Source of the DNA: a virus
Virus record (IMG/VR): IMGVR_UViG_3300048014_000353
Coordinates: 1-64,000 of that record
DNA length: 64,000 bases
Reading direction: 5' to 3' (one strand)
The position numbers and the translations under genes are program-made. The notes beneath the pieces were generated by a model. The model did not search any database, was not told the DNA's origin, and saw only the letters and a list, made by a program, of their open reading frames with translations. This document shows, piece after piece, positions 1 to 64,000 of the stretch. How positions within the stretch are numbered: the first letter of the stretch is position 1; the number at the start of each line of letters is the position of its first letter.

Positions 1-962
1 GCGGGGGCGACGAGGGGGGGCGCCGGCGCGCGCGTGCGCGTGACTTCGCCCGTCTCCGGATCGATGTGCTCGATCTCCACGCCGCCGTCGTCCTCGTCCT
101 CCTCCACCGCGTGCTTGCCCACGGGCGGAGGGGCGACCTTGCTGACCCCCGCCGGCGCCTTGGCCTCGCCGTAGAGCCCCATCATCCCGCCGAGGAGCGC
201 GTCGGCGCGCTTTGCCGCGAACATCGCGCGGAGGCCGGGGTCGTTCGACGCGCCCGTAAAGACCAGCTTCGCGACCGCAAAGGGGCGCTCCAACTCGTGG
301 GGAGCGTAGGAGGTGCGGACCCCGATCGAGCGGATGGCGCGGTTCCGAGCCTTGGTCTCGGCGTGGGAGACGATGTGCCGACGGAGCTCGCGAATCTGAG
401 CTTCGGGCGATCGGGGCTCGTAGCCACGGCTGCCGCCCCGCTTCCAGTTCGCGACCTTCTCCCGGTAGCGCGCCCAGAGTGACTCGATCTCGTCCGACCC
501 CTCGCGGAGGTCGAGTTCCTTGTGGTCGCCGATCTCGCGCGGCACCCCGTCGAAGTCCCGCACGTATCCCACCGCCCGGAACAGGCAGTAGCGAGGGTCA
601 CTCCCGTCGTCGACCCGCCCGCTCGCCCGCACGTCCCATGACACCCCTGCGGCGGCGGCGATGCGCTCGAGAGCGGTCTTGCTGAGGCCCAGCTGTCCGC
701 CCCCAGGGGCGTTGCCGTCGCCCGTGACCGGGTAGGTCTCGTGCTCGACGTCCAGGTACACCACCGACAGCGCGACCTCGCAGCCGTCCGGGAGCTTGCC
801 GCACGAGCGCATCGGGCTGACGAGGTGACACTCCGTCGCGGCGCGCGCGAGCATGTCGCTCACACGCGAGGCACTACGGTAGGTCCCGGAGAACGACGGG
901 CGAGCCTTCGCCAGCGCGGCGGTCTGGGTGTGCGGATTCGGTCCTTTGGAGTGTGCGCTCAT
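1..962 (-). CDS. Phage single-strand annealing/recombination-type protein (partial, runs off the left edge)
   Basis: Translated by hand (absent from the ORF track because no stop lies in the window): MSAHSKGPNP...LGLSKTALERIAAAAGVSW...HAETKARNRAIRSIGVRTSY...acidic tail with DPETGEV. The acidic DPETGE tail is typical of phage SSAPs; family assignment is by recall only. Confidence 0.5.
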   Translation of the reverse strand, partial: MSAHSKGPNPHTQTAALAKARPSFSGTYRSASRVSDMLARAATECHLVSPMRSCGKLPDGCEVALSVVYLDVEHETYPVTGDGNAPGGGQLGLSKTALERIAAAAGVSWDVRASGRVDDGSDPRYCLFRAVGYVRDFDGVPREIGDHKELDLREGSDEIESLWARYREKVANWKRGGSRGYEPRSPEAQIRELRRHIVSHAETKARNRAIRSIGVRTSYAPHELERPFAVAKLVFTGASNDPGLRAMFAAKRADALLGGMMGLYGEAKAPAGVSKVAPPPVGKHAVEEDEDDGGVEIEHIDPETGEVTRTRAPAPPLVAP

Positions 963-1044
963 GATTCGTTGATTCTAGCAAAGTTCAGACAGTGCGCAAC
1001 AAAAATGACTCGAAAAAGAGTCAGACCGAACACGCGAACGCGGC

Positions 1045-1428
1045 TCACGTGCAGGAGTCGAGCGACGTCGGGGTGGGCCCAGCGACATGGACGATGCGGA
1101 GGCGCGCCGCCATCGCGGCGAGTCGCGCGGGGCTCGCGAGTCCGTCCTCCACGATCGCGACCTCCGCCTCAAGCCAGGAGAGCAGCGCGCGGAGATCCTC
1201 CGATCTCGGCCCGTGACGGGACCTCTCCGCCAAGTGCGCCTCGAGCTCGGTCCCGAAGCGCGCGACCGCCGACAGCGCGCTCGCGCGCACCACGCGGTAC
1301 GCCGTCCCGACTTCGGCCCCCTGGAGACGCTGCTCGGCAACGACCGCCACCGCTCCGAGCTTGACCGAAGCCTCGGACTGGAGAGCCGCAAGCCGACTCG
1401 AAATCGTTCCGCCTACCACGCTGCCCAC
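1045..1428 (-). CDS. Hypothetical protein
   Basis: 127-aa ORF, helical Ala/Leu-rich, located downstream of two operator copies (1453, 1482). Confidence 0.45.
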   Translation of the reverse strand: MGSVVGGTISSRLAALQSEASVKLGAVAVVAEQRLQGAEVGTAYRVVRASALSAVARFGTELEAHLAERSRHGPRSEDLRALLSWLEAEVAIVEDGLASPARLAAMAARLRIVHVAGPTPTSLDSCT

Positions 1429-1536
1429 CCTTTCGTCACGTCGGGAAAAAGCCGACTAGCGTACTAGTCGGACGCTAACGCTGACTCGCAAACGAGTCAA
1501 TGACGGAATGAGAAAGAGCGCGGACCTTGATCTAGA

Positions 1537-2034
1537 TCACGCTCTGACGATATGTATGACTTTGTCGTTACGTTCGTCGTTTCGAACGTAGGAGACGCCC
1601 GAGTCCTCAGAAACTTGCCGCGCTCGCGCGGCCGCCGTATCCACCGACACGTGCATGGTGCGCGCAAGCTCTTCGACCGTGAGCTGTCGGTCCCCGCAGT
1701 ACAAGCGCACGGCGAAGTCCGGAACGCAGATCGCCGCCGAGAGCGCTGCCTTGGTAACTTCCGGCTCGCAGCCGATCGTCGCCAAGTACCACTCGGCGAT
1801 TGCGTCGGCGCACCCCTTTACGACGGCCGCCCCGGGCCCGAAGTCGGCCACATAGAGTTTCCAGGTTGTTCCTGAGACGGCATGAAAGGTGCGATATGAT
1901 GGGATGGAACGTACATTCTCATTCCCAAATATGCCGCAGGCGATCCGGACGACACTCCGGGGCGTTCCCACCCGATAGCCGACCCTCTCGTAGATGCGCG
2001 CCACATGACCCTCAAGGCACGATCCCCCACCCAC
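1537..2034 (-). CDS. ImmA/IrrE-like (peptidase M78 fold) protein lacking the HExxH motif
   Basis: ADAIAEWYL aligns to AHELxHW, AALSAAICVP to ANxFAAALLMP and EELARTMHVSVDTAAAR to ELAxxFxVS...R. It lies directly downstream of the repressor-like gene. Confidence 0.6.
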   Translation of the reverse strand: MGGGSCLEGHVARIYERVGYRVGTPRSVVRIACGIFGNENVRSIPSYRTFHAVSGTTWKLYVADFGPGAAVVKGCADAIAEWYLATIGCEPEVTKAALSAAICVPDFAVRLYCGDRQLTVEELARTMHVSVDTAAARARQVSEDSGVSYVRNDERNDKVIHIVRA

Positions 2035-2153
2035 ATCACCCTCCCGCCCACACCATTCATCAACCAGCCGCGATGTGATCCGGCAAGCGTGTCAGGAATG
2101 ATCTTCGTGCGCAAGAGGTAGCTCTACTGACGCACGTCATCGCGCCGCGGCAT

Positions 2154-2852
2154 TTAGCGTCTACGCGTGCGAATATGGCCCGATTTGCGTGACGATTTCT
2201 CTGCTCCCGTTTGCGTCTCCATCGGTTCGAGCTTGCTGGAGCGAGAAAGGTGCTCGCCGTGCTTCTCTTCCGAGCGCGCGGCGCCCTCGGGAGGGTTCGC
2301 CGCCGCGAGCTGCCGAAGGACGGGGGTTGTGGCCAGCGCCCGCTCATTTGTGGTGGGAGCATCTACGTTGATGTAGTCCATTGCCATAGCTTCGCCGTGG
2401 GATAGCAGAGTGAGCACGCGTGTCCATTGGACACGCGTGAGAGACACGTGGGTGTCGCGCGCGAGGGCGTAGGCCGCCGACAGTAACGGAGCGCTCGGCT
2501 TCGGAAGCTCGGCGAGCGCTTCCTGGAACGCGCGGGGGATAGCGCGAGATCCCGGGCTTGTGACCGTCGCGTCACCTTCCTCGAAGAGCAGCCACTCGAT
2601 GTTGAGCATCCCGACGCCGTCGGCGTCGGCCATCTCGCGCAGCGTGCGCATGACCGCGACGATCGAATTGACCCGCGGGTTGGGGTAGCGTCCGGAGATC
2701 CAATTCCCCATCCCCGTGGGGGAGCCCAGCCCGTACTTGGCGGCGGCGCCGGCGACCGAGCGTTGCGAGCGCCCCTTCAGTACGTTGTCGATGTACCAGC
2801 CGAGTCTCTTCGGAATGGTGTCGAGGCCGGGGGGCGGAGTCGGTCGCTTCAT
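2154..2852 (-). CDS. XRE-family HTH regulator, CI/ImmR-like repressor candidate
   Basis: N-terminal HTH-like segment (SQRSVAGAAAKYGLGSPTGMGNWISGRYPNP...NIEWLLFEEG); transcribed divergently from a second HTH gene. Confidence 0.65.
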   Translation of the reverse strand: MKRPTPPPGLDTIPKRLGWYIDNVLKGRSQRSVAGAAAKYGLGSPTGMGNWISGRYPNPRVNSIVAVMRTLREMADADGVGMLNIEWLLFEEGDATVTSPGSRAIPRAFQEALAELPKPSAPLLSAAYALARDTHVSLTRVQWTRVLTLLSHGEAMAMDYINVDAPTTNERALATTPVLRQLAAANPPEGAARSEEKHGEHLSRSSKLEPMETQTGAEKSSRKSGHIRTRRR

Positions 2853-2868
2853 GTGTCGACCATCGGCG

Positions 2869-2943
2869 TGACTCGGGTACGCGTCAACGGCTCTCGCGTA
2901 TCGCGGTTGACTCGCAAACGAGTCGCGACTAGGGTGCTAGTCA
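2869..2943. promoter_or_regulatory. Three 18-bp operators between the divergent repressor genes
   Basis: TGACTCGGGTACGCGTCA (2869), TGACTCGCAAACGAGTCG (2908), CGACTAGGGTGCTAGTCA (2926). Confidence 0.8.
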
Positions 2944-2948
2944 GCAAC

Positions 2949-3263
2949 GTGGCCAAGCGGACAAGTGCAGATGGGCAGGACATCGGACGTCGCATCGAGC
3001 GGCTCGTGGCGATGGCCGAGCCGGCGCTGTCGTGGCGCGAGCTCGACCGCCTCGCCGGGCTGAGCGCGAGCCACTCGCGGGCGATTCGAGCCGAGGGATG
3101 GAGGCCGGAGGCCGGAACGTTGGCGGTCATTGCAGGCGTGTTTGGAGTGACAATGGACTGGCTTTTCTCGGGGAATGGAGAAGAGCCGGCGCCCGACGCG
3201 GTATCGGTGGCGGTCGCGAAGGCGCGCGCCGACAAGTCGCAAACGGAGGCGCGTCGCTCATGA
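2949..3263 (+). CDS. XRE-family HTH regulator, Cro-like
   Basis: GTG start at 2949; IGRRIERL...LSWRELDRLAGLSASHSRAIR...LAVIAGVFGVTMDWLFSGNG is a classic XRE HTH. Confidence 0.8.
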   Translation: MAKRTSADGQDIGRRIERLVAMAEPALSWRELDRLAGLSASHSRAIRAEGWRPEAGTLAVIAGVFGVTMDWLFSGNGEEPAPDAVSVAVAKARADKSQTEARRS

Positions 3264-3427
3264 CCCTCATGAGCGTGAGCGTGGACCACTTCGCTAAGTT
3301 CGCAAGTCGGGCACATCAGAATTCTCTGGACTCGAAGCCAGCGCCGAGGGTGAATCCCACTCTCCCCCCCCGAGGGGCCCAGCGTTCGGCGTTGGCTTCG
3401 AGGCCTGAGCGCTACCGCTTTTGCGGA

Positions 3428-3477
3428 CGACTCGGATACGCGTCGCCGGTTTCGGCGCATGACGCGTATCCGAGTCG
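3428..3477. promoter_or_regulatory. Inverted pair of 18-bp operators upstream of xis
   Basis: CGACTCGGATACGCGTCG (3428) and TGACGCGTATCCGAGTCG (3460). Confidence 0.7.
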
Positions 3478-3501
3478 CGTCCCAGGCGAGGGGGTCCGTT
3501 C

Positions 3502-3987
3502 ATGAGCGATTTGCCGAAAGTCGCCCCCGCGGTCATGAAAACCGAGGCGGCGGCCGCCTACTGCTCGATGACGGAGACCGGTCTGCGGAAGGCCAGAGAG
3601 CGCGGGTACGTCCGCGGGGCGCGCCGGGGGGGGAAAGGTCACCTCGTCTTCCGAAAAGAAGACCTCGATGCGTTTCTGAACGGAGAGTCCAATGGCCGAA
3701 TGGGTGAAGCGGTGGGGGTACGAGGTCTCGGCCAAGAGGGTACGGGAGGGGATCTACCGGCTCCGCAGCGGCGGCTATCTCGTACGCGGTCGGCTGACGA
3801 ACGAGGAGACGGGTCGTCGCAAGACGGTGATCAAGGCCTTGCCGGACGCAAGCCTCGCCGAGGCGACGGGCTACCGCGTCGAGGCGATGTCGGTCGTTCG
3901 CGAACGGGTGCGGGGGACGCAGCCGGAGACGATGCGGCTCGACGCGTACGCGACATCGCTCTTCGAGCGCAAGGTCAAGAACGGTGA
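3502..3987 (+). CDS. xis: Excisionase-like HTH protein (N-terminal ~60 aa; ORF tail overlaps int)
   Basis: MKTEAAAAYCSMTETGLRKARERGYVRGARRGGKGHLVFRKEDLDAFL matches the MerR/HTH_17 Xis pattern; lies just upstream of the integrase. Confidence 0.7.
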   Translation: MSDLPKVAPAVMKTEAAAAYCSMTETGLRKARERGYVRGARRGGKGHLVFRKEDLDAFLNGESNGRMGEAVGVRGLGQEGTGGDLPAPQRRLSRTRSADERGDGSSQDGDQGLAGRKPRRGDGLPRRGDVGRSRTGAGDAAGDDAARRVRDIALRAQGQER

Positions 3988-5041
3988 CCTGAAGAGCGCC
4001 AAGTCCATTGAGCGCTGGGAGGATACGCTCACCCAGCACCTGTTCCCCGCGCTCGGTCGGCATCTCATTCACGAGCTTCGCTACGCCCACATCGAGAAGG
4101 CCAAGGACGGTTGGGCGCGACGCATGAACGCGGACCCCAAGAAGATCCGGATGTACATCGACTCCCGCGGCAAGGAGCGGAAGGGTAGGGAGCGCATCTC
4201 GCCACGGACCGCCAACGGGTGGCTCTCGATCCTCCGGGTCATCACCAAGCAGATGACCGCCGAGTACGAGCTCGGCGTCGACCCGGCCGCCGCGGTCCGT
4301 GACTTCGACACGTCGACGTCGCCCACCTACACCGACGAGGAGCCGAACTCGCTCCTTCCCAACGTCGCGCACGACTTCCTCGCCACGATGAAGCGGGAGC
4401 ACCCCGGGCACTACGCGATGACCCTCGTCGGGTTTCTCACCGGGCTGCGCCCCTCGTCGCTCCGCCCCCTCCGTCGGAAGGAGGACGTGCTCTGGGACGA
4501 GAACGCGATCCTCGTCCGCCGGTCGAACGCGATGGGCAATGCCATCATGGAGAAGACGAAGACCGGAAAGCGTCAGCGCATCGAGCTGCCGCCGCACGTG
4601 CTCGAAGTCCTCCGGTGGCACCTCGATCGCCTGGACGACGCAGCCGCGCGCAAGAACGCGACCGCGACTGACCGGGCGATGGCGGAGAGCGCCTACCTGT
4701 TCCCGAGCGAGACCGGCGGGATGCGATCGCGCTCTGTGCTCGACAAGCCGTTCCGGTCGGTCGCAACCGCGCTCGACCTGAAGTTCAAGGTGACCCCCAA
4801 GGGGATGCGCCGCACGTTCCAAGATCTCGCGCGCGCCGCCGGCGTCGCCGACCTCGTCACGCGCTCCATCAGCGGTCACGCCACCGAGACCATGCAGCAG
4901 CACTACTCGACCGTCGCCGCCGACGAGATGCGGAACGGCATCGGGAAGATTCTGACCCTCGCTCTTGGCCCAAAAACGGGGTCCACAAAGGGTGCGAACG
5001 GGGGTGCGAAGAATTCGGAGACCACGAACGATGAAGCCTAA
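3692..5041 (+). CDS. int: Tyrosine recombinase/integrase
   Basis: TGLRPSS (catalytic R), PKGMRRTF (H/KxxR), SGHATETMQQHY (H and catalytic Y); GGAG ribosome-binding site before the ATG. Confidence 0.92.
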   Translation: MAEWVKRWGYEVSAKRVREGIYRLRSGGYLVRGRLTNEETGRRKTVIKALPDASLAEATGYRVEAMSVVRERVRGTQPETMRLDAYATSLFERKVKNGDLKSAKSIERWEDTLTQHLFPALGRHLIHELRYAHIEKAKDGWARRMNADPKKIRMYIDSRGKERKGRERISPRTANGWLSILRVITKQMTAEYELGVDPAAAVRDFDTSTSPTYTDEEPNSLLPNVAHDFLATMKREHPGHYAMTLVGFLTGLRPSSLRPLRRKEDVLWDENAILVRRSNAMGNAIMEKTKTGKRQRIELPPHVLEVLRWHLDRLDDAAARKNATATDRAMAESAYLFPSETGGMRSRSVLDKPFRSVATALDLKFKVTPKGMRRTFQDLARAAGVADLVTRSISGHATETMQQHYSTVAADEMRNGIGKILTLALGPKTGSTKGANGGAKNSETTNDEA

Positions 5042-5206
5042 AACAAGAGCGGGAGAAGGGATTCGAACCCTCGACGTCCACCTTGGCAAGGTGGCACTAG
5101 ACAACGGAACACTGGGAAAATCGCGGGAAAGCTCACGAAAGGAGCGACCAGGAGACCCCCAAAGTGACCCAGAGAGACGGGTCAGGGGTGCGATCAGGGG
5201 TGCGAA
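4990..5206. other. attP region: tRNA-derived core flanked by arm-type direct repeats
   Basis: GGGTGCGAACGGGGGTGCGAA (4990-5010) and CAGGGGTGCGATCAGGGGTGCGAA (5183-5206) flank the tRNA fragment; genes on both sides are phage-like. Confidence 0.75.
5047..5098 (-). tRNA. 3' half of tRNA-Gly(GCC), not a full tRNA (att core)
   Basis: Reverse complement AGTGCCACCTTGCCAAGGTGGACGTCGAGGGTTCGAATCCCTTCTCCCGCTC contains the GCC anticodon arm, T-arm and 3' acceptor strand; the 5' acceptor strand and D-arm are absent. Confidence 0.85.
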
Positions 5207-5263
5207 GGTGGGTACCGCTCGTGCCGCTGGAAGCCGGCTCCGGACGCCCTTTCGGGGAGTCCC

Positions 5264-5503
5264 GTGTCCGCCGCCTACATCGTCGCCGCAGTGCTCGCGT
5301 GCGCGGCGTTCGGGTGCACCGAGACCGTCGTGGTGTCGGCGGACGGGGATGCGATCGGCGCGTACTGCGAGGAGTGGAACGGGCCTACCCCCGTGGATTG
5401 TCTCCGCACATGTACGGACGGGTTCCGGGTGCTGAAGGTTGCGATCGGGAGGGGGCCGAGTCCCCAGGTCTTGCGGTGCCTGGGGGATGGGGGCGCCAGG
5501 TGA
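5264..5503 (+). CDS. Small putative lipoprotein
   Basis: Hydrophobic signal ending AAFGC (lipobox-like), followed by additional Cys residues. Confidence 0.45.
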   Translation: MSAAYIVAAVLACAAFGCTETVVVSADGDAIGAYCEEWNGPTPVDCLRTCTDGFRVLKVAIGRGPSPQVLRCLGDGGAR

Positions 5504-6222
5504 GCCCCGTCGCTCGCCTCGCGACTCTGCGCGAGCGGCCAATCCTCTTCAGCGCGTCGATGGTGAGAGCCATCCGCGCCGGGACCAAGACGCAGACCCG
5601 ACGGATCGTTCGCGACCAGGCCTCCGTCTCCGACGTTGCGGGCGGGGGTCTCGAGCCGACCGTCTGGTGGCCGCGCGACGGAGACCTCTTGCTGCCGTGC
5701 CCCTACGGGGCGTCCGGCGATCGACTCTGGGTGAAGGAGGCGCACGCCTTCCTCGACGGCGACTTCCGCCCCACGACGATGACGGACCGGGGCCACGTGC
5801 AGGTCAGCTACCGCGCCGACCACGCCGACCCCGTCCACGGGGACGGACCCGACAAGCTCCGCTGGCGCCCATCCATCTACATGCCCCGATGGGCTTCGCG
5901 TTTCACGCTCGAAGTCACCGACGTCCGCGTCGAGCGGCTTCAGGAGATCACGGAGGAGGACGCCCGAGCGGAGGGGGTCGCGCCCCGCGTCTTCGAGTCC
6001 TGGACGTGGTGCAACCGCGCACGCAAGCAGACCTTCGAGACGTTCGTGCCCGAGTGCGGTGACCCGGGTGCCGAGCTCCTCTACCACGACCGCCGGGAGA
6101 CCCGCTCGGCTCGGGAAGGTTTCTACTCGCTCTGGGAGACGATCAACGGCGAGCGCGCGTCTTGGGCGTCCAATCCGTGGGTGTGGGTCGTCTCGTTCAC
6201 GCGGATGGGGACGTCGCAGTGA
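5500..6222 (+). CDS. Phage ASCH/PUA-like protein
   Basis: ERPILFSASMVRAI..GTKTQTRR, CPYG..GDRLWVKE, WRPSIYMPRWASRFTLEVTDVRVERLQEITEEDARAEG, NPWVWVVSF; GTG start at 5500. Confidence 0.8.
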   Translation: MSPVARLATLRERPILFSASMVRAIRAGTKTQTRRIVRDQASVSDVAGGGLEPTVWWPRDGDLLLPCPYGASGDRLWVKEAHAFLDGDFRPTTMTDRGHVQVSYRADHADPVHGDGPDKLRWRPSIYMPRWASRFTLEVTDVRVERLQEITEEDARAEGVAPRVFESWTWCNRARKQTFETFVPECGDPGAELLYHDRRETRSAREGFYSLWETINGERASWASNPWVWVVSFTRMGTSQ

Positions 6223-6518
6223 GCGGCCTTCCGATCGCGTGGGAGATGCTCCGCCGGGAGGTGAACGGACTCCCCGGCTTCGTGGGCCAGCCCGGGGTTC
6301 GGGATCCGGATGGCCTCTGCGAGGCCTTCGACGGAGCCGGGTACGACGGCACCGGAAACTGCGACTCGGACGGGCACTACCTCTGCGTCGAGTGCTCACA
6401 CCTTTCGCCCGAGGCGCCCCGGTTCGAGGAGAACTACGGCCGCGCGGGGTCGGGCCGACCGGTCGGCCCTGGATCGAAAATGCGCGCGCGTGGGCCGCGA
6501 GCGTCCATGCGCGCGTGA
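6219..6518 (+). CDS. Hypothetical Cys-rich protein
   Basis: GTGA start/stop coupling with the upstream gene; CDSDGHYLCVEC motif. Confidence 0.5.
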   Translation: MSGLPIAWEMLRREVNGLPGFVGQPGVRDPDGLCEAFDGAGYDGTGNCDSDGHYLCVECSHLSPEAPRFEENYGRAGSGRPVGPGSKMRARGPRASMRA

Positions 6519-6536
6519 CGGGGAAGGAGGCGGTCG

Positions 6537-7499
6537 ATGGGTGAAGGTCGCGTCGAGGTCATTCGGGTCGGCGAGGTGGTCAAGCACCCGAACGCCGACT
6601 CTCTCAGCATCACCAAGGTCCACGGCGGCTACCCGTGCTGTTTTCGCACGGGAGACTTTGTGGAAGGGGATCTCGCGGTCTACATCCCCGTCGACTCGAT
6701 CGTCCCCGAGGGGGAGCGCTTTGCGTTCCTGGGTGAGCACCGGCGCATTCGCGCCAAGCGTCTGCGCGGAGTGTTCTCAATGGGGCTCCTGACGAAGGGG
6801 GAGCCTGGGTGGGTCGCGGGGCAGGACGTTGCCTCCGAGCTGGGAATCGTCCGGTACACGCCTCCGGACGATGAGGCGGTGGGTGCGAGCGATGAGCCCG
6901 ACCCCGGCCTGTTGCCGGTCTACGACGTCGAGGGTCTTCGTCGCTGGCCTGACGTTCTCGTCGAGGACGAGATCGTCCAGATCACCGAGAAGCTCCATGG
7001 CGAGTCGGCGCGTTTCGTTCACGATGGCGAGCGTCTTTGGGTTGGGTCCCGTACCCGGTTCAAGAAAGACCTTCCCGCCGTGAAGTGGTGGCAGGCCGCG
7101 CATGCGTACGGCCTCACGGCCAAGCTCGCCGAGGCACCGCATGTTGTTTTCTACGGAGAGACGCACGGCTACACCGGCGGCTTCTCGTACGGACAGAGCG
7201 GCGGATCGGTCGGGCTCCGGTTCTTCGATGCGATCGACGTGAAGTCGCGGACGTGGCTCGACGTGGGCGACTTCCACGCGCTCTGCCGGCGGTTGGGTTT
7301 GCCGACGGTCCCGGTCCTGTACACCGGTCCGTGGACGCGCGAGATCTCGCGGCTCGCCGAGGGGAATTCGACTCTCGACGCCGGCCACGTGCGCGAGGGC
7401 TTCGTCGTGCGCCCGATGAAGGAGCGTTACGACGCCATGGGGCCGGGGCGCGTGATCCTCAAGCTGCACGGCGAGGGCTTTCTCGCGCGCACGAAGTGA
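6537..7499 (+). CDS. RNA ligase, DRB0094 (Rnl5) family
   Basis: N-terminal OB-like HPNADSL and RIRAKRLRGVFSMGLL; motif I TEKLHGES; REGFVVRP; C-terminal ILKLHGEGFL. Confidence 0.88.
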   Translation: MGEGRVEVIRVGEVVKHPNADSLSITKVHGGYPCCFRTGDFVEGDLAVYIPVDSIVPEGERFAFLGEHRRIRAKRLRGVFSMGLLTKGEPGWVAGQDVASELGIVRYTPPDDEAVGASDEPDPGLLPVYDVEGLRRWPDVLVEDEIVQITEKLHGESARFVHDGERLWVGSRTRFKKDLPAVKWWQAAHAYGLTAKLAEAPHVVFYGETHGYTGGFSYGQSGGSVGLRFFDAIDVKSRTWLDVGDFHALCRRLGLPTVPVLYTGPWTREISRLAEGNSTLDAGHVREGFVVRPMKERYDAMGPGRVILKLHGEGFLARTK

Positions 7500-7514
7500 C
7501 TCGAAAACGAGTCG
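7497..7514. promoter_or_regulatory. 18-bp operator copy
   Basis: TGACTCGAAAACGAGTCG overlapping the ligase stop codon. Confidence 0.75.
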
Positions 7515-7933
7515 TACGGTTTTGACTCTGGAGGTCAATGATGATGGGTCGTCGGAGCGAAGCCATGAGCAAACGAAACGCGAACCTGAAGACCGCATGG
7601 ATCGGCCGCCGGCTCTTCGGGGTCCAGTGGGCTCCGGACGGCAAGTGGGACTGGACGTCGAACGTCGGCGATCGGCACTCGGACTATGCGTCCGTCGCGC
7701 TCTGTACGAGCGGCCCCATGCGCTTCCTTCGGATCACGCTCGGGCCGGTGGCGCTCCTCGTTTCGAGCCGACGAGGCGCCTAATGCGACCTCGCCTGCGG
7801 TCCTTGGTGGAGTGGCCGATCATCGCTTGGTGGTGGGACCACGGGCCCGCGCCTCTATGCCCGAAGTGGTGCACGTGCCGCGGCGCGCACGACATGATTG
7901 CGCGAGGTCCTTCGCCTCGCGCCGGGGAGTAGA

Positions 7934-8284
7934 ATGGACCTGAACATGTCGCGTTGGCCTTGGCGTACCTGGGACCTCCTTCAACAGATCGAGGCAGCTT
8001 CCGACGGTCGGAGCCCGGAGCAGCGCTCCGGCGTCGCGGAGCTCCGAGGGCTCGGCGTGTCGGGCGCAGACCCGCGCATCCGAGCGTTCGAGCGTCGCGG
8101 GTTCGTGGTCTGCGAGGGGTTCGGGGAGATCGTCGGCGGGGACGGCTACGGACTCACGAGGGCCGACGGCTCGCTGGTCGAGCGACCCATCTGGGTCATC
8201 ACGGCCGCTGGCCGCGCCGCGCTCCACTCGAGCGTCGGGCAGAAAGCGAAACGCGACGCCGGAATCGTCATCGATTCGCCCTAG
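7934..8284 (+). CDS. Hypothetical protein
   Basis: ATG preceded by GGGGAG; coding-like composition. Confidence 0.45.
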   Translation: MDLNMSRWPWRTWDLLQQIEAASDGRSPEQRSGVAELRGLGVSGADPRIRAFERRGFVVCEGFGEIVGGDGYGLTRADGSLVERPIWVITAAGRAALHSSVGQKAKRDAGIVIDSP

Positions 8285-8320
8285 CCGTTACTCCTTGGCG
8301 CGTGTCAGCGTCCGAGTCGC

Positions 8321-9937
8321 GTGGCTGTCCCCGTCCCGAGTGCGCTGTCGAAGCTCGACACGAAGGTCCTGTCCTCGAAGGAGCAGGTCGATCTGGCCGT
8401 GCGCGCCAAGGCCGGCGACGTTGCCGCGCGCGACAAGCTGATCCAGCACAACCTGCGCTTCGTCTGGAAGATCTCCCAGAAGTACATCCGACGGCGTCGG
8501 ACGACAGAGATCGACGACCTCGTGAGCGAGGGGGTGCTCGGCCTGATGACGGCCATCGACCGGTTCGAACCCGAGCGCGGTTTCGCCTTCATCACGTACG
8601 CGAGCAACTGGGTCCGTCACCATATCAGCCGGCGCGCCAGCTACGATCGCAGCATGGCGTACGTGCCCGTGCACGCGAGCGATGCGGCGCGCAACGTCGC
8701 CACCCGTCGCCACGAGCTCTTCGCCTTGGGGCTCGAGCCCGAGGAGGAGGAAGAGATTCTCGTCAAGGAATTCGGCGCGAAGGCCGTGCTGGTCGAGCGC
8801 AAGACCTCCGTGAACGGCGTGTCGCTGGATGCGGAGATGGGGGAGGACGGGGGTCTCACGCTCTACGACGTGCTTCGACTGGAGGGCGACGGGGGCGACG
8901 CCATCGCGGACAAAGACCTCGACGACCACATTCGAGCGGTCATCGAGCGCGTACGACGCCGCACGCACGACGAGCGCAAGCTCGCCATCCTCGACCGTCG
9001 ACTGCTCGGGAGGGAGACGCTGGCCGACATCGCCCAAACATTCGGGTGCTCACGCGAGCGAATCCGACAGCTGGAGGCCGAGGTGGTCGCGCTCCTGAAG
9101 CGCGAGATCCAAGCCTCCATTCCCGAAGAAGCGCACGATCGCGCGCGACCGCGACCGCGGCGGAAGACGGAGAGATCCAAAGATCGGGTGCGGGACTCGA
9201 TCACCCGCGCTATCTCGCAGCGGGGTGTTGCCGAGGTGCCCATTCCGGCGGTGCGATCGGTGGAGGTCGCGGCCAATGGACTGCGAGTCGGCCAAGTGGT
9301 GGGGGCCGTACCCAAGGACAGTTCCACGTTCCGTCGAAATTTACCGGTTCAGTGGTCTGACAAGGCGCCCGCTACCTCCGTCGTACGCGCTGCGCCGTCC
9401 CCGGCGCCCCCCGAACCGTGTGCCTCACCCAACGAGACGCTGCCCATGCCGAAGAAGAAGAGAGTCCTCAACCCGAGCACCCAGGAGATCGCGCGCAGGT
9501 ACGAAGCGGGCGAAGACCCGCGCGAGATTGCCAAGGTGATGGGAAAGCCCGAAGCGTCGGTGCGCGCCAAGGTCTCCGTTCTCCGGAGAAGCGGCATCAT
9601 TCATCGAACCCCGAAGCGACCGAAGGCCGATGCCGTGCCCGTCGCAACTCCTACCGCGAAGCCCGCGGCCGTCCCGAAGAATGGATTGACGTGGCTCGAT
9701 GCCCAGTCGGGCGACGTTCTGGGCGACGCGACGTCCATCGTGACCACCCTACGAGGTCCGAAGAAGTCGCCGGCACCCGTGCCGCTCGCGCAGGAGCCGT
9801 CGTTGGAAGGGACGACACCTGAAACGCAAGGCGGCGATCCCTTCGTGGCCCAGCTGCTTAAGCGACGCGAGGATCTGCAGCGGAAGATCGAGTGGATCGA
9901 TCGCGCCATCGAAGCGCTCCGGATGGCGACGCTGTGA
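8321..9937 (+). CDS. Sigma-70 family sigma factor with a long C-terminal extension (extra HTH and coiled coil)
   Basis: Region 2 (ARDKLIQHNLRFVWKISQKY, DDLVSEGVLGLMTAIDRFEPERGFAFITYASNWVR) and region 4 (ETLADIAQTFGCSRERIRQLE). Confidence 0.88.
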   Translation: MAVPVPSALSKLDTKVLSSKEQVDLAVRAKAGDVAARDKLIQHNLRFVWKISQKYIRRRRTTEIDDLVSEGVLGLMTAIDRFEPERGFAFITYASNWVRHHISRRASYDRSMAYVPVHASDAARNVATRRHELFALGLEPEEEEEILVKEFGAKAVLVERKTSVNGVSLDAEMGEDGGLTLYDVLRLEGDGGDAIADKDLDDHIRAVIERVRRRTHDERKLAILDRRLLGRETLADIAQTFGCSRERIRQLEAEVVALLKREIQASIPEEAHDRARPRPRRKTERSKDRVRDSITRAISQRGVAEVPIPAVRSVEVAANGLRVGQVVGAVPKDSSTFRRNLPVQWSDKAPATSVVRAAPSPAPPEPCASPNETLPMPKKKRVLNPSTQEIARRYEAGEDPREIAKVMGKPEASVRAKVSVLRRSGIIHRTPKRPKADAVPVATPTAKPAAVPKNGLTWLDAQSGDVLGDATSIVTTLRGPKKSPAPVPLAQEPSLEGTTPETQGGDPFVAQLLKRREDLQRKIEWIDRAIEALRMATL

Positions 9938-9939
9938 CC

Positions 9940-11310
9940 GATTGAATCCCCGCGTGTGCGGGGGACGGCGAGGGTCGTGACCATGTCGTGAGCCAATGCA
10001 TGGCCCATCCCCGTGCGTACGGGAAGCACGCCGGCGCGTGCAGATCGCCACCTTGCCGTCGCGGCCTTATCCCCGTGCGTACGGGGAGCACTACGAGGCC
10101 GAGGCCGCTGGTCCGGGTAGGTATGGCCTATCCCCGTGCGTACGGGGAGCACGACGTCGACTACCCCGCGGTTCCAGGCGTCGTCGGCCTATCCCCGTGC
10201 GTACGGGGAGCACACTTCGAGGGGGAGCTGTCCGATCAGGACAAGCGGCCTATCCCCGTGCGTACGGGGAGCACGACGTCTCGGACTTGAGGCGGCGGCT
10301 GGGGGGCGGCCTATCCCCGTGCGTACGGGGAGCACGTCGAGCTTCCCGCAACGGATCCAATCGTTGCGGCCTATCCCCGTGCGTACGGGGAGCACGTCAC
10401 GGAGCGCTGTGCCACACACGTTCATGACGGCCTATCCCCGTGCGTACGGGGAGCACGAGGCCCGCGTAGCGCGCGGACGCGATGAAGGCGGCCTATCCCC
10501 GTGCGTACGGGGAGGACTCGCACCGCTGCAACTCCGTCTTGAGCACCGGCGGCCTATCCCCGTGCGTACGGGGAGCACAGCCCGACGAGGCGCTCGTCGT
10601 TCCGACGATGCGGCCTATCCCGGTGCGTACGGGAAGCACAGCCGTTGAGCACGCCGATCGGCGACAGCCGCCGGCCTATCCCCGTGCGTACGGGGAGCAC
10701 GTGGCGGTCGGCCGCTGAGCGCGTGAGATGGTCGGCCTATCCCCGTGCGTACGGGGAGCACAAGACCTCATTCCGGCGCAGTGCGCTACGAGGCGGCCTA
10801 TCCCCGTGCGTACGGGGAGCACTGCAGATCCATCTGTTTGACGACGACTACTTCCGGCCTATCCCCGTGCGTACGGGGAGCACTCGTCGGCACGACGCCG
10901 CTGCCGACGACGCGCCGGCCTATCCCCGTGCGTACGGGGAGCACTCTTGAAGCCCGGCGCACTTCTCGTCCTCTCGCGGCCTATCCCCGTGCGTACGGGG
11001 AGCACGGCGTGAAGCGGAGCTCCGCGGCGGCAGACCACGGCCTATCCCCGTGCGTACGGGGAGCACCGTCAATGTTGAATGGCATGTTCGTGAACTTCCG
11101 GCCTATCCCCGTGCGTACGGGGAGCACGACGACGAGAACGCCGATGGAGCAGGAGATGACGGCCTATCCCCGTGCGTACGGGGAGCACTGCGCGCGCGCC
11201 ACCATCTGCTCAAGCGCTACCGGCCTATCCCCGTGCGTACGGGGAGCACTTGGGGGCGACGATCAGGAACGTGCGTGCGTACGGCCTATCCCCGTGCGTA
11301 CGGGGAGCAC
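9940..11310 (-). CRISPR. Type I-E CRISPR array: 23 repeats (22 near-consensus plus 1 degenerate terminal) and 22 spacers
   Basis: 29-bp repeat GTGCTCCCCGTACGCACGGGGATAGGCCG (minus strand) at about 61-bp period; repeats start at 9940 (degenerate), 10001, 10062 ... 11221, 11282. Spacers are 32 nt (one is 31). Repeat variants cluster at the leader-distal end. Confidence 0.98.
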
Positions 11311-11354
11311 TCTTGGAAACCATTCACGATTTCGTCAAAAACAGCATTGAAGTG
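11311..11354 (-). promoter_or_regulatory. CRISPR leader (only 44 bp between the cas2 stop and the first repeat)
   Basis: AT-richer stretch abutting the consensus end of the array. Confidence 0.7.
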
Positions 11355-11657
11355 TCAAGGAGCATGCGGACCTGTCGGATGTCCACGTCGTCGTACGAGA
11401 AACAAGCCTTCGACTTCAACCGACTCGTAAGCCGAGGCCCCTTCGGAGCGAAACACGAACCCCTGCTCGTTGCGGGCGGAATGGACCATCGCGCACGTCC
11501 CCTGCCGGCGAGCCGCACGGACGGCTTCCCATAGGCGGTCCCGCACGCGTGCCGAGAGGCTTCCTGCGAAGACGCCTGGAGCGACCTCGATCATCCACCG
11601 CGCCAGGTTTCCACGAACGGACGGACGAACGCGACGCACCACGATGACGACCATCAT
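11355..11657 (-). CDS. cas2: Type I-E Cas2
   Basis: MMVVIVV...SVRGNLARWMIEVAPGVFAGSLSARVRDRLWE...NEQGF; start overlaps the cas1 stop. Confidence 0.93.
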   Translation of the reverse strand: MMVVIVVRRVRPSVRGNLARWMIEVAPGVFAGSLSARVRDRLWEAVRAARRQGTCAMVHSARNEQGFVFRSEGASAYESVEVEGLFLVRRRGHPTGPHAP

Positions 11658-12592
11658 GGATCGTCGCTCTCCTCCTCCACGCTCGTCGCAAAGTTCTGGG
11701 CTCCTGGGACCTCCCCTTCGGGTCCCCAAAGTAAGACGCGCGCCTCCGACGCTCTCTCGTCGAGCATTCGATCGCCAATCAAGTGCTGGATGTCGGGAAT
11801 GATGCGGTCCAAGAGACCACTTGCGTAGAACCGATCCCGACTCGCACATCGCACGAGCGAATCTAGATTCGAGGCGCTTCGATTCTCGGCGACGACACGA
11901 AACGCGAGCGGTAGAACCATCTCGATCTTGTAGAGGTCGGCGATGTCGTACACGAAGGCGAGCGACTTGCCGGTGTGGAGAAAGCCAAGACTTGGACTGA
12001 ATCCGGTGGCGACGATCACCGAATGGCAGACGCCGTACAGGCAGGCATTCGCCGCGGAGAGCGCCCGATTGACAGGATCGGCGTGCTCCCAAGCCCCGTT
12101 TAGCTTGCGGCCCTTCCACGCGACGCCCGTTTCGCGTCCCACCTTGGCGTAGGCCTCTCGAACACGTACGCCCTCGCGCCCACGTGCCTGTTCGATGCTC
12201 GTCGCTCCGAGCGACTCGCCAAACCTTCGCTCGTACATGCGTCGAACGACGTCCAGACGGCGGCCGGGATCCGCCCATGCCTTCACTTGCGCGAGCAGAT
12301 TGGTCGACCGGCGGGTTTCGCCCGTCCCGCTCGCGTAGAAGCGGACTCCCTTTTCCCCCGTCCAGACGACCGAGCAGCCATTGTCCGCGATCGACATCAT
12401 GGCCGCGTGCGTGATCGACGTGCCCGGCCCCAGCATCAGCACGCAAAGAGACGAGACGGGAACTCTCGTCTCTCCGTTCACATCGATCACCACGAGCGCA
12501 TGGTTCTCCCGTTCGATCTTTGCGTGCTCGAAGTAGGCAAAGGACCAGCTCTCCGACACGCGCGGAAGGGACTGGAGATCAACGCGACTCAC
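11654..12592 (-). CDS. cas1: Type I-E Cas1, catalytic residues intact
   Basis: LMLGPGTSITHAAM, RGREGVRVR (E), GFLHTG (H), FVYDIADLYK (D); GTG start at 12592. Confidence 0.96.
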   Translation of the reverse strand: MSRVDLQSLPRVSESWSFAYFEHAKIERENHALVVIDVNGETRVPVSSLCVLMLGPGTSITHAAMMSIADNGCSVVWTGEKGVRFYASGTGETRRSTNLLAQVKAWADPGRRLDVVRRMYERRFGESLGATSIEQARGREGVRVREAYAKVGRETGVAWKGRKLNGAWEHADPVNRALSAANACLYGVCHSVIVATGFSPSLGFLHTGKSLAFVYDIADLYKIEMVLPLAFRVVAENRSASNLDSLVRCASRDRFYASGLLDRIIPDIQHLIGDRMLDERASEARVLLWGPEGEVPGAQNFATSVEEESDDP

Positions 12593-13224
12593 GCCGCCGC
12601 TCGAGCCACGAGCAAGAGCCCGCACCCATAGGACTTCCCGCGGCCGATCCCGTTCTCCAGCGCCTTGCGCATCGTGCCCGTGTCCACGACCCGCAGCACC
12701 CCATCGAAGCACACGGGGTGCTCGACGTGAGAGGGCGATGGCCCACTCCCCCACTCTTCTTCGCGCGAGCACGGCGCCGCGAGCGCCGACTCGACCTCAA
12801 AGCCGCTTCGCGCTCCGGCGCGCGCGAGCCACGCCCCCAGAGCGTCGTCGCCGCGAAGGGCCACGCGCCGGGTCGAGCGCGAAACCGACTTCACGACGTT
12901 GCCGACCAAGCGGAAGCGGAACCGCTGCCCCGTGCCCACGGCCTCGAGCACCGGCGCGAGCGACTTGACCTCCGGAGGCGCCGCGAACACGGCGCGCGGC
13001 CAGCCGCTCCAATCGGGTTCGGCTTTTGATTGGACCAGCAGCGTCAGGCGGCCGTCGCGCTCGACCGTCAACCGATGCAGGATGCGCGCGCGAGATCGCG
13101 CGTCGGGGACCCGTTCGACGCCGGGAAAGAGACGCCAGAGCGCCCCGTGCATCACGAGAGGGCTGCGGACCCACGGCCAGACCTCCGAGGACGCGGGGTT
13201 GAGGAAGATGCGAGAGAGGTTCAT
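12589..13224 (-). CDS. cas6e: Cas6e (Cse3) crRNA endonuclease
   Basis: MNLSRIFLN...MHGAL...FRFRLVGN...FDGVLRV..., G-rich loop GIGRGKSYGCGLL. Confidence 0.95.
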   Translation of the reverse strand: MNLSRIFLNPASSEVWPWVRSPLVMHGALWRLFPGVERVPDARSRARILHRLTVERDGRLTLLVQSKAEPDWSGWPRAVFAAPPEVKSLAPVLEAVGTGQRFRFRLVGNVVKSVSRSTRRVALRGDDALGAWLARAGARSGFEVESALAAPCSREEEWGSGPSPSHVEHPVCFDGVLRVVDTGTMRKALENGIGRGKSYGCGLLLVARAAA

Positions 13225-13898
13225 GCGATTCTCCGTGCGGCGGGCGGGTCGGTCCAGACGGTCTCCACGTACCGGCGCCGGAAGACCCGCGGTTGGAACG
13301 TGACCGGGACGTCGTCGCGCGGTTGGCCGCGCTCGGGCGTCGACTCGATCAGAAGACGAAGCGTGTCGTCGCCGGCGCGCTCGGCGCGCGGCCACTTCCG
13401 CACGCACTCGCTCGCCGACGCCTGCTCCAAGGATTCGAAGATGGGGCACGCCGGAACGCAGGCCTTGCGGCCCAGGCTCAGCGGCCACACCGGCGAACGG
13501 AGCGCATCCTTCACGCGCACAAGGAGCGCCTCGTCGTGCTCGAGCGCGACGAGGAAGCTCGCGTCGGCGAGGTAGTAGCGCTCCGTGGGGACGGTGTGCT
13601 CCGCCCGCCGCGTCTTGGCGTCGTAGACGGCATGGGAGAGGTCCCCGAACGCGCCACCTCCGGTCGTGTGGTAGTCTCGTTCGATCGCCCCCTCGCGGTC
13701 GACACGCACGGTCATCGCGCCCTCGGCGAGCTGCCCGATGGTCGTCCGGTCGTCGCGCGTGACCCCCATCGCTGCGCAAAGGAGACCAACAACCCCCGAC
13801 TTGGTCGGTTCGCGCTCGGTTGTGAGGATCGAAAATCGCGCCTGCGATCCCCAACTCTGGAACGGTCCCTCGAGTCGTAGGAGCAGCGTGGCGTTCAC
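13221..13898 (-). CDS. cas5e: Cas5e (CasD), no HNH fusion
   Basis: LLLRLEGPFQSWG...PTKSGVVGLLCAAMG...ERYYLADASF...LSLGRKACVP; about 225 aa. Confidence 0.95.
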   Translation of the reverse strand: MNATLLLRLEGPFQSWGSQARFSILTTEREPTKSGVVGLLCAAMGVTRDDRTTIGQLAEGAMTVRVDREGAIERDYHTTGGGAFGDLSHAVYDAKTRRAEHTVPTERYYLADASFLVALEHDEALLVRVKDALRSPVWPLSLGRKACVPACPIFESLEQASASECVRKWPRAERAGDDTLRLLIESTPERGQPRDDVPVTFQPRVFRRRYVETVWTDPPAARRIA

Positions 13899-15019
13899 TT
13901 GTCCTCGTTCTTGTGGAGAAGCGAACGAACGCGGTTGAGCGCGGTCTCGATGACCGCGTCGACGCTCGGGACCATGCGAATCCCCACGTCGTCCCGCGTG
14001 GCATCGCGGTCCTGGCAAGCCGCCGCGAATTCGTTGATGCGCGTCCCGTACATCGTGTGGACGCGCGCCCAGTACCGCTCGAGCGCGAGGATCGACTCGC
14101 CCACGATGTCGTGTTCGCGCGGGCGCACGGGCTGCGCGAAGGCGTTGGTGAGCGCGAAAGGTTGGCCTTCGTGGGCAACGACGAGCACGTAGCTCGGCGG
14201 GTTGTGCGCGGCGAAGCTGGTCTGTTTGCCCGTGGGGATCGCGTGGACCATCGCGCGCAGCCACGCCTCCGCCGTGGGCTCGACGAGCTTGTCGAATTGA
14301 AGGTTCGTGCGGAGCAGCGGCACGTTCATCGTCGCGTACCGGTACTGGCACGAGGCCACGAACTGCGACGAGTCCATGTGCGCGCTGCCCGTCTCGCCCT
14401 TGGGCTGCAGATCGTCCACGGCCGTGAAGAAGTCGAAGTCGTTGTCGGCCGCGTGGGTCGAGAGGCTCTGCGCCGTCTGGACGGCGCCGGCGACGCCCCA
14501 GTCGTCTCCCTCGGCGATCATGCGCCCGAATGCGGCGACGTCCGGCGTGCGCGTTGCGTCCTTGAGGAGCGCCTGCACGCGCTCGGTGACGGTCTTCGGA
14601 ATCGTCTTCTTGTCGATCCCTGTCCACGATTCGTGGACAACCCCGGCGATGCTGCGGATGCGGTCCTTGGGGAGGAACACCAGCGTCGCGGTCTTCTGCG
14701 TCTTCTCGTCGATCTTCAGCCCCGCCGCGGCGATGACGCGGGCGGCGACCTCGAGCGCGACGGCCGGATCGTGGTCGGCCGCCAAGATCTCGGCGACCGC
14801 ATGCGGGATGCGCTTGGTGCGGACCCCGAGCGCCGAGGTCTCCAACTCGCTCTCGGCGGCGAAGTGGTTGCGGATGGCGCGCTTCGAGCACTGGCTCGAG
14901 ATCCGCGCGCGCCGCGCACCGGCGAAGACGGCGTCCTTGGGAGCGCCGTTGTCGTCGCGGTTGAGGTTCGACGGCGCGAAGTTCTGCAAGATGTGAACGT
15001 CGATGCTGAGCGTATTCAT
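13895..15019 (-). CDS. cas7e: Cas7e (CasC)
   Basis: IDVHILQNFAPSNLNRDDNGAPKDAVFAGARRARISSQCSKRAIR...DFFTAVDDL. Confidence 0.97.
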   Translation of the reverse strand: MNTLSIDVHILQNFAPSNLNRDDNGAPKDAVFAGARRARISSQCSKRAIRNHFAAESELETSALGVRTKRIPHAVAEILAADHDPAVALEVAARVIAAAGLKIDEKTQKTATLVFLPKDRIRSIAGVVHESWTGIDKKTIPKTVTERVQALLKDATRTPDVAAFGRMIAEGDDWGVAGAVQTAQSLSTHAADNDFDFFTAVDDLQPKGETGSAHMDSSQFVASCQYRYATMNVPLLRTNLQFDKLVEPTAEAWLRAMVHAIPTGKQTSFAAHNPPSYVLVVAHEGQPFALTNAFAQPVRPREHDIVGESILALERYWARVHTMYGTRINEFAAACQDRDATRDDVGIRMVPSVDAVIETALNRVRSLLHKNEDK

Positions 15020-15522
15020 GTCGTCTCCTTGGTGGGTTCAGTCGGTTCAGTCGGTTCGGTCGTGGCTGTGGTGGGCGCCCAGTACTCACGCGCCCATTGC
15101 CGTCGGGTGGCGTAGTCCTCCCAGCGGAGGAGGTCGTCGAAGAGCCGGTGCCAGTCGATCGCGATGTCCTCGCCCTTCGCGAGCGTCACCGCGCGTCGAA
15201 GATGCGTCGGGAGCTCGGACCGCGGCGCAACGAGCAGCGCGGTGAAGCGCGCTTCGCTCGCGTTGCCCCCGCGCCGTTCCGCGACCCGTCGAAGGGCGGC
15301 GGCAAGCGGCGTTGAGCCGCGCTTGGGGTATTCGCCGAAAAGGCAGGCGACGAGCATCGAGACGTCCTCGACGTGCTTCGAGGCGGGGACGGGGAGGAAC
15401 GGCGAGATGACGGGGTAGAGTGCCAGCGGTTGCGTCCAGCCGCGCCGCAGCGCGCCTAGGACCGCGCCGTCGCCGCGTTCTGCGGCGCGCGCGAGCGAGT
15501 CAATCAGTCGAAACGTGTTCAT
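15016..15522 (-). CDS. cse2: Cas11e (Cse2/CasB)
   Basis: LGALRRG...EARFTALL...HLRRAVTLAKGEDIAIDWHRLFDDLLRW...RRQWAREYW. Confidence 0.92.
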   Translation of the reverse strand: MNTFRLIDSLARAAERGDGAVLGALRRGWTQPLALYPVISPFLPVPASKHVEDVSMLVACLFGEYPKRGSTPLAAALRRVAERRGGNASEARFTALLVAPRSELPTHLRRAVTLAKGEDIAIDWHRLFDDLLRWEDYATRRQWAREYWAPTTATTEPTEPTEPTKETT

Positions 15523-17002
15523 CGGTACTCTCCTCAGGCGTAGGTGTGGTGGCACCGCGCAGCTTCGAGCGCAGCACCGATTCGGCGATCGTCACGGCAC
15601 GCAAAGCCCGCACGGAAACCCCCGCGCGCGCCCGGGTCGAGAGGTGCAGAGCGCTCCGCGCGGTGGCTTCGGCGTCGCGCAGGAAGAGGTCAACGGCCGC
15701 TTCGCCCGATTCGGTCCACGCAAGCTCGAGAAGGAGCCGTTCGAACGGAGCGGCCATCGCCCCCCAGAAGAACCCGCGGCTTCGCGCGCCGTTGGCGGTC
15801 GCCTTCACCGTCTCCTTGTGCGCGCTCGGAAGCGCCGCGTGCGCCCACATCCACGTCGCGACCCGGAGCGCGTCGTCGATGACCCCGAGCCGTTCCATTG
15901 CACGCTGCAAGAGCGCGAGCTTTGCCTCGCTGGCCAGGACCTCGGGTGTGACCGGGAGGATCTCGGCGCGCGCAAGGTCGATGCGTTTCTGGTAGGAGGC
16001 GAGGCCGTAGACCGCGAGCGAGATGGCCTTGTCGGGGCCGATGATGTCGCGGACGCTCGCCACATGGTCGAGCACCGCGGGACGGCTCGTGGTGTCCGAC
16101 GAGCGAAGGATCGCGTGCGCCGAGCCCCACGCCGCGCGCTCGCGGTGAAGGCCGATCGGGCGCCACTCGTCCTTGATCTTGACGCGCGCACACATGATGT
16201 CCGGCTCCTCGTCTTCGAGCTCGTCGCCGGCGAGGTACGCGATGCCGTCCACGTAGCCTTCGGGCGACAGCGAGAGCGCCATGCGGCGCGACTGCCACGT
16301 GAGGCGATCGAGCGGCCCGTGCGCGCGGCGCGCGCACTTCGCCGTGGCCTCATGGTCGGCCTCCCAGGCGGGCACGTCCTGTCGGACGTAGGGGGAGGGG
16401 ATCACGTTGAGCATCAGGGTCTCGAACAGGTTTGCTCCTTGTGGAACGATGACGCACGAGCCGCACAGCGGCGCGGCCTTGCCTGACTCGCCCATCGTCA
16501 TGCCGCCCGGCGCGAAGGCCTGGTACGCGAGCAGCGCGCTCGCGGCGCGAGCCGGCGACAGCCGGTCGTTCTCCGCCGGGTCGCGCGCCTCGACAAAGAG
16601 GTGCACCGCCGCGCCGAAGTTGCACGTCTCCATCACGAGACGACGAACGATGTGAGGCCCCCCCTTCACACTCGAGCGCGCCGTGGACGACTGCATGAAC
16701 GGGCGCCCCTCGGCGAACAGATCGAAGCGCTCGCCCCAGCGATCGAAGTACGCGCGCACGGCGTTCTCCTCGAAGCGCCCACGCTTCCACGCGCGCTCCC
16801 ATTCCTTCTTGGAATGCGGACCTTGCAGAACGCGGTGCGCGAGCACGACAAGGAGCCGATAGACCGCGGCCGTCTCCACCGGGGAGAGTCCCGTGATCTC
16901 ACGAATTTCGTGGGCGTCCGTCAGGGACTCCACAAGGTTCACTGGCTGCTCCGTGCCTCCCTTGGATACCGTGAGCCAATGCACTCTGGAGAGGTTGAAC
17001 AT
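15500..17002 (-). CDS. cse1: Cas8e (Cse1/CasA)
   Basis: FNL..VHWLTV, ERFDLF...PFMQ, GANLFETLMLN, LTWQSRRMAL; about 500 aa with no HNH extension. Confidence 0.92.
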   Translation of the reverse strand: MFNLSRVHWLTVSKGGTEQPVNLVESLTDAHEIREITGLSPVETAAVYRLLVVLAHRVLQGPHSKKEWERAWKRGRFEENAVRAYFDRWGERFDLFAEGRPFMQSSTARSSVKGGPHIVRRLVMETCNFGAAVHLFVEARDPAENDRLSPARAASALLAYQAFAPGGMTMGESGKAAPLCGSCVIVPQGANLFETLMLNVIPSPYVRQDVPAWEADHEATAKCARRAHGPLDRLTWQSRRMALSLSPEGYVDGIAYLAGDELEDEEPDIMCARVKIKDEWRPIGLHRERAAWGSAHAILRSSDTTSRPAVLDHVASVRDIIGPDKAISLAVYGLASYQKRIDLARAEILPVTPEVLASEAKLALLQRAMERLGVIDDALRVATWMWAHAALPSAHKETVKATANGARSRGFFWGAMAAPFERLLLELAWTESGEAAVDLFLRDAEATARSALHLSTRARAGVSVRALRAVTIAESVLRSKLRGATTPTPEESTDEHVSTD

Positions 17003-17019
17003 GCGGCCCATACTGGGCG

Positions 17020-17037
17020 TGACTCGTATTCAAGTCA
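17020..17037. promoter_or_regulatory. 18-bp operator overlapping the putative cas promoter
   Basis: TGACTCGTATTCAAGTCA; on the minus strand TTGACT-N17-CAGTAT ends 7 nt before the cas8e ATG. Confidence 0.65.
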
Positions 17038-17061
17038 ACAAAGAAAGTAATCAACCTCGCC

Positions 17062-17223
17062 CTAAAGGGCGAGGCTTTGTTCCTGGCATAGCTGAGGACT
17101 CGAAGAAACTATGTGCTCTCCGATACCCAACCTGACAGCCGAAACGATAGGGCCGATTACTGGACCCCTGGATGCGATGTTGCGCGCGCCGACATGGTCG
17201 GCATGAGCAACGAACCCGCATCG
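17062..17223 (-). pseudogene. tnpB: tnpB C-terminal fragment
   Basis: RCGFVAHADHVGARNIASRGPVIGPIV: last zinc-finger Cys plus the RuvC-III xADxxxAxNI motif. Confidence 0.85.
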
Positions 17224-17721
17224 TCAATGACGGTGCTTGCGCAGGTAATTGATCGCTGCCGAGAGAACGCTGACGTCATCGTGTGCGAGCCCGAGCATAC
17301 GATTGCAGTTAGCGCAAAGCAGCCCACGCACGGTGCCGCATGCGTGGCAATGATCTACCGCGCTCTTGCCCGAACCAGCGGCCAGCGGCCGAGTACATAT
17401 TCCGCACGTCTCCCCGTCGTACGCGTACGTCGAGCCGTATTTGGCAACTTGAGCGTAGCAAGCGCGGCAGATGCCGCTTCCGATCGTTCGCTCCGGCCTA
17501 GTTGGATGGCAGGCGGACGGTGGGTTGGTCTTCGCCTTTGCCAGCGAGTAGCACGATCGGCACACACCCGACCCGATGACGTGCTCGGCGCGTGCGGGGT
17601 GGCAAACGGAGCGTGCTCGGCGCGAGTCGAGCAACGCTTCGTAGCAAGGGCGACACCTTCCGCCTACGTAGTTCGGTCTGGTGGCGTGGCAGTCGGATGT
17701 CTTGGTCCTGGCGTGTCGCAT
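17224..17721 (-). CDS. Endonuclease VII-type (HNH fold) nuclease with three N-terminal Cys/His repeats
   Basis: Three CH(A/P)xR...G.CRxCY repeats, then CGIC...[35 protein letters not shown]. Confidence 0.88.
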
Positions 17722-17982
17722 CTATACGTCCGAGTCGAAGGCAAGATTGCGGATGCCGAGGTCGACGCCGAGCCAGCCTTCGGGATCGATGGGCGAGCCG
17801 TCGGGCACGTCGACGGTCACGAAGAGATAGAGCTTGCCCTTGCGGTAGACGAGGTCGGCCTGTCCTCGGACGCCGTCGAGCCGTCCGCGATGGTACGCGC
17901 CGATGGCGCACGGGACGACCATGCGTCCATCGAGAGCGAGCAGACTCACGCGATCGAGACCGTTCTTGAACGTGTAGATCCG
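17722..17982 (-). pseudogene. tnpB: tnpB internal fragment (up to RuvC-I)
   Basis: RIYTFKNGLDRVSLLALDGR...GQADLVYRKGKLYLFVTVDVP...WLGVDLGIRNLAFDSD, then TAG. Confidence 0.88.
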
Positions 17983-18036
17983 ACGGCGCTTCCTCCCCGG
18001 CCTGAAGGCCGAGGCTTCCGCGCCGGAGAATGGTGA

Positions 18037-19326
18037 TCATCGTGACGAGGGGAGGGAGGCCCATTCGGTCGGCGGCCACGTGCCGAACCGATCCCGGAAT
18101 TGAACCGCCACCGCGCTCGCCGAGCGTCCAAGTCGTCGCCCTTCGTTCCACATTGCTTCGTAGGACGCGCGCAGCGCACTCGGAGACGGGGGCAGCTGCG
18201 ACGAGCGCCGCGCGTCGGCGGCGTCGGTAACCGCGATGAGCGGCACGCCCACCACCTCTTGCACGAACGCCTCGCGCGCGACGTCTTGATCGGTCGGCGG
18301 CGTCGGCGGCGTCGGCCGGCCCATGCCGATGCCGGTGCCCGTCAACGAGTACTCGCGGTCACACGTCGGAAAGCCGTGCCGAATGGAGGAGCCGACCAGA
18401 TCGATGACGATCGCATCCAGCTTCCCAGCGCAGGCACGAAGACCGCGCCCCGTGGCCTGAAGGTACGTCGACACGTGGTCGCAGCCCTTGGCGAGGATGA
18501 TGCATCGAAGCTCCGGCACATCGATGCCCTCGGTCATCGTATCCACGTTCGTGATGACGCGCAGGCGCCCCTCGCGGAAGTCGCGCAACGCCTTCTCGCG
18601 CTCTTCGGTGGGGGTCTCCGCCGAGATGCACGCCGCGGGCACGTGGAGGCGGAAGCGCTCGGCGAGCGCTTCGGCGATCGCGACCCGCGCGCAGAACACG
18701 AAGGCCTGCGATCGGTTCGCGAGCGCGAGCCACGCCTCGACCGGGTCCTTCGCGAGATCCGCCCCGAGAAAACGCTCGGGCTGGTAGAGGCGCACGGGCA
18801 CGATGTACCCCTCGGCGAGCAGATCGCTGTAGTGAGCGGCGACGACGCTCTCCTCGAAGACGTCGCCGAGCGGGGAGCCATCGGCGCGCTCGGGCGTCGC
18901 GGTGAGTCCAACGCAGCGCACGCCAGGATATGCCTGGACGAGCTCTCGGTAGCTCTCGGCGACGTAGTGGTGGCATTCGTCAAGGACCAGAAGATCCGCC
19001 TGCGGGCGAAGGTCGCGCGCGAGCAGAGTCTGCACGGTGCCGACTTGGATGCGCGCCTCGGGATGGGCCGGATGCCCCGCCATCAACACGCCGACGTGAC
19101 CTTCGCCGAACCGCGCCGCCAAGCGCGCGGCGAGTTGCGAGACCAGGTCCCGTTGGTGCGCGACAACGAGCGCGCGCCGGCGGGGCGTGAGCAGAATGCT
19201 CGCCATCTCCGTCTTGCCCGCGCCGGTGGGCGCGATGAGACACACCGAGCGAGTCCCCGCGCTCCAGAGCGCCTCGACCTTCGCGCACGCGTCAACCTGG
19301 TAGAGGCGAGCTTCGCGCACTCCCAT
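18037..19326 (-). CDS. Superfamily 2 (DEAD/DEAH-like) phage helicase, no HD domain
   Basis: APTGAGKT, DECHH, GLTATPER, TEGIDVP, YLQATGRGLR. Confidence 0.92.
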   Translation of the reverse strand: MGVREARLYQVDACAKVEALWSAGTRSVCLIAPTGAGKTEMASILLTPRRRALVVAHQRDLVSQLAARLAARFGEGHVGVLMAGHPAHPEARIQVGTVQTLLARDLRPQADLLVLDECHHYVAESYRELVQAYPGVRCVGLTATPERADGSPLGDVFEESVVAAHYSDLLAEGYIVPVRLYQPERFLGADLAKDPVEAWLALANRSQAFVFCARVAIAEALAERFRLHVPAACISAETPTEEREKALRDFREGRLRVITNVDTMTEGIDVPELRCIILAKGCDHVSTYLQATGRGLRACAGKLDAIVIDLVGSSIRHGFPTCDREYSLTGTGIGMGRPTPPTPPTDQDVAREAFVQEVVGVPLIAVTDAADARRSSQLPPSPSALRASYEAMWNEGRRLGRSASAVAVQFRDRFGTWPPTEWASLPSSR

Positions 19327-19330
19327 CGAT

Positions 19331-19348
19331 TGACTAGTACGCGAGTCA
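19331..19348. promoter_or_regulatory. 18-bp operator copy upstream of the helicase
   Basis: TGACTAGTACGCGAGTCA, 4 nt from the start codon. Confidence 0.75.
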
Positions 19349-19413
19349 GTCGATGCGCGTCAAGTGGGAGAGGGGATGTGCGGGGAGAGAGAGACAGAGA
19401 GAGGCGAGTGACC

Positions 19414-19968
19414 TCACGTGCGCCCGCCGGCCCCGCGCGCGTGCGCGACCGACATTTGCGTCCACGCAGCCGCTTCGGGGTCTGATTCCGCCGCGCGCGG
19501 CGCGTCGGCTTCACTGTCCTCGTCGTCCTCGGATGGTTCGTGTGGCGGCAGCGCCGGGAACTTTCCCCCCGCCTCCACCCACGCGAGCAGATCGTGCGTC
19601 ATGCCGGCGATCGCCGCGTTGACGAGGTCGGCCCACTTCTCCAGCTGGCGCACGCGCGCCATCGTGGAGCGCGACAGACGCTTCTCCTTTCGGAGCTCGG
19701 CGGCGAGCTGCTCGGCGCTCGGCGTCGGCATCTGGCCCCCGCCGAAGTGTGTCCAGCCGAGCTCGCGCAGGCGGCGCACGGAGACGACGAGCCATCCTCT
19801 CCCGTTGCGTTGCAGAAGGTCGCCGTCTTCGAAGCGCCCGTGCCCCGACACCGCGTGCAGGTGGAACAGGCGCGCCCGTGTACGCTGCGTGCTCCAGCCC
19901 GCGTAGCGCGCGATGGTCGCGATCGAGGTCGGAACGTCCTGCGGGATGCCGCTTAGCGGATCTTTCAT
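19414..19968 (-). CDS. Hypothetical protein, possible HTH at the N-terminus
   Basis: SIATIARYAGWSTQRTRARL; start/stop coupled to the sigma gene. Confidence 0.5.
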   Translation of the reverse strand: MKDPLSGIPQDVPTSIATIARYAGWSTQRTRARLFHLHAVSGHGRFEDGDLLQRNGRGWLVVSVRRLRELGWTHFGGGQMPTPSAEQLAAELRKEKRLSRSTMARVRQLEKWADLVNAAIAGMTHDLLAWVEAGGKFPALPPHEPSEDDEDSEADAPRAAESDPEAAAWTQMSVAHARGAGGRT

Positions 19969-20804
19969 CCGACCCCCAGTCCTGCGGCCGCCCGCAGCTT
20001 CTCGAAGGCGCGCGTCTCGATCTGACGCACCCGTTCCCGCGAGATCCCCAAGCTCTCGCCGATCTCCCTGAGAGCCATCGGCTCGTCCGTCATCACGCGA
20101 TGGCCCACGATGCGACGCTCCCGCGCCGTCAGCGTCCGGAGAAGCTTCGAGACCTGACGATTCGTTGCGCGCGCATGCTCGCCTTCGAGCACGAGAGCTT
20201 CAGGCGTCGATGCCGGCCCCGGCAGGACATCGTAGAGGGTCGCTCCGTCTTCGCCGTCAGCCGTGGCCTTGGGCGCATCGAAGGAGACGTCAAGCCCCGC
20301 GGAGGCGAGGCGCGCGCGCGTCTCTTGCACCCACTGGACCGTGTACCCGAGTGCCGCGGCGGTCGCCGCCGCCGCAAGGTCGTCGCAGGGCTCGCGCGCG
20401 CCCGCGCGTTCGGCGGCGCGGAAAGCGAAGTGTTCCGACCGCTCCAGCCGGTGGAGTCCCGACAGCCCCCCCGTGGACTCGTGGACCAGGCGCGCCATGG
20501 CCGCGCGCGCGAACCCCGCCGCGAACGTCACGAACCGAACGCCCCGATCCGGATCGAACTTCATCACGGCTTGAAGGATTGCCCCCGCGGCCGCCGAGAA
20601 CAACTCGTCGGCCGGCAGGCCCGTCACCCGATGGCGCCGAAGAGCGAACCGAAGCATCGCCGGGAGTACGGAGACGACCAGACGGTTCCGCGCCGCGGCG
20701 TCCCCCCCGAGAGCCCGGCGCGCGACGTCGCCGTCCTCTTCGGGGCCGAGCGCGTGACACTTCGCGATCTGCGCGGCGATCGGCGCGAAGGTCGAGCGGC
20801 TCAT
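19965..20804 (-). CDS. RpoH/sigma-32-like sigma-70 factor
   Basis: ARNRLVVSVLP...AVMKFDPDRGVRFVTFA...DVSFDAP...LTARERRIVGHRVMTDEPMALREIGESLGISRERVRQIETRAFEKLR. Confidence 0.9.
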   Translation of the reverse strand: MSRSTFAPIAAQIAKCHALGPEEDGDVARRALGGDAAARNRLVVSVLPAMLRFALRRHRVTGLPADELFSAAAGAILQAVMKFDPDRGVRFVTFAAGFARAAMARLVHESTGGLSGLHRLERSEHFAFRAAERAGAREPCDDLAAAATAAALGYTVQWVQETRARLASAGLDVSFDAPKATADGEDGATLYDVLPGPASTPEALVLEGEHARATNRQVSKLLRTLTARERRIVGHRVMTDEPMALREIGESLGISRERVRQIETRAFEKLRAAAGLGVG

Positions 20805-21721
20805 TTGGCCATCTTGCGGGACAGAAGGTCTTGAAGCGCGAGAAGGCCCTGAAGCGCCGCGACCCGATCTTCGGTGGTTTTCGGTGGAGGGCGCGTCGCC
20901 AGCACACGGCTCATCGACCGAATGCGATCCTTGCCGCGGCGATCCCCGTGCTTCATTCGGTCGGCCTCGACCGCGTGGCGGATCTCGACCTCGTTCCAGG
21001 CCTTGTCGAGCAGACGTCCCGCGCCGCTGAGGACGCGATCGGCTTCCGCCGCCATCGCGACGCGTAGATCCTCGTACCCCTTGCGCGAGGCCACCGCCGT
21101 CGCCCGCTCGACCACGTCGCCGGCGATCGCCTCCAGAAAACGGCCATCGCGCTCCCACGCGTCTACGTGCGCGGCCAGCGCGAGCCCCGGGGCGAACCCG
21201 AGCCCGGGAAACTCCGTCGTGCCCGACCGCTGCGCGGCGCGGTGCGCCTCGATGAGGTTCTCGTACATCTGCTCCACGTGTTCGGCCTCGGCGCGCGCGA
21301 GCTCCCCCGTCCACGGGTTCTCGGCCATGAGCCAGGAGCGCCACACGATCCGCGCGCGCTCGCGCGCGATCTCCGTGAACCGCAGCAGCGGCGCGAGCTC
21401 CTGGAATTCCTCCCAGGGGTCGTCCTGCCGACGCGCACCGTACGATCGTTCCAGACGCCACCAGGCGTCGGCGGCGGCTTCGGGACGCTGCACGAAGAGC
21501 TCTCCCTTCACCTCCTCCACCAACCGTGCGCGCCGCGTGGCTTCCTGCGACTGGTGAACGTAGCGCTCCTGCGCCAGCAACTTGCCCGGCTCGGTGGAGG
21601 GGGACGAGAACGCCGCGTAACTGGGGCTCGCGATGGGGACGGTCCCCGCCGAGTCGGTGAAGTACCAGGCGAGCTCCCGGAGGCGCTCGTTCCGAAGCCG
21701 GAATCCGCGTTGGTACAGCAT
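20801..21721 (-). CDS. Hypothetical protein
   Basis: 306-aa ORF translationally coupled on both sides. Confidence 0.7.
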   Translation of the reverse strand: MLYQRGFRLRNERLRELAWYFTDSAGTVPIASPSYAAFSSPSTEPGKLLAQERYVHQSQEATRRARLVEEVKGELFVQRPEAAADAWWRLERSYGARRQDDPWEEFQELAPLLRFTEIARERARIVWRSWLMAENPWTGELARAEAEHVEQMYENLIEAHRAAQRSGTTEFPGLGFAPGLALAAHVDAWERDGRFLEAIAGDVVERATAVASRKGYEDLRVAMAAEADRVLSGAGRLLDKAWNEVEIRHAVEADRMKHGDRRGKDRIRSMSRVLATRPPPKTTEDRVAALQGLLALQDLLSRKMAK

Positions 21722-22422
21722 CAGACTCTCCCCTCCTCTTCAGCGAGGCAGGGCGCGGCGTCGGGCAGCGGCGCGGGGGGCACTTGCGCGCGAGACTCGG
21801 CTGCCGCCTCGCGCGCCGCCCGCGCCGCGGCAAGCTTGGCCCGACGCTTCTGCTCCCGTCGTTCCTTTCGCGCGTCCTGGACGGCCTCGTGGTGACGGAT
21901 CTGCGTCGGGTCCGCCGCGTCGGCGGTGACGGGCCGCCCGAGGTCCTCGTGCATCGCCTGGACGACCTTCTCGTCGCGCAGCCGCACGAAGACGCGGCTC
22001 TCCATCGTCTGGCGCACGGCGTCGCGCGTAATGTTCAGGCGTCGCGCGATCCCGTACAGCGTCATCGGGCCGCGATCGGCCGCGTCGAGCGCGCACGTCT
22101 CGGGGATCTGGTCCCACTCCAAGGCCGGAAAATTCAGAAGGACTCGGTTTCGGCTACGGCTCTCCAAGTAGAGATGGTGCCGGCACGAGACGAAGGGGCA
22201 CGGGCGATAGTGCGCCGCTCCTCCCGGGAGACACTCGGCGCGTGTGTCCGGAAGCTGACGCCCTTCGTACTCTGGGGCGTCGCCGCGATGGGACGCGACA
22301 TCGTCCGGCCCCACCTTGACGATCCGGCCTTTAGGCGTCCAGTCCCGCGGCGGCAGCGGATGGCTTGCGTCGTCCTCGACGAGGGGAAGGCGACGCCGGT
22401 TCTCTCGATCGCGCGAATGCAA
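21721..22422 (-). CDS. Cys-rich domain plus sigma-70 region 4-like HTH protein
   Basis: RPCPFVSCRHHLY...ETCALDAADRGPMTLYGIARRLNITRDAVRQ. Confidence 0.7.
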   Translation of the reverse strand: MHSRDRENRRRLPLVEDDASHPLPPRDWTPKGRIVKVGPDDVASHRGDAPEYEGRQLPDTRAECLPGGAAHYRPCPFVSCRHHLYLESRSRNRVLLNFPALEWDQIPETCALDAADRGPMTLYGIARRLNITRDAVRQTMESRVFVRLRDEKVVQAMHEDLGRPVTADAADPTQIRHHEAVQDARKERREQKRRAKLAAARAAREAAAESRAQVPPAPLPDAAPCLAEEEGRV

Positions 22423-22792
22423 GGTGAGGCTTACCCTGGCGTACGCGATGGAGTAACCACGACTGATTTTTCAAGGTCGGCGATGGAAAAGCCGTTTATG
22501 CAAAGGACTTGCCTCACCAACTGGCCCAGTCGCGCGCGCTCGACCGGGCCGTACCCGAGCCGGTCGGATTCGCTGGCGACGCACTCGTCCACGAGCCAGA
22601 TCGCCTTTCGCGGCGTCATGTCCTTGGGACCGGCCTGCTCTTCGTCGAAGACAAGCCCGGTCGGGCGGAGTGCCTGACCGGCGACGCCGAGCAGAAAGGC
22701 GACCCTGCGGATCGCGGCGTGGTCGGCGTCCGACAGGTCCTCTGCCTCGATCTCCGCTTCCTCGAGCGCCGGCGAGAAGGGGCGCTCGAGCA

Positions 22793-23302
22793 TCAGTGCA
22801 CCCGAAAGAGGCGCGCCTTGTGGACGCTCCATGAAGCGATGAGCCCCCGGCGGTACTCGGCGTCGGTGACGCCGTCCTGCCGCGGAGCCACACACCCGAT
22901 CCCATGCACCTTCAGGCACGACCGAAGAGCCTCTCCCACGGAGTCGAGCTCGGCGCCGGCGGCCAGTTGCAGCGCACGGAAGACCATGCGCCAGTCGCGC
23001 GCCTCGATCGCGTAGGCGCATTCGCGAATCGCGAATCGGTCCGACTGGCGCTGATGCCACGCGTTCCGGGCCGACCACATGGTCTCGGTCGCGCGGAGAT
23101 CCCAATCGATCGGCGACTCGTGACCCCTGCGCTCCGTCTGCCAGTCAGAGAGCGATGCCTCGGTGCGCGGCCCCTTGGGACCGTTCATCCAGGTCCGGAC
23201 GACCAGGCCGTCCTCCGGCTCCCCTCCGTACGGAACGAGACGGGCGATGAAGTGGGCCGAAAGGCGCCCGTAGACCATCTGCTCGGTGTGAAGGACGGTC
23301 AT
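22793..23302 (-). CDS. Hypothetical protein
   Basis: 169-aa ORF in a coupled gene run. Confidence 0.55.
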   Translation of the reverse strand: MTVLHTEQMVYGRLSAHFIARLVPYGGEPEDGLVVRTWMNGPKGPRTEASLSDWQTERRGHESPIDWDLRATETMWSARNAWHQRQSDRFAIRECAYAIEARDWRMVFRALQLAAGAELDSVGEALRSCLKVHGIGCVAPRQDGVTDAEYRRGLIASWSVHKARLFRVH

Positions 23303-24030
23303 GAATCCTCACTCTCCCGTACGGACCCACCTCGCCAGCCGCCACAACGCGAGCGCCGGTAGGCCCAGTGGCGCCCAGGCGCACAGGAGAATCATCCGCT
23401 CCCATGGCACACGTTCAAAGCAGAAATCCGGCATGGCGCGCATCAGGACGATGAGGAAGGTGGCCAATAACTGGGTACCCCAGAGAGCAGCGCCCCATCC
23501 GGGCGTAAGGAGGTGCGCCTCGATCACGCTCGCCCCAAGACCAGCCAAGCATCCGAGCAGCGACAGAACGCGCAGAAGAGAACCCCGCCCTGCGCTCATA
23601 CGTTGCGGCTTCCGAAGGGAAGCGGCGGCCGCTTTCGCCTCGTCTTGCATCATGCGTCGGAGGCAGGCATCGCACGTCTCGCGGTAACTGTTCATTCGTT
23701 GTGTCTCCTGTCCACGTGCCGCCTGGGTCATTGGCTCGGTATGGAAGGCGCTCACAGCGAGTAAACTCTCGCGGCCACAGCCAGAAGCTCGCGGGCCAAG
23801 TAGGGGATGTTCGGGGGCGTCATCCAGAGCTTCACCTGTTCCTGCCATTGGATGCGAAGGTCGATACCGATCGGCGTCCAACGCATGCCCTTGGCGTACT
23901 GCAGGAGTCGTCGCTCGGCGCGCCGTCCCTTGCGTCCGCCGTAGCGGGCGCGGCGCGCGAGGACGGGATGAAGCACCTTCGCGACGTGCATGAGCGTATG
24001 GGCCAGAAACGTCTCCTCATCATCCATGAC

Positions 24031-24458
24031 CCAAACCATCAAGCCCCCGCTCGGCCTTGCAGGCGGGGGTCGCTGCGGGCGGCGCACGATGTCGCGTCAA
24101 CGAGGTCTCTCCTGGTTCTCGATGTAGCGACGGATGATGTCGATAGGGGCGCCGCCTGCGGAGAGCAGGCAGTAACTCGGGCTCCAGAGGACGGCCTTCC
24201 CGCGGTAGGCGGCGCGAAGCGCCGGGAACTCGGATCGCAGTCTCCGGCTGGAGACGGTCTTGAGGAGGTTGATGAGATCGGACGGCCGGACCTTCGGCGG
24301 CAGGTCGAGCAGCGCGTGGACGTGATCCGCCTCGCCGGAGCACTCGACGACGACGCAGTCCCACGCCTTGGCGAGGTCGGAGAGGATCGCGGTGCAGCGA
24401 TCGAGCATCGGTCCGGTGAAGACGTGCTTGCGGTAAGCGCAGGGAGGGGAGTTGTCAC
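24031..24458. mobile_element. IS200/IS605 remnant (left-end hairpin, 5'-truncated tnpA, partial right end)
   Basis: Inserted 3' of TGAC without target duplication; hairpin CCCCCGCTCGGCCTTGCAGGCGGGGG; ends in GTTGTCAC. Confidence 0.8.
24097..24435 (-). pseudogene. tnpA: Y1 HUH transposase TnpA lacking its N-terminus
   Basis: YRKHVF...EADHVHALL (HUH)...LWSPSY...IRRYIENQ (catalytic Y); the first beta strand HLVxxTK is missing. Confidence 0.85.
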
Positions 24459-24857
24459 GAACTGCAGCACGGCCAGGTCAAGATCGAGCATCATCGCCCC
24501 CGCTTCGTCGGCAAGTATTCCTTCGGCACACTCTCCAGCCCCGGGAGCGCCGGCGCGGGCGTCGGCTCGTGCAGGGGATGGCCGAACTTCACCGCGAGCG
24601 CGTCGTGATCGTGCTCAAGCACGTGCGGGTCGCTCATCGAGCGACCTGCGCCGGGATTCCACACCCGACGCTCGCCGCAGGTGCGGCAGATCATGTCGAA
24701 GGTCGGCGGGTGGAGCGTCGTGTGCTCGGGATGGACAGACCAGTCGTGGTCGAGCGGGTTGGCGCATGGGACGAGCCCGCACCGCGCGCAGCTCTGAACG
24801 CCATCGGCGTTCGTCGCGAAGGCGTGGGTCTCCGGAGGGCAGGGGGGCGTCATGGGC

Positions 24858-25403
24858 CTAGTTCGCTCTCCGTCGGGTGATGCGCGCGGACGCTTCGGCG
24901 ATGCGCTCGGCTTCGGCGCGCGCGCGCTGCAGCCGATTGCGCTCCTCGATCTGCGCCTCGGCTTCCGGCGACAGAGGAGCATCCCCCCCGTGCGCTGCGC
25001 GGTACGCGGACAGGAGGTACGACTGGAGCGAGATCATCTCGTTGAGATACGCGCTCTTGTCGGGCGGCGACTTCTGAAGGTGCGCGGCCGCGCGCGCAAA
25101 CGAACTGAGCGCGCGCGCGACCGCCGGCTCGCCGAGCGGCCGAATCTGCTCTGACCACGCTTTCACCGGCAGGAAGTCGGCGGGGCGCAGATTGAGCTCG
25201 CGTGCCGCCGCCCCGAAGTCGGCGTAGGTCACGACTTCGTCGCGGATCTCTCCGCGCTCCGAGAGGTACGGCCCCGTGAGGAAGCCGTCCTTGCCGCCGT
25301 CGGCGACGAACGACGGAGCCATCCAAGGGGCGTTGCGCGGGTCGGTCCACCGGCGCATCCACGTCCCCCAGGGAGCGACGAACTTCCGAAGGATGAAGCT
25401 CAC
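24858..25403 (-). CDS. Hypothetical protein
   Basis: 181-aa ORF coupled to its neighbours. Confidence 0.6.
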   Translation of the reverse strand: MSFILRKFVAPWGTWMRRWTDPRNAPWMAPSFVADGGKDGFLTGPYLSERGEIRDEVVTYADFGAAARELNLRPADFLPVKAWSEQIRPLGEPAVARALSSFARAAAHLQKSPPDKSAYLNEMISLQSYLLSAYRAAHGGDAPLSPEAEAQIEERNRLQRARAEAERIAEASARITRRRAN

Positions 25404-25824
25404 TTCTCGCTCTCCACGCCCTCGTAGATCGCGAGGAGGGTCTCCAAGGCGGATTTCTGCGCCGCGCTGAGGTTTGAGCTGTTGGCGATCTCCCGAAGCG
25501 GCGCCATCGCCTCGCCCAATCTCGCCGCGGTGAGAGAGATGCGGGGAGCGGCGCCCGACGTCCTCGCGGACGCGTTGAGGAAGTTTCGCAGCTCCTCGTT
25601 CTCCGCGCGCAGGCGCACGGCTTCCTGAAAGAGTCCCGCTTCGCTCGCAGCGAGCTGCGCGTCGTCGTTCGGAGGTTCGTCCCCGTCCGCGAGTTCCGGC
25701 CCCGGCTCCCTCCCATCGATCGCGTCGAGGATGATCTTCGCGCCAGCGAGCGCGGTCTCGAGCCGCTCCTTCTCCCGCGCGAGGAACTCGACCTTGTCCA
25801 GCACCGCCGTCATCGCTCCGTGGT

Positions 25825-26364
25825 TCATCGCGCTTCGCTCCCTTCGCCCGATGCAGGCGAGTCGTTCTGAGGGAAGGCGAGGTACGCCATCCCCTTCGCT
25901 TCCTCTTCGGTCATCAGTCCGGTCGAGAGCCCCTTGGCGATGAGGATCGCGGACGCGCGGTCGGCGAGATAGCGCTCGGTCCAGGTTCCGAAATCCATCG
26001 TCGACGACACTCCGGTCTTGAGGACCTTCCAGACCCCGGCGACCTCGCACGCCAAGAAATTCCCTCGCTCACCACGGAAAGCGATGACGCTCGCGTCGAG
26101 CACCGCCGCCTCCGCGGCGTCGTCAAGCAGCCGTGCCTCGTGGAGCTCGTCGATCATGTCGCGGAGCGCAGGGAAGCCCTCGAGCGATACCGTGTTTTTG
26201 AAGGACGCTGCGAGTGACACGATGCGCCCGGGAATCGCGCCTTGCATCGTGAGCGACGCAGCCTCGGCGTCGACGTCGACCTTGCTCGGGCTGTACTCCA
26301 CGCCCGTGAGGTCGAACGCAACGGGCTTTCCTCCGATGAAGAGCTGAGCCCTCGGCATCTTCAT
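25825..26364 (-). CDS. Hypothetical protein
   Basis: 179-aa ORF coupled to its neighbours. Confidence 0.6.
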   Translation of the reverse strand: MKMPRAQLFIGGKPVAFDLTGVEYSPSKVDVDAEAASLTMQGAIPGRIVSLAASFKNTVSLEGFPALRDMIDELHEARLLDDAAEAAVLDASVIAFRGERGNFLACEVAGVWKVLKTGVSSTMDFGTWTERYLADRASAILIAKGLSTGLMTEEEAKGMAYLAFPQNDSPASGEGSEAR

Positions 26365-26987
26365 TCGTCGTCGCCTCCTGGCGGCAGAGGCGCGCGCGTG
26401 ATCGAGCGAATCTCCCGGTTCTTCGGAAGGAGCGCCGTGACGACATGCTGGAGTGTCGGGTCCTTCAGGATGCGGCGGTAGGTCTGCGCGACGATGCGGT
26501 CCCAGTGCTCAAGCGTGCTGCCTCCCTCACGCGGCCGTTTTTGCGCCTGGCTCACCATGAAGTCGAGCAGTGCGGACGTCACGCAGTCCCGAAGGTAGAT
26601 CTGATGCTCCAATTCGTCTGCGAAGACCACCGTGTAGAGCAAAAAGGCGTCTTTTCTCAGCGCATGCGCGACGTCGTAACTCACGCGTTTCGCGGGCAGA
26701 TCCATCTGCAGCCGGGCGTCGAACAGGCGCCTCTCGAGACCGGAGAGGATGCCTCCGTGACTGAGGAACAGCGGCGCGGGCGTCGCCGCTTCCGCGGATG
26801 GGCTTGCCACCACGAGAACGAGGCAGCTCGCGGGAACCTGCTCGCGCACGAGGCCGTGCTCCACAAAGCCGATGACATGAACGGTGGGATTGTACTGGTC
26901 GATTCCCACGACCGTCAGCTCCGGGCCGCCGCTTCGCAGCCGCACGACATCCCCCGCGATGAATTGCGCCCGCTTCGTTTCGCTCAT
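26361..26987 (-). CDS. DUF2158/YodC-like domain protein
   Basis: GDVVRLRSGGPELTV motif at the N-terminus. Confidence 0.6.
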   Translation of the reverse strand: MSETKRAQFIAGDVVRLRSGGPELTVVGIDQYNPTVHVIGFVEHGLVREQVPASCLVLVVASPSAEAATPAPLFLSHGGILSGLERRLFDARLQMDLPAKRVSYDVAHALRKDAFLLYTVVFADELEHQIYLRDCVTSALLDFMVSQAQKRPREGGSTLEHWDRIVAQTYRRILKDPTLQHVVTALLPKNREIRSITRAPLPPGGDDE

Positions 26988-27278
26988 GATCGTCTTCCTT
27001 TCATGGCCGCACGCCGACGACCCTGCGCCGCCGCGGGGCCGACGGCGTCGTCCCTTCGGGGTGCCGCGCGATCTCGATCTTGGGCGCGCTGTCGGGCGTA
27101 AGCGTCCCGCGCCGCCGGCGCGCCTCGGTGAACTCGGCGCGCACCATCGCCGGAAGGTGCTCCGACCAGACGAGGCGCAGCTTCGGCGCCGTGCGCGGAG
27201 CCACAAACGAACGAAGGCCCATCTCCCTCGGCTTTACGCCGGAGAGATGGGCCTGTCAGTTCGGTACTACAGCGCCGA

Positions 27279-27839
27279 CTACTTCTTCAGGACGTACACC
27301 GTCGCGCGCCGCTCACCCGTGCTCGTCACGAAACCGTGCGCCTGGTCCGCCGCCAACATGCGCGTGAGGCGCCGGCGGAACTTCGGCGGGACGCCGAGCT
27401 TCGCGCGAAGGTCCTCGACCCGCAACCCCTGAGCGCCCGCGGCGCGCAGGAGCGCGTGCACGTCCTCCCGCACAGCCGGCTGCCCCTTTTTCGGCGTCGG
27501 CGTCGGCGTCGCGGGTGCGGCCGCGGCGGGCGCGGCTTTGGCAACCGGCGCGGTCTTGGCTGGCGACGGGGCGACGGTCTTTGCCAGCGGGCGCGCGCTT
27601 TGGGAAGGCCGTGTCCGACCTTTGGATGGAGCTGACGCATGGCGACTCGGGGTCGGCGCATGATCTTCGGTCCGCGTGTCGGACGCCTGCTCCGGGCGCA
27701 TCCCGAACGTGGCGGCGAGTTCCTCGCGCACCGCGCGCTGCGCGGCGCGCTGGACCATGTTCCAGAACGCGGCTCCGGTCTCTTCGGCCACGAGCTCCGC
27801 GACGCGCACTGCGATTCGTTTCGACATGTCATCGGCCAT
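27279..27839 (-). CDS. Putative nucleoid-associated DNA-binding protein
   Basis: Helical N-terminus, Ala/Lys/Pro linker, C-terminal winged-helix-like segment ending TGERRATVY. Confidence 0.55.
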   Translation of the reverse strand: MADDMSKRIAVRVAELVAEETGAAFWNMVQRAAQRAVREELAATFGMRPEQASDTRTEDHAPTPSRHASAPSKGRTRPSQSARPLAKTVAPSPAKTAPVAKAAPAAAAPATPTPTPKKGQPAVREDVHALLRAAGAQGLRVEDLRAKLGVPPKFRRRLTRMLAADQAHGFVTSTGERRATVYVLKK

Positions 27840-27973
27840 AGGGATCTCTCCGTTGTGGGGGGAATGAACCCGAGGACTACGACGAGCGCGGCTGCCGCGC
27901 TAACCCCCTTCGATTCGCACGGAGCAGGCGTTCAGGTGGCGCAGCGCGTGCGGGTCGAAAGACAATGGGCTCC

Positions 27974-28195
27974 ATGGCCCTCGTCACCTGCCCCGACTGC
28001 ATTACGTCCGTGTCCGATGCCGCTGCCGCCTGCCCAAAGTGCGGGCGGCCGATGCGCGCAGCCCCCACGTCCCCGGACTCCGCTCCCGTCGTGACGACGC
28101 CGGACGTGTGGCACGACCGGAACTACGGGTGCCTGGGCGGTGCAGTCCTCATCTTGATCGTGGCGCTGGTCTTGTTCGCCAAGTGCGTCCAGTAG
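27974..28195 (+). CDS. Zinc-ribbon membrane protein on the opposite strand
   Basis: MALVTCPDC...SDAAAACPKCGRP followed by a C-terminal transmembrane segment. Confidence 0.7.
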   Translation: MALVTCPDCITSVSDAAAACPKCGRPMRAAPTSPDSAPVVTTPDVWHDRNYGCLGGAVLILIVALVLFAKCVQ

Positions 28196-28199
28196 CCGG

Positions 28200-29291
28200 C
28201 TAGCCGCCGAACTCGCGGAAGCTGTCCTCGACCAGGTCGACGCAGAGCTCGTCGAGCTTCGCGCGATCGGGCGCGTCGGGAAGCTTGGACGCCTTGGCGA
28301 TCGCGTCGAGCTCCGCGTTCTCGCGGTCGCTCCACTCGATGAGCTGCTCGATGGTCCAGGCGCCCCGTCGGATCGCGAGCAACTCCTCGGCGTCCGGTCG
28401 TCGCACGAGGACCTTGCCGGTCGTGAGGATCTCCCGGCACATCTTCAGTAGCCGAACGAGATGCATGCCGTGCTTGAGATCGTAGCCGAACTTGGCCTCG
28501 AGCTCCGCGCGGGCCGCATTTCGGTTCACCTTCCACGCCTGGTACTGTTCCCACTCTTTGTGCCGTGCGTGGTACTGGCGCTCCCGGTCGAGAAGCTCGA
28601 TGAAGTTGGACTCGAACCCGACCGCGCGCGCCGCGCCGATCCAGAGGTCACCGGTCGTCACGTGCATCTCGGCGATGGAGTCGGCCATCTTGTCCGCGAT
28701 GAGGAGGCGGCTCGCGGGGTCAAGGTCTCCGACGAAGTCGAGGTTCCAGTCCTTCAGCTTTTTCTCGACCGCGGATCGGGCGGCGGCGATCTGGTCCTGC
28801 GGGATGACCGTCCGCTCGGGTAGACCGAACTCTGCACGCGTCGGCGGCGCCGTCATCGGGTCGCGCAGCCAGCGCATGTGCCCTCGGATTCGGCGAAGCT
28901 GCCCGGTCGCGTACCCCGCGTAGGTGTGCTTGGCCTTCTTCGAGAGGAAAAGATCGCGCGCCGCACGCAGACGCTCACCGAGCGGCGTCATCACGAGCAC
29001 GTCGCTGTCCTCGACGAAGAGGATCTCAAGTACGTTCGGGTTGCAGTCGGCCGCGAGCTGCATGAACTTTCGCAGGCCGAAGATGGTCACGTCCGGCGAC
29101 TTCATCTCGGCCTGCTCAAAGGCGTGCGCGAAGCCGTGGAAGTAGCTGCTCGGCGGGATGGCAACGCCGCGGAAGTCTTCGTCGCTGGTCGCGATGTTGG
29201 TTCCATAAGCATGCGATCCGTGCCGTGCGAAGAACACCGTGCGGCGCGTGAGCCATGGCAGGTTTCCCGTGTACGGAATGCAGTACGTCAT
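28200..29291 (-). CDS. Nucleotidyltransferase, Pol-beta superfamily (RlaP/Nuc-transf-like)
   Basis: HGSHAYGTNIATSDEDFRGV...CNPNVLEILF...GYDLKHGMHLVRLL. Confidence 0.85.
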   Translation of the reverse strand: MTYCIPYTGNLPWLTRRTVFFARHGSHAYGTNIATSDEDFRGVAIPPSSYFHGFAHAFEQAEMKSPDVTIFGLRKFMQLAADCNPNVLEILFVEDSDVLVMTPLGERLRAARDLFLSKKAKHTYAGYATGQLRRIRGHMRWLRDPMTAPPTRAEFGLPERTVIPQDQIAAARSAVEKKLKDWNLDFVGDLDPASRLLIADKMADSIAEMHVTTGDLWIGAARAVGFESNFIELLDRERQYHARHKEWEQYQAWKVNRNAARAELEAKFGYDLKHGMHLVRLLKMCREILTTGKVLVRRPDAEELLAIRRGAWTIEQLIEWSDRENAELDAIAKASKLPDAPDRAKLDELCVDLVEDSFREFGG

Positions 29292-29559
29292 GCGGCTTTC
29301 CGTTCCTTGTCCTTCACGACCGCGACCATACGGCACTCCGCGCACGACTTGAAGCCGACCGTGACCGGGTCCCCGCAGCGGCAAACGCCGACGCGCTTCT
29401 TGTTCCAGTAGGAGCGTCGGTTGGATGCGCGTCGCGACTTGCGACACGGAGCACAGAGACACGCGTCTCCGCGCGCGATCGGGCGCGCGCCGCACTCGCA
29501 CATCCCCGCGGCCCTCATCCGAGCGCGGAACGACTTGACGTATTCGTAGGGCATCGCGC

Positions 29560-29851
29560 TCACGGTCGCCTCCGGAGAAATTCGCGAATCTCGTCGATGG
29601 ACACCGGCGCGTAGGCCCACTGATCGACCCCCACGTTCAGCATCCCGTTCTGGCTCGCCGGCTCGATGCGGTACCTCCAGAGTTCGTGGACGTGTCCGTG
29701 GAGAAGCGCGCGCCCGGGAGCCATCGGCGGCCGGTACTCGGGGTAGCGCGGCTCCGCCGAGTGGTCGCCCACCGCAGGAAAGTGGCAGAGGCGAAACTCC
29801 TCGTAGTCCACCCAGTTGCCGTGGATGGTCGCGAAGCCGAGCCGGTGGTAG
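29560..29851 (-). pseudogene. Metallophosphoesterase, C-terminal half (split by the IS1 element)
   Basis: LCHFP, LLHGHVH, LNVGVDQWAYAPVS. Confidence 0.85.
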
Positions 29852-29913
29852 GGCACTGGTCGGTTTTGAAATGACGCGGCTCGTGCCAACGGCGGCGGGG
29901 CACTCTCTCGCCC

Positions 29914-30237
29914 ATGGCGATCCTGTTGGAGCGGGTCACGTGGCGGAAGGCGAAGCAGTTCACGGCAGGGGCGACGACGCCGGACCTTACGGCGGACGAA
30001 GTCGCCAACGCGAGGCGCGCGCTTCGTGTCCTACGGACACGTCACGGTGGCACCCGCGCGCTCGCGGACGCGATTGGCGTAAGAGTCGCGACAGTACAGA
30101 ACGGGATGAAACCACGTCGGAAGGTCGGCGTCGGGCTCGCGCTACGTCTTGCGCGGCTCGCGGGCGTGCCGCTGGAGGACGTACTTAGTGGGGCTTGGCC
30201 GAAGCATGGCTCGTGCCCTATGTGCGGCCGCTGTTGA
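29914..30237 (+). CDS. XRE-like HTH passenger protein
   Basis: RALADAIGVRVATVQN...VGLALRLARLAGVPLEDVL. Confidence 0.65.
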   Translation: MAILLERVTWRKAKQFTAGATTPDLTADEVANARRALRVLRTRHGGTRALADAIGVRVATVQNGMKPRRKVGVGLALRLARLAGVPLEDVLSGAWPKHGSCPMCGRC

Positions 30238-30421
30238 TGCCGCGCACGATGCGGGCGCCCGTTACCAGCGTCTCCCTAGCCCACGAAGTTACCGGCTTTC
30301 CAGCTAGACGCGCGGCCTCGACGATTTCGCCACGTTCCTCTTCGCTCAATCGCAAGGTGAACACCGTTGCGCGTGCTTCCCCCTCTGGCAGAGGGGGGCG
30401 CCCCATGCGCTTCGCCTTCAC
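30218..30421 (-). CDS. Ribbon-helix-helix/CopG-like protein
   Basis: MGRPPLP...VFTLRLSEEERGEIVEAARLAGKPVTSWARETL; coupled to the transposase stop. Confidence 0.7.
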   Translation of the reverse strand: MKAKRMGRPPLPEGEARATVFTLRLSEEERGEIVEAARLAGKPVTSWARETLVTGARIVRGINSGRT

Positions 30422-31263
30422 TGGGCATCCGTCCGGCTAAGCGCGGCATCCAGCAGCTCGTCCATGCTCCAGACGTGCTGCGCGACGCCAGCGGCCATCG
30501 CGGGCGTGCAGCGAATCGTCGAGTGGATCCGGCAGAGGTTGTAGTGCGCGAAGTGCAGCGCGACAGCGGCGCCATGGTTTTCCAATTTCTTCGAGTGCGC
30601 GTTCGTCAGCCGCGTGAAACGGCGGATCTGCATCCTCATCGTCAAGTTCTGGCGCTCGACGTAGCTCGTCGAGACCAGATCGGCGTCCGGCGAGCCGTAG
30701 ATCGGCGTCTTCTCCGTCGAAGTCACCCGCGGGGGCGAGTACCTACCACTGCCGGCGGCCTCGGCCTCGAACTCCTTTACGATCTGCGCGTAGTGCACGC
30801 CGCGCGACGCGAAAGCATCGCCGATCGCGTTGACGTACATGCGCAGACCGTCGGTGCTGATCTGCACGCGGTAGCGGAGGCGTGATGCGAGGTCCGAGAT
30901 GAACACGTTCGTCGTCTCCGCGTTGCGCTTGCCGGTGAGGAAGCACGGGATCAGCTTCGTGTCGGCGTCGATCGCGACATACGTCCACGTGTCGCCCACG
31001 CGCGAATCGTCGTCGTTGTCGGTCACACGCCTCTGCTTCTTCTGCACGAACGCCCACAGCTCGTCGATCTCCAGCCGCTTGCACGAGAGGTCACGCATCG
31101 TTTCGTCGAGCAGCGCCGCGCAGCCGTCGCCGACGCGCACGAGCAGACTGAGGACCGTCTCGCGACTCACGCCGACGAGACGCTCCGTGCCGCGCACGGA
31201 GACACCCTCGACGAGCGCGCTGAGGACCGCGATCTGCTTGGAGCGGGGGAGCACGTTTGCCAT
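30418..31263 (-). CDS. IS1-family DDE transposase
   Basis: HTH (EGVSVRGTERLVGVSRETV), LEIDELW, ISTDG, TSYVERQNLTMR..RRFTR.T..HSKK.ENH, TPAMAAG. Confidence 0.9.
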   Translation of the reverse strand: MANVLPRSKQIAVLSALVEGVSVRGTERLVGVSRETVLSLLVRVGDGCAALLDETMRDLSCKRLEIDELWAFVQKKQRRVTDNDDDSRVGDTWTYVAIDADTKLIPCFLTGKRNAETTNVFISDLASRLRYRVQISTDGLRMYVNAIGDAFASRGVHYAQIVKEFEAEAAGSGRYSPPRVTSTEKTPIYGSPDADLVSTSYVERQNLTMRMQIRRFTRLTNAHSKKLENHGAAVALHFAHYNLCRIHSTIRCTPAMAAGVAQHVWSMDELLDAALSRTDAQ

Positions 31264-31385
31264 GAACTAAACGTAACACGATAACAAACGACCGCAAGCG
31301 CAAAACATCGTTTTTTATGGCGTACGGAATGGTTTTTGGAATAATTTAGTTGACCTTTCTCTCTGGATTCGCCAAAGTCCTCAAA

Positions 31386-32012
31386 ATGCAGACCGTTCGC
31401 AGCGATGGGCGCCTGGAATACCTCAAGGAGCCGGACGTTCGTGCGAGGCTGGACAGGCATCACGACGCGCTTGCGAGGCTTGTCCGCGAGGCAAACGACC
31501 TCTGGGACCTCCACCTTGGAAAGCACTTCTCGCAGCCACTATCGCGGACGCGGAAGCAGTGCGTGTCGAACGCCTACTACTGCGGCGCCAAGGCCGTGTT
31601 TGGCGAGACGTCGGGCATCCGACTCGTGGAGGAGTCGGAGCGGCTCATGCTGGTAATCGACGACTCGTTCGTTGTGCGGTTCAAGTTCCTCAACCGGGGC
31701 AAGCGCACGATCAACTACCCCACGTCGGCGTCGCTCAAGATGGACGCTCAGTTGCCGATCCGTATCGCCGGGATCGAGCGCCTGCCTCGCGTTGTTCTTG
31801 GCTACACGCTCGGCGGGGTACCGCTGGCGCTCGACGGCACCTTCGTTCTGTTCGCCGTCGACAACAAGCCGATGTGGCACTACGGCATCGACGGCAAGGA
31901 CGCCGAGTCGCTTGTTCTCCCGTTCGAGGACGAAGACATGCCGGCCGAACACGAGTTTCGGATGGTGGGCGACGCGGATGAGTCCGACGAGTCTGCGAAG
32001 AAGGGCGGGTAA
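31386..32012 (+). CDS. Uncharacterised protein, putative toxin/effector partner of the HTH-M78 gene
   Basis: VVRFKFL...INYPT...Q...LPRVVLGYTL pattern resembles ORFs I recall upstream of XRE-ImmA genes; acidic tail; 14 nt from the next gene. Confidence 0.55.
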   Translation: MQTVRSDGRLEYLKEPDVRARLDRHHDALARLVREANDLWDLHLGKHFSQPLSRTRKQCVSNAYYCGAKAVFGETSGIRLVEESERLMLVIDDSFVVRFKFLNRGKRTINYPTSASLKMDAQLPIRIAGIERLPRVVLGYTLGGVPLALDGTFVLFAVDNKPMWHYGIDGKDAESLVLPFEDEDMPAEHEFRMVGDADESDESAKKGG

Positions 32013-32026
32013 CCAGGAGGCGGAAG

Positions 32027-33091
32027 ATGCCGAACGTCAACAAAGACATGCTCGTGCTCGCGCGCGAGTCGAGGCGCCTTACGCAGGAAAATCTGGCAAA
32101 GCTGGCAGGAGTTGGGCAGGGAACGATTTCAAAGGCCGAGGGCGGCTCTGGCCCAAGCGACGATCTCGTTGCTGCGTACGCGAAGCACCTCCGGTACCCG
32201 GTCGAGTTCTTCTACGAGACCCCGCCATCGACGCGGCTGCCGGTCGCCTTCTACCGGAAGAAGAGGTCGGTGGACGTGAAGCACCTTCGCGCCATCGACG
32301 CGCAAATGCGCATCTTGCGCATGCACTTGGACAAGCTCCTTCGATCGGTGGAGGCGCCTCCGATGCGGGTCCCTCTGGTGAACCTTCTCCGCGACTATCG
32401 CGGCTCGGCGAGCGACCTCGCTCAGGAGTTGCGGCTGCGGTGGCACGTGAAAAAGGGGCCTATCGAGAACATGACAAAGCTCGCCGAATCGCTCGGCGTC
32501 TTCGTCATTCGTTGGCACTTCGACACGCCGGATGTCGATGCGCTCAGCATGCACGAGGATGGCTTGCCTCCCGTCATCGTGATCGATGCAGCGATGTCGG
32601 GCGACCGCATGCGTTTCACGATCGCGCATGAACTCGCGCATATCATCATGCACCACCATCTCGCGCTCCCAGGGGCCGACTACGAAGCAGAGGCAGACGA
32701 GTTTGCGGCGGAGCTGCTGATGCCGAGGGACGAGATAAGGCCATTCCTGCGCGGACTGACCGTCGAAAAGCTCGCGCACCTGAAGGCTCACTGGCGCACC
32801 TCGATGGCGTCACTTCTACGTCGGGCCGGCGACCTGGAGGCGATCTCCGAGAGCCAGAGCGCAAAGCTCTGGTCGGTCATGTCCCACCTTGGGTTCAAGC
32901 GAAGTGAGCCCGTCGACGTTCCGCAGGAAGAGCCGACGCTCGCGAGGAACCTAGTCGCCTTCCACATGAAGCGGCTCGGCTACAGCGCGAAGGAAATGAG
33001 CTTGATGCTTCCTTGGAGCGAAGAGGAATTCGCTCGCACATATCTGGACGGCGCCACTCGCCGCGCAGGACTCCGAGTCGTGAAGTGGTGA
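32027..33091 (+). CDS. XRE HTH plus ImmA/IrrE (M78) zinc metallopeptidase
   Basis: LARESRRLTQENLAKLAGVGQGTISKAE; RFTIAHELAHI (intact HExxH); EAEADEFAAELLMP. Confidence 0.92.
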   Translation: MPNVNKDMLVLARESRRLTQENLAKLAGVGQGTISKAEGGSGPSDDLVAAYAKHLRYPVEFFYETPPSTRLPVAFYRKKRSVDVKHLRAIDAQMRILRMHLDKLLRSVEAPPMRVPLVNLLRDYRGSASDLAQELRLRWHVKKGPIENMTKLAESLGVFVIRWHFDTPDVDALSMHEDGLPPVIVIDAAMSGDRMRFTIAHELAHIIMHHHLALPGADYEAEADEFAAELLMPRDEIRPFLRGLTVEKLAHLKAHWRTSMASLLRRAGDLEAISESQSAKLWSVMSHLGFKRSEPVDVPQEEPTLARNLVAFHMKRLGYSAKEMSLMLPWSEEEFARTYLDGATRRAGLRVVKW

Positions 33092-33095
33092 AAAC

Positions 33096-33129
33096 AACGC
33101 CCGAGCGAGGTGACTCGCTCGGGCGTTTT
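33096..33129 (+). terminator. Perfect 14-bp hairpin plus TTTT directly 5' of the tRNA-like gene
   Basis: AACGCCCGAGCGAG-GTGA-CTCGCTCGGGCGTT-TT. Confidence 0.65.
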
Positions 33130-33224
33130 GGAAGCTTCGCCGTTCACTGGCGTGATTGAGGGGCTCTACATCCCGAGGCCCGCGGCTGGTACCCGCGTGG
33201 GGTTCGATTCCCGAAGCTTCCGCC
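33130..33224 (+). tRNA. tRNA-Sec-like allo-tRNA (9/3 cloverleaf) with CUA (amber) anticodon
   Basis: Manual fold: 9-bp acceptor GGAAGCTTC/GAAGCTTCC, G discriminator plus CC; D-arm CGTTCAC-TGGC-GTGATTG; anticodon arm GGGG-CTCTACA-TCCC; V-arm CGCGG-CTGGTAC-CCGCG; T-arm GGG-TTCGATT-CCC. Confidence 0.75.
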
Positions 33225-33231
33225 TCCGATT

Positions 33232-33540
33232 CTAACTCCGCTTCTTCGCTTCGTCCGCCAGGATCGAAGCGCGCACGGCCATGACCGGCCCGTCCACGGG
33301 CGGCACGCCGAGGATGGCCTTGAAGCGCCGCCGCGTGCCCTCGACGAGAACGCTCCAAGCATACGCACGCGTCGCGCCGCTCGGATGCCCAGCGAGCGCG
33401 AAGACCTTCACGGCGCCCTGCCAGACGATCTCGCCCTTGAAGCGCTCGTCCACCTCGACGGTCTCGACGTAGGTCGCTGGTACCCCGTGGAGATGCTCGA
33501 CGGCCTCGCGCAGTTCGTCGATCGAAACATCGTCGTCCAT
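33232..33540 (-). CDS. Conserved hypothetical passenger protein
   Basis: VWQGAVKVFALAGHPSGATRAYAWS...GVPPVDGPVMAVRASI; I recall this family from IS cargo. Confidence 0.65.
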   Translation of the reverse strand: MDDDVSIDELREAVEHLHGVPATYVETVEVDERFKGEIVWQGAVKVFALAGHPSGATRAYAWSVLVEGTRRRFKAILGVPPVDGPVMAVRASILADEAKKRS

Positions 33541-33607
33541 GCGGGCGAGTCTACGCGAGCGCGGACGATGCGCAGCGCGTCACGAAAGTTCAAAACCGAC
33601 CAGTGCC

Positions 33608-33896
33608 GGTGGTAGCGGTCGGCGGCGTTCCTCCATTTCCGGTGCTTTGGAAAACAAGCGTCGTGATTGCCGGCGATGAGGTGGTGGCGGCCGTTGAGCC
33701 GCGGGAGGTAGTCGCGGACGAGGCGGTCGTCGAGGCTGAAGTCTCCGAGGTGGAACGTCTCGTCCTCGGGGCTCACCCGATCGTTGAACCGCGCGACCAG
33801 CGCCTCGTTCATCTCGGCCACGTCGGCAAACGGGCGGCTCGCGTACCGGATGACGGCCGCGTGGCCGTAGTGCTGGTCGGAGGTGAAGAAGATCAA
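33608..33896 (-). pseudogene. Metallophosphoesterase, N-terminal half
   Basis: FFTSDQHYGH, FHLGDFS, LIAGNHD; joins in frame (DRYH-RLGFAT) to the 29560-29851 half when the IS is removed. Confidence 0.9.
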
Positions 33897-34369
33897 ACGA
33901 AGGTAGGTCCATACATTCGTCGCAGCGGCCCAATGGCTTCCAACGATTCGCTATCGAATGTCTCGGTGAAGAGTCGGTCCTTTCGAAACCAGGTGCAACG
34001 AACGGTATAGTGGCTGACGGTCTCGTACTCCCGCTCGGAGAGCGTGGCCTCGACCGTCATCCAAGGGCCTCCGGACTTCAGCTTGACGATCGCGCCGCGG
34101 CACCAGTAGGGCGGCCGCTGCTCCCCCTTGAGAGCGGGCTCGTCGCTTGACGGGCCGAACAGAAGCTTCGCGTCGGCTTCGGTGAGGAGGGCGACCACCG
34201 ACATGAGCGTGCAGTCGGCCTCGGCGAGGCGGTAGAGGATCTCTTTGTAGTTCCGCTCCTCCTTCGTGTTGAGCGAGCCGTCGCTGAGGCGCGTCTTGAC
34301 CAGACCGAAAATCGCCGGGAGCGCCGACGGCGGCGGATCCTTCACAGGTATCCTGTCGTCGCCGTCCAT
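33893..34369 (-). CDS. Protein with a C-terminal DUF2158/YodC-like domain
   Basis: GAIVKLKSGGPWMTV...VRCTWF...ETFDSESL. Confidence 0.7.
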   Translation of the reverse strand: MDGDDRIPVKDPPPSALPAIFGLVKTRLSDGSLNTKEERNYKEILYRLAEADCTLMSVVALLTEADAKLLFGPSSDEPALKGEQRPPYWCRGAIVKLKSGGPWMTVEATLSEREYETVSHYTVRCTWFRKDRLFTETFDSESLEAIGPLRRMYGPTFV

Positions 34370-36018
34370 CAGTCCCACCGATCCAGTTCGTACGCCTGGG
34401 TCATCCCCCTGAAGTGCGCGCGCACGCGGAGACCACCCCCGCCGCCCGGTTTTTGCAGCGCGATCCCGCACGCGGTCGCCGACGTCGCCCCGGCGATCGT
34501 CTTGGTGCGCGAGTACGCCTCGAGCACCGCGCGCATCCCGTGGTACTCGCTCTTCAGAATCTCGGGCAAGAGCCCGAGGCCACAGTCTGCGCTCCGCAGA
34601 TCGCGCGCGCCTCGCAGAACGAAGAAAGCTCCCTCGCCGCGGTTGGTGAGATCACTCGTCCAGCACGACGGCTGCAACGTGACGCACTCCACCTCGGTCC
34701 AAGCTCCGGGCGTGAGGTTGAACGTGTGCGCCGGCGAGCCTCGGAGGTGGAAGTACCAACTCACCGGGTTGCGCTTCTCCGTGTGGTCCCACTGGAGGAT
34801 GGGAGGCGCCTCCGGATCGACAGCGGTCACGAACGCGAAGAACGGCGCCGGCATCGAAGGCGTGAGGACCTCGATGCGTTCGGCGTCCGGGAGCACGGTC
34901 CGCGCGAACTTCTCCCACGTGAGCACCTGCGGAGCGGTGACCTCGAGCGGCGCGTTGGCCGCCTTCGCCTTCTTCAGGTGCCCGAAGAGCCCGGCGTCTG
35001 CCGCCGCCGTGGCTGGCGGACCGGGCCGCCAGAGCGCGTGCGGGAGCACGTCCTCGAGCAGAGCGTACCGACGCGCGAAGGCGCCGCCGCTGGCGAGCAT
35101 CGCCATCTGCCGTTCGGCCGCCGCGATCTGCCCGTCGGTGGGGGCCGCCTGCGGCCGCCGGTACTGCGCGGGGTTCATCTTCCCGTCGAACGCGCTCTTG
35201 ATGTCCGCGGCCGACTTGTTCGCCGCGAGATCGTCGAGCAACGTTCCGATCATCGTCGTCCGAACGTGGCAGAAGCCTGCGGGCGCGGTCGCCACCGCGC
35301 GCCACACGAGGTTCTCGCGGCGCGTCCGGTCCGCGGTCGCCTTCCGAGCGTTCTGCAGCGCGAGCAGCCACTCGGCGACCGCGATGCACGACTCTGAGCG
35401 GTACAGGTCCCCGCGCGTGAGGAGGGCGTGGGCCTTCTCGACGAGCTCCAGCGGGTACTCCCCGAGCGCCCGGGAGAGCGTCTGAAAGTCCTGGCCCTTC
35501 TCGGCCATCGCTTGGTCGGCTGAATGGATCGATCCACGGTAGATGCGGTCGAAGCCGGGCTCGACGTGCATGTGGTGCCAGACGCCCCCCTCGGCTTTGG
35601 GGCTCGCGTTCGCCGGGAGCCCCCACACTTTCTCACTCGAAAGGAACACGCCGCGGACGAGCGCGCGGGACACGCGGGTGCGCACAGCGCGGATCGAGGT
35701 CGAGAAGAACGGCGGAGGAATCGCCATGCTCCAGAGGAGCGACGTGGTTTCACCCTTCTCGTCGATGCGGACGAGGCCCCCGAAGTGGTCGACAAAGCGA
35801 CGGCACGCGCGACACTCGTAGTGCGCGCGCCGGTACGCAGGCAGCACTCCGAGGAAGAGATCGTACAGACCGACCCCCATGCTGGTCGTGAACAAGGGCT
35901 CGTCTTTGGGAACGTTCCCCAGCCGCAACGCGTTGAGCAGGAGCGTGAGGAGGTGCTGGTAGTCCTCGTCTTCGCTCGAGTGGCGGGTGTCGGCCGCGAG
36001 AGATCCGATCGTCGTCAT
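34369..36018 (-). CDS. Large conserved phage protein of unknown function
   Basis: 549 aa; HYECRACRRFVDHFGGLV, WHHM, GFCHVRTTMIGTLL, KMNPAQYRRP. Confidence 0.7.
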   Translation of the reverse strand: MTTIGSLAADTRHSSEDEDYQHLLTLLLNALRLGNVPKDEPLFTTSMGVGLYDLFLGVLPAYRRAHYECRACRRFVDHFGGLVRIDEKGETTSLLWSMAIPPPFFSTSIRAVRTRVSRALVRGVFLSSEKVWGLPANASPKAEGGVWHHMHVEPGFDRIYRGSIHSADQAMAEKGQDFQTLSRALGEYPLELVEKAHALLTRGDLYRSESCIAVAEWLLALQNARKATADRTRRENLVWRAVATAPAGFCHVRTTMIGTLLDDLAANKSAADIKSAFDGKMNPAQYRRPQAAPTDGQIAAAERQMAMLASGGAFARRYALLEDVLPHALWRPGPPATAAADAGLFGHLKKAKAANAPLEVTAPQVLTWEKFARTVLPDAERIEVLTPSMPAPFFAFVTAVDPEAPPILQWDHTEKRNPVSWYFHLRGSPAHTFNLTPGAWTEVECVTLQPSCWTSDLTNRGEGAFFVLRGARDLRSADCGLGLLPEILKSEYHGMRAVLEAYSRTKTIAGATSATACGIALQKPGGGGGLRVRAHFRGMTQAYELDRWD

Positions 36019-36944
36019 GGTGCGCCTCTCCGTCGTTCCCACGAGATAGCGCGCGCAAGGCGAGGCCGTCGATTCGGTACTCCATGGGCCGCGGTCGAAT
36101 CTCGCCCGGGGGCAGGGGAGGGGTCACCTCAGGACGAGGTTTTGGTCTTCGAGCTGTCGAACCCGCATGCGGGGTTCCTCGACCTGGGCTTCGAGCGACT
36201 GCACCTGCCGATGCAGGCGCACGACGTCTAAGCCTTCTCGGTGGTGATGGCCTTGACCTTCGGCTCGCCGACCGTCTCGACCCGTGGGCAATTCTTAGGC
36301 GCTATGCCGTTCGACCAGCCGTCCACCGCCAGCGCGGAGCGCAGAACACCAAGTGCGCTCTCCTTGGCCTGCTTGTGCACCTGCGCGACGGTGCAGTCCT
36401 CGCCCCACGAGTCCGGCACCTGGATACGAAGGGTGACGTCGACCGTCGCGTAGGCTGAGACCTTGCCGCTCACGGCGCCTCCGTTGCACCGGTCGGCTCC
36501 GAAGCCGCCGCGTCGAGGTCCGCCAGGTATTTCCGCATCAGCGCGATGTCCTGCTCCCGAAAGACCACGTGCAGCCGCGCGTCGCCTCCGAGGTGGAAGA
36601 TCTCCTTGCCGGTCTGCGTGATCTCGATCACCCCTCCGAGCTCGCGGTAGGTGTCGAGCGTCTGCTGGAAGCAGAGCCGGTTGTAGACGCGCTCCCCCAG
36701 CGTCGGGCACGACTTGATCAGCTCGTTGTATCCGACGAGCGTGGCGAGGCACCGGTGCCGGATGATTTGCTCTCGACGTTTTGCGTCGTCGGCCGTGGCT
36801 TCCTCGAAGAGATCGGGCGCGTTCTCTCCCAAGAGAATCGCCAGCGCTTTCTGGTCCTCTGACGAGAGCGCCTCACTGCGCGGGCTGCTCGCGAGGTAGG
36901 CAAGCCGCGCGCGCTGTTCCGGGCTCAGGGTCGTCGCAGGCTTG

Positions 36945-37376
36945 TCATCCAGCATGGTCCAGCCTCCGGGACGTGTCGCGTTCGGGGGAAAGGTCGCGCG
37001 TCGAGATGCGCTCCGCCCCCGCGGGCACGTCTTGCTCGCTTCCGAGAACGTGTACGCCGTAGCCAATAGGAGCCGCACGCGAAATCAGGTCGACGACCGC
37101 CATCGTTCCGACGACCTCGTCGCAGACGACGTAGAGCGAGCCCCATTCCTCGTCGTGCGCGCTCACGAAGAGCGACCGGACCCCTGGGACCTTCGCGAGC
37201 CCGTGGAACCGTCGCTGCATGCGTTCGCTGGCGCGTGCGCGGTCGGACTCGGGCACCGCCTCGGCGCGGAGCTCGGCGGTCAACGCTCGGCGCGTGAGCA
37301 CCAGCGCGCGCCACCGAAGGGCGACGCTCGCGGTCCAGAACAAGACCCCGATCGCGAAAAGCACCCATGCGCTCAT
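36945..37376 (-). CDS. Membrane-anchored hypothetical protein
   Basis: N-terminal hydrophobic helix. Confidence 0.55.
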   Translation of the reverse strand: MSAWVLFAIGVLFWTASVALRWRALVLTRRALTAELRAEAVPESDRARASERMQRRFHGLAKVPGVRSLFVSAHDEEWGSLYVVCDEVVGTMAVVDLISRAAPIGYGVHVLGSEQDVPAGAERISTRDLSPERDTSRRLDHAG

Positions 37377-38836
37377 CGGTCGTCGTCCTGGCGTTCGTAA
37401 TACTCGCCCTCGGGCAGATCCTCGAAGCGGGTGTACCGCGCGTCGAACTTCACCTTGACCGTGTCGGTCGCGCCGCTGCGTTGCTTGGCGACGATGATCT
37501 CCGCGACCCCCGGCTCCTTCGACTTTTCCTTCATGTAGTAGTCGTCGCGGTAGAGAAGGACGACGTTGTCGGCGTCCTGTTCAATGGCGCCCGATTCACG
37601 GAGGTCTGCTAGACCAGGTCGCTTGTCACCGCGCGACTCGGTCCCGCGATTGAGCTGGGAGAGCACCACGAACGGAAGGTTGCTCTCCTTCGCGAGCCCC
37701 TTCAGCCCTCGGGTGAGGGCCGAGATCTGCTGCTCGCGATTGTCCTCGTCCCCCGGCGCCATGAGCTGCAGATAGTCGATGACGACCAGGCCCAGCCCTT
37801 TGGGGAGTCGGGCGCGGTCGGCCTCGCTCGCGCGCTCATAGATCCGCGCGATCTCCGCTTGCTTCCGTCGCACGCGCGCCCGGATATCGAGCAGCCCCAT
37901 CGACGGCTTGTCGTCCACCCAGATGGGGAGCCTGGAAAGCTCGAGCGCCGCCGCCGACCAGCGTTCCCATTCGGTAGGATTGAAAATTCCCGTCCGAAGT
38001 TTCGACCAGTCCGCACGCCCACGGGCGCACGCCATGCGGTTGCAGATCTGGTCGGCCGGCATCTCGAGCGAGAAGAAGAGGACGCCCGCCGGCGGGCACT
38101 TGTGCGCGAGGTCCCCCTCGGCCACGTGGACCGCGATCTGCGCCGCATAGGAGGTCTTACCGAGCCCCGGCCGCGCGGCGACGATCGTGAGGTCCTTGTC
38201 ATGGAGACCGGAGGTCAAGCGGTCGAGTCGTGCCAGGCCGGTCGCTCGACCCGAAATCATGCGACCGCTCCCGGAAGTCTCGAGGATCTTCTTGCCGCTC
38301 GCCTTCAGCACGGCCTTGATATGAAAGCTGGTCTCGACCTGTCCCTCGTGCGCGATGGCGTAGATGCCGCTCTCGGCGCGTTCGATGTACTCGGCGGCGT
38401 TCTGCGACTCGACGTAGCCGCGGGCGGCGATCTGCTGGCACTCGAGGATGAGGCACCGGATGCGGTACTTGTCGGCGACGATGTTCGCGAGCGCGGGCGC
38501 GGTGTTGGCCGAATGCGCGGTCGTGAGCACCGTGCCCAGGTACGGCATTCCCCCCACCTGCGCGAGGCGGTCGCGGTCCTTCAGCCACGAACTCACCGTG
38601 ACCGCGTCGAACTTCTGCCCCTTGCCCCAAAAATCGAGGCAGGCCTCGGCGATGCGCCGGTTGGCCTCGTCGTAGAACATCTCCGGTCGAACGATGTCGG
38701 CGGCGAGGTCCACGAAGGCGTTGTCCACGAGCCAGAGATTCAGAAGCGCTCGCTCGGCGACCACGTCGTTCGGCGGCACGCGCCCCTCGAACGTGGCCGG
38801 GACCACATGCGGTACTTCTCGGCGGGCGTCACGCAT
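37373..38836 (-). CDS. dnaB: Replicative DNA helicase
   Basis: PPNDVVAERALL, IVAARPGLGKT, FFSLEM, VVIDYLQLM, LSQLNR, DLRESGAIEQDAD. Confidence 0.96.
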   Translation of the reverse strand: MRDARREVPHVVPATFEGRVPPNDVVAERALLNLWLVDNAFVDLAADIVRPEMFYDEANRRIAEACLDFWGKGQKFDAVTVSSWLKDRDRLAQVGGMPYLGTVLTTAHSANTAPALANIVADKYRIRCLILECQQIAARGYVESQNAAEYIERAESGIYAIAHEGQVETSFHIKAVLKASGKKILETSGSGRMISGRATGLARLDRLTSGLHDKDLTIVAARPGLGKTSYAAQIAVHVAEGDLAHKCPPAGVLFFSLEMPADQICNRMACARGRADWSKLRTGIFNPTEWERWSAAALELSRLPIWVDDKPSMGLLDIRARVRRKQAEIARIYERASEADRARLPKGLGLVVIDYLQLMAPGDEDNREQQISALTRGLKGLAKESNLPFVVLSQLNRGTESRGDKRPGLADLRESGAIEQDADNVVLLYRDDYYMKEKSKEPGVAEIIVAKQRSGATDTVKVKFDARYTRFEDLPEGEYYERQDDDR

Positions 38837-39845
38837 CGACGTCGTTGTCCAACTCGGCGAGCTTCGCAAGGGCCCAGGCGGGGTCTATCTGTTTGGCGTC
38901 GGGCGCAAAGACCGCCGGAACGGCGCGCGGCGCATTCGAGACGGCGACGGGCTTGGACAAGGTCCAGCCGTTCGCGTTGAGCCATTCCGCCCAACCCTTG
39001 GGCTGAAGGCCGCCCTTGACGTACGGGTTGCCTCGGTTTTGTTCCAAAAAGCGCCGCACGCTGAACCGCATCCGCGCGACGAGCTCCTCCCGCGAGAGCC
39101 CCGGCGGAGCGAAGCCGTTGATGGCCGCGAGGATATCGCCGACGGCCGAGTTGGGATTCACCAGCGCGTACCCGTCGAGAATCTCTTTCGCGATGTTCCC
39201 GAACGTCTCGAGCGCGAAGTGCGTTCCCGCGCCACGCGAGATGGGGGTCACTCCGCGGCGTTCTTCCGGGATCTCGGTCTTTGCTTCCGTCCGTTCGATT
39301 CGCCCATTCCCCCCCTCGGGGGGTAGGGGGGATCTGATCTCTTCTATTCTCTTCTCTTCTTTAGTGACCACTTGTGACACCGCGTGACTTTTCGTGACCA
39401 ACGGTCCCGATTCGTGACCATCCGTCACATCCCTTGACGAGCGGTCACGATCCGTGACTTCACCCTCATCGGGGTTTGAGCCGCCGACCGGTTGGCTTGC
39501 TCGGGTCCGGGCGCTGTCGCGCGACTTACGCTTCCTGGCCGCGTCGCTCTGCGTCGCGCTCTGCGCCTCGATGTGGCTCGGCAGAAGAACCGTCCCCGCG
39601 TCGGCGTTGAACACGATCCGCTCGGCCGCGACAAGTTCCTCAAGTGGAGCCTTCAACTCCTCCCACGGAGCGCGCAGGATGACCGCCACCCCCTTCAGGC
39701 CCAGCTTTCCGACCGCGAGCACGCCCGCGCGGTCCACCTTGCGGATCAATTCGAAGAACAGGCACCGCGCCTGCCAGGACAGCAGGAGGAACTCCGGGGT
39801 GTCGCGCGTGTAGACCTTCACGTACGCCTCGTCCTCCCACCTCAC
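38829..39845 (-). CDS. Phage replication initiator (O-like)
   Basis: GTG start at 39845 (MRWEDEAYVKVYTRDT); linker with iterons and EEKRIEE..SPLPP; lies directly upstream of dnaB. Confidence 0.75.
   Translation of the reverse strand: MRWEDEAYVKVYTRDTPEFLLLSWQARCLFFELIRKVDRAGVLAVGKLGLKGVAVILRAPWEELKAPLEELVAAERIVFNADAGTVLLPSHIEAQSATQSDAARKRKSRDSARTRASQPVGGSNPDEGEVTDRDRSSRDVTDGHESGPLVTKSHAVSQVVTKEEKRIEEIRSPLPPEGGNGRIERTEAKTEIPEERRGVTPISRGAGTHFALETFGNIAKEILDGYALVNPNSAVGDILAAINGFAPPGLSREELVARMRFSVRRFLEQNRGNPYVKGGLQPKGWAEWLNANGWTLSKPVAVSNAPRAVPAVFAPDAKQIDPAWALAKLAELDNDVDA
39361..39460. repeat. Iteron-like array with 10-bp period inside the initiator gene
   Basis: GTGAC/GTCAC/TTGAC cores at 39364, 39374, 39384, 39394, 39414, 39424, 39434, 39444, 39454. 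Confidence 0.75.
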
Positions 39846-40641
39846 GTCGTCCTCCACTTCAGTTCGATTTGCCGCAAGTCGGCCATCTTGCGAAGAGGCG
39901 CCCCGCACACCGCGCGGATGGCGCGGTACCAGGCGCTCGAGACCCGCCGCCGCCCCACGACGTCGTCGGGAAGGTAGTGGGACAGCATCTTGAGACGCGC
40001 GGCGCGCATCTCGTGGCGCACCTGCCGACGTGTCCAGAGCGACGCCTTGGCGACCTCCACGAGCCGGGCCACGCGGCGCTCGCACCGCAGCCGGAGCTCG
40101 GAGCGGATCGCGCGGGGCTTGGGGCCGGTGCCGATCGGGCGCGGCTTCTTCACTCGACCCTCTCGGGCCAAACGCCATCGTTGGCGACATGCGCCAAGGC
40201 CTGGAGCAGCTGCATGGCCAGCGAAAGCACCTGCAAGCCACGCATCGCGCGCACGTCGCGCGGCTCGAGATACACGATCGCCTCGGTCGCTCCCCACGCG
40301 ACGATCACGCGTCGGAGCGTGACCGGGTCCGACGGTGGCTCGTAGCCGCTCGCGAACGGGTTGAAGCGGGGCGGGGGCTCGATCCGGAGGGTCTCCCGAA
40401 TCGCGCCATCGGCGCTGCGCCAGACGAGGCCTGGCTCCCATGGGGGAGCCCACCAGCTTCCGAGGAACGTCATCGACACCACCGGGGGGGTCTCGCACAT
40501 GGGCGGGCGGGACGAGCGGCGGCACCTTGTAGACGAGGAGGTCCAGACGTCGATCGCCTTCGTCGGAGACGAGGCTCACCGGAACCCACTCGACCGTCTG
40601 CGACCAGGGGTTGGAGAGGTACATGCCCACCGGGGACCCGG

Positions 40642-42507
40642 TCACGGGGTCACCTCGGGCGTGACGACGGCTTCACCACGCGTCCGGAGATAGGCGGCTG
40701 CGAGCTTCTTCACGTGGTCGGTGTCCACTTCGAGCGCCTCGACGATGTCGGCGTTCGGGTCGAGTACGCCGTCGAGCTGCTGCTTCTTCACGCCGAGGAT
40801 GTCCATCACGATGGGGTCGCTCCCCTCGGCGCTCTCGAGGTAGTAAGCGAAGACGGGATGGGCCTGGCCGTCGCGGTACACGCGCGCGGTCCCCTGCATA
40901 TGGACGGCCGGCGAGAAGTCGAATTCGCCGTACACGACCCGCGAGCAAACGTTCTGCAGGCCGTCGAGCCCCGCGCCCGCGCGCAGACTCATGATCATCA
41001 GCCGCGTCTCACCCTCGATGAACCGCCGCTTGCTCTCCGCCTTCTGCTTGGGGGACTCTTCCCCCGTGAAGAACGCCGGGTGGAAGTCTCCGAGAAGCTT
41101 CGCCCAGATGTCGTAGACCGCGCGGTGCCAGCCGTACAGAAGGACGCTTCCGCCCTCGCTCCCATCGAGGAGCATTCGAATGAAGTGCGCGACCGCCGGC
41201 GCCTTCGCGATCCCCGTCGCCTGCCGGAGCTGCATCGAGAATTCGCGGCTCGCCATGAAGCGTTGGCCCTTGAAGGCGTCGCCGCTCCCGAGGATGATCT
41301 TCGCGAGCTCCGCGCACGTCCCCCCGACCTTGTCGAGCTCGTCGGGGTTGGCCTCGACGGGCTGAACGATGTTCTGGAGCTTCGGGAGCTCACGCCCGAC
41401 CTCCTCCACCGTCCGCCGAAGCATGAGGCCGTTGTCCCGAAGGAACGACCCGAACGCCTTGGGGTCCTTCACCCGATTCGTCCCGCCGCCCCACTCCCGC
41501 ATGAACTCGTCCCGCTCACCGAGCGCGCCCGGGCGCACGATCTCCAGCACATTGAAGAATTCGTCCCCGTGGTTGTGGATGGGGGTCCCCGAGAGCGCGA
41601 CGCACACCTGAACGCTCGCGCGGACGTAGGCCGCCGCCCGGTAGCGCGCCGTCTCCGGATGGCGGACCTCCTGCGCCTCGTCGAGCACGAACGACCGCAG
41701 CCCCATCTTCGAAAGGTGATGGCCCCAGCCCTGCAGCTTGTGCCAGTTGCCGATGATGACGTCGGGCATCGTCGTTGCGCGCCCGTGGTAGACGTCGTCG
41801 CGACTCGCCCAGCACCGCGTGCACCGCAGGCCGTGGTTCATCTGGGCGAAGACGTGCTTGCGGCACACGCGCCCCTTGGGGCCGACCGCCACATCGTACG
41901 GCGTCATCCCGTCGAGGACGTGGCACCGCAGGTTCGGCGCGAACTTGTCCACTTGCTGCGCCCATTGCGTCGGGAGCGCGGTCAGCGTCATGACGAGGGC
42001 GGGGAGCGCCTCGGGACGCGCGATCGTGCCGATGGCCGTCGCGGTCTTTCCGAGACCCATGCTGTCGGCAACGAGCAGCGACCCTGTTCGCACCGCGAGC
42101 GATGCGGCGACCTCTTGGTAGTCCCTCAGCGGAAGCGCCAATGCGAACGGCAGTCGCTCCACGCGCTGCGCGAGCGTGTCCTCGATGAGCTTCTCCTGCG
42201 CGACGTGCTCGCTCGCGCGCGCCCGAAGGCGCTTCTCGACCCGCGGCGCCATCTCGAGCGGGTAGCGCTCGATGAACCACACGAGGTCGCGCGCGACGTC
42301 CATCGTGTCCGACAGATGCAGCGCGCCGAAGTCACCGGCGCTGATGCGCGCGAACACGCGCTTCAGGCGGAGGCAGACGTCGGGCGTCGCCTCGATCGCC
42401 CACTTCTCTTGGTCCGCGTCGTAGGAGATCGTGCCGTAGGTTTTCAAAACAGCCCCGTAGGAAGATGCACGGCGAGAATCGCCTTGCCGTTGAGGGAGGG
42501 AGGACAC
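40642..42507 (-). CDS. SNF2-family helicase
   Basis: LVADSMGLGKT, VLDEAQ, LSGTPIHN, MLRRT, LRAGAGLDGLQ, QGTARVYRDGQ. Confidence 0.9.
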   Translation of the reverse strand: MSSLPQRQGDSRRASSYGAVLKTYGTISYDADQEKWAIEATPDVCLRLKRVFARISAGDFGALHLSDTMDVARDLVWFIERYPLEMAPRVEKRLRARASEHVAQEKLIEDTLAQRVERLPFALALPLRDYQEVAASLAVRTGSLLVADSMGLGKTATAIGTIARPEALPALVMTLTALPTQWAQQVDKFAPNLRCHVLDGMTPYDVAVGPKGRVCRKHVFAQMNHGLRCTRCWASRDDVYHGRATTMPDVIIGNWHKLQGWGHHLSKMGLRSFVLDEAQEVRHPETARYRAAAYVRASVQVCVALSGTPIHNHGDEFFNVLEIVRPGALGERDEFMREWGGGTNRVKDPKAFGSFLRDNGLMLRRTVEEVGRELPKLQNIVQPVEANPDELDKVGGTCAELAKIILGSGDAFKGQRFMASREFSMQLRQATGIAKAPAVAHFIRMLLDGSEGGSVLLYGWHRAVYDIWAKLLGDFHPAFFTGEESPKQKAESKRRFIEGETRLMIMSLRAGAGLDGLQNVCSRVVYGEFDFSPAVHMQGTARVYRDGQAHPVFAYYLESAEGSDPIVMDILGVKKQQLDGVLDPNADIVEALEVDTDHVKKLAAAYLRTRGEAVVTPEVTP

Positions 42508-42812
42508 GCCGACGCGAGGCGGGCGCGCGTCGTCACGAGCACCAGCTCGGTCACGGCGTCGAACTCCGCGTACCGCGCGAGTTGCCGGAGTAGATCGTTG
42601 GACGAGGAGGTCATCTTCACCTCGACCCCGATGCGGCCGACCATGAAGTCGATGCGGTCTTTGCGCGACAGGACGACTTCGCGCTCGAACGCCATCACGT
42701 CCTCGGTGAACGCTTTGGCGATCCCCTCCTGAAGGGTGCGCTCGTCGGGCGCGCGGAACCGGCGACGCCGCAGCGCCACGCCGATCTTGAGCGCGAGATG
42801 GCTCGGCGTCAC
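42444..42812 (-). CDS. Small PD-(D/E)XK-like nuclease
   Basis: FEREVVL...RIDFMVGRIGVEVK...RQLARYA. Confidence 0.7.
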   Translation of the reverse strand: MTPSHLALKIGVALRRRRFRAPDERTLQEGIAKAFTEDVMAFEREVVLSRKDRIDFMVGRIGVEVKMTSSSNDLLRQLARYAEFDAVTELVLVTTRARLASACPPSLNGKAILAVHLPTGLF

Positions 42813-43444
42813 GGCACGACCACCTTTCCGAAACGCGTGAACACTCTCTGGAACGAGCGCGTCATCACCGGCCCCTCGGGGCCGATCGGCGGCAGGAGCA
42901 CAAGCACGTTCGCGTGGGTCGGCGCGTCGCCGGCGACAAGGCCGGGCGGCGGCGGCTCGTCCACCTCTCCTACGAAGAGGGCCGACTGCCGGAGCTTGCT
43001 AGCAGGCTCCTCGGTCGCGACCCAGAACGGGATGCGCTCACGCGGAATGCAGAAGGGGAAGTCGAGCGGGATCGGGCCGGTCGGCCGGTTCTGGGTCGAC
43101 TGGAGGATCTCGATCGAGAACCCGAGGAACATGGCCGCGCCGACCCGGCGCGCGTGCCACTCGGCCGCGAGGCGAAACCAGAACGCCTTGGCGAGGCTGC
43201 GCTCATTGTCGGTGGAGCCGCCCGGGGGGTTCAACCAAGCTGTCCGTGAGGTCCAGTCGCAGCCCCGGCGAAGTGAGTTGTCCCGCTGGGTGTAGAAGCG
43301 CGCCGCGCGCACCATCTCGTTGGCTTGCGCGCAGCTCGCCGGGTCGAGTTCGATGCCGCCCAAGACCTCGCGCGCGGCGTCGAGATAGTTCTGGGGTGTG
43401 TAGTGGTGGACCGACTCGGAAGAGTGCTTCGCGTTCGGCGCCAT
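42809..43444 (-). CDS. Phage DNA N6-adenine methyltransferase (Dam-like)
   Basis: HYTPQNYLDAAREVLGGIELDPAS...WLNPPG (NPPY replaced by NPPG). Confidence 0.75.
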   Translation of the reverse strand: MAPNAKHSSESVHHYTPQNYLDAAREVLGGIELDPASCAQANEMVRAARFYTQRDNSLRRGCDWTSRTAWLNPPGGSTDNERSLAKAFWFRLAAEWHARRVGAAMFLGFSIEILQSTQNRPTGPIPLDFPFCIPRERIPFWVATEEPASKLRQSALFVGEVDEPPPPGLVAGDAPTHANVLVLLPPIGPEGPVMTRSFQRVFTRFGKVVVP

Positions 43445-44109
43445 CACGCGCAACCCTTCAGCGACGACTGGCCCTTCTCGTAGAAGGTGACCGCGCGCAT
43501 CGGGTATCCAAACCCCATGGAGAGACCAAACGCCTTGACGAAGACGCAGCCCTTCGGGGCGTTCGGCACGATGTAGTGCACGAACCCGATTCGCCCGTTC
43601 GGACACACGACACGCGCGGCCTCGCGAAGGAGATGCGAGGGAAGCGGGTAGCCCGTGCCGTACAGCTCCTTCGCGTAGTGCTTGGTGTACGGAGGGTCGA
43701 GAAGCACGCCCGCCATTGACCCGGTCGCGAAGGGGAGATGTCGTCCATCGGCGACGATGTCCGGCTTCGCTTCCGGTCGGATGTCCACGCGAATGCCTTC
43801 GCCCTTTGGCAGACCCCCCGAGCAAACGTGCAGAAGCTCGCTCCGGTCACACTTCAACCACGGGAGGACCTTCGTGATGAACGACGCCGGGTACATGCCG
43901 AGCACGCCGGTCTCTTCGACCGGGTCGCCGAGGTCCTCGAAGAGCATCGAGATGACCGGCCGGCGGGGAGTCCGTCCCTCGATGTTCACCGGGAACGAGG
44001 TTCCGTCGGGTCGCTGCACGCGCGCTCGCTTTGGATTTGGCGTGCGATTGCCGGTCATCGGCCGCTCGCGCCCGGGATGCGGGATGTCCCGCTTTGCGGC
44101 GTGCTTCAC
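43444..44109 (-). CDS. Amino-methyltransferase-like protein
   Basis: GMYPASF, LHVCSG, VDIRP...ADGRHLPF...VLLDPPY. Confidence 0.75.
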   Translation of the reverse strand: MKHAAKRDIPHPGRERPMTGNRTPNPKRARVQRPDGTSFPVNIEGRTPRRPVISMLFEDLGDPVEETGVLGMYPASFITKVLPWLKCDRSELLHVCSGGLPKGEGIRVDIRPEAKPDIVADGRHLPFATGSMAGVLLDPPYTKHYAKELYGTGYPLPSHLLREAARVVCPNGRIGFVHYIVPNAPKGCVFVKAFGLSMGFGYPMRAVTFYEKGQSSLKGCA

Positions 44110-44603
44110 GGGCCACCAAACGGGATCGGCGTGCGGTCGTACCCGATGTAGAGCGGGTGCTGGGGCGTCCCGTCGCCGTTCAGTTGGAGCGCGAACGTCT
44201 CGCGCCCCGCCGCGTTCAAAAGTCCGAGCACGTGCCTGGCACGCGCCGGCTCGGCGTTCTTCCCCCAGCCGCAGATCACCGGTCCCCCGGCGGTCCCCTC
44301 CACGATGTAGCGGTCGTTGTCAGGGCCGACCGGGTCCTTCACGGTCTTCAGCAACCCCGGGTCCGTCGAGACCCAGGCGTACAGATTCACGATGCGCACG
44401 CGCCGAAAGCCGAGCCTTTGGGCAAAGCCCTGGATCTTGCGACTCGTTGGGTCCTCGATGCCGTCCTCGGCCGCCTTGCTCGGGTTGAGCATGCAGAAGG
44501 ACACCACGTCCCCCTTGTGCTGCTGGAAGAGGTCACCGGTCGGCGCGACCTCGCGCTCGAGCAGGTAGCGGTACGACCGGCAGAGCGAGAAGACTGCGCT
44601 CAT
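44106..44603 (-). CDS. DUF1643 family protein
   Basis: CRSYRYLL...FCMLNPS...DPTSRK...NLYAWVSTDP...CGWG...PQHPLY. Confidence 0.85.
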   Translation of the reverse strand: MSAVFSLCRSYRYLLEREVAPTGDLFQQHKGDVVSFCMLNPSKAAEDGIEDPTSRKIQGFAQRLGFRRVRIVNLYAWVSTDPGLLKTVKDPVGPDNDRYIVEGTAGGPVICGWGKNAEPARARHVLGLLNAAGRETFALQLNGDGTPQHPLYIGYDRTPIPFGGP

Positions 44604-44826
44604 GCCGCGCTCCATCGCCCACGGCGCTGGCCGTGGTGCGTGTCGTACTCGACGCGCAAAAGGCCCTCGCGCACAAGGAGTGCGAGGGCGTTCGAGCACG
44701 ACCCAAGCAGGTTGTTCTCGCGCTCGATCTCCCGCTTCGTCGCGCGCGGGTGGTCCTGCACGTACGCGAGCACCGCCGCCCGCGTGGGGGCGATGCGCTT
44801 GTAGTCCGTCGCAACGTTCTCGGGGT

Positions 44827-45135
44827 TCATGGCCAAACCTCCACAGTGCAAACCTTCGCCAATCCGCAGCACACGAGCGCGCCCTGCACGCTCCCGTCCG
44901 GAGAGGTCCCGCGCGCCTCGTAATAGGCGTCGTCCGAGGTCGAGCAACCTTCTTCGCCCGTGGCGATGCCGTCCCCCATGACCGTCACGTTCGTCCAGCC
45001 ATGCATCGCCAGCACGCGCGTCGCGATGCCGCGGTCCCCCGGTCGAAAGAACGCCGTCAAACCCGCGCTCAGAAGGCACGCGAGAACCGCGAGCCACACC
45101 ACCACACCCATCCCTTCTTGCTCATCGCGTCGCAT
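44827..45135 (-). CDS. Small secreted/membrane Cys protein (paralogue of 47192-47482)
   Basis: Signal/TM segment, then GWTNV...GCS..D...GALVCCGLAKVCTV. Confidence 0.6.
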   Translation of the reverse strand: MRRDEQEGMGVVVWLAVLACLLSAGLTAFFRPGDRGIATRVLAMHGWTNVTVMGDGIATGEEGCSTSDDAYYEARGTSPDGSVQGALVCCGLAKVCTVEVWP

Positions 45136-45153
45136 GGATCCTCCGGAAGGAAT

Positions 45154-45171
45154 CGACTCAAAAACGAGTCA
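45154..45171. promoter_or_regulatory. 18-bp operator copy
   Basis: CGACTCAAAAACGAGTCA. Confidence 0.7.
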
Positions 45172-45180
45172 CATCATCCG

Positions 45181-45450
45181 TCAACGGGCCGCCTCACCCG
45201 CCGCGCACCGGTAGAGGAAGGCACGCCCCGGCAGCCTCGCGCGAGTCGCAAGCCCGAGCCTCCGCAGGTCCTCCAGCTTGTTGTTCGCGCCGCCCGGACT
45301 CCCCTTCGCGCCGAGCTTCGCGTGCAACTCTACGGGCGTCAGCGTTTGGTGGACGCGCAGGAGGTCATAGGCTCTTTGGAGCTTCGGCGGCAGGTGCGCG
45401 AGTCCCGTGCCCTGGCAGGCGCGGCAAGGAATCTTGGTCTTCTCTTTCAT
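45181..45450 (-). CDS. Small winged-helix protein with a CxxC motif
   Basis: CRACQGTG...LTPVELHAKLG...NKLEDLRRLGL. Confidence 0.55.
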   Translation of the reverse strand: MKEKTKIPCRACQGTGLAHLPPKLQRAYDLLRVHQTLTPVELHAKLGAKGSPGGANNKLEDLRRLGLATRARLPGRAFLYRCAAGEAAR

Positions 45451-46637
45451 CGGGTCCCTCGAAGAAGTTGATCGATCCGTGCGTAGAGCTTGGGAGCCGA
45501 GCCCGTCGGCACCTCCTCTTCGTAGAGCCGCGAGAGCTCCGGCCACGCGGCGATGAAGGGGGCCCACTCCGGGTGCGCGACGGCGACCTCGGCGAGGCGT
45601 TCGGTCCAGCCGTCGGCGCAGCGGAGCAGGCGATAGCACCGCCCGAAGTCGCCGTGGTCGTAGGGGACGCTCGCGAGCGGCTTGCCGCCGAAATAGGTGT
45701 AGACGTCGGGGCGCCGCGCGAGCACGGCGAAGATGACGCGCGAGCTCGCGCCGGTGTCGGGCCCGGCGAGCCACTCGGCGGGGCTCTTGGGGTGCAGGAG
45801 CGCACAGTCGCTTGGCGCGTGGCCGCGCAGGCTGCAATACGTGCACACGTTCCCGTTGGGGTGCGGCTCGCACCCGCCATGGGCTTTGGCGAATTCCGCC
45901 GAGGTCTGCCCCCAGACGAGGATGTCCGAGCGCTCCAGCACCTGGAAGGCGCCGCAGCGCAGACACTCGATCCGGTTGCCCTTCACGGTGTTGATGACCA
46001 GCCAATTCAAGTTCGCGGTTTCCTTAGACATGAAGCGCCCCTTCGATCCCTTCTCGTTCCGCGGCGAGGTCGGCCTCCGATGGCATCCCTGCGCCGGCGG
46101 CGATGGCCTCGTCGATCGGCAGTCCCGCGCGGAACGCTTCCGCAGCAAAGCGGAGCCGCGCCACCGTGAGGAGGCCGCACTCCTCCGAACACACGACGAG
46201 GCGCTTCTCCGGTGGAGCCGTAGGCTCCGCAACGCCCGTCGGAGCTGCCTTCGTGACCATGGCGCGCTGGCAGCCGACGCACACCGCGACCTCGTCACCG
46301 AGGTCTTGTCGGAGGTGCTTGTAGTGGACGTCGCTCATGCCGCGCGCCTGCTCGCGGAACTTCTTCTCGAAGCGGGTCACGAAGCGCGAGCGCTTCCACA
46401 TGCGCGCGGCGCCCGTCACGAGTTCGAAGACTCCCTGCGCGACGATGCCTAAGACGAAGAGCGCCACGGGCGGCCCAAAGAACAACCAGACCCACAGCCA
46501 CTCGGGCTCGTCGTCGTCGATCGGCTGCTGTGTCTTGGCCCAGCGAAACGCGGCGATGACCCCGACGCCGCTGGTCATCCAGCCGGCGAGCACCCAAAGC
46601 GTGACAACGGCGACGTGGACGCCGTGCGGAGAAGGGT

Positions 46638-47195
46638 TCACGCGGCGCTCCGCGTGCGCTTCGGCCCCAGGCGGCGCATCTCCGCCTGGAGACACCCGCA
46701 CGAGCTCGTCCGCCCGTCCTCGAAGTACCGGCCGAGGACGACGACGAGCTTTCCGCACGTGCAGCGGCATTCCCACTGCGCGTGGCCGTAGCGGTCCTTG
46801 CCGACTTGCCGCACCGCCGTGAGCCGGCCGTCCTCTTGGCGCTTGCCGGCGAGGTCCCGCGGGCGCTCGCTGGGGTGAAACTTTTCCGGGGCGTGCGCGA
46901 GCTGCGTCGCGACGAGCGAGGCGAGCGGAAGGCGGTAGTCCCCGAGCCACGTGCGCCCCTCGGCCGTGAGCACGTGGGAACCTGAGGCCGACGCGATGAG
47001 ACCTTCGAGGTCCAGCCAGGAGAGAAGGTTCGCGGCCTTGGTGACCGGGGCGCGGTGGGCGACGGTGAAACGCACGACGTCTTGGAGCGAGCGCGGCTCG
47101 CGCAGGAACGCCGCGAGGGGGCGAGCCCATTCGGCCCAGCGCGGATCGGAGGACGCCGGGCACGAGGCGCCTCCGACGGACACCGCGCTGGTCAT
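46638..47195 (-). CDS. Protein with a homing-endonuclease-type N-domain (WECRCTCG...SSCGC) but no nuclease domain
   Basis: DLAGKR..GRLTAVRQ...WECRCTCGKLVVV...GRTSSCGC. Confidence 0.6.
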   Translation of the reverse strand: MTSAVSVGGASCPASSDPRWAEWARPLAAFLREPRSLQDVVRFTVAHRAPVTKAANLLSWLDLEGLIASASGSHVLTAEGRTWLGDYRLPLASLVATQLAHAPEKFHPSERPRDLAGKRQEDGRLTAVRQVGKDRYGHAQWECRCTCGKLVVVLGRYFEDGRTSSCGCLQAEMRRLGPKRTRSAA

Positions 47196-47482
47196 CGTGG
47201 GGTCCTCACCGTGCACCCCTTGCTGCTGAAGCCGCTGCTGCTGAAGCCGCCGCAGCAGACGATGGCCCGCGCGGGGCGCCCGACCGCATCGAGCCCACGA
47301 GCCACGAACTTGGCGCCGTCGTCGTCGCCGCAGCCGGTGCGAAAGAAGGAATCGTCCTTCTGAACGGTCACCTGCGACCAGCCGAGGAAACGAACCGCGC
47401 TCTCCGCTTCGGACGGAGGAACGTCGTCGCACGCCACCACGAGACAAGCCGCGAACGCCGAGGCAATCAACGGGAGTTTCAT
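47192..47482 (-). CDS. Small lipoprotein (paralogue of 44827-45135)
   Basis: Lipobox VVAC; GWSQV...GCGDDD...AIVCCG...GCTVR. Confidence 0.65.
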   Translation of the reverse strand: MKLPLIASAFAACLVVACDDVPPSEAESAVRFLGWSQVTVQKDDSFFRTGCGDDDGAKFVARGLDAVGRPARAIVCCGGFSSSGFSSKGCTVRTPR

Positions 47483-48636
47483 GCAACCTCCTTCGGGAAT
47501 TGACGGACGTGGAGATCGAGCGGGAGCTCCGCGAGGTCGCCCCCCTTCCGATCAAGAAGCTGGAGACAATTGGAGCTCGTCGCGACGCCGATTGGTGTTT
47601 CGCGCGGGAGGCCGAGGACGCTCGGGTGCAACCCCGTCATCGCCGCCATGGCGACGGGCCCCATGGCCTCGGGGTTGGTGACCACGACGTGCACGGGGAT
47701 CGACGAGTCGAAGGGGCGCGCGCCCGCCTGCTTGAAGAAGGCGGGCGTCCCCGCCTTGGCGCAGTCGGCGAGGATGCGGCGTGCCCATTGGAGGTCGAAG
47801 GGGCGGGAACCCGGCCCACTCTCGCCCCCCACGATGACCCAAGATCGCGGACGCGCGTGGCGGAGGAATCCTCCCGGGACCCATTCCATCGTGTCCCGAT
47901 CGAGGTGGCCGCTCTCCCAGAGAAACGCGCCGATGTCGACGCGCTCCAGCAGCGGCTCGCACGAGAGGAAGCGAATCGCCGCGGGGATTGCGCAGAGGTC
48001 CGGGATGCGCTCGTCGGCGCGCTTCTGGTCTTCCACCGACACCCCGAGGTGCACGTTGGGAAGCGGCCAGGGGACCGCCGCCCCTTCCTCGCTGACGACC
48101 AGGTAGTCCGGCGCGCCGGTGTCCTCCGGCGGGAGGCCGAAGTACGCCTCGATGCGCCTCGATTCCGCGAGGCGCTTGAACATTGCCACCTGCGCTCGGA
48201 ACGCGGGCGAGAGCATCACCTCGCGCATGCGCGTGGAGCGCTTGGTGAGCACCTGGAACGTGTGCCGCGGCGCCGCGGCCATGACGCCGAACACAGCCGC
48301 GATCTCGTCCACGTCGACCTCCTCGTAGAAGAGGTCCCCCATGTCGGCGACGAAGATGCGCGAGGGCTTCCGGAGCTTCAGCGGCATCGTGAGATCCGGC
48401 AGCCAGAGCCGCGACTCGCCCGTCCACTGCGGACCGTGCGCGGTGAAGGTCGCGAGCCCTCCGTACTTCTTCGTCTTACGCAGACGAGTCGAGATGAGCC
48501 GCTCGGCGTAGCAGCCGCCGACCCCGCGGGCGCCCCCGCAGCCGGGGCTCACGCGCCGGCAGCCGTTGACGATGGGCCACGAGTGGCCGAGCGAGCCGTC
48601 GTCGTTTCTGCACCATTCGATCGTCGTCTTGCCCAT
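47479..48636 (-). CDS. DUF5131 (phage Gp37/Gp68) family protein
   Basis: TTIEW...GCRRVSPGC..CYAE...IFVADMGDLF...HTFQVLTKR...GVSVEDQ...FLSCEPLL...WVIVGGESG. Confidence 0.92.
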   Translation of the reverse strand: MGKTTIEWCRNDDGSLGHSWPIVNGCRRVSPGCGGARGVGGCYAERLISTRLRKTKKYGGLATFTAHGPQWTGESRLWLPDLTMPLKLRKPSRIFVADMGDLFYEEVDVDEIAAVFGVMAAAPRHTFQVLTKRSTRMREVMLSPAFRAQVAMFKRLAESRRIEAYFGLPPEDTGAPDYLVVSEEGAAVPWPLPNVHLGVSVEDQKRADERIPDLCAIPAAIRFLSCEPLLERVDIGAFLWESGHLDRDTMEWVPGGFLRHARPRSWVIVGGESGPGSRPFDLQWARRILADCAKAGTPAFFKQAGARPFDSSIPVHVVVTNPEAMGPVAMAAMTGLHPSVLGLPRETPIGVATSSNCLQLLDRKGGDLAELPLDLHVRQFPKEVA

Positions 48637-49045
48637 GGCGGCCCCTACGCGCTCTCGCGGTCCCACTCGACCGGGAGCGTGTCGTGGGTCGTGTCCATCA
48701 GCGACGCGACGTCGTCGGTGGGGCGCGCCTCGGAGGGCTCGCCCGGCCGTCCCGACCCCGACACCCGCGCGAGCTCGACGAAGCGCGCCGTGACCGTCCC
48801 GTCCGCGCTCGTGTCGCGCACGAGCCACTCGAGCACCGCGCCCCGGCCACCTGTCTCCCGCAGCGTGTCCATCATCCCCTCCAGCGTCCCGCCGAGCGCG
48901 ATCCGCCGCGCGCCCCGGCGCACCTGGTAGAGCGGCGGCCGCACCCGAGCCCGAATCTCCACGCTCTCGACCGCAGCTTCGTTCGATACGGCTTCCATCC
49001 TGGCCTCCCTCGTTTGAACCCCACACGGCCACGCCACGACCCTTT

Positions 49046-49912
49046 TTACGCCGCCGCCTCCTGCGCCTCGCGCCGCCGGCAGCGGCTCCCCGGCCGCGCC
49101 ATCCGGTCGGCGACGACGGCGTCCACGGCCGCGCACGCGAGCACGTACGGCTTCTTTTTCATGGGCAGGAGCCCGCCGTCGCGGAGCCAGATGCGCAGGG
49201 TCTCGCGCGAGATCCGCACGCGGAGCTCCGCCTCCCGAAGGCTCTCGGTCCCCTCGGTGGGCGGGTCGCGGCGCTCGGCGACGATCTGGTCGATGACCAC
49301 GCTCGGCACGCGCCAGGACGTTCCGCGCGCTCCCTTCCGCGCGACGCCCGCTTCCTTCAGCCAATCCCGGAGCGTGCTCGACGAGATGCCGCGCGCGCGG
49401 GCGGCCGGATGCACGATCTCGCTTGCGAGCCACGCCTGCACGGCGTCGTCGGCGTCCATCGAATCGACGAAGCGCTTGGCCGCCCCCTTCCGCGCCCGCG
49501 TCCCTCGGTGGAAGGTCTGGATGCGCTTGGTCTTGATCCCCATGGCCGCCAGGATTCGGCGGAAGGACGCGCCCGTATATCCGCAGCGGGCGGCCGCCGC
49601 GCTCACCGACTCGCATCCTTGCGGCACGCCGCGCGGCAGCTCGAGTTGGCCCACGCGCTCGTAGACCGCGTAACGACCGCGGCCGAGTCGGCGGGCAATC
49701 TGGTCGAGCGTTGCCTCCTGCCACTCGCTCCGAAGGAACTGGTCCTCGTCCGCGGTCCAGTGCCGCCGGACTGCGAGCCCGAGGACACGGACACGGTGAA
49801 AGACCGCCGCGCGCGAGCGGTGCGGGAGCGCGGCGTGGGTGGCCTTGACGCTCTTGGCGTAGAGCGCGCGCAAGATAGCGTCCTCCTCCGAGGTCCAGCG
49901 CACGCCGTTCAT
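49046..49912 (-). CDS. Multi-HTH DNA-binding protein with two Myb-like repeats
   Basis: RWTSEEDAILR...RSRAAV and HWTADEDQFLR...IARRLGR..YAV, followed by further HTH-like segments. Confidence 0.65.
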   Translation of the reverse strand: MNGVRWTSEEDAILRALYAKSVKATHAALPHRSRAAVFHRVRVLGLAVRRHWTADEDQFLRSEWQEATLDQIARRLGRGRYAVYERVGQLELPRGVPQGCESVSAAAARCGYTGASFRRILAAMGIKTKRIQTFHRGTRARKGAAKRFVDSMDADDAVQAWLASEIVHPAARARGISSSTLRDWLKEAGVARKGARGTSWRVPSVVIDQIVAERRDPPTEGTESLREAELRVRISRETLRIWLRDGGLLPMKKKPYVLACAAVDAVVADRMARPGSRCRRREAQEAAA

Positions 49913-50075
49913 GCGCGCCTCCGAAAGGCCGTGACGACGTCCACGCTCGGCGTCTCGGCGCGCCGGGCGACCACAGGCCCCTCGTCGCTTCGACGAAGGA
50001 GGTGCCGCCGGTACAACCAGCCAATGACCAATGCAACCGCGACAACGTCGGACACGTACATCCTGCGCTCCTGCA

Positions 50076-50093
50076 TGACTCGCAAACGAGTCA
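50076..50093. promoter_or_regulatory. 18-bp operator copy
   Basis: TGACTCGCAAACGAGTCA, identical to the 1482 copy. Confidence 0.8.
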
Positions 50094-50211
50094 GTCCATC
50101 CACGGGGCACACGCTCGCTCGAGATGCGTCGGCCACATCCGAGGGCAACGCGATCGGCTAGAACGCCACGTCTCAGCCGACGCGTCGTTCGTCGCGGGGC
50201 AAGCCCCACGT

Positions 50212-50229
50212 TGACTCGATTACTAGTCG
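50212..50229. promoter_or_regulatory. 18-bp operator copy
   Basis: TGACTCGATTACTAGTCG in an intergenic gap. Confidence 0.7.
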
Positions 50230-51301
50230 AGTGTGAGCGGTGGGGGTAAGTTTCAATGGCGTCTCAATGGTAGAGATGAGGCGAATTTGTGCGATCTCCG
50301 CGTGAGACGAGGCGTATTCGCGCCGACCGTGTCTTCAACCTTCGTCGGGCACGAGGCGCGGTAGATCGCCGTGGTGCACGCGGCTCGCGTCGGCGATCGA
50401 CGTGCCGCACCGGTAGCAGCCCGCGAGCGCTTTGGCGCTGGCGGGGATCGCCTGCGAGTAGAGCTCGTCGTCGTTGCAGAACGGACAGAGCGGCCAGCCG
50501 TCCTCGCGGAGCGCGCAGACGTCATAGCGGTGAAGGCCGTCCTTGCCGCCGAGCCCTTGCAGCTTCTTGGCATCGGCCTCGGCATCCGCGCGCGTCACGA
50601 AGCGGCCGTGGGCGCACGACGAAAGGAAATAACCGTGCTCGCGTCGAGCGCGGCACTTCAGGCACGGCGTCTGGACGCAGGAGACGACGACGGCCCACCG
50701 CGCGATCTCGCCCGCGCAGTCGGCGCATGGGCACCGCGGGACCCACGCGGGGGGCTTTTCGAACGCATCGTCCCTCACCAGCCCCACCAGCCTTTGATCT
50801 TGGCGACGGGAATCTCGTACAGCATGCCGTTGCCCCCTTCGCCGTAGATCCCCGTGACCGAAACGTTGCTCATGTAGGCCCGAAAGCGTGCCTCAACAAT
50901 CGAAGGAGAGTCGTCGGTCGAGAAACGGCCGAGCGCGCAGTCGGAGGAATCGCAGTCAAACCAGAGATACCACCACTCATCCCGCGGATGGCGAGCGGGG
51001 CGGCAGAGAAGCGCGACGTCGTCACCGAGCTCTCCGAGCCTCGTATGGTGTTGGCCCATGTTGGCGACGTTCGCCGCGAGCTTGAACGGGTCGGGCTCGT
51101 AGCGCGAGATCAGGAACGCGACGACAGGCGTGAGGTACGGCGTCCATGCGGAGAGGAACGACTCGGCGACGTACTCGACCTTCCACCCCGTGTTCCTCCT
51201 AGTGAGGTCGATCCGCATGTCTTCCCAGTCCGTAGGGTCGGGATATTCGCACCGCGAGGGCATGTAGTTGAAGAACGCGTCCGTGTCGTCGCCCGAGGAG
51301 A

Positions 51302-51838
51302 TCATGGACATGCGGGAGCCTCCAGCGACTTCATCGCCTGCACGTACCAGACGTTGTCGATGTCCTTGTCCGTGATCTGCACGAGGTCCTCGGGCTTGCC
51401 GAGCACGCCCCACCACGACTCGCATCCGAAGACGATGCGCTTCAAGTCGGGCACCCAGATGGCCGGGTTGTGGAACGCATGGGAGACCTCGAGCACGCCG
51501 GTCTGCGCGTGGAATCGGGCGGACGCCTGGAGCGCGATGTCGCCGAGGTAGATCCCGAGGTACGTCTTCTTCTCGTCGGTGCAGGGGCGTACCGCCACGA
51601 AGCGGCCGACGGTCTTCCGTCCGTAGTGGATGACCTCTGACTCGGCGTTCGTGATCCCCATGACCTCGATCGGGTACGTGATGCGCTCGAGCGGCTCCGC
51701 GAGCATCTCAGCCATCCAATCGACGCACGCCTTCTTATCGTCGGGCGCCGTCAGCGACGCCTTGTAGGCGGCGGCGATCTTCGCGTCGATCGCTTTTTGC
51801 TGCGCGTGGAGCTTCTTGAGTTCTTTCTTCGGATTCAT
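51302..51838 (-). CDS. Hypothetical phage protein
   Basis: MNPKKELKK...VAVRPC...TYLGIYLGD...NPAIWVP...IVFGCESWWG. Confidence 0.65.
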   Translation of the reverse strand: MNPKKELKKLHAQQKAIDAKIAAAYKASLTAPDDKKACVDWMAEMLAEPLERITYPIEVMGITNAESEVIHYGRKTVGRFVAVRPCTDEKKTYLGIYLGDIALQASARFHAQTGVLEVSHAFHNPAIWVPDLKRIVFGCESWWGVLGKPEDLVQITDKDIDNVWYVQAMKSLEAPACP

Positions 51839-53417
51839 GGGGACCCTCGGCGCCGGCGCGCCCGTTCGATGCGTTGAAAGACGTCCGCGCGTGTCGCGCA
51901 TTCGCATGGGGCGCCCACATTGGCTTCGCAAAGCGCGCGAACCTCGGGCCAAGGCTTCGCATGCAGCGCGAGCTCCGCGCGCAACGCCGCGCGCGCTTCG
52001 CTCTCTTTGCGGCGAACATCGGCGAAGAAGTCGCGGGTCTCGTCGACCACGCGGCGCTGTCTGTCCTCCTCAATGGCATCGGCTTCACGATGCCTACGCT
52101 CGACGAGCGCCGAAACGGCGAACACGAAGACGAGTTCGAACAAGACAGCGCAGCCGAGGATCGGTAGGTCGCTCACGCTCCGCAGCCTTCCTCACGGTTG
52201 GCGCGCGCGAGGGCGCGCCGAATGGCATCGGCTCTTGCCTCCGAGAGTCCCACGCCCTCGAACGCCGCGAGCACCGCGACCCACCGCGGCGGGTGGCTGA
52301 GGTCGAGGAACATCGGCCACCCCCCAAAGCAGGGCGTTTCCGAACACCCCAACGTGGACAGGGACATCGCGTCGATGTCGGCGCCCGGCTTTGCGAGGGT
52401 GAAGGCGAGCAGGCTCGCGAACGCGTGCGCGCCGAGGGTGAGCCCGTGCACCTTCAGGCCCTCATAGCGGTAGGCCTCCACGAGGCGCAGGGCACGGTCG
52501 GGCGCCGACGCGTCGTAGGGGATGGTCGCGGGGGGAGTCGGGGGCCCAGGAGGGGCCCCTGGCAGCCTGTATCGCCAGTCCGGTGTGCTCGGGTAGACCT
52601 TCACGTGGTCGTCGTCGCGCGTCTCCGCTTCCGCTTGGAGCATGCCAGCTCCCCCTGTCGTCGCAGCGCGCGGTTCTCTTCGAGAAGCGCGGAGCACCGC
52701 GCCTGGGTGGATGAGAGGTTGTCGAGCATCGTGTCGTGGTCGGCGATGACGTGCGCGATGGCTTCGTTGACGGTGTCGTCGTGGGCGACGAGCTCGCGCA
52801 GGCGGACCACCGCGCTTCGGAACGTTGGCCTAGCCTCGATGGCAGGGCCGTCCGACTTGAACGCCCCGCACGCTTCGCACCCGGCTTCGACGACGGGGCT
52901 AGCGTTGCGGTGGTCGCAGACGGGGCAGACGCCCCGCTGCGCGTCGGGTCGAACGTCTCTCACGGTGAGGGTCTTCGTCATCGGCGGTCTCCTTCGGCGG
53001 CGAGCGGAAGCGACTCCATCCACTGGCGGATCTCTTCCATGCGGCCCCGCGCAGCGTCCATCCGCTCGTGGGTCTCGGCGTACGTCTTGTCCGTGACGCC
53101 GGACGTACTGAGGTCTCGACGGAACGCGCGGACGTTGCGGAGCTCGTAGTGAATGGCGGCGAGCATCGACGCCTCGCGCACCTCCATCGGCGTCATCTGC
53201 GTCGAATGGATCACGCTCTCGAGCATGTCCACCACGTGATGGAACGCGACGTCGTGTTCGTAACGGTACTCCGGCGGGTACAGCGGACGTGCGGCTGCGC
53301 GCTGCGGAGCTTCGACGAGCGCGGGGGAAGGGGAGATCTCGACGCCGCAGCCGGGGCACGTCGGGTCGTTGGGGGCGATGACCGCGCCGCACCGGCAGCG
53401 GGAGGATGTGCGGACGC

Positions 53418-54323
53418 TCATCGGCCCCGCGCGCATGCGATGCGTTCAGCGCGGAAGATCCGAACGGCGCGCCGAAGCGCCTCGTGTCGAAGCGCGCGTT
53501 CGCGCTGCCAGGCGACCACGAAGGCGCGCGCACGTCGATCGTCCGTGTCGGCCGTTCGATCGTGGTACGGCGCGTCCCCGAAGGTGGCGAGCTGGGGTCG
53601 ATTGGCGTGCCAGCCGTCCGGTGACGTCGGCCTGTAGGAGTTGTATGGGAGCCCCTTGCCGGACCTGTTGCGGACCGTCTCGCTCACGCGTTCGACGATC
53701 GCGATGACGCGCGGATCGGTGTTGAAGATGGCTCTCGCAAGGTGCTTCACGTCGAAGATGCGATAGTCGGACTTCCGCGAGGGCATCGGTGCGCAACCAT
53801 GGTCTGAGCTCGGCTCCATGAGCGAGTCGGCGATCGGAGCAGGCTCAATGGGCTGCGTCGTCGCTCTGGCCAGCAGAAGCCTCGGTTGTTGCAAGCGCCA
53901 GCGCTGGGCCGCAATCATATTTCTCGGCCCGTAATCGACTAGGTCCATCCACTGATCGGCTGTGACCTTGCTGGTCCAGTCGTCTTCCGAACGATCGAGG
54001 ATCGTAAGGGTACGTGGGCCGAGCATCGACACGGAGGTCAAGTCACAACCCTGGAGCCGGGTGCCAAGGTCCCACTCGAACGTTGCGATGGCGTTTTCGA
54101 TACCTTGTGCAACGCGCAGCCTGTCTTCGGTACTGAGTTCGCGCCAAAGGTCTGATGCGTAGAGGACGTCACCTACCAGTGTGCGAAGCCGCCTGGGAGT
54201 TACGAACTGGACCGGCAACGCCGGCGCATCGAGTGCTGGGTCGTACGCGCAGGGAAAGCCTCGCAATCGTACGACCTCGTCGTCCAGCGCGAGCTGCAAG
54301 AGCTGAAGGTTCGCTGTCGTCAT
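53418..54323 (-). CDS. Hypothetical protein with atypical (more A/T) codon usage
   Basis: 301-aa ORF, visibly less GC-rich than its neighbours (not computed). Confidence 0.6.
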   Translation of the reverse strand: MTTANLQLLQLALDDEVVRLRGFPCAYDPALDAPALPVQFVTPRRLRTLVGDVLYASDLWRELSTEDRLRVAQGIENAIATFEWDLGTRLQGCDLTSVSMLGPRTLTILDRSEDDWTSKVTADQWMDLVDYGPRNMIAAQRWRLQQPRLLLARATTQPIEPAPIADSLMEPSSDHGCAPMPSRKSDYRIFDVKHLARAIFNTDPRVIAIVERVSETVRNRSGKGLPYNSYRPTSPDGWHANRPQLATFGDAPYHDRTADTDDRRARAFVVAWQRERALRHEALRRAVRIFRAERIACARGR

Positions 54324-55134
54324 CCGGTCGTCTCCTTCGGTTCGGTGCTTTCAGGCAGTCGGTCCCCTTCGCCGAGCGTCATCGTGAGGAGCGGGTCGCA
54401 CGAGGAACGAAGGACCGGGTCGCACTCGGAGAGATTCGCGCGCGCCTTGGCGAGCGCGAGGGCGACGGCGCGCACTCGCTTCGCGAGCGTGTGGAGGTTC
54501 TCGTCTTCGAGCGCGCGCTCGAGTTCCGTGAGGCCGGCGTCGTCGATCGCCTGGTCGCGATCCTCACGGAGTCTCTGCACCGTCCGGCGTTCGGCGTCGA
54601 GCGCGCTCAGTAGCCGCCGTACGGCCTCCTTCGTGATGTCCGTGTGGCAGACGTAGGGGTCGGCGAACCACGCGCGGATCTGCTCCACAGTCTCGAGCTT
54701 CGACAGGACTGCGCGGGTCTCGTCGTCCCAACCCCGGTTCGTCATAGCGGCTACTCCCACGTTTCCTTTGCCTGAATAATCTGCGACGGATGCACTTCAC
54801 CGGCCATGGGCTTCTCTTTCTTCGGTCGTCGTCGCGAGGTCTTCCCCGGCCGCACGCGCGCGAGCCATGCGAATCGCGGCCTCTTTGGACTCGAAGCGAG
54901 CGGTGTTCGTGCCATCGACCGTCCGTGCGACCCAGTAGCCTGGGCGGATCTCGAAGACCTCCCAATCGTCCCGCTTCCCCTTGAAATGGAAGCACGTCGC
55001 CGACGCGAGCGCGCGCTCCTCCGCTTCGTCGAGCAGCTGCGCGAGGGAGGCGCGGTCGCGCCCGTACGCCCAATCACTCCGGTCTTTGGCGAGGCCGTTG
55101 GTTCGGAGCCACGCGCCCGCCCGCTCGAGGTTCG

Positions 55135-56220
55135 TCATCGCGATCGCCCTTCTTTCGACGCCTCTTGGTCCGCGATGCCCCATCCGATGGTCGGCCGCAC
55201 GGCCAGCGTGAGGGGGTCCTGGGTCGCCCCTACGAAGCCCCCGAGAAAGTGCATCTCGTAGGTGGTCGCGAAGTAGTGCCACTTGAATGGCACCTTCGCG
55301 AGACCGACCGGGAAGTCCCCCGTGCTCGGAAGACGCCCGAAACGCGGACTACCTGCCGGCTTCTGCCAGGCGACCGCTAGGTCGTTCGGTCGGAGCCCCG
55401 GGCCTCGGCCCACGAGGTATGGGAAGAACGCGTTGACCGCGCCGCTCACGAAGGGGCCGCCCGAGCCGCCCGCTGTCTTGTAGAAGCTCTCCCAGAACGC
55501 GGGGTCGGCGTTCCCCCTCATCGCCGAGACGAAGTGGTCGAGCACGCCGGTGAGCGACGCGATCCAGGGCTCGCACTCGTACTCGCCGAGCGCAGACGCG
55601 CGTTCGCGGATCTGCCGCCAATCGTCCTGGGTCCCAAGGAGGGTGATGCTCGGGATCCCGCAGCACGTTTGCATGCCGTACGTGAAATACTGGCGCATCG
55701 CGTCCAGGAGCACGATCTCAGAGGCCGCCTTCTCGACGACGCCCGTGGTCGAGAACGCCGAAACGACCAGGTCGCGTTTCTTGCCGATGTGCTCGGCGAT
55801 GCGGTCGGAGAATTCCCCGAACGCGCCCGTCCAGTCGTTGTCCAGCGAGCCTTTGACGAAGTCGTCGCGTCGGATCTCGATGTACTTCTGCCCCTCGTGC
55901 GTCACGAAGCGCGAGCGGAGCTTTTCCGCGTTAGCGTTCACGTAGTGGGCGAAGCCCTGCGCGATCGCCAGCCACACGTCGTCCGGCGAGAGCACGAGCG
56001 GGTAGTGGTCCGCGTACGCGCGATGGACGGCGTTCAGAAAGCCGTTGGTCTCGGAGGCATAGAACCGCTCGTAGCGGCGTTCGCCGATGACCTCCTGGCC
56101 GTTCGCCCCGAAGGCCTCGACCTGCACACGGCAGGTGCCGTGAATCGCTAGGGCGACGGGCCCCTGAGAGAGCTTGCCCGGCTCCCCCAGCGCAACCTTG
56201 CTCACGTCGAACGTTGTCAT
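55135..56220 (-). CDS. DUF4419 family protein
   Basis: NGFLNAVHRAYADHYPLVLSPDDVWLAIAQGF..YVNANAEKLR...FSTT...CGIPSITLLGTQDDW. Confidence 0.85.
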   Translation of the reverse strand: MTTFDVSKVALGEPGKLSQGPVALAIHGTCRVQVEAFGANGQEVIGERRYERFYASETNGFLNAVHRAYADHYPLVLSPDDVWLAIAQGFAHYVNANAEKLRSRFVTHEGQKYIEIRRDDFVKGSLDNDWTGAFGEFSDRIAEHIGKKRDLVVSAFSTTGVVEKAASEIVLLDAMRQYFTYGMQTCCGIPSITLLGTQDDWRQIRERASALGEYECEPWIASLTGVLDHFVSAMRGNADPAFWESFYKTAGGSGGPFVSGAVNAFFPYLVGRGPGLRPNDLAVAWQKPAGSPRFGRLPSTGDFPVGLAKVPFKWHYFATTYEMHFLGGFVGATQDPLTLAVRPTIGWGIADQEASKEGRSR

Positions 56221-57250
56221 GGTGGTTCCCTTTCCCTGGGAGTCGCTAGCTGCCGTCGATGCTGGTCTTCCCGTCGTCGCGCGTCTCGCTGAAGACGATG
56301 CCGGCCGCGAGCGATCGGAGCTTGCTGGGCTTCACCGGTGTCCGGCGAAAGCGGATCGTGAGGGTCGAGCCGTCGTGGCACTCGGCCTTGAAGGTCCCAA
56401 GCGACGGGTTTTCTTTCTTCGCCGCCTCGACCAGGCGCGCGACGGCCGCCGTGAGGCTGTCGGTGTGAATGTCGTAGGGGGTCTCGGGAGCCAAGAGTCG
56501 GGCGCGAAGCACACGCACGCATTTCATCGGATTGTCGTGCGAGCCGAGGTTGTCCGGACCGACGATGACCCCATCGCAATTCACGCAGACGTTCGCCTCG
56601 GCCACTTGCCCCGTCGTCATTCGGCCTCTCCATCGCAAGCGCGGGCGAGCGCCGCCCGAAGCGCGGTCCGCAGGTGGTCACGTTCCTTCGTGAGCTCGTC
56701 GCAGCGGGTCTCGGCGAGCGCGAGACGTCCTTTCAGCGTTCGGACGTAGCCTCCGATCCACTCACGAAGCGACTCGACCCCGCGCACAAGCCCAAGTGAC
56801 TCGGCTTCGACCGACGACGCGTCGAGCGCGGCGCGCGCCCCGCGAAGGTCGCGGCTCTCGTTCCACGCGGCCCGGAGCGCGGCAGCCATCTCGGCCACGT
56901 CCGCCCATGCGAACGCGAGGAACGTCGCGTCGGCGAGGATCTGCCCGTCGTCCCGGTAGTCGTTCGGGTCGAACCGCAGATGCGAGGAACGAGCCTCCCC
57001 AAGCGAGCCGCTCATCCACGCGAGGAAGCGCGGAGAGGGCGAGGGGCGCCCGGACTTCTCTGCCGGCCAAACGAAGTCCTGCGCGGTTCGGATCCAGTAG
57101 TGCACGGAATCTTCGTGCACACTCTTCTCGACGCGGAACGGCCCCGCGGTCGCAGCCCGGTGCCGCGCCTCGATCGCCTTCAGCCACGCTTCGCCCCGCG
57201 TGTCGTCAGCCATGCTGCCTGCTCCCCGCGCGCGCAACGCTCGCGCCGAA

Positions 57251-57268
57251 CGACTAGTATCCTAGTCA
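57251..57268. promoter_or_regulatory. 18-bp operator copy
   Basis: CGACTAGTATCCTAGTCA. Confidence 0.7.
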
Positions 57269-58250
57269 CACGAAAAAGTGAAGAGGGATTCGCGCGCAGG
57301 CGCGTTCATGGCAACGCGAAGGGGGGGCGGGAGTCTCCGGCGGGCGGCCCAGATCGTCACGGGAACTCCCCGCCGTCTTCGCGCATGTACGCCTCGAACT
57401 CCGAGAGAAACGTCCTCGCAACGTCGACGTTACCGACAAACAGACCAACTCGTGCTCGTCTTCGCTCATCGGAGCAGCCTTTCCGAAATCACCTTCCCGA
57501 GGAACAAACCAAGTGCTGTGCCCACGATGACCAAAGCGACCCGGAGCCGATACGATTGTTCGCCAATTCGTCGGACTCGCTCCGCGATGGCGTAGGGCGT
57601 GAGCATCGCGGGACGAGCGCTCGTTCGGTACAGATTTTCATTCTTCATCGCGCGCACCCCTTTGGACACGGTCGAATCTCATGCCGGCGCGCCCCTTCGC
57701 GCAGGCGACCCACACGGGTCGTGGGGAAGCGGTACGGCATCCACTCGCTCCAGTCCCAGCGCCCGGCGCCCCACCGAGCGACCAGACCCGAGCCACGGCA
57801 GTCGGGGCAGGAGAGGGAAGACGTGGCGGACGTGGCGGTCACGGGCGGGCTCCCCAGGGATGCGGGTAGGCCCAATGCCCCTCCAGATTGATGCCGGGCA
57901 TCCTCACGTGCTCGGACGCGAACTGGAGCGCCCTGGTGGCTGCCTCATCGGGTTTACCTGCCTGCGCCTGGCATCGATCCCCGTTGATCAGGCTCGTGAT
58001 TCGGCACTCCCAGTAGTGGTATGGCTCCTCTCCGACCTTGCGGAGCGCCACGCGAACCTTCTTCGGGTCCGCGCGGAAGCGAACATAGGTCCCGATCCTC
58101 AGGATGATACTATCGCTCACAACGTGCCTCCGTCCAACACCGCCGGCACGCAGCGATCCCCTTCGGCGATGGCCCCGCCACGTCCCTCGCAGAGGCCGCT
58201 CCTGCGCTCCTCCGGGAGCACGATCCGAATCTCGACGGTCTTCGCGCCGC

Positions 58251-58496
58251 TCACGTCGCCACCGACACGCTCGTGCGCTCCGGCACGTCGATGTCCACGT
58301 AGCGGTGCGCCCCCGGCGTCACCGTCAACGTCGAGAGGCGCGCCCCCTCCCCGAGGAAGATGAGCAGCTCCTCCACCAGGCTCGCGGTCGCGGCCTCGGA
58401 GGTCGGCCCCTCGGCCGAGACGTCCGCGTCGTAGCAGGTGGCGACGAAGACCCCGTCGCTCCCATTCACCTCGGCAAAGAACCGCTTGATCGCCAT
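58251..58496 (-). CDS. HicB-like small protein
   Basis: DGVFVATCYDADVSAEGPTSEAATASLVEEL resembles the HicB N-terminal domain. Confidence 0.45.
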   Translation of the reverse strand: MAIKRFFAEVNGSDGVFVATCYDADVSAEGPTSEAATASLVEELLIFLGEGARLSTLTVTPGAHRYVDIDVPERTSVSVAT

Positions 58497-58571
58497 GCGC
58501 GCCCGCCTCCCGATCCTCGCCGGAGACCCTAGGAGGCGCCATGGAGTAACCGCGAGCGGAAAAGCGCGCAC

Positions 58572-58799
58572 CTACTTCTTTTTGCGGTCCAACTGCGCGA
58601 TGGCGAGCGACACGACCGCCGACCGGCTCAAGCCCAAGGATTCCGAGAGCCGAGCGATCATCTCCACGGTCTCGGTCGCCAACGAAAACGTGACGTTCGG
58701 GCGGCCGGCCGCCGCGCGCGCGGCGTAGGAGCGCGACGTTCCCGAGCGAGACTTCTTGGGCGGCATAGATGTCGGGGGCGTGTGGGTGTCGGAGCTCAT
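58572..58799 (-). CDS. Ribbon-helix-helix protein, copy 1
   Basis: GRPNVTFSLATETVEMIARLSESLGLSRSAVVSLAI. Confidence 0.8.
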   Translation of the reverse strand: MSSDTHTPPTSMPPKKSRSGTSRSYAARAAAGRPNVTFSLATETVEMIARLSESLGLSRSAVVSLAIAQLDRKKK

Positions 58800-59094
58800 C
58801 GCAGGTGATCCCTCGCCTCGACCGAGACGACCACAAGCAGTCGCCCCTCGCGGAGGACGCGCGCGCTCACGTCGATCTGCGTCGCGCGCGAGCGTGCACG
58901 GATGCGCATCGGAGGCGCCTCGTCGAGGACGCGCGCGTCGAGGAGCAGCTCCGTCAGCTCGCGGCGTGCCTCCTCGATGCGGAGGCTGCGCTGCTTGGCG
59001 TATTGCTCGGCGGCCGTCAGGGTGACGTACACTTGGCCGAGCGTCGCGAGACGCGGGCGGTCCGCGTCCTCCGAGGGGGGACGGCGAAGAGCGG

Positions 59095-59748
59095 TCATGA
59101 TCGATCCTCTGGCTCCCACGCTTCACTGTACTCCCGATCGGCGAACAACTCACGGAGACCGGTGATCTGCTTCAAGCGCAGCACTTCGTCCGGATCCATC
59201 CCGAGTTCTTTCACGATCGCCTTGTCGTCCCACCCGGCGCGCGTCAGGTCAGCGACGATGTCCATCATCGACGATACGGCATGCTTGCCGCGAGCTCGAT
59301 TGTGCCGAATCGTGGCTGCGACGCGATCCTTCCGGTCGGCTCGCTCCGCTTTGATGCGCACGACCGGAAGATGTCCGTGAAGACGAGCGGCAATGGATTC
59401 CACCTCTTTACCTACGCGATGACGGTGGAATCCGTCGACGACCTCATCCACGTCATCCACATGGTGCGCAACGATGGGTTGTGTATATCCATCGCACTCG
59501 ATCGAGTGCGCAAGGAGCTTCATCTCGGGCGGCGCGACTCGGTTCGGGTTGTAATCGTTTCCGCGGACGAGTGGGCCCGGCAGCCAAAGGACCAGGTCCA
59601 CGGGCTCTGACGCAAATGGGCTCACCGCATGAAGGGCCGAACGCACGGCATTCAGCGCCTCTATCCGGTCACCGACATCCGGTAGATCCACGATCGCCCC
59701 CGCCAGTTCGGACGCCAGCTTCAGAATCAACCCTGCTCCAGTCGCCAC
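59095..59748 (-). CDS. ibrB: IbrB-like ParB/Srx-domain protein
   Basis: SPFASEPVDLVLW...NDYNPNRVAPPEMKLL..SI..DGYTQPIV..VVDGFHR...ATIRHNRARGKH. Confidence 0.9.
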   Translation of the reverse strand: MATGAGLILKLASELAGAIVDLPDVGDRIEALNAVRSALHAVSPFASEPVDLVLWLPGPLVRGNDYNPNRVAPPEMKLLAHSIECDGYTQPIVAHHVDDVDEVVDGFHRHRVGKEVESIAARLHGHLPVVRIKAERADRKDRVAATIRHNRARGKHAVSSMMDIVADLTRAGWDDKAIVKELGMDPDEVLRLKQITGLRELFADREYSEAWEPEDRS

Positions 59749-60983
59749 TTCAACCTCCGCTCACGCATCGCGCGCTTGTACTTGTCGAATGCCGTCGAAC
59801 TCTGCTGCGAGAAACTGAGCCCCTTGCAGATGCGATCGTTCTTCAGGATCACCTTGCAGATTCGACGCCAGGATGGCGCTTTTCGCGCCGCCTCCAATTT
59901 CGGATCGGCCTCGTCCGCAACAGGGATTCCCTTGTTCGACCACCAATGGAGGAAGATGTCGATCTTGGTCTCGTAGTGCTCGCGCTCCGCATCGGGCAGC
60001 GAGTCGAGAAGGAACCGCGCATAGGACTGCCACGTATGGCCTTCCGGAAGCGATACCTTGCCGTTACCGAGAACGTTGCCGCGTTCGCGTGCGTAGAGCG
60101 CGCCGCTGTTGGCGCCGTAGACCCGGTTGACGACCCGCGACCACGTGTCCGGCTCCAGCACATGGTACAGCCAGAGGCCCTTGCGCTGGTCGTCGCCGTA
60201 CGGCTGGCAGATGCGCATCTGGTGCGGGCTCAGCCCGGCCAGGTGCATCTGATCGTAGATCCGGTTGTAGATGCATCCCTCTCGTGATGTGTAGGTCCAG
60301 ATGTCCTCCGTCCTCCAGTCATAGATCGGATAGACGTTGTAGACAGCGCGCCCCTTCCACGACGTCCATGGTCGCCCGTCGAATCGCGAGTTTCGGCGTT
60401 GCGCGATGGCGCGCCAACGGTTGAGCGATTCCGCCGTACGGATCCCAACCAGGCATGCCGTGGCTTTGCCGGCCCCGTACCAATGGCCGAACTCCGCGAC
60501 AAACTCTTCGAACTCCATACCAGGTCGAAAAAATGGAAAGCGAGAGCCATCGCCGATGGCCTCCGTCGGCATGGGGCGCACCCAGTCTTCTCGCCGCTCG
60601 GGGTCCCAGCACGTCCAGAACGGATGCGCTGTGCTGACGGCGTTTCGCAGATTCAGTGGCAAAGCGAGCCAGTACGGCTCGATGACGTCTGCGTACTCGG
60701 CGAACATCTCCCGAACGCAGTCGATGGTCGCGAGGTACTGTGCCTCCAGGTCAAGGTAGAGGACCCCGAGTTTGCGACCACGCCGGCGAGCCTCTCGCGC
60801 GGCGATGTGCATCATGACCGTGCTGTCCTTGCCGCTCGGTCCAGACAGGTAGACGCGTGGAAACGTGTCGAAGGTCCACGCGACCCGCTGCTCCGCGGCC
60901 TCAACTACGCTGATGCCGAGATTGCGACGGTCGGCGCGTCGAGCGCGGCCAACGACTGCCGGATCGTTTCGTCCCTCGTGCAT
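59727..60983 (-). CDS. ibrA: IbrA-like PAPS reductase/PP-loop protein (DUF3440)
   Basis: LDLEAQY, WDPE...WVRPMP, GIRTAESLNRW, YPIYDWRTEDIW, MRICQPYG, PSWRRICKVILKND. Confidence 0.9.
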   Translation of the reverse strand: MHEGRNDPAVVGRARRADRRNLGISVVEAAEQRVAWTFDTFPRVYLSGPSGKDSTVMMHIAAREARRRGRKLGVLYLDLEAQYLATIDCVREMFAEYADVIEPYWLALPLNLRNAVSTAHPFWTCWDPERREDWVRPMPTEAIGDGSRFPFFRPGMEFEEFVAEFGHWYGAGKATACLVGIRTAESLNRWRAIAQRRNSRFDGRPWTSWKGRAVYNVYPIYDWRTEDIWTYTSREGCIYNRIYDQMHLAGLSPHQMRICQPYGDDQRKGLWLYHVLEPDTWSRVVNRVYGANSGALYARERGNVLGNGKVSLPEGHTWQSYARFLLDSLPDAEREHYETKIDIFLHWWSNKGIPVADEADPKLEAARKAPSWRRICKVILKNDRICKGLSFSQQSSTAFDKYKRAMRERRLKWRLEQG

Positions 60984-61312
60984 TGCGCTTCCTCCAGGAT
61001 TCGCGTGACATCGTCTTGAGCCACACCCACGACATCGCCGGCGCCGTTGACACGAACAAAGAATCGCTCCTCCTTTGCGCGCGTCCGCCACCGATTCACT
61101 TCGTAAAGGCGCCCGTGCTCCAGTTGAAAGTAGAGCTTCGTACCGCGCCCCTTCCGATCGGCATCCGTATAGTCGCGCGAGCCGTTGACGAACCGGCGTT
61201 CGTAGCCGCGTTTGGCGTCTAGCCCCAAAAGTTGGGCGACCCACGGTCGTCGCTCCGGCCCTCGCCCACGCGGATGGGGCCCCCACTCCTCCAGACCGTA
61301 GAGGGCAATCAT
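60905..61312 (-). CDS. Conserved hypothetical phage protein
   Basis: RRPWVAQLLG.D...YERRFVNG.RDY...YEV. Confidence 0.6.
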   Translation of the reverse strand: MIALYGLEEWGPHPRGRGPERRPWVAQLLGLDAKRGYERRFVNGSRDYTDADRKGRGTKLYFQLEHGRLYEVNRWRTRAKEERFFVRVNGAGDVVGVAQDDVTRILEEAQCTRDETIRQSLAALDAPTVAISASA

Positions 61313-62547
61313 GCCCGCTCCGCCAAGCGCCATTGCGCCAGTCTCCCCGCAGTTGTGAAACTAAGGACGCGTCGGAACCCATCGAGCCATTCGACCAGCG
61401 GCTCGAGTTCGAGAGCGGCGACGATGAGCGTCTCTGCATCGAAACCCGCTAGACGAAGAGCGCGGGCGGCAGACCACGGACGACCTGACGCTAAGTCACG
61501 TCGGGCGCGCCGAAGACTATCGACGCCACTCATCGCGCGTTCGTCATAGCCCCAATTCGTTGCGTTGCCGCCGCGGCTCGCAACCTTTGCGATGCTCACG
61601 AGATCGAGGTCTTCTTTTGAAGCGAGATGCTCAAGTTGGCGCGCCACATCGTCAAGCTCTTTCGCTTCCGCACGCTCCCGTTTGGTCTTCTCGCGTGATC
61701 GAACATCTGCCGCACGTCGGTAGTTACGGGATGCGAGAGCGAGGCGTCGTCGAAGGAGTTTCTCCGCTGCCCCAATGGCCCGCTCGACTCGGGCCATCTC
61801 TTCTTCCTGCGACGCTCTTGGCAATCCGGTCTGGTCGCCCACGCAGTCCAGACCACCGACCATCGCGTCGACGATCGTCACGCTGGTGCCCTCGATCCAC
61901 GGCGGAACGCCTTGGGGCCAGAGGCGATCCCACGTGTGCGTTTTTGCGAGCATGGGATGCTCCATGACCTTTCCGAGGCGTCCGTAGCAGGTCCTGAGTC
62001 CCTGCGCGACGAGCCGAGGTCGGATCCACTGCTCCGGCGGGAACTCCGTCTCCGGCACATCCTGATACGGCGATCGACCACCGTAGCCACGCCACGTCGG
62101 AAGCGCGATCTGACGCCAACCCGTTGGCATCGTGGGAGTGAGAGTAACGCCGTCCTTGACGGCGGCGCCGTCGCGCTGGACGAGCTCTCCGTCGAAACGC
62201 ACGTCCCCCTTTGGTGCATATGCGGCAGCGTAAGACTTCTCGGAGAATAGCCCTAGATCTTCCACGCCCGGGTGAGCCGCCACGCCCGTGTCCCACGCCG
62301 TTCCGTCTGCAACGTTGAGGATCCCGATAGTCCCAGCGTCCGTGAGGCACGGGAGCACGTGCCACTGCGACGCGCCCATCATGTCTCCGCGCCCGTACAC
62401 GCGCGCTACCACTACGCGCAGCTGCGCGGCGGCAGCGGTTCGCGAAGCGTCGACCGAGCGCGCGACCTCCGAAACCAGCGCCGCCGCTGCGAGATCGCTG
62501 TCGTGCATCCCGCGAGCCTCACCGATCGTAAAACCATTGGTTTTCAT
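61309..62547 (-). CDS. Hypothetical protein with atypical codon usage
   Basis: 412-aa ORF with a coiled-coil C-terminal half. Confidence 0.6.
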   Translation of the reverse strand: MKTNGFTIGEARGMHDSDLAAAALVSEVARSVDASRTAAAAQLRVVVARVYGRGDMMGASQWHVLPCLTDAGTIGILNVADGTAWDTGVAAHPGVEDLGLFSEKSYAAAYAPKGDVRFDGELVQRDGAAVKDGVTLTPTMPTGWRQIALPTWRGYGGRSPYQDVPETEFPPEQWIRPRLVAQGLRTCYGRLGKVMEHPMLAKTHTWDRLWPQGVPPWIEGTSVTIVDAMVGGLDCVGDQTGLPRASQEEEMARVERAIGAAEKLLRRRLALASRNYRRAADVRSREKTKRERAEAKELDDVARQLEHLASKEDLDLVSIAKVASRGGNATNWGYDERAMSGVDSLRRARRDLASGRPWSAARALRLAGFDAETLIVAALELEPLVEWLDGFRRVLSFTTAGRLAQWRLAERA

Positions 62548-63023
62548 TCGTCGTCTCCCTGGTTCGAATACTCGTTATTTATCGTGCGTCCGTGGAGGGC
62601 GAGCGCCAGGCAGTCGCGCGACTCCTCCGACAAGGGGACGAAGCGCGGATCGTCGTAGACCACGCCATGCCCGTCGCAATCAGGGCAGAGCGGAGAGCCG
62701 TGGTCCTCATCGGGCACGTGTCCGGTGCCGTCGCAGCGCGGGCAGTCACGGCGCGTGGCTTGGGCGCTCACGACAGGGCCTCGCGTGTCCGCGTCTGGCA
62801 CCAGAGCCCATCGACACGTGTCAGATCCTGGCGCAGCACCTCACGCACCTCGCGCGCGTGCTTGCTCTCGACGAGCACCTCGCGGACCCCACCGTCCGCT
62901 TGCGGGATGCGCGCGACAACTACCCAGGCCATTTTGATCGTCATCCCCTCATCCTCCTCTGCGGATCGATGGCCGCGTCCCGGGTCGCCTCACGACGGCC
63001 CGGACCGCGGTCCGCGAGCGCTC

Positions 63024-63296
63024 TCAGCAGTGCCCGCACTCTCCATCCTGCGTCAGCGGCCCGTACGCACCGCACTCCCAGCAGCTCCCCGTTTTGACGT
63101 AGCGCTCGCCCGAGTAGCTACGGCGCGCGTACGACCCACGTCGTCCGGAGGACGGTGCGACGGCACTCGGCGTGGTGGACGGAGCGCAGCTCGCGTGGCT
63201 AGCCTTGACGCCCCTGGACCAGTTGACCTTGGAGCCGACCTGGATAGCAAGTCCGCAGCAGGGGCACTTCGAGTCGAATTTCGCGGTGATGACCAT
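63024..63296 (-). CDS. Small zinc-finger protein
   Basis: AKFDSKCPCCG...HASC...CWECG...CGHC. Confidence 0.6.
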   Translation of the reverse strand: MVITAKFDSKCPCCGLAIQVGSKVNWSRGVKASHASCAPSTTPSAVAPSSGRRGSYARRSYSGERYVKTGSCWECGAYGPLTQDGECGHC

Positions 63297-63422
63297 GGGA
63301 GAACCCTCCACCAAGTGAGCCGCCCCCGGTCGGGGCGGAGATTCGTGGGCGACATCGTCGCCGCGCACGCCAGCGTGTTGCTGACCAGACTCAATCTAGC
63401 ATGCGGTACATACCGCGCAAGC

Positions 63423-63623
63423 CTATTTTACCTTTTTCTTTCGGTCCAACTGCTCGATCGCGAGCGTGACGACCGCCGATCGGCTGAGGCCCAAGGATTC
63501 CGAGAGCCGAGCGATCATCTCCACCGTTTCGGTCGTGAGCGAGAGCGTGACGTTGGGACGCCCCGCCTTGACGCGCTCGCCGTAGGAGCGGGACGTGCCC
63601 GACCGGGACTTCTCAGGCGGCAT
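63423..63623 (-). CDS. Ribbon-helix-helix protein, copy 2
   Basis: Near-identical to the 58572 copy. Confidence 0.8.
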   Translation of the reverse strand: MPPEKSRSGTSRSYGERVKAGRPNVTLSLTTETVEMIARLSESLGLSRSAVVTLAIEQLDRKKKVK

Positions 63624-63912
63624 AAGCGCCCCCGTGGTTCTTTCCCGCGCAGGAGCACTCGCACACCGTGCCCGTCGACGCCTGGCACTTGGCGGAGCAG
63701 ACGTGCGTGGCGCTGAACGTCCCGCGAACGAGCTTCGCCACGCGGGGCTCACCGCACGTGCGGCAGTCGAGCACGATCGAGCCGGTACGGTCGTGTGTGT
63801 AGACCGACCCGGCGCGCTGGGGGTCGGCCTTCGCACGGCGTGCGTCTTGTCCCACGGAGAGGCCCGAGGTCACGCACGCGCAGGCGCGGCACTTGGCGAG
63901 GTAGCGGCTCAC
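63613..63912 (-). CDS. Cys-rich small phage protein
   Basis: CSAKCQASTGTVCECSCAGKNHG. Confidence 0.65.
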   Translation of the reverse strand: MSRYLAKCRACACVTSGLSVGQDARRAKADPQRAGSVYTHDRTGSIVLDCRTCGEPRVAKLVRGTFSATHVCSAKCQASTGTVCECSCAGKNHGGAYAA

Positions 63913-64000
63913 GGTTGCGCCTCCAGGCTCCGGCGCTCCCAAACCGAGTCGAAGTCCTCATCCGACTCCGACCAGAGCGGGTCTCCATTGGTCTCGATCG

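Follow-up and report, generated by a model that had tools for sequence, protein, structure and literature searches.

A genuine type I-E CRISPR-Cas module is carried by a large uncultured myovirus, and no cas3 is present on the 138.5 kb of this phage that is available. The module lies in the 64-kb window that we analysed (the whole stretch, positions 1 to 64,000 of the IMG/VR record), and the analyses were extended to the full record. Our leading explanation, put forward tentatively and at somewhat less than an even chance, is that this is an adaptation-competent type I-E system that would interfere by binding its targets without a nuclease.

The element that bears the locus was identified as a soil/peat phage with an estimated genome of ~170 kb. 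The record of 138,550 bp is linear, lacks terminal repeats and is ~82% complete by CheckV, leaving ~18% (~30 kb) of the genome unseen, and phage-type ORFs are cut off at both contig ends. Genes for terminase, portal, protease, capsid, sheath and baseplate were found on the same contig, and PHROG-type phage genes were found on both flanks of the CRISPR locus as well as at both contig ends. The contig is a genuine myovirus, and the phage-borne location proposed in the first-pass annotation of the window was borne out. The nearest relative of its terminase in IMG/VR was 44% identical.

The cas genes are arranged in the order cas8e-cse2-cas7-cas5-cas6e-cas1-cas2 on the minus strand, followed by a leader and the array (Table 1). 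All seven are full length, none has an internal stop and all scored above the curated cut-offs of the Pfam and NCBIfam type I-E models, which confirmed the earlier description of a complete Cascade, as its five subunit genes pass these models and are uninterrupted. Adjacent genes overlap by 4 nt, with the exception of cas8e and cse2, which overlap by 23 nt, and the ATG of cse2 is preceded by GAGGAG. The 4-nt overlaps are as would be expected in a translationally coupled operon.

Table 1. Features of the CRISPR-Cas locus and the region upstream of cas8e (window positions).
Feature	Coordinates	Strand	Evidence and remarks
Degenerate terminal (oldest) repeat	9940..9968	-	In register with the 61-nt period; 16/28 positions match the consensus
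CRISPR array, 22 repeats x 29 nt	10001..11310	-	crRNA-sense repeat GTGCTCCCCGTACGCACGGGGATAGGCCG; newest spacer at the 11310 end
Leader	11311..11354	-	A/T-richer stretch from the cas2 stop to the first repeat; sequence reading
cas2 (Cas2e), 100 aa	11355..11657	-	PF09707 5.7e-28; TIGR01873 76 bits (cut-off 33)
cas1 (Cas1e), 312 aa	11654..12592	-	TIGR03638 345 bits (cut-off 216)
cas6e, 211 aa	12589..13224	-	PF08798 2.7e-40; TIGR01907 above cut-off
cas5e, 225 aa	13221..13898	-	PF09704 2.7e-44; TIGR01868 161 bits
cas7e, 374 aa	13895..15019	-	PF09344 3e-104; TIGR01869 261 bits
cse2/cas11, 168 aa	15016..15522	-	PF09485; TIGR02548 above cut-off
cas8e/cse1, 503 aa	15500..17011	-	PF09481 4.7e-80; TIGR02547 130 bits; alternative start 17002
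IS605-type insertion, ~1 kb	17047..18035	-	tnpB relic; fills the spacer upstream of cas8e
Terminator-like hairpin in the IS	17053..17076		
Endonuclease-VII-like ORF in the IS	17224..17721		
RadD-like SF2 helicase, 429 aa	18037..19326	-	ResIII + Helicase_C; phrog_16 1e-72; RadD model 1.5e-30

Comparisons with solved structures supported these assignments. Cas8e aligned end to end with the Thermus thermophilus Cse1 protein CasA (4f3e), and Cas6e had retained both the glycine-rich loop and the histidine taken as catalytic relative to 1wj9. Cas1 matched the type I-E Cas1 6kdv with an E-value of 7e-84 and was identical to it at the E/H/D/D positions taken as catalytic. The family models of Cas1e, Cas2e and Cas6e were all matched over their full length. 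Together, these data indicate a probable working adaptation pair, in agreement with the earlier call of an intact Cas1 accompanied by Cas2. The effector proteins are nevertheless divergent: in searches of 5.8 billion proteins the best homologue of Cas8e was 32–34% identical (strict cut-off of 1e-40, two relatives returned), and the nearest database relatives of Cas7, P0001 and P0003 among the closest, were 52–54% identical.

No HNH fusion was found on Cas8e or Cas5, both of which have standard lengths and hit no Pfam family other than their own, as had been noted at first pass. The absence of Tn7 genes had been claimed as well; a search for TniQ gave no match, weak evidence since its control was also silent, and Cas1 and Cas2 are present, unlike in CRISPR-associated transposons (CAST).

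The array is not a chance feature, as the number of 29-nt repeats expected by chance was zero compared with the 22 observed. Its spacers are 31–33 nt in length and all unique, and the earlier count of 22 holds if the degenerate terminal repeat is included, the number being otherwise 21. Seventeen of the 22 repeats share one and the same 29-nt sequence, and the variants are the three oldest copies and two interior ones (10489 and 10611). In E. coli the last base of the repeat is PAM-derived and varies, and the corresponding base is variable in the three oldest copies here. The polarity of the array was assigned on the basis of the leader lying opposite the degenerate distal repeats. Read from the sequence, the combination of repeat identity and unique spacers is the likely picture of a growing array.

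The claim that cas3 is missing from the 64-kb window was extended to the whole record. Neither the Cas3_HD, cas3_core and Cas3-like_C_2 models nor a custom profile found a cas3 gene in the 138,550 bp. The profile was built from 29 Cas3 proteins of neighbouring loci, whose members carry Cas3_HD, Cas3-like_C_2 and Cas3_C, and when run against the six-frame translation its best hit (E = 1.5) was to a Walker A motif only. No cas3 thus occurs within at least 9.9 kb to one side of the operon and at least 121 kb to the other. By contrast, cas3 was directly upstream of cas8e in 38 of the 38 related loci with a visible upstream flank (36/36 with a long flank, together with L001 and L005), and we therefore consider the loss in the phage to be derived. 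A scan of IMG/VR for type I-E Cas7 motifs returned one other contig only (L002), and it has a cas3. As a candidate for a split HD nuclease, the 184-aa protein encoded upstream of the helicase was rejected: it had no family matches and its sole HD dipeptide was near the C-terminus.

In the phage, the next gene upstream of cas8e after an IS605-type insertion is a helicase gene, which occupies the usual position of cas3. The insertion, which occurs only once in the contig, does not belong to the CRISPR system. It contains an ORF for an endonuclease-VII-like protein and, 36 nt upstream of cas8e, a terminator-like hairpin that may lower expression of the operon. If the insertion is removed, the helicase stop lies ~40 nt from the cas8e start on the same strand. 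The helicase has ResIII, DEAD and Helicase_C domains only, with RadD as its best named model; no HD domain, Cas3 core or Cas3 C-terminal domain was found in it, and no Cas3 model in NCBIfam or PADLOC matched it. The Walker A hit of the custom Cas3 profile was in this protein, and its match to the typeIV_DinG model was weak and partial (1e-8 over 77 aa of the generic helicase C-domain). The predicted fold (pLDDT 89) was nearest to RadD (7r7j/6jde), with XPB and RecQ also near, and there was no Cas3 chain among the fold matches listed (ranks to 50). A single-protein query returned no close relative of the helicase. The wider family is common: it accounted for 1575 protein matches and was present in at least 559 viral stretches. 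Cas7, Cas8e and Cas3 were all absent from the 80 best of these viral loci (1.26 Mb). By its sequence and predicted fold, the helicase is RadD-like and probably an ordinary stand-alone phage helicase.

Two spacers had candidate targets. Terminase genes in a single phage group, a rival of this phage, matched spacer S14 at 26/32 positions and carried an AGG flank. The highest score in 200 shuffled controls was 25, obtained once, and a codon-aware pattern for S14 found no match above 26/32. Spacer S20 likewise agreed at 26/32 positions with an IS1 transposase gene in the phage's own genome; its 8-nt seed matched perfectly and the flank was GAG. S20/IS1 was the only pair above noise in a peptide-level scan of the spacers. 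A match of S10 (24/32) was rejected as a target, having a non-PAM flank and being at chance level. The mapping of spacers that had been proposed at first pass gave these two candidates and no exact protospacer in cultured phages, plasmids or IMG/VR, and it yielded no sign that promoters are preferred. Exact or wobble patterns of S04 and S01 had no match in IMG/VR, and the plasmid matches were repeat-to-repeat, not protospacers.

In the nuclease-free interference that we tentatively favour, Cas6e would process the array transcript and Cascade would assemble on the crRNAs and bind PAM-flanked protospacers in rival mobile elements of the same host, such as other phages and transposon-bearing DNA. 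The resulting stable R-loop would block transcription or replication with no cutting, and naive adaptation by Cas1-Cas2 would continue to supply new spacers. In E. coli, Cascade without Cas3 interferes by binding, and Cas3 is not needed for naive adaptation. The near-self target of S20 would also be easier to tolerate without a nuclease. It is, however, not obvious what would be gained from an adapting silencer, since spacers acquired at random repress weakly in E. coli CRISPRi. There are precedents in phage CRISPR systems without an interference nuclease (PMC7162821, PMC11656645) and in the nuclease-free interference of type IV-A in plasmid competition (PMC11656645).

The first-pass annotation had left three options side by side: an adapting, CRISPRi-like system, the borrowing of a host Cas3, and an effector from the adjacent genes. 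The second of these, in which the phage would provide Cascade, crRNAs and adaptation and a Cas3 of the host acting in trans would break down rival DNA or the defence islands of the host, was weakened by our results, and we consider it unlikely. Recruitment of Cas3 runs via Cas8e, and the phage Cas8e is full length with its end-to-end alignment to a solved Cse1. Myxobacteria include type I-E carriers (bioRxiv 10.64898/2026.09.14.751636), and for use in trans there is the precedent of type IV-A, which uses host type I-E adaptation proteins (PMC11656645). Yet Cas8e and Cas7 are so divergent (at most 34% and 54% identical, respectively, to anything among the proteins searched) that nothing points to a near-identical system in a host. 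In addition, the phage repeat, allowing up to 3 mismatches, was absent from 401 sampled Myxococcota genomes, the IS1 copies in those genomes were only 65–73% identical, and an active Cas3 would make a near-self target such as that of S20 dangerous. Less likely again is that cas3 lies on the unassembled part of the genome and that this is an ordinary complete type I-E system with its cas3 displaced. The incompleteness of the record, with phage-type ORFs running off both ends, leaves room for a cas3 elsewhere on the phage, and the insertion upstream of cas8e shows that the locus has been disturbed. Against this, cas3 abuts cas8e in all of the related loci and the long flanks here are without it, recombination between IS copies is not evident from a single copy, and the ~40 nt left between the helicase and cas8e once the insertion is removed has no room for a cas3 remnant.

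A decaying capture, in which the operon either arrived lacking cas3 or shed it and does not function in interference at present, we regard as improbable, ranking it behind a displaced cas3. The missing cas3, the insertion with its hairpin and the lack of exact protospacers are all consistent with decay, but the seven genes are intact and coupled, most repeats are identical and the composition is that of the phage, the GC3 of the Cascade genes (0.82–0.92) matching that of the phage core genes. Moreover, 7 kb of dead weight would be unlikely to persist in a phage, and a probable relative, ~50% diverged in Cas7 and the helicase, hints at long retention. The last alternative, an effector from the adjacent genes, is disfavoured. 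In this reading the RadD-like helicase, perhaps joined by the endonuclease-VII-like protein of the insertion, would have replaced Cas3 as the partner of Cascade, giving a self-sufficient, spacer-acquiring and nuclease-free type I-E system, and we judge this coupling the least probable of the readings considered. The helicase gene would be close to cas8e and on the same strand without the insertion, and phages with a helicase in place of Cas3 are known (Al-Shayeb 2020, PMC7162821). Further, P0125 (a helicase, 52% identical) and P0007 (a Cas7, 49% identical) share a contig fingerprint (6 contigs, the longest 29,462 bp), which suggests a second element that may carry both Cas7 and the helicase. 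That co-occurrence can, however, be explained by shared phage ancestry, and the protein has none of the Cas3 domains, a predicted fold nearest to RadD, XPB and RecQ, membership of a common stand-alone family with no Cascade genes at its 80 best viral loci, and an insertion with a terminator-like hairpin that now separates it from cas8e. If the coupling were true, phages would independently have arrived at the pairing of Cascade with a helicase known from type IV-A and from the type I-C variant of huge phages.

The locus has the same gene order from cas8e to cas2, then leader and array, as the canonical type I-E systems of E. coli K-12, Thermobifida fusca and T. thermophilus, and a similar 29-nt hairpin repeat ending GGGGAT...CCG with 32-nt spacers. 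Its Cas8e/Cse2, Cas7e/Cas5e/Cas6e, Cas1e-Cas2e and repeat are all of type I-E, and it differs in being phage-borne, in the low identity of Cas8e and in the absence of Cas3 from the 138.5 kb of a record that is ~82% complete. Phage-encoded CRISPR systems are rare in genomes below 200 kb. Nearly all have lost their adaptation genes (Al-Shayeb 2020, PMC7162821). Vibrio phage ICP1 likewise encodes a type I system, of subtype I-F, complete with adaptation genes and an array and directed against rival or host elements (Seed 2013; PMC10161043). ICP1 differs in supplying a Cas2/3 nuclease-helicase and in cleaving what it targets. The nuclease-lacking systems of huge phages, the type I-C variant with a helicase in place of Cas3 among them (Al-Shayeb 2020, PMC7162821), share a phage Cascade without Cas3 and an adjoining non-Cas3 helicase; those systems lack Cas1/Cas2 and have a dedicated, conserved helicase partner, whereas here the system is type I-E in a genome below 200 kb, the adaptation genes are kept and the helicase is from a generic phage family. 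An analogy could also be proposed with type IV-A of plasmids (Csf + DinG; PMC11656645, PMC11519345) as crRNA-guided, nuclease-free interference against competing mobile elements. However, type IV-A usually has no adaptation genes and needs DinG, and its Csf1/Csf2/Csf3 effectors are unrelated to Cas8e/Cse2/Cas7e, the effector genes here all being of type I-E families. Tn7-like CAST (type I-F, I-B and I-E variants) have also kept Cascade and lost Cas3, but they are without Cas1/Cas2 and have short arrays with TniQ and TnsABC, neither of which was found here; the HNH domain on Cas8 or Cas5 that marks the HNH-Cascade type I-E and I-F systems was likewise absent.

Cas3-less phage CRISPR systems are already in the literature, and the combination here differs in being type I-E and in having kept Cas1-Cas2. 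A phage with Cascade and Cas1-Cas2 and without Cas3 would have heritable, updatable DNA targeting without cutting, with a bearing on conflict among mobile elements and on whether adaptation serves a non-cleaving effector, whereas a cas3 on the missing part of the genome would make the system ordinary. Its compact, divergent Cascade would be a candidate for programmable binding. Within the phage, the module is placed where two converging gene blocks meet, and its neighbours are a sigma factor, an RNA ligase, the helicase and the IS605 relic.

Judged by gene content, the locus is type I-E in all features but the type I signature gene. Each of the seven cas ORFs scored above the curated thresholds of the type I-E models, in Pfam as well as in NCBIfam, and is free of internal stops. 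Neighbouring genes overlap at six junctions, with an overlap of exactly 4 nt in five cases. Cas1 aligned over its whole length with solved I-E Cas1 proteins (6kdv, E = 7e-84) and shares their conserved Glu, His and pair of Asp residues, which, based on the E. coli Cas1 literature, we take to be the catalytic residues. In Cas6e the His corresponding to His26 of Cse3 (T. thermophilus) is present, as is the glycine-rich loop at the C-terminus, and the alignment of Cas8e with CasA of the same species spans the full length of the protein. The Cas proteins are of standard size, which indicated that an inserted HNH or other nuclease domain is absent. The first-pass annotation, which had described a complete Cascade with Cas2, a Cas1 whose catalytic site appeared intact and no HNH fused to Cas5 or Cas8, was thus correct in each detail of the locus that could be checked.

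[quoted passage not shown]
Feature	Coordinates	Strand	Basis or description
RNA ligase	6537-7499	+	
Sigma-70-type factor	8321-9937	+	538 aa; regions 2 and 4 and an extra C-terminal HTH-like stretch
23rd repeat	9940-9968		Degenerate
Three oldest repeats	10001-10152		Last base A, C, A, not G
cas2	11355-11657	-	Pfam and NCBIfam I-E models
cas1	11654-12592	-	Pfam and NCBIfam I-E models
cas6e	12589-13224	-	Pfam and NCBIfam I-E models
cas5	13221-13898	-	Pfam and NCBIfam I-E models
cas7	13895-15019	-	Pfam and NCBIfam I-E models
cse2	15016-15522	-	Pfam and NCBIfam I-E models
cas8e	15500-17011	-	Pfam and NCBIfam I-E models
IS605-type relic	17047-18035		~1 kb
End hairpin of the relic	17053-17076		Followed by a T-run
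Helicase	18037-19326	-	429 aa, SF2; stop at 18037
RlaP-type protein	28200-29501	-	RNA repair pathway, pol-beta family

The composition of the cas operon is like that of the phage, with a GC3 of 0.82-0.92 in the Cascade genes; the values for cas1 and cas2 are 0.74 and 0.65, respectively. In the closest visible Cascade relative (L004, positions 4400-5704 of metagenome contig Ga0335073_10048322; Cas5 61% and Cas7 51% identical), a CRISPR array directly follows cas6e, without cas1-cas2 between. The phage cas1-cas2 pair may be of separate origin from the Cascade genes.

A leader of 44 nt, richer in A/T, separates cas2 from the downstream array, in which a 29-nt repeat occurs 22 times (0 expected by chance) in addition to the degenerate 23rd copy. 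In the crRNA sense the repeat reads GTGCTCCCCGTACGCACGGGGATAGGCCG, with a stem of 6 bp, a loop of 4 nt and a 3' handle resembling that of E. coli. Among the variant repeats are the three oldest units, at the leader-distal end. In E. coli I-E systems the last base of the repeat is PAM-derived and varies, and the A, C and A end bases of these units would fit a PAM-derived final base together with early "slipped" or non-consensus acquisitions. The 22 spacers, 20 of which are 32 nt long, all differ from each other, as had been reported from the sequence, and the array bears what read as hallmarks of growth. The gene for the sigma-70-type factor converges on the old end of the array.

The 64 kb had been described as lacking cas3, and this held for the whole 138.5-kb record, in which Cas3_HD (PF18019), cas3_core (TIGR01587) and Cas3-like_C_2 (PF22590) had no match; the controls were positive. 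In the loci nearest this system, taken from metagenomes, a cas8e of ~530 aa was immediately preceded upstream by an ORF of 724-1238 aa in 36 of the 36 loci with enough flank, and two of these ORFs were HD, helicase and Cas3_C proteins by Pfam. A custom Cas3 profile built from 29 of them, run against all six frames of the phage, gave no match; its top-scoring stretch (E = 1.5) was only the Walker A motif of a helicase. In L005 and L001, two further loci that are close to this system but short, the same profile identified the C-terminal end of cas3 adjoining cas8e. Based on this adjacency, seen in 38/38 relatives, the cas3-less state of the phage is derived. The search for these I-E Cas7 motifs in IMG/VR found just one further contig (L002, IMGVR_UViG_3300044557_000292, 419.7 kb), which has a complete canonical locus at 4997-13839, including a 935-aa Cas3.

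Directly upstream of cas8e, exactly between it and the helicase stop, is a single-copy IS605-type relic. Its end hairpin and T-run resemble a terminator, 36 nt ahead of the start of cas8e, and may shield the cas operon from transcription that begins further upstream. With the relic removed, only ~40 nt would lie between the end of the helicase gene and cas8e, both on one strand, which gave rise to the idea that the helicase replaces Cas3. ResIII and Helicase_C are the only domains in the helicase, the named model that fits it best is RadD, and no Cas3 model of NCBIfam or PADLOC matched it. Its structure, predicted with confidence (pLDDT 89.3), was nearest to E. coli RadD, then XPB, SauUSI and RecQ, with no Cas3 chain among the structure matches listed to rank 50. 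By sequence and fold it is RadD-like, not Cas3-like. Its family is large and uniform (1575 matches of ~420 aa, with a conserved C-terminal tail) and occurs in at least 559 viral stretches, and in the best 80 of these loci (flanks of up to 10 kb per side, 1.26 Mb in total) there was no Cas7, Cas8e or Cas3. Together, sequence, fold and family distribution indicated an ordinary phage helicase, incidentally the last gene of a long minus-strand early block that holds the inserted cas operon.

The record is that of a real tailed phage: it is a linear IMG/VR virus of 138,550 bp whose first 64 kb are the window, with genes for a large terminase, portal, prohead protease, two major head proteins, tail sheath, baseplate and fibre at 72-115 kb. 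The window also encodes a DnaB, an SNF2 helicase, a sigma factor, an RNA ligase and an integrase.

The spacer mapping to IMG/VR and plasmids that the first-pass annotation had proposed found no exact protospacer, in those or in cultured phages, and two imperfect matches above noise. Spacer S14 agreed at 26/32 positions with the large-terminase genes from a single uncultured phage group, whose TerL is ~40% identical to that of this phage; the matching stretch lies in frame with a conserved peptide and is flanked on the PAM side by AGG. In 200 shuffles a score of 26 was never reached (best 25, once), and the site is absent from the phage's own terminase. Spacer S20 matched an IS1-family transposase gene in the phage's own genome, also at 26/32, with perfect seed positions 1-8 and a GAG flank. 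Both AGG and GAG are among the PAMs accepted by E. coli I-E. By these partial matches, S14 and S20 point to mobile-element targets (rival phages, transposon-bearing DNA), not host housekeeping genes.

Effector complex, processing enzyme and integrase pair are all intact by sequence, and no nuclease-helicase accompanies them. We tentatively favor, at somewhat less than an even chance, a system whose crRNA-guided binding would by itself keep rival DNA from being transcribed or replicated; Cas1-Cas2 would add new spacers by naive adaptation. Indirect support for this reading comes from the operon being conserved, translationally coupled and phage-like in composition, from the toleration of the near-self IS1 target of S20, and from nuclease-free interference having been published for phage and plasmid systems. 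Use of a host Cas3 in trans appeared unlikely: Cas8e is the subunit that recruits Cas3, but nothing in the protein collection exceeds 34% identity to that of the phage, and 401 sampled Myxococcota genomes had no matching repeat.

A displaced cas3, on the remaining ~18% of the genome, would be less likely again (CheckV estimated completeness at 82%); the genome does extend past the assembled part, since PHROG-matching ORFs run off both contig ends and the 138,550-bp record has no terminal repeats. To a truncated capture in decay we assign a slightly smaller chance than to a displaced gene. The helicase as a Cascade partner was the most doubtful of these explanations. What keeps that idea alive is that a helicase (P0125) and a Cas7 (P0007), 52% and 49% identical to those of the phage, share one record fingerprint (Logan source, 6 contigs, the longest of 29,462 bp). 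Probably a single element carries the two; it could be a sister phage, diverged but with both genes inherited, and possibly with the same CRISPR locus.

Published phage CRISPR systems include some that lack the interference nuclease, some that lack the adaptation module and some that lack both, among them a type I-C variant in which a helicase stands in for Cas3 (Al-Shayeb 2020, PMC7162821; review PMC11656645). The weight of the present finding is limited by a genome that is ~82% complete and by the lack of an exact protospacer. What sets it apart is not Cas3 loss in phage CRISPR itself but the combination: unlike the described systems, this one joins subtype I-E, a full adaptation module and a 22-spacer array in a phage of <200 kb, and it retains Cas1 and Cas2, whereas Cas1, Cas2 and Cas4 are missing from almost all phage systems (Al-Shayeb 2020, PMC7162821).

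The RNA ligase and the RlaP-type protein suggest RNA or tRNA repair functions in the phage. In addition, a helicase at least 90% identical to that of the phage (P0247, on a 7,905-bp contig) was found in a second assembly, and Cas8e and Cas7 are present on 3-4 contigs, which indicated that at least two assemblies contain the phage or close strains of it.

Follow-up and report, generated by a model that had tools for sequence, protein, structure and literature searches.

A spacer in the CRISPR array of a large tailed phage encodes the consensus peptide of a family of IS1-type transposases, and its best match elsewhere in the same genome lies in a transposase gene of that family. We favor, with a probability of roughly 70%, the reading that this spacer is a genuine acquisition from an IS1-family transposase gene of the myxobacterial mobilome, and that its 26/32 match to the resident transposase gene reflects family resemblance and not a working control circuit. 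We infer that this phage, or a previous carrier of the locus, acquired the spacer, which has since remained close to the old end of the type I-E array; the locus encodes Cascade, Cas1, and Cas2 without Cas3. Later, a different member of the IS1 clade, a 3.76-kb cargo transposon with ~75–80% DNA identity to its sequenced relatives, would have inserted into a phosphoesterase gene of the phage. The 26/32 match would in that case be inherited from the kinship between the spacer's source and this cousin, the spacer itself not having been taken from the resident copy. Because there is no Cas3, the match should be free of cost to the phage. Contact of Cascade with the site may be made through the perfect 8-nt seed and the GAG beside it; given the block of four mismatched nucleotides that follows the seed, neither a stable R-loop nor a resulting roadblock to transcription is likely.

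A type I-E CRISPR-Cas locus without cas3 in a tailed phage

The window (the whole 64,000-nt stretch of DNA analysed here) belongs to a 138.5-kb contig that constitutes an IMG/VR virus record with an estimated completeness of ~82%. With genes for a large terminase, a portal, two head proteins, and a tail sheath, and with 29 tRNA genes, the contig is that of a large tailed phage of soil or moss origin.

The array occupies 10002–11310 on the minus strand and comprises 22 clear repeats and 21 spacers in a 61-nt period, each repeat consisting of 28 nt plus one PAM-derived base and each spacer of 32–33 nt. Read on the minus strand, the repeat begins with GTGCTCCCCG, contains a 6-bp stem, and ends with GATAGGCC followed by one variable base; as this is the type I-E form, the minus strand is the crRNA sense, and it is also the strand on which cse1, cse2, cas7, cas5, cas6e, cas1, and cas2 are encoded. 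In type I-E systems the last base of the repeat is derived from the PAM (the G of AAG in E. coli), and the base at −1 is accordingly G in 19 of the 21 units. The leader side of the array runs from 11311 onward, beside cas2. At the other end, degeneracy has affected the repeats at 10002 and 10064, and what may be a 23rd repeat, strongly degenerate (16/28 identical) with its hairpin kept, can be made out at ~9941–9968, starting right after the stop codon of a sigma-like ORF (8321–9937); together these mark the low-coordinate end as the trailer. Two long sigma-70-like proteins flank the CRISPR-cas locus, encoded by that ORF on the plus strand and at 19965–21833 on the minus strand, and both contain regions 2 and 4 plus large additional parts.

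The spacer under study (10092–10123, minus strand) is the 20th of the 21 counted from the leader, and with the trailer placed at the low-coordinate end it is the second or third oldest. An earlier note on this DNA, made from the letters alone, had called it an old spacer, a description that both its position and the degenerate flanking repeats bear out. In the crRNA sense, it is preceded by a consensus repeat (10125–10152, minus strand) that would give the 5′ handle, and followed by a repeat (10064–10091, minus strand) that is degenerate outside the stem; since the 6-bp stem is kept, a Cas6e hairpin is still possible there. When repeat, spacer, and repeat were folded as one RNA, the two repeats paired with each other. 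The base at −1 of this spacer, at 10124, is A, which may reflect a noncanonical acquisition or a mutated old repeat.

The cas operon (11355–17011, minus strand) was recognized through Pfam and NCBIfam matches, all near full length except that of Cas1. Its genes, all on the minus strand, are cse1 (approximately 15500–17011; Cse1, E = 4.7e-80), cse2 (approximately 15016–15555; Cse2, 2.2e-20), cas7 (approximately 13895–15019; Cas7, 3.2e-104), cas5 (~13221–13900; Cas5, 2.7e-44), cas6e (~12589–13224; Cas6e, 2.7e-40), cas1 (~11654–12590; Cas1, 1.3e-19, for which a partial stretch only is reported), and cas2 (~11355–11654; Cas2, 5.7e-28). The locus thus has the repeat, spacer, and period form of type I-E together with the gene set from cse1 to cas2. 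The type I signature gene, cas3, was not found: no Cas3_HD match occurs anywhere in the 138.5-kb contig of this ~82% complete genome, and the cas3_core model reaches at best 13.8 bits in it, on a generic helicase motif. Near the position expected for cas3, and on the strand of the cas genes, lies a gene for a 429-aa SF2 helicase (18037–19326, minus strand), separated from cse1 by the interval 17047–18035. The helicase is RadD/XPB-like and, judged by its sequence, is not Cas3. The claim that the locus has no Cas3, also made before, holds within the contig.

The locus is distant from everything to which it was compared. Among 5.8 billion proteins, none exceeds 54% identity to its Cas7, the nearest relatives being six proteins at 52–54% identity, and IMG/VR contained no related Cse1, repeat, or close Cas7, with one 34%-identity match in a 420-kb viral contig. 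An array with the phage's repeat was absent from 401 Myxococcota genomes, IMG/VR, the phage set, and the plasmid set. Having found no close relatives of Cas7, Cse1, or the repeat, we regard the locus as a divergent I-E lineage and not as a visibly recent capture. The distance bears on the idea that the spacer entered the phage together with an array in which a bacterium, or some previous carrier of the cas locus, had already acquired it, in which case it would say nothing about conflict between phage and transposon. Such a history would suit a spacer whose trailer-proximal position and degenerate flanking repeats place it among the oldest units, and cellular arrays commonly contain transposon-derived spacers (Shiimori et al. 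2017; PMC5737086). We nevertheless consider it rather unlikely: with neither such a repeat array nor a close Cas7 or Cse1 in the Myxococcota, IMG/VR, phage, and plasmid collections, recent capture from a sampled host is not visible, and the phage locus, having both Cas1 and Cas2, could acquire spacers itself.

A partial protospacer within the resident transposase gene

In the crRNA sense, the spacer is identical to the plus strand at 30740–30771 in 26 of 32 positions. Positions 1–8 match perfectly, the mismatches fall at spacer positions 9, 10, 11, 12, 15, and 31, and GAG stands at the PAM position (30737–30739, plus strand), directly 5′ of this partial protospacer on the crRNA-identical strand. 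The match is in frame within the ORF at 30418–31263 (minus strand), where it covers codons 164–175 of 281, and the two encoded peptides are YEAEAAGPGRY for the spacer and FEAEAAGSGRY for the resident gene. The earlier note had reported this match, and its quoted sequences, the count of 26/32, the perfect seed, the 5′ GAG, and the agreement of the reading frames were all reproduced here. It had also pointed out that the variant A at 10124 completes a tyrosine codon, TAT; this is correct, but a G at −1 would give TAC, which is also tyrosine, and so the point does not discriminate.

How much weight the match can bear on its own depends on the standard applied. When all 21 spacers were aligned exhaustively against both strands of the 138.5-kb contig, 26/32 was the top self-match, with 24 as the runner-up, and neither the 10,000 mononucleotide nor the 1,000 dinucleotide shuffles of the spacer contained a case that reached 26; the exhaustive alignment and the shuffled controls that had been proposed as checks therefore both come out in favor of the match. 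Natural 32-mers of the same contig score at least 26 elsewhere in 0.7% of cases, or 0.4% without true repeats, a rate at which ~0.1 such spacer per array would be expected by chance. By itself, then, the self-match is suggestive and not decisive, and it is the evidence from homologues that settles the origin of the spacer. With 26/32 identities and a mismatch block at positions 9–12, the pairing also falls short of self-targeting in the sense of a full or near-full match beside a functional PAM, the GAG having been assessed by E. coli PAM rules, which may not be those of this divergent system.

The spacer encodes the consensus of a probably myxobacterial transposase family

The gene that holds the match (30418–31263, minus strand) is a single ORF of 281 aa, the only copy in the contig, and encodes an IS1-family DDE transposase. 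It scores 29.8 bits against Pfam DDE_Tnp_IS1 (PF03400), above the cut-off of 24.1, and matches the NCBIfam IS1 model NF033558 with E = 1.6e-17, at 64 bits, which is under the equivalog cut-off of 100; its homologues run to thousands, many of them named IS1 family transposase (JGI naming). The organization of classical IS1, with insA and insB′ joined by a −1 frameshift, is not seen. The single ORF, the presence of cargo genes, and the length of 3.76 kb instead place the element in a single-ORF, cargo-bearing branch of IS1.

The exact peptide encoded by the spacer, YEAEAAGPGRY, occurs in 28 of the best 120 homologues and in 9 of the 11 closest (82–86% identity), and it is the consensus among those nearest to the resident gene; the variant FEAEAAGSGRY of the resident copy was found in no other of the best 120. 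A degenerate DNA pattern for YEAEAAGPGRY was then scanned against species-representative genomes, metagenome contigs, and viral contigs. It occurred on 5 genome contigs, all from Myxococcales or delta-proteobacterial MAGs, and on 17 metagenome contigs (soil), with 0 matches in the viral contigs. The flanks of all 22 occurrences are alike, with I/L/V-x-K-x before the peptide and SPP or SPT after it, and every one of these loci encodes a homologue of the resident transposase, at 60–84% amino-acid identity.

At the DNA level, identity to the spacer reaches 30/32 at one of these loci (L014) and 29/32 at two (L005 and L019), the differences being synonymous only. The exact 32-mer had 0 matches in the metagenome contigs, and no perfect protospacer was present among the 22 genome and metagenome pattern matches or in the viral contigs. 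The earlier note had named a perfect protospacer in IS1 homologues as the check on its proposal; none was found, and what the scan delivered are homologous IS1-family sites of up to 30/32. Where spacer and resident gene differ nonsynonymously, which they do at two places, the spacer has the family consensus, Y and P, and all other differences between them are synonymous changes at third positions. From the consensus peptide and the 22 of 22 homologous sites, we conclude that the spacer was copied from a cousin element of the IS1 clade, which upholds the proposal that it came from a sister IS1 element. Active transposons act as hot spots at which spacers are taken up (Shiimori et al. 2017; PMC5737086), which offers a simple route for the acquisition.

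These observations effectively refute a chance origin, in which a GC-rich spacer happens to resemble a GC-rich coding stretch, rich in Ala, Glu, and Gly, with a (GGCCTC)x2 low-complexity core. The 0.4–0.7% of natural contig 32-mers that reach at least 26/32, and hence the ~0.1 match expected for 21 spacers, would leave some room for coincidence, and GC3 periodicity favors in-frame alignment. The shuffles (0 of 11,000), the consensus Y and P at both nonsynonymous sites with only synonymous differences elsewhere, and the fact that all 22 occurrences of the codon pattern fall at the homologous site of IS1-family genes speak against it so consistently that we give it almost no credence.

The degree of the mismatch is likewise what kinship would produce. 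In a codon alignment with ten full-length relatives, the resident gene shows 64–79% DNA identity, and the protospacer is averagely conserved within it, its window ranking 291 of 812. Given such divergence in the family and an average stretch of the gene, 26/32 (81%) is what a cousin element gives.

A recently inserted cargo transposon

The resident transposase gene lies within an IS1-family cargo transposon of 3,756 bp (29852–33607), whose limits are given by terminal repeats, a target-site duplication, and contig break points. IS1-type ends start with GGnnnTG, and the 19-nt left terminal inverted repeat (29852–29870, plus strand) starts with GGCACTG; the right one (33589–33607, minus strand) is its perfect complement. 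On either side stands the 8-bp target-site duplication GGTGGTAG (29844–29851 and 33608–33615, both plus strand), a length within the 8–9 bp typical of IS1. Apart from the transposase gene, the element carries a two-gene module (31350–33091) that includes a gene for a protein with an HTH and an M78-peptidase domain. Conserved blocks near both ends of the transposon recur beside the transposase in other loci.

The insertion splits a metallophosphoesterase-like phage gene on the minus strand into a C-terminal half (29560–29851) and an N-terminal half (33616–33950; Pfam Metallophos, E = 9e-4). In silico removal of the transposon and one copy of the duplication restores a single frame of 208 codons with metallophosphoesterase motifs and high third-position GC. 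The split gene is adjoined by a gene for an RlaP-type (PF10127) nucleotidyltransferase at 28200–29501 (minus strand).

Sequence from other samples corroborates these limits. In run X12, from another moss metagenome, contig pieces with 0–1 differing letters cover nearly the entire transposon, and these contigs leave the phage sequence exactly at 29852 and 33607 and continue into other flanks. The left phage–transposon junction is bridged by a contig in a further run. In run X13, contigs of the phage flanks end at 29840 and start at 33619 with most of the transposon uncovered, and no contig bridging an empty site was seen in that run. Considered jointly, the inverted repeats, the duplication, the restored frame, and the X12 flanks identify a bona fide, recently inserted cargo transposon. 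The same transposon sits elsewhere in the community; that other location is plausibly a host, and the donor of the transposon seen in X12 is probably the host. If it is, fetching the X12 transposon contig would link phage and host.

The X12 pieces also help to judge whether the resident site could be an escape variant, in which case the resident transposon would descend directly from the element that gave the spacer and would since have been selected for the six differences to evade Cascade. Two amino-acid changes, Y to F and P to S, do lie inside the protospacer, and the resident peptide is unique within the 120 closest homologues, as might be expected after such selection. The number of mismatches, however, equals the DNA divergence across the family in a region of average conservation, and at 14–18% protein divergence about 2 changes are expected in 11 residues, so that selection for escape is not needed to account for them. 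Moreover, the transposon pieces that differ by 0–1 letters carry the site itself with 0 differences in another genomic context, which means that the variant did not arise in this phage, and without Cas3 there would be little to evade. We therefore hold escape to be highly improbable and retain family resemblance as the explanation of the 26/32 match.

Prospects for silencing by a Cas3-less Cascade

An imperfect match can in principle be put to use without cleavage. In such a case, the Cas3-less Cascade of the phage, guided by this crRNA, would bind the IS1-family transposase genes of the phage or its host, lower their transcription, and so restrain transposition. Several features of the site would permit this: the seed is perfect over positions 1–8, the GAG next to it is a working PAM in E. 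coli, no cas3 was found in the contig, and relatives with 29–30/32 matches exist in likely host lineages. Of the 20 positions past the mismatch block, 18 pair, and a bypassed R-loop, with some binding or repression, may therefore form. The crRNA would furthermore base-pair with the coding (non-template) strand of the transposase gene, here the minus strand. When Cascade is so oriented in E. coli lacking cas3, it moderately represses expression within transcribed regions (Luo et al. 2015; PMC4288209).

Other features weigh in the opposite direction. Natural gene repression by Cascade would call for a guide at a promoter or 5′ region, whereas the site here, at codons 164–175 of 281, is 490 nt inside the ORF. 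Mismatches 9–12 follow directly on the seed, and, as the base at position 12 is flipped out in E. coli Cascade, three contiguous effective mismatches abut the seed. The PAM position has GAG and not the optimal AAG. Even with perfect matches, repression in transcribed regions of E. coli is only moderate (Luo et al. 2015; PMC4288209). Cascade association there needs as few as 5 bp of seed pairing together with an AAG PAM, but off-target binding of this kind left local expression unchanged in Cas3-deficient cells, and protospacers mismatched across the middle positions lost Cascade binding (Cooper et al. 2018; PMC5904413). Finally, only 1 of the 21 spacers is transposon-related, and it is situated at the decaying end of the array. 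On this comparison with E. coli, silencing of the resident transposase is unlikely.

A broader version would have the phage retain its type I-E system, nuclease-free but competent for adaptation, in order to silence transposons under RNA guidance. The phage would sample the IS1-family elements that attack it in myxobacterial hosts, Cascade would form roadblocks on the non-template strand of transposase genes and so damp transposition into the phage, and mismatches at the family level would be tolerated. Were this true, it would give viruses of prokaryotes a counterpart to the silencing of transposons by small RNAs; we think it very unlikely, and continue to read the match as a by-product of kinship that is probably without regulatory function.

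Comparison with known systems

CreTA modules (type I-B) and the scaRNA of Francisella Cas9 repress under the guidance of partial complementarity. They resemble the present case in that partial pairing of guide and target avoids cleavage and could regulate a gene. Their guides, however, are dedicated, conserved RNAs acting at promoters, whereas ours is a spacer like any other, located where the array is decaying and directed to the middle of an ORF.

A further parallel is offered by E. coli when its type I-E Cascade acts in the absence of Cas3 (Luo et al. 2015; PMC4288209; Cooper et al. 2018; PMC5904413), a situation sharing the subtype, the lack of the nuclease, pairing with the non-template strand, and a perfect seed beside a PAM that is functional in E. 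coli. Engineered repression in that system relied on full matches and worked best at promoters (PMC4288209). With its mid-gene position and mismatch block 9–12, the site considered here would be nearer to the class of sites that are bound but inert (PMC5904413).

Cellular arrays with spacers derived from transposons and insertion sequences (PMC5737086) are similar in that the spacer comes from a DDE transposase gene, the IS family is active in the same community, and a related copy of the element is present in the array's own genome. They differ in that our array is carried by a phage and its resident match is only 26/32, and in that, without Cas3, neither autoimmunity nor the elimination of cells with active transposons would follow.

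Phages with CRISPR-Cas systems that lack interference or acquisition genes have been described (Al-Shayeb et al. 2020; PMC7162821), and the present locus has in common with them that it contains no recognizable nuclease, that an unrelated helicase gene lies near the expected position of cas3, and that its spacers would be expected to target hosts or rival elements. The helicase at 18037–19326 recalls in particular those type I-C variants of phages that have “a helicase instead of Cas3” (PMC7162821). Almost all of the phage systems surveyed in that work were without Cas1 and Cas2 (PMC7162821), whereas this phage retains both together with an array of 21 spacers, and the only target family that can be identified for it is a transposon, with neither host genes nor rival phages among the recognizable targets.

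There are thus precedents for spacers taken from transposons, for partial self-matches, and for phage CRISPR loci that lack a nuclease (PMC5737086, PMC7162821), and as it stands the locus leaves existing knowledge unchanged. What is unusual is that a phage locus has Cas1 and Cas2 yet no Cas3, and that a cousin of the remembered transposon sits freshly in the same phage. Three mobile layers, the phage, its CRISPR locus, and a cargo transposon, here meet in a clean and datable way: the array remembers a family of transposons, and a cousin from that family has just disrupted a gene of the phage. Phage-borne arrays with Cas1 and Cas2 can therefore hold transposon-derived spacers, and the resident 26/32 site and the consensus site form a concrete pair for asking how a Cas3-less Cascade acts at imperfect targets.

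The remaining spacers and other self-matches

From the one match, the earlier note had generalized that the array records conflict with transposons. This is not supported for the array as a whole: 1 of its 21 spacers is transposon-related, and the others match neither this family nor anything in the collections searched. Compared with the 22 IS1 loci, none of the other 20 exceeds 22/32; against the 401 Myxococcota genomes they give noise-level matches only, against the phage set nothing, and against plasmids only repeat-level matches to other I-E arrays.

The second-best self-match also leads to the transposon. The spacer at 10701–10733 matches 32655–32686, within the HTH and M78-peptidase gene of the same element, at 24/32 with a perfect 8-nt seed. 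As a candidate for a second transposon-derived spacer it was rejected, since the peptides disagree (4 of 11 residues), the PAM position has ACC, and ~6% of natural 32-mers reach 24/32; we judge this match to be due to chance.

Among the 32-mers sampled from the contig, those from ~63.4–64.8 kb and ~101.3–101.6 kb matched some other place in the contig at 29–32 of 32 positions, which indicates an internal repeat that lies partly beyond the 64-kb window.

Follow-up and report, generated by a model that had tools for sequence, protein, structure and literature searches.

An IS200/IS605-family element with the core of tnpB replaced by an EndoVII-motif nuclease gene, a candidate homing endonuclease of tnpB

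We found that a phage-borne transposon of the IS605 type has recently had the core of its tnpB gene replaced by an intact, conserved nuclease gene of the endonuclease VII (EndoVII) motif, leaving a non-autonomous shell, and that this chimera sits at no fewer than two TCAC sites in different phage genomes. The copy described first lies in the window, which is the first 64 kb of an IMG/VR virus record that is 138.5 kb long and derives from moss and peat metagenomes. In it, a classical protein-guided endonuclease gene appears to have taken the place of tnpB inside the transposon, with the ends and the guide-RNA gene left usable. We favor, with a probability of roughly 0.6, the reading that this is a free-standing homing-endonuclease gene that targets tnpB itself from within a non-autonomous IS. 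Because both ends and the guide-RNA region were kept, the nuclease would be a selfish gene living in a transposon rather than a novel enzyme guided by RNA.

The shell spans positions 17047-18036 (minus strand) and is an IS200/IS605-family, tnpB-only (IS1341-type) element. Matches to an independent copy (L006) and to an intact relative (L014) both stop exactly at 17047 and 18036, placing the boundaries of the original prediction within 1-4 nt of the correct ones. The target or TAM, TCAC (18033-18036, minus strand), comes after the stop codon of an upstream helicase gene and adjoins the left end (LE) on its 5′ side; it does so in 12/12 elements (the window, L006 and the intact L014-L023), with differing upstream flanks, and another TCAC site was seen in a loose end of sequencing run X12. 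The LE (17983-18032, minus strand) forms a two-tier subterminal hairpin at 17984-18025 (ssDNA fold of -15.1 kcal/mol). It is identical to L006 5357-5406, and its hairpin architecture recurs with changed bases in L014 and L019. At the right end (RE), a hairpin at 17055-17074 shows compensatory changes across 11 sequences, and the element terminates in TTAC (17047-17050), as do all family members examined. Retention of the two end hairpins had been predicted, and both indeed fold as ssDNA (17983-18036 and 17047-17100 folded). Outside the TCAC/LE and RE/TTAC ends, the DNA is unrelated among the twelve elements examined; the ends are asymmetric, and no direct repeat of the flanks (target-site duplication) is present.

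ISDra2 and IS608 are the studied models of the IS200/IS605 family. Like IS1341-type members of that family, the element has subterminal hairpins, is inserted 3′ of a fixed tetranucleotide (here TCAC) without duplication, has an omegaRNA-like region overlapping the 3′ end of tnpB and the RE, and contains no tnpA. Its intact relatives (the TnpB protein P0126; elements L014-L023, 1241-1272 bp) are ordinary IS1341-type members. Unlike these, it carries an unrelated gene for a nuclease in place of tnpB residues 186-331 and has lost another 333 bp.

Reading minus-strand frame 1, the stop codon of the helicase is followed by a TnpB-like stretch to GVDLGIRNLAFDSDV and a TAG, then by an ATG, a 165-aa ORF and a TGA, then by RCGFVAHADHVGARNIA.. 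and finally by a perfect 8-bp hairpin. This order, together with the domain matches and the ends, bears out the proposal of an IS605 shell carrying an EndoVII-motif ORF in place of the TnpB core. The two flanking TnpB pieces match NCBIfam guided_TnpB at profile positions 101-212 and 372-389 of 389, matches that are weak when taken alone, and they are 92-93% identical to intact P0126. Nucleotide-level mapping of the junctions against intact L014, L015, L016, L036, L080 and L145 delimited a 504-bp cassette (17223-17726, minus strand), consisting of 5 nt (TATAG), the EndoVII-motif ORF and 1 nt. Homology to tnpB halts after ..GACTCnGACG and restarts at GATGCGG (left junction ..GACG/TATAGATG.., right junction ..CATTGAC/GATGCGG..), and no base separates the TAG that ends the tnpB remnant from the nuclease ATG (TAGATG). 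With P0126 residues 186-331, which the cassette replaces, went the RuvC-II Glu (AVEDL, E257) and most of the zinc finger (three of its four Cys, those of the CPEC half, CPEC310, included).

What is left of tnpB in the window is a 5′ remnant (17727-17982, minus strand; codons ~99-185), which holds the end of WED/REC and the RuvC-I motif GVDLGIRNLAFDSD and is 93% identical to P0126 residues 99-189, and a 3′ remnant of 176 nt (17047-17222, minus strand), which holds the last zinc-finger Cys and the RuvC-III HAD motif and doubles as the omegaRNA-like scaffold and RE. Global alignment also placed a 333-bp internal deletion, in the window copy only, at 17982/17983 (minus strand; L006 5407-5739 missing). 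Lost with it were the promoter-proximal part of tnpB, its start codon (ATG) and roughly the first 100 codons (in L006, the tnpB ORF starts at 5440). The element had been described as containing tnpB up to RuvC-I: the RuvC-I part is present, but it belongs to a headless remnant, because the 333 bp with the tnpB start and ~100 codons have been deleted. Likewise, the three parts do share a frame, as had been claimed, but this frame has no demonstrable meaning, given a cassette of 504 bp and the stop codons between the parts. We also rejected a meaningful reading frame common to helicase and element, which is a product of the 333-bp deletion and the 504-bp cassette.

An intact TnpB (RuvC D-E-D plus zinc finger) is absent from the window element, and with these losses its TnpB is dead. 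Because there is no functional TnpB, the composite depends on TnpA and TnpB in trans. Neither protein is encoded intact anywhere in the 138-kb record; a tnpA at 24.1 kb is a doubtful mobiliser because its start codon and first strand are missing.

The 165-aa ORF (17224-17721, minus strand) matches Pfam Endonuclease_7 (PF02945) over residues 92-162 of 165 (E 4e-19; 68.6 bits vs a cut-off of 23.6). Its predicted Zn ligands (C106, C109, C136 and C139) and DHHRN residues (D123, H124, H126, R132 and N140) are invariant in a 45-sequence alignment. Three Cys/His repeats had been claimed and are present, starting at residues 11, 40 and 71; they take the zinc-knuckle-like form C-H-x10-12-C-x2-C (residues 11-29, 40-58 and 71-89). 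Among solved structures, Hpy99I gave E 1e-16 vs 4.5e-10 for T4 EndoVII, the latter alignment covering T4 residues 10-73 only. Foldseek likewise ranked Hpy99I first, from an AlphaFold model with good pLDDT only for residues 100-165; the model is poor for residues 1-100 (mean pLDDT 59), which hold the repeats. The family profile phrog_2914 matches residues 9-164, and free-standing Streptomyces and Pseudomonas phage genes align over the whole length at about 30% identity. Variants of 92% identity on other contigs carry 12-13 substitutions, none of them at Cys, His or catalytic positions. A scan of genome contigs for the nuclease returned only a 31% relative, and no TnpB fragments lie beside the distant EndoVII loci L003-L005, L009-L013 and L025.

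Holliday-junction resolvases of the T4 endonuclease VII type have an N-terminal catalytic motif followed by a helical dimerisation domain. We rejected this identity for the ORF, whose motif is C-terminal and whose N-terminal part consists of Cys/His repeats. The phage homing endonuclease F-CphI uses an EndoVII motif, and proteins with the motif at the C-terminus form a homing/restriction ‘endonuclease’ clade apart from the resolvases (Fang et al., 2018, PMC6083498). By its sequence, the nuclease belongs with the Hpy99I/F-CphI clade, of sequence-specific or homing type, and not with resolvases. It shares with F-CphI and Hpy99I a C-terminal EndoVII/His-Me motif (D, H, H, R, N), four Zn-binding Cys, an N-terminal Cys-rich part that by analogy would read DNA, and a small, phage-borne, free-standing gene. 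It differs from them in that identity is about 30-45% and confined to the catalytic domain, in that its N-terminal part is built of three CH..C..C repeats, and in that its host ‘gene’ is the nuclease gene of a transposon, not an intron or a phage housekeeping gene.

The chimera is not a one-off. A search for the same architecture at other loci found a second TCAC insertion site on three metagenome contigs that share one context (L006, L007 and L008), and hints of the cassette in other tnpB alleles are described below. These contigs encode the nuclease with 100% protein identity and match the window only over 17047-18036 (99.4% identity); their flanks are unrelated and absent from the virus record. 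The TCAC site occupied in L006 is another one, next to a gene for the terminase large subunit (phrog_2) that runs convergently to the element. The L006 copy is 333 bp longer, retaining the tnpB ATG and about the first 100 codons, and its 186-aa TnpB ORF ends at the TAG abutting the nuclease ATG. Given these additional 333 bp in L006, the window copy is the further-deleted and more decayed derivative. Between the two copies there are six nt differences, which we count as four events; the tnpB 5′ remnant carries two of these, the tail one (a cluster of 3 nt) and the RE hairpin the fourth. The nuclease ORF thus differs at 0/498 nt, vs 4 mutational events in 427 nt of remnants. Since the window N-fragment has lost its start and ~100 codons with the EndoVII ORF left unsubstituted, the nuclease is maintained independently of any TnpB part.

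The 186-aa fragment of L006 is 99% identical to the first 186 residues of P0126, an intact 387-aa TnpB whose C-terminus matches the retained tail. Because of this near-identity of an intact protein to the remnant, the replacement of TnpB residues 186-331 is judged recent. Further intact relatives lie on 10 IMG/VR contigs (L014-L023) at 70-88% identity. In the viral-contig scans we found no close relatives of the flanking helicase, a single relative (43%) of the L006 terminase, and neither an empty site nor an intact IS at the same locus for the window or the L006 context. Sequencing runs with intermediate word shares gave fragmentary assemblies of the same insertion and no empty sites, and none of the runs listed was of RNA.

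To describe the RNA-coding part of the shell, we aligned the two chimeric copies with nine intact elements over their 3′ regions. The consensus has seven helices with 43 pairs; none extends upstream of the junction, and the first retained base is where helix 1 starts. Paired cells amount to 93.5%, vs about 40% with partners slid by 1-3 columns, and compensatory changes occur at 19/43 pairs, vs 4-9 when slid; 0/500 shuffles reached the observed values, although the structure was derived from the same alignment of related sequences as was tested. The 196-nt stretch of the window has an RNA fold z of -4.7, and a search of Rfam gave nothing relevant on either strand and no family matching the omegaRNA-like region. 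As all helices lie downstream of the junction and show covariation, the chimera retains a complete omegaRNA-like scaffold and RE. This agrees with the original prediction, which took the tnpB 3′ part and right end for an omegaRNA scaffold: the region is structured, covaries and abuts the flank upstream of cas8e. TnpB guides are the 16-20 nt directly after the RE (PMC8612924, PMC10055086), and by analogy the guide would here be 17046-17027, just upstream of cas8e. This putative guide flank (17027-17046, minus strand), assigned by position only from the studied TnpB systems, contains the TTGACT of a site resembling a promoter, 35 nt ahead of the start codon of cas8e (ATG, 17011).

A scaffold kept in full from the first retained base, with covariation, is also what would be expected if the EndoVII protein served the transposon instead of TnpB, cutting either the vacated donor site or an intermediate of transposition, by itself or together with the 186-aa TnpB N-fragment and the retained omegaRNA. 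Such a functional swap would also fit the N-fragment of L006, which still has its start and shows stop-start coupling to the nuclease, and the single frame of the three parts. However, frame sharing is expected about 1 time in 3 by chance, and the retained 176 nt are needed anyway, as the RE for TnpA and as a homology arm. The N-fragment of the window has no start and lacks ~100 codons, yet the nuclease ORF is unchanged; the protein has no RNA-binding signature, its clade reads DNA through protein, and a transposon that moves to unrelated sites cannot be followed there by a protein-only nuclease (PMC13565253, sec. 6.3). We therefore consider a swap of this kind highly improbable. Still harder to credit is a natural split nuclease in which RNA would direct the EndoVII protein to its sites, with or without the 186-aa TnpB WED/REC fragment, and a His-Me domain would stand in for RuvC. 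Of the two alternatives first put forward for this element, the evidence agrees with the one in which a homing endonuclease travels with a non-autonomous IS. The other, in which a new nuclease would work with an OMEGA RNA scaffold, is unsupported: the N-fragment lost its start beside an unchanged ORF, and the nuclease is of an ordinary phage type that reads DNA through protein.

Movement of the cassette between tnpB alleles is suggested by a 151-nt contig from a 2024 peat run, which spans the right junction. Its nuclease 3′ end is identical to that of the window, and its tnpB tail has nine changes in 22 nt, four of synonymous type, and reads CGFAANADWVG, as is typical of other intact family members. 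This single read-length contig at depth 2, of which the evidence for an allele swap consists, suggests by its sequence the same cassette end on a different coding tnpB allele. A 31-mer assembly could not have made this join from separate molecules, because only 8 nt lie between the cassette and the first difference. Three TnpBs on short contigs are truncated at the codon of the junction (P0246 and P0247, 186 aa; P0368, 185 aa). Over its 186 residues, P0246 matches the start of the intact P0129 and P0131 with 100% identity; these two share only 87% identity with the L006 remnant. By protein length and end point only, these truncations suggest a link to the cassette; contig breaks at an assembly branch point are a possible source of such ends. 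Presence and absence of the cassette are thus represented by intact P0126 vs the chimera, by the second tail allele on one contig and by the three truncated proteins. A pattern scan of viral contigs for the tail motif gave 120 loci, mostly chance matches, and in all nine that have a TnpB it is intact (9/9).

The same patterns bear on whether the nuclease is passive cargo, that is, whether an ordinary EndoVII/HNH gene of a phage entered tnpB through one illegitimate recombination, after which TnpA in trans spread the dead IS solely as a non-autonomous unit. The nuclease would then add nothing to its own spread, and may have a role for the phage, such as in recombination or packaging. The junctions are identical at the two TCAC sites, as if one chimera had transposed; full-length relatives of the nuclease are ordinary free-standing phage genes, one copy adjoins a terminase gene, and non-autonomous IS605 derivatives are common (PMC10055086). 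Against this, the cassette is trimmed so closely around the ORF that 5 nt precede the ATG and 1 nt follows the stop, and it sits between the two most conserved motifs of tnpB, its end recurs on what looks like another coding tnpB allele, and truncated TnpBs of other lineages stop at the same codon. Moreover, it is the ORF that is conserved and the remnants that change, and the terminase neighbour is convergent and absent from the window site. We judge passive cargo possible, though unlikely.

A homing-endonuclease gene parasitising tnpB is our preferred explanation. Under it, the nuclease would cut intact tnpB alleles of its own IS family, at or near the highly conserved RuvC-I and zinc-finger/RuvC-III coding motifs in which the cassette junctions fall, and repair through the left arm of roughly 640 bp and the right arm of 176 bp would transfer the cassette to the cleaved allele by intronless homing. 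Having no signals of its own, the ORF would probably be translated by stop-start coupling (TAGATG) to the tnpB 5′ ORF. Y1 TnpA acting in trans would move the non-autonomous composite to new TCAC sites, and the omegaRNA could be used by the TnpB of intact siblings to restore the composite after excision, as proposed for PATEs (PMC10055086). Features that fit homing are the ORF-trimmed cassette, its site between the two most conserved coding motifs of tnpB, the long homology arms, the coupling to the tnpB 5′ ORF and the joins to apparently more than one tnpB allele. Points against it are that we saw the complete chimera at no more than two insertion sites, and that transposition of one chimera with ordinary recombination between sibling IS copies would give similar patterns. 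It also counts against homing that classical homing is usually an insertion, vs the ~440 bp replaced here.

Intronless homing by the seg and mob genes of T4 resembles the proposed mode: there, nuclease ORFs lie in or between conserved genes and use host expression signals, alleles that lack the homing-endonuclease gene (HEG) are cut, and the gene is copied in by repair with co-conversion of flanks. Unlike in T4, about 440 bp of the host gene are replaced, and that gene is itself mobile, multi-copy and selfish. Like PATEs, the element keeps LE, RE and omegaRNA with no working TnpB, and needs trans factors for both transposition and restorative homing; unlike PATEs, which have no protein gene, it carries an intact nuclease ORF (Meers et al., 2023, PMC10055086). 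IStrons (group I intron plus IS605) similarly join an IS605-family element to a second kind of selfish element. Here, unlike in IStrons, there is no intron ribozyme (the Rfam search was empty), and the partner is a protein-only endonuclease gene that destroys tnpB.

TnpB is now viewed as the transposon's own RNA-guided homing endonuclease. If homing into tnpB is true, the nuclease gene would be a parasite of a parasite: autonomous, nuclease-bearing IS copies would become dependants, and the gene would have two routes of spread, homing from one IS copy to another and transposition of the shell. It would also point to natural nucleases whose target should be conserved tnpB sequence. Both a free-standing HEG and a non-autonomous IS605 element are known kinds, and for their combination we found no published description; a literature search likewise returned no paper on classical homing-endonuclease genes nested in tnpB. 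According to a 2026 review, classical homing endonucleases are essentially not found serving transposons and are ill-suited to that role (PMC13565253).

The window copy lies between an SF2 helicase gene (18037-19326, minus strand; stop codon 18037-18039), upstream of the element, and cas8e/cse1, which starts at 17011 and is followed downstream by cse2, cas7, cas5 and cas6e. That helicase, nuclease and cas8e-cse2-cas7-cas5-cas6e follow one another on a single strand, with the first two at the usual place of cas3 upstream of cas8e, would suit a Cas3 surrogate, the SF2 helicase and EndoVII protein acting for a Cas3-less phage type I-E system. We find this barely credible: the nuclease came on a mobile element, a 99.4% identical copy of which lies beside a terminase gene with no cas genes nearby, and with the element removed the stop of the helicase is only about 45 nt from the start of cas8e. 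The helicase itself matches ResIII/Helicase_C/DEAD and phrog_16 (E 1e-72), with no HD or Cas3 family matched in Pfam, NCBIfam and PHROG profile searches, and by these matches it is a standard phage DNA helicase. The location of the window copy next to the cas operon is incidental.

A second and fuller copy of the tnpB::EndoVII chimera lies beside a terminase large-subunit gene on the metagenome contig L006, and the sequence at L006 6666-6680 and 5340-5357 places the insertion exactly at the terminase stop codon. The target there, TCAC, is the complement of the terminase's native TGA stop. After insertion the gene terminates instead at a TAA that is provided by the element's own terminal TTAC, and the terminase C-terminus (..WPGRG) is therefore unaltered. 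In the window, the element (17047-18036, minus strand) is followed directly downstream, on this phage record, by the type I-E Cascade genes cse1, cse2, cas7, cas5 and cas6e (12589-17011, minus strand), and the cas3 position is occupied by an ordinary phage DNA helicase (phrog_16; 18037-19326) rather than by Cas3. ARAGORN found no tRNA or tmRNA genes across the whole window (1-64000).

The TnpB family from which the shell derives, with its TCAC target and elements of ~1.25 kb, is common in soil and peat IMG/VR phage contigs (examples in viral contigs are L014-L023, L036, L072, L080, L136 and L145), and among the viral-contig copies seen, all are intact except the window's. The window also holds the remnant of a Y1 (IS200-type) transposase gene, tnpA, at 24097-24474 on the minus strand (PF01797, E 1e-32). 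The HUH motif (HVHAL) survives in this remnant, as does the Tyr region at its C-terminus; the remnant has no start codon before residue ~24, unrelated sequence stands in place of the first strand, and the stop of the upstream ORF directly adjoins it. A GC hairpin and then CTTGATGG lie 3' of its stop. This tnpA is probably dead, and whether it could supply the element with transposase is therefore doubtful.

A contig from the peat-metagenome run X12 joins window position 17104 to 17984, such that the RE-proximal ~58 nt are linked to the LE through a 39-nt linker similar to 17113-17150. The joined sequence is a protein-less mini-derivative (PATE-like) of ~150 bp belonging to the same IS family as the element. 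Another loose end in X12 carries an LE adjoining a different ..TTCAC flank.

What the first reader, a model, noticed from the sequence alone, without database searches (positions are those of the whole stretch)
31386..33224. Candidate three-part system: effector, HTH-peptidase and tRNA-like RNA on a transposon
Seen: the two genes, a perfect hairpin and the tRNA-like gene are contiguous and co-oriented; the RNA starts at the base right after the hairpin's TTTT, 38 nt after the peptidase stop. Inference: the RNA is a functional part of the module. It could be a decoy or antitoxin for a tRNA-targeting toxin, a replacement tRNA, a sensor of phage tRNases, or an amber suppressor acting during defence. 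I know of no described system with this composition.
Basis: inference. Interest (0 to 1): 0.85.

Follow-up and report, generated by a model that had tools for sequence, protein, structure and literature searches.

The report
Defence gene pair with odd tRNA
A two-gene toxin-antitoxin-type defence module on a small transposon is followed by a real but non-standard tRNA that would read the UAG stop codon; the same trio recurs in soil bacteria, but either part also occurs without the other, so the RNA is an optional add-on rather than an obligatory third component.

Summary
ORF-A (31386-32012), an HTH/M78-peptidase gene (32027-33091), a perfect 14-bp hairpin and a 95-nt tRNA-like gene (33130-33224) are contiguous and co-oriented. 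They lie inside a 3756-bp IS1-like transposon with inverted ends and an 8-bp target duplication.

The RNA is a genuine (9/3) allo-tRNA with a CUA loop; compensatory changes in four sister transposons support the fold. The peptidase gene is RmrA of Rosmer-type systems. ORF-A belongs to an unnamed ~200-aa family with a restriction-endonuclease-like predicted fold, and RmrA followed it in 9 of the 10 distinct loci examined (the tenth is a partial match).

The three-part reading is partly supported.
- For: in Acidobacteriota, all 3 ORF-A-family/RmrA pairs carry an irregular long-arm tRNA 7-25 nt after the RmrA stop, against 0 of 27 other RmrA loci. Four metagenome contigs repeat the arrangement.
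- Against: five ORF-A/RmrA pairs lack any such RNA, one of them a three-copy IS. The same 9/3 RNA persists in sister transposons with unrelated cargo. Most allo-tRNA(UAU) genes have other neighbours.

Mukai et al. (NAR 2017) already noted allo-tRNAs near toxin-antitoxin systems and transposable elements, so this is a new variant of a known kind. The RNA's function is unresolved. The scan holds no earlier finding of this on other DNA.

The parts
29844..29851 (.). Left copy of the 8-bp target-site duplication GGTGGTAG
29852..29883 (+). Left terminal inverted repeat of the IS1-like transposon (GGCACTGGTCGGTTTTGAA...)
   Evidence: 32 nt, 81% complementary to the right end. The same ends and perfect 8-bp duplications are found in L002, L003 and L004.
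29914..30237 (+). Small backbone ORF (107 aa, weak HTH/HigA-like hit), conserved in sister elements
30418..31263 (-). DDE transposase, IS1-like (281 aa)
   Evidence: Pfam DDE_Tnp_IS1 8.6e-07. NCBIfam IS1 1.6e-17, below its cut-off. 509 relatives in genome contigs, the closest (64-84% identity) in Myxococcota MAGs.
31386..32012 (+). ORF-A, 208 aa: candidate effector (RmrT-like partner) of an unnamed family with a restriction-endonuclease-like predicted fold
   Evidence: No Pfam, PADLOC or NCBIfam family. 219 representatives at E<=1e-3. AF2 pLDDT 86; best folds NaeI Z 7.2, SwaI 5.6, EcoRV 5.3. An RmrA gene follows it in 9 of the 10 distinct loci examined; the tenth, G794, is a partial match.
32027..33091 (+). 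ORF-B, 354 aa: RmrA-type XRE-HTH + M78 (ImmA/IrrE) zinc peptidase, HExxH present
   Evidence: Pfam HTH_3 and Peptidase_M78. PADLOC RmrA 5e-60 over the full length.
33096..33129 (+). Perfect 14-bp GC-rich hairpin followed by U residues, ending at the base before the RNA
   Evidence: -29.7 kcal/mol. A different GC-rich hairpin sits 2-10 nt 5' of the RNA in all four sister elements.
33130..33224 (+). (9/3) allo-tRNA-like gene, anticodon loop CUCUACA (CUA, amber), G73, CC encoded but not the final A
33232..33540 (-). ORF102: conserved ~100-aa backbone protein of this IS lineage, convergent with the RNA, unknown function
   Evidence: tblastn finds it in about 30 related loci. Alignment A10. AF2 pLDDT 92 with no informative PDB match.
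33576..33607 (-). Right terminal inverted repeat
33608..33615 (.). Right copy of the target-site duplication GGTGGTAG

Best explanation
The stretch is a Rosmer-type toxin-antitoxin/defence pair followed by a hairpin and a genuine (9/3) allo-tRNA with an amber (CUA) anticodon. The pair consists of ORF-A, a previously unnamed partner family with a restriction-endonuclease-like predicted fold, and RmrA, an XRE-HTH repressor domain fused to an M78 zinc peptidase. All of this is cargo of a 3.8-kb IS1-like transposon that recently inserted into a phosphoesterase gene of a Myxococcota-type phage.

The RNA is a recurrent but optional third element of operons of this kind.

Inferred mechanism, none of it shown:
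1. The RNA has no room for a promoter of its own in the acidobacterial loci, where only 7-25 nt separate it from the RmrA stop. It is therefore transcribed by read-through from the autorepressed operon; in this window, through the hairpin.
2. RNase P cuts it free at its 5' end. This leaves the mRNA ending in the hairpin.
3. The RNA is matured with CCA and probably charged by SerRS, because it has G73 and a long variable arm.
4. Its dose then follows derepression of the operon. It acts as a mis-decoding tRNA (UAG read as Ser here; AUA or GCA codons in the relatives) that adds translational stress to the effector's action. It is not a dedicated antitoxin for ORF-A.

That it stays in sister transposons whose cargo has been exchanged shows that it can be kept without ORF-A/RmrA.
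For: - Anatomy and transposon.
- RmrA identity. ORF-A and RmrA are syntenic in 9 of the 10 distinct loci examined.
- ORF-A fold.
- RNA structure and covariation.
- Recurrence of the trio:
  - G709 has an 8/4 allo-tRNA(UAU) 7 nt after the RmrA stop.
  - G492 and G479 have long-arm tRNA(UGC) genes 10 and 25 nt after it.
  - In Acidobacteriota the split is 3 of 3 against 0 of 27.
  - Metagenome contigs L168, L205, L177 and L234 repeat it.
  - Peptidase_M78+HTH is the commonest recognisable upstream neighbour of UAU allo-tRNAs (4 of 64), followed by PIN (2) and HicA (1).
- Independence from the pair: the RNA lies behind unrelated cargo in L002, L004 and L007, and behind an unrelated partner plus a 29%-identical RmrA in L003.
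- Anticodon loop: it is conserved as YUA-CA across the five 9/3 RNAs and about 14 shorter IS-linked tRNA-like RNAs.
- Literature: allo-tRNAs are processed, charged (Ser/Ala) and decode in E. coli, and induced missense allo-tRNAs arrest growth (PMC5389517).
- Hairpins: only 2 of the 5 hairpins have a U tract, which is compatible with read-through.
Against: - No expression, processing or charging data exist for this RNA. The RNA-library contigs cover only 31972-32140.
- Position 37 of the loop is C, whereas tRNAs normally have a purine there. The anticodon stem has only 4 pairs, flanked by G.A/A.G mismatches.
- Some sister RNAs look degraded for translation. L004 has 2 acceptor mismatches. L003 and L007 have T loop UUGGACU and an extended anticodon arm.
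- Mukai et al. found six allo-tRNA(UAU) species inactive as suppressors in E. coli.
- The restriction of the RNA to ORF-A-family pairs among acidobacterial RmrA loci (3/3 against 0/27) fits an ORF-A-specific partner better than a generic add-on.
- Five ORF-A/RmrA pairs do without it.
- The 3/3 may reflect shared descent rather than independent events.
Confidence: 0.35

Rival explanations
1. The RNA is a dedicated partner of the ORF-A effector, and the system is truly three-part. It could be a decoy substrate, an RNA antitoxin or a cofactor that the restriction-endonuclease-fold protein binds or cuts. RmrA would act only as sensor and repressor.
For: - Among 30 acidobacterial RmrA loci, only the 3 with an ORF-A-family partner carry the tRNA-like gene.
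- Wherever the contig reached far enough upstream, the pair next to a UAU allo-tRNA had ORF-A (L168, L205).
- Spacing is tight, 7-25 nt.
- The ORF-A fold is nuclease-like.
Against: - Five ORF-A/RmrA pairs have no RNA, including a three-copy, evidently active IS.
- The same RNA is kept behind cargo unrelated to ORF-A in L002, L003, L004 and L007.
- Three different architectures and anticodons (9/3 CUA, 8/4 UAU, 7/5 UGC) accompany one protein family. That is odd for a specific decoy.
- The catalytic acidic residues are not conserved in the ORF-A family.
Confidence: 0.25
2. The RNA is a transposon or operon housekeeping element and not a decoder. It would be a tRNA-shaped RNase P/RNase Z processing signal that defines and stabilises the 3' end of the cargo mRNA (hairpin retained). 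Alternatively, it insulates transposase expression. The IS lineage keeps it whatever cargo it carries.
For: - The RNA is inside all five closely related transposons, each with its own target duplication and different cargo.
- A hairpin lies directly 5' of the RNA in all five.
- More distant members of the same transposase family carry a ~72-nt tRNA-like element 50 nt upstream of the transposase start.
- Features needed for translation are relaxed in L003, L004 and L007.
Against: - Conservation of the YUA-CA anticodon loop is not needed for a processing signal.
- The acidobacterial trios have no transposase within about 6 kb.
- IS copies with ORF-A-RmrA-transposase work without it.
- The signal would be expected with any RmrA partner, but 0 of 27 have it.
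Confidence: 0.2
3. The RNA is a hitchhiker or decaying relic. Allo-tRNA genes are selfish or neutral passengers that accumulate on mobile DNA, and the adjacency to this gene pair has no functional meaning.
For: - Only 4 of 68 UAU allo-tRNA loci have RmrA upstream, and most neighbours are unrelated.
- Mukai et al. describe pseudogene-like allo-tRNAs overlapping transposon genes.
- The X17 contig breaks 19 nt into the RNA.
Against: - Compensatory changes keep all five helices.
- The tight, same-strand spacing after RmrA recurs across very divergent proteins, with ORF-A identities down to about 25%.
- The 3/3 against 0/27 split argues against chance.
Confidence: 0.1

Closest known systems
(9/3) and (8/4) allo-tRNAs (Mukai et al., Nucleic Acids Res 2017, PMC5389517)
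   Same: It has a 12-bp acceptor branch split 9/3, a long D stem with tetraloop, a long variable arm and G73. It comes from soil bacteria. It lies next to toxin-antitoxin genes and on a transposable element, as that paper notes in general terms.
   Different: The natural CUA (amber) anticodon was not among the reported 9/3 anticodons (Arg, Leu, ochre). Here the RNA is shown to be an internal part of a defined IS1-like transposon lineage. A specific recurring partner (ORF-A family + RmrA) is identified. The host lineage is Myxococcota or its phage, which is not among the phyla listed in that paper.
RosmerTA (RmrT/RmrA) anti-phage toxin-antitoxin systems (Millman et al. 2022 preprint 10.1101/2022.05.11.491447; Ernits et al. 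PNAS 2023, PMC10440598)
   Same: A variable toxin gene lies upstream of an HTH + ImmA/IrrE-type peptidase antitoxin. Toxin-first order is common. The systems occur on phages and mobile elements.
   Different: ORF-A matches no PADLOC RmrT model. No RNA component is described for Rosmer in the passages on Rosmer/ImmA that I retrieved. Toxicity, neutralisation and defence are untested here.
ImmR/ImmA of ICEBs1 (anti-repressor protease controlling a mobile element)
   Same: An HTH repressor function and an M78 peptidase are encoded on a mobile element. In G203 and G934 the pair lies directly upstream of, and co-oriented with, the transposase, so control of transposition is conceivable.
   Different: Here the two domains are fused in one protein. 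The partner is an endonuclease-fold protein and the element is a DDE transposon. No evidence of regulation was obtained.
Type III toxin-antitoxin systems (ToxIN-like: protein toxin with RNA antitoxin)
   Same: A structured RNA is encoded next to a toxin gene with a hairpin between them.
   Different: In ToxIN the RNA repeats lie upstream of the toxin and the toxin itself processes them. Here the RNA is a single tRNA-shaped gene downstream, and a protein antitoxin is already present.

Membership tests
(9/3) allo-tRNA | 9-bp acceptor stem plus 3-bp T stem (12-bp acceptor branch) | tested here: met
   G1-C9 pair with G84-C92. G71-G73 pair with C81-C83 around loop UUCGAUU. Both helices are kept with compensatory changes in four relatives, at 96% and 100% of cells paired.
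(9/3) allo-tRNA | Long variable arm and tRNA-Sec-like long D stem with tetraloop | tested here: met
   The V stem of 5 bp is 100% paired, with 3 pairs changing on both sides. The D stem has 6-7 pairs with one U.U mismatch and tetraloop UGGC, but only 74% of cells are paired across relatives.
(9/3) allo-tRNA | Discriminator G73/U73 (Ser identity) and activity in translation | not testable with these tools
   G73 is present. Charging and decoding cannot be tested here. C at position 37 and a weak anticodon stem are unusual.
tRNA-Sec (Rfam RF01852) | Score at or above the family's gathering threshold; 8/5 structure; UCA anticodon | tested here: not met
   It scores 33.3 bits against a gathering score of 47, has a 9/3 structure and a CUA anticodon. 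A true selC in G203 folds 8/5 with UCA.
RosmerTA | RmrA: N-terminal HTH fused to an ImmA/IrrE (M78) zinc peptidase | tested here: met
   PADLOC RmrA 5e-60 over the full length. Pfam HTH_3 and Peptidase_M78. The HExxH motif is in the sequence.
RosmerTA | Adjacent toxin gene (RmrT) forming a conserved pair with RmrA | tested here: inconclusive
   The ORF-A family is followed by RmrA in 9 of the 10 distinct loci examined. ORF-A matches no PADLOC model, and its toxicity is untested.
RosmerTA | Toxicity neutralised by RmrA, and protection against phage | not testable with these tools
   This needs expression and infection assays.
PD-(D/E)xK nuclease superfamily (ORF-A) | Restriction-endonuclease-like core fold with conserved acidic/lysine catalytic motif | tested here: inconclusive
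   The fold is similar only at middling Z (NaeI 7.2, SwaI 5.6, EcoRV 5.3), and the Atlas gives TM 0.37-0.39 to PDDEXK families. K100 is nearly invariant, but the acidic residues D92/D93 and E82-85 are conserved only among close relatives.
IS1-family insertion sequence with passenger genes | DDE transposase of the IS1 type, terminal inverted repeats, 8-9-bp target duplication | tested here: inconclusive
   Inverted repeats and perfect 8-bp duplications are present in four elements. The transposase hits the IS1 models below NCBIfam's cut-off (64 against 100 bits) and only partially in Pfam, so family assignment is provisional.

The most novel reading that the evidence does not exclude
Irregular tRNAs (allo-tRNAs) are functional RNA components of mobile toxin-antitoxin/defence operons and of an IS1-like transposon lineage. 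In one reading, a stop-codon- or rare-codon-reading tRNA is switched on with the operon as an RNA effector. In another, it is the obligate RNA partner of a new endonuclease-fold effector family. The wider transposase family would also use a tRNA-shaped RNA encoded 50 nt upstream of the transposase gene. This would be the first assigned biological role for allo-tRNAs and a new class of transposon-encoded RNA.
Probability: 0.2. Interest if true: 0.85.

Novelty: new variant of a known kind. Interest (0 to 1): 0.6.

Why it matters
Allo-tRNAs have been widely used in synthetic biology since 2017, yet no natural function is known. Their loose link to toxin-antitoxin systems and transposons was noted but never resolved.

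This locus gives a concrete, testable case:
- a defined transposon lineage that always carries the RNA;
- a defined protein pair (a new RmrT-like family plus RmrA) that repeatedly has an irregular tRNA 7-25 nt behind its stop codon;
- natural controls that lack one part or the other.

If the RNA proves to be an effector or a partner of the toxin, that would add an RNA layer to Rosmer-type defence. It would also explain why mis-decoding tRNAs persist in soil bacteria.

Tried and rejected
- **Searches for ORF-A relatives that found nothing.** Pattern scans of viral, metagenome and genome contigs gave no relatives. tblastn against plasmids and phages found nothing.
- **Tools and files not available.** No 'relatives' search is offered for a virus record. 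The supplement of Mukai et al. is not held, so their sequences and Figure 4A could not be compared.
- **Exact 26-nt 3' half of the RNA in viral contigs.** No match.
- **Simple promoter/terminator scan.** It found no sigma-70-like site and did not flag the hairpin on the + strand, because only 4 U follow it.
- **Programmed read-through by the suppressor.** The stop codons of element genes are not consistently UAG or UAA, and the sequence after the UAG stops of the L002 and L004 cargo ORFs has flat GC3. Rejected.
- **UAG recoding in the phage.** Only 2 of 30 long ORFs end in UAG, and neither has a coding extension. Rejected.
- **ORF102.** No sequence or fold match was informative.
- **RNA-library contigs.** Those of two runs cover only 31972-32140 and say nothing about the RNA.
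- **The tRNA-SeC kb upstream of one G203 copy.** It is a true selC outside the repeat.
- **Literature search for tRNA-like RNAs in IS1 elements.** Nothing relevant.
- **Complex prediction.** Not run, because the report does not rest on direct ORF-A/RmrA binding.
Full report
**What is there**

- ORF-A runs 31386..32012 (208 aa).
- After 14 nt comes ORF-B, 32027..33091 (354 aa).
- After 4 nt comes a perfect 14-bp GC-rich hairpin followed by U residues, 33096..33129.
- A 95-nt RNA gene follows at 33130..33224, all on the + strand.

ARAGORN reports no tRNA in the window. Rfam's tRNA-Sec model matches at 33.3 bits, below its gathering score of 47. By hand the RNA has these parts:
- a 9-bp acceptor stem and a 3-bp T stem around a canonical UUCGAUU loop;
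- a 6-7-bp D stem with tetraloop;
- a 5-bp variable arm;
- a 7-nt loop CU-CUA-CA on a short stem;
- discriminator G, then CC.

This is the (9/3) 'allo-tRNA' architecture defined by Mukai et al. (PMC5389517). Thermodynamic folding alone is unremarkable (z -1.0).

**The element around it**

Inverted repeats lie at 29852-29883 and 33576-33607, flanked by the direct repeat GGTGGTAG. They delimit a 3756-bp element that interrupts a calcineurin-like phosphoesterase gene.

The element encodes:
- an IS1-like DDE transposase (30418..31263, minus strand);
- a small ORF (29914..30237);
- ORF-A, ORF-B and the RNA;
- a 102-aa ORF (33232..33540, minus strand).

The record is an IMG/VR virus contig of 138.5 kb. 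The DNA occurs in moss metagenomes.

**The proteins**

ORF-B has an XRE HTH and a Peptidase_M78 domain. It matches PADLOC's RmrA models over their full length (5e-60). RmrA is the antitoxin of Rosmer-type systems, in which it is paired with diverse toxins (PMC10440598).

ORF-A has no Pfam, PADLOC or NCBIfam family. It does have 219 library representatives at E<=1e-3, nearly all about 200 aa.

Its AlphaFold model (pLDDT 86) resembles restriction endonucleases at middling scores: NaeI Z 7.2, SwaI 5.6, EcoRV 5.3. The Atlas points weakly the same way. The acidic residues expected of an active PD-(D/E)xK nuclease are conserved only among close relatives.

**The RNA tracks the transposon**

A covariance model of the RNA was searched against 100 loci that encode relatives of the transposase. 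It found the same RNA in the four closest elements, all in Myxococcota MAGs (transposase identity 70-84%). A five-sequence model then scored these at 72-99 bits. Canonical tRNA-Leu, -Ser, -Sec and -Val reach only 25-32 bits.

The cloverleaf is supported by compensatory change. 91% of cells pair, against 40-56% when partners are slid, and 18 of 28 pairs change on both sides. The caveat is that the alignment was fitted to the model.

Three of these elements have the same inverted ends and their own perfect 8-bp duplications, so they are independent insertions. The fourth, L007, gave no end-repeat match, and its contig stops about 500 bp past the transposase gene.

With the transposase drawn as +, the backbone is: end - ORF102(+) - RNA(-) - hairpin - cargo(-) - transposase(+) - small ORF(-) - end.

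The cargo next to the RNA differs:
- ORF-A+RmrA in the window;
- an unrelated 212-aa ORF plus a 29%-identical RmrA in L003;
- single unrelated ORFs of 202, 280 and 265 aa in L002, L004 and L007.

A strong hairpin of a different sequence precedes the RNA by 2-10 nt in every case. Only two of the five are followed by a U tract.

The loop reads CUCUACA (CUA) in the window, CUUUACA (UUA) in L002 and L004, and CCUUACA in L003 and L007. L003 and L007 also have a deviant T loop and a longer anticodon arm.

Each genome holds one copy.

**The gene pair tracks the RNA too, but not always**

The ORF-A family profile was searched in 401 genomes each of Myxococcota, Acidobacteriota and Pseudomonadota. It found nine further loci. 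In eight of them an RmrA gene lies directly downstream.

Five of these have no tRNA-like gene:
- G203, where ORF-A-RmrA-transposase is a 3.0-kb repeat present three times;
- G934, with the same order of genes;
- G329, G036 and G966.

All three acidobacterial pairs do have one, on the same strand:
- an 85-nt 8/4 allo-tRNA(UAU) 7 nt after the RmrA stop in G709;
- 87-88-nt long-arm tRNAs with anticodon UGC 10 and 25 nt after it in G492 and G479.

None of the three has this transposase within about 6 kb.

As a control, 30 RmrA loci were taken from the same acidobacterial sample and scanned. Only those three carry any tRNA-like gene, and only those three have an ORF-A-family partner. Fisher's test gives p 2.5e-4, which ignores relatedness.

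In the reverse direction, 80 metagenome loci matched a UAU allo-tRNA pattern. ARAGORN of them as 82-95-nt tRNA(tat). Four have RmrA ending 4-11 nt upstream. The two contigs that reach far enough also have ORF-A. Among 64 upstream ORFs, M78+HTH is the commonest recognisable family (4), followed by PIN (2) and HicA (1). Most have no family.

**Other data**

- One DNA run holds ORF-B at about 99% identity with a different gene upstream (break at 31991). It has a second break 19 nt into the RNA.
- RNA-library contigs cover only the ORF-A/ORF-B junction, so nothing is known about expression of the RNA.
- The phage does not appear to recode UAG.
- No element gene needs suppression or shows a coding extension after its stop.

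**Reading**

Three things are solid.
1. The RNA is a real, selected, allo-tRNA-shaped molecule.
2. ORF-A+RmrA is a conserved two-gene module of Rosmer type.
3. Both are cargo of an IS1-like transposon.

The three-part hypothesis is partly supported. The trio recurs across very divergent sequences with spacing too tight for a separate promoter. Yet each part also exists without the other, and the RNA is kept by the transposon lineage when the cargo changes.

I favour, at modest confidence, an RNA that is co-transcribed with an autorepressed operon, released by RNase P and active as a mis-decoding tRNA. Its conserved anticodon loop, intact cloverleaf and Ser-type identity elements fit the experiments of Mukai et al. 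The C37 and the weak anticodon stem speak against this, as does the inactivity of UAU species in E. coli.

The main rival is a dedicated partner of the endonuclease-fold effector, which explains the 3/3 against 0/27 split best. A processing or insulating element of the transposon explains the sister elements best.

**Comparison with the known**

[quoted passage not shown] Only two papers in the library mention allo-tRNA together with transposons, that paper and a review of it.

What is new here:
- the natural amber anticodon on a 9/3 scaffold;
- the defined transposon lineage;
- the specific recurrent protein partners.

The scan holds no earlier finding of this on other DNA. Notes on this same window had already named the allo-tRNA, the IS and the Rosmer-like pair.

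Noticed in passing
L013-L019, L021, L023, L082, L097 (e.g. L018:4876-4950); also L092, L093, L047: More distant members of the same transposase family (54-57% identity; Desulfobaccales, Nitrospirota, Acidobacteria and viral contigs) carry a conserved ~72-nt tRNA-like element. It has a 7-bp acceptor, a 5-bp T arm with UUCGAUU, a loop CCUUACAA or CCCUACA, and no clear D arm. It lies about 50 nt upstream of, and co-oriented with, the transposase start, inside elements bounded by inverted repeats (L018 2520-5828, L021 2035-5826). 14 of 100 loci have it at 35-103 bits.
   Followed up: partly
window 33232-33540 (-) and about 30 related loci (alignment A10): ORF102 is a highly conserved ~100-aa protein (invariant H18, E32, W40, H52-P53, YAWS 60-63) that travels with this IS family. 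The confident AF2 model (pLDDT 92) has a helix, a four-stranded sheet and a helix, with no informative PDB match. In the window its stop is UAG and lies 8 nt from the 3' end of the RNA, convergent with it.
   Followed up: partly
G203 (L131 7499-10508, L164, L165) and G934 (L129 6060-8592): The ORF-A-family gene, RmrA and the IS1-like transposase form a compact co-oriented unit. In G203 it is a 3.0-kb repeat present in three near-identical copies. The HTH-peptidase pair might regulate or stabilise the transposon, as ImmR/ImmA does for ICEBs1.
   Followed up: partly
L021:2035-5826: A related IS carries a Gp49/HigB-like + XRE-HTH toxin-antitoxin pair, a KilA-N protein and ORF102 as cargo. Toxin-antitoxin modules appear to be common passengers of this IS family.
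   Followed up: no
window 33148 / DNA run X17: A contig with ORF-B at about 99% identity diverges 19 nt into the RNA. The 30 loose letters contain CGACCAGTG, a 9-nt match to the transposon's right end (…AACCGACCAGTGCC). This may be another IS end or a rearranged element. It could not be read further.
   Followed up: no
L127:9596-9682 and L128:6669-6756: These are long-variable-arm, 7/5, A73 tRNA-like genes with an alanine anticodon (UGC) but no G3:U70. They are type-II (Leu/Ser-like) bodies with a mismatched anticodon, found directly after RmrA in two acidobacterial genomes.
   Followed up: partly
window 28200-29501 (-): A 433-aa ORF with an RlaP (RNA repair pathway DNA polymerase beta family) nucleotidyltransferase domain lies just left of the transposon. 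It is one of only two long ORFs in the window that end in UAG.
   Followed up: no
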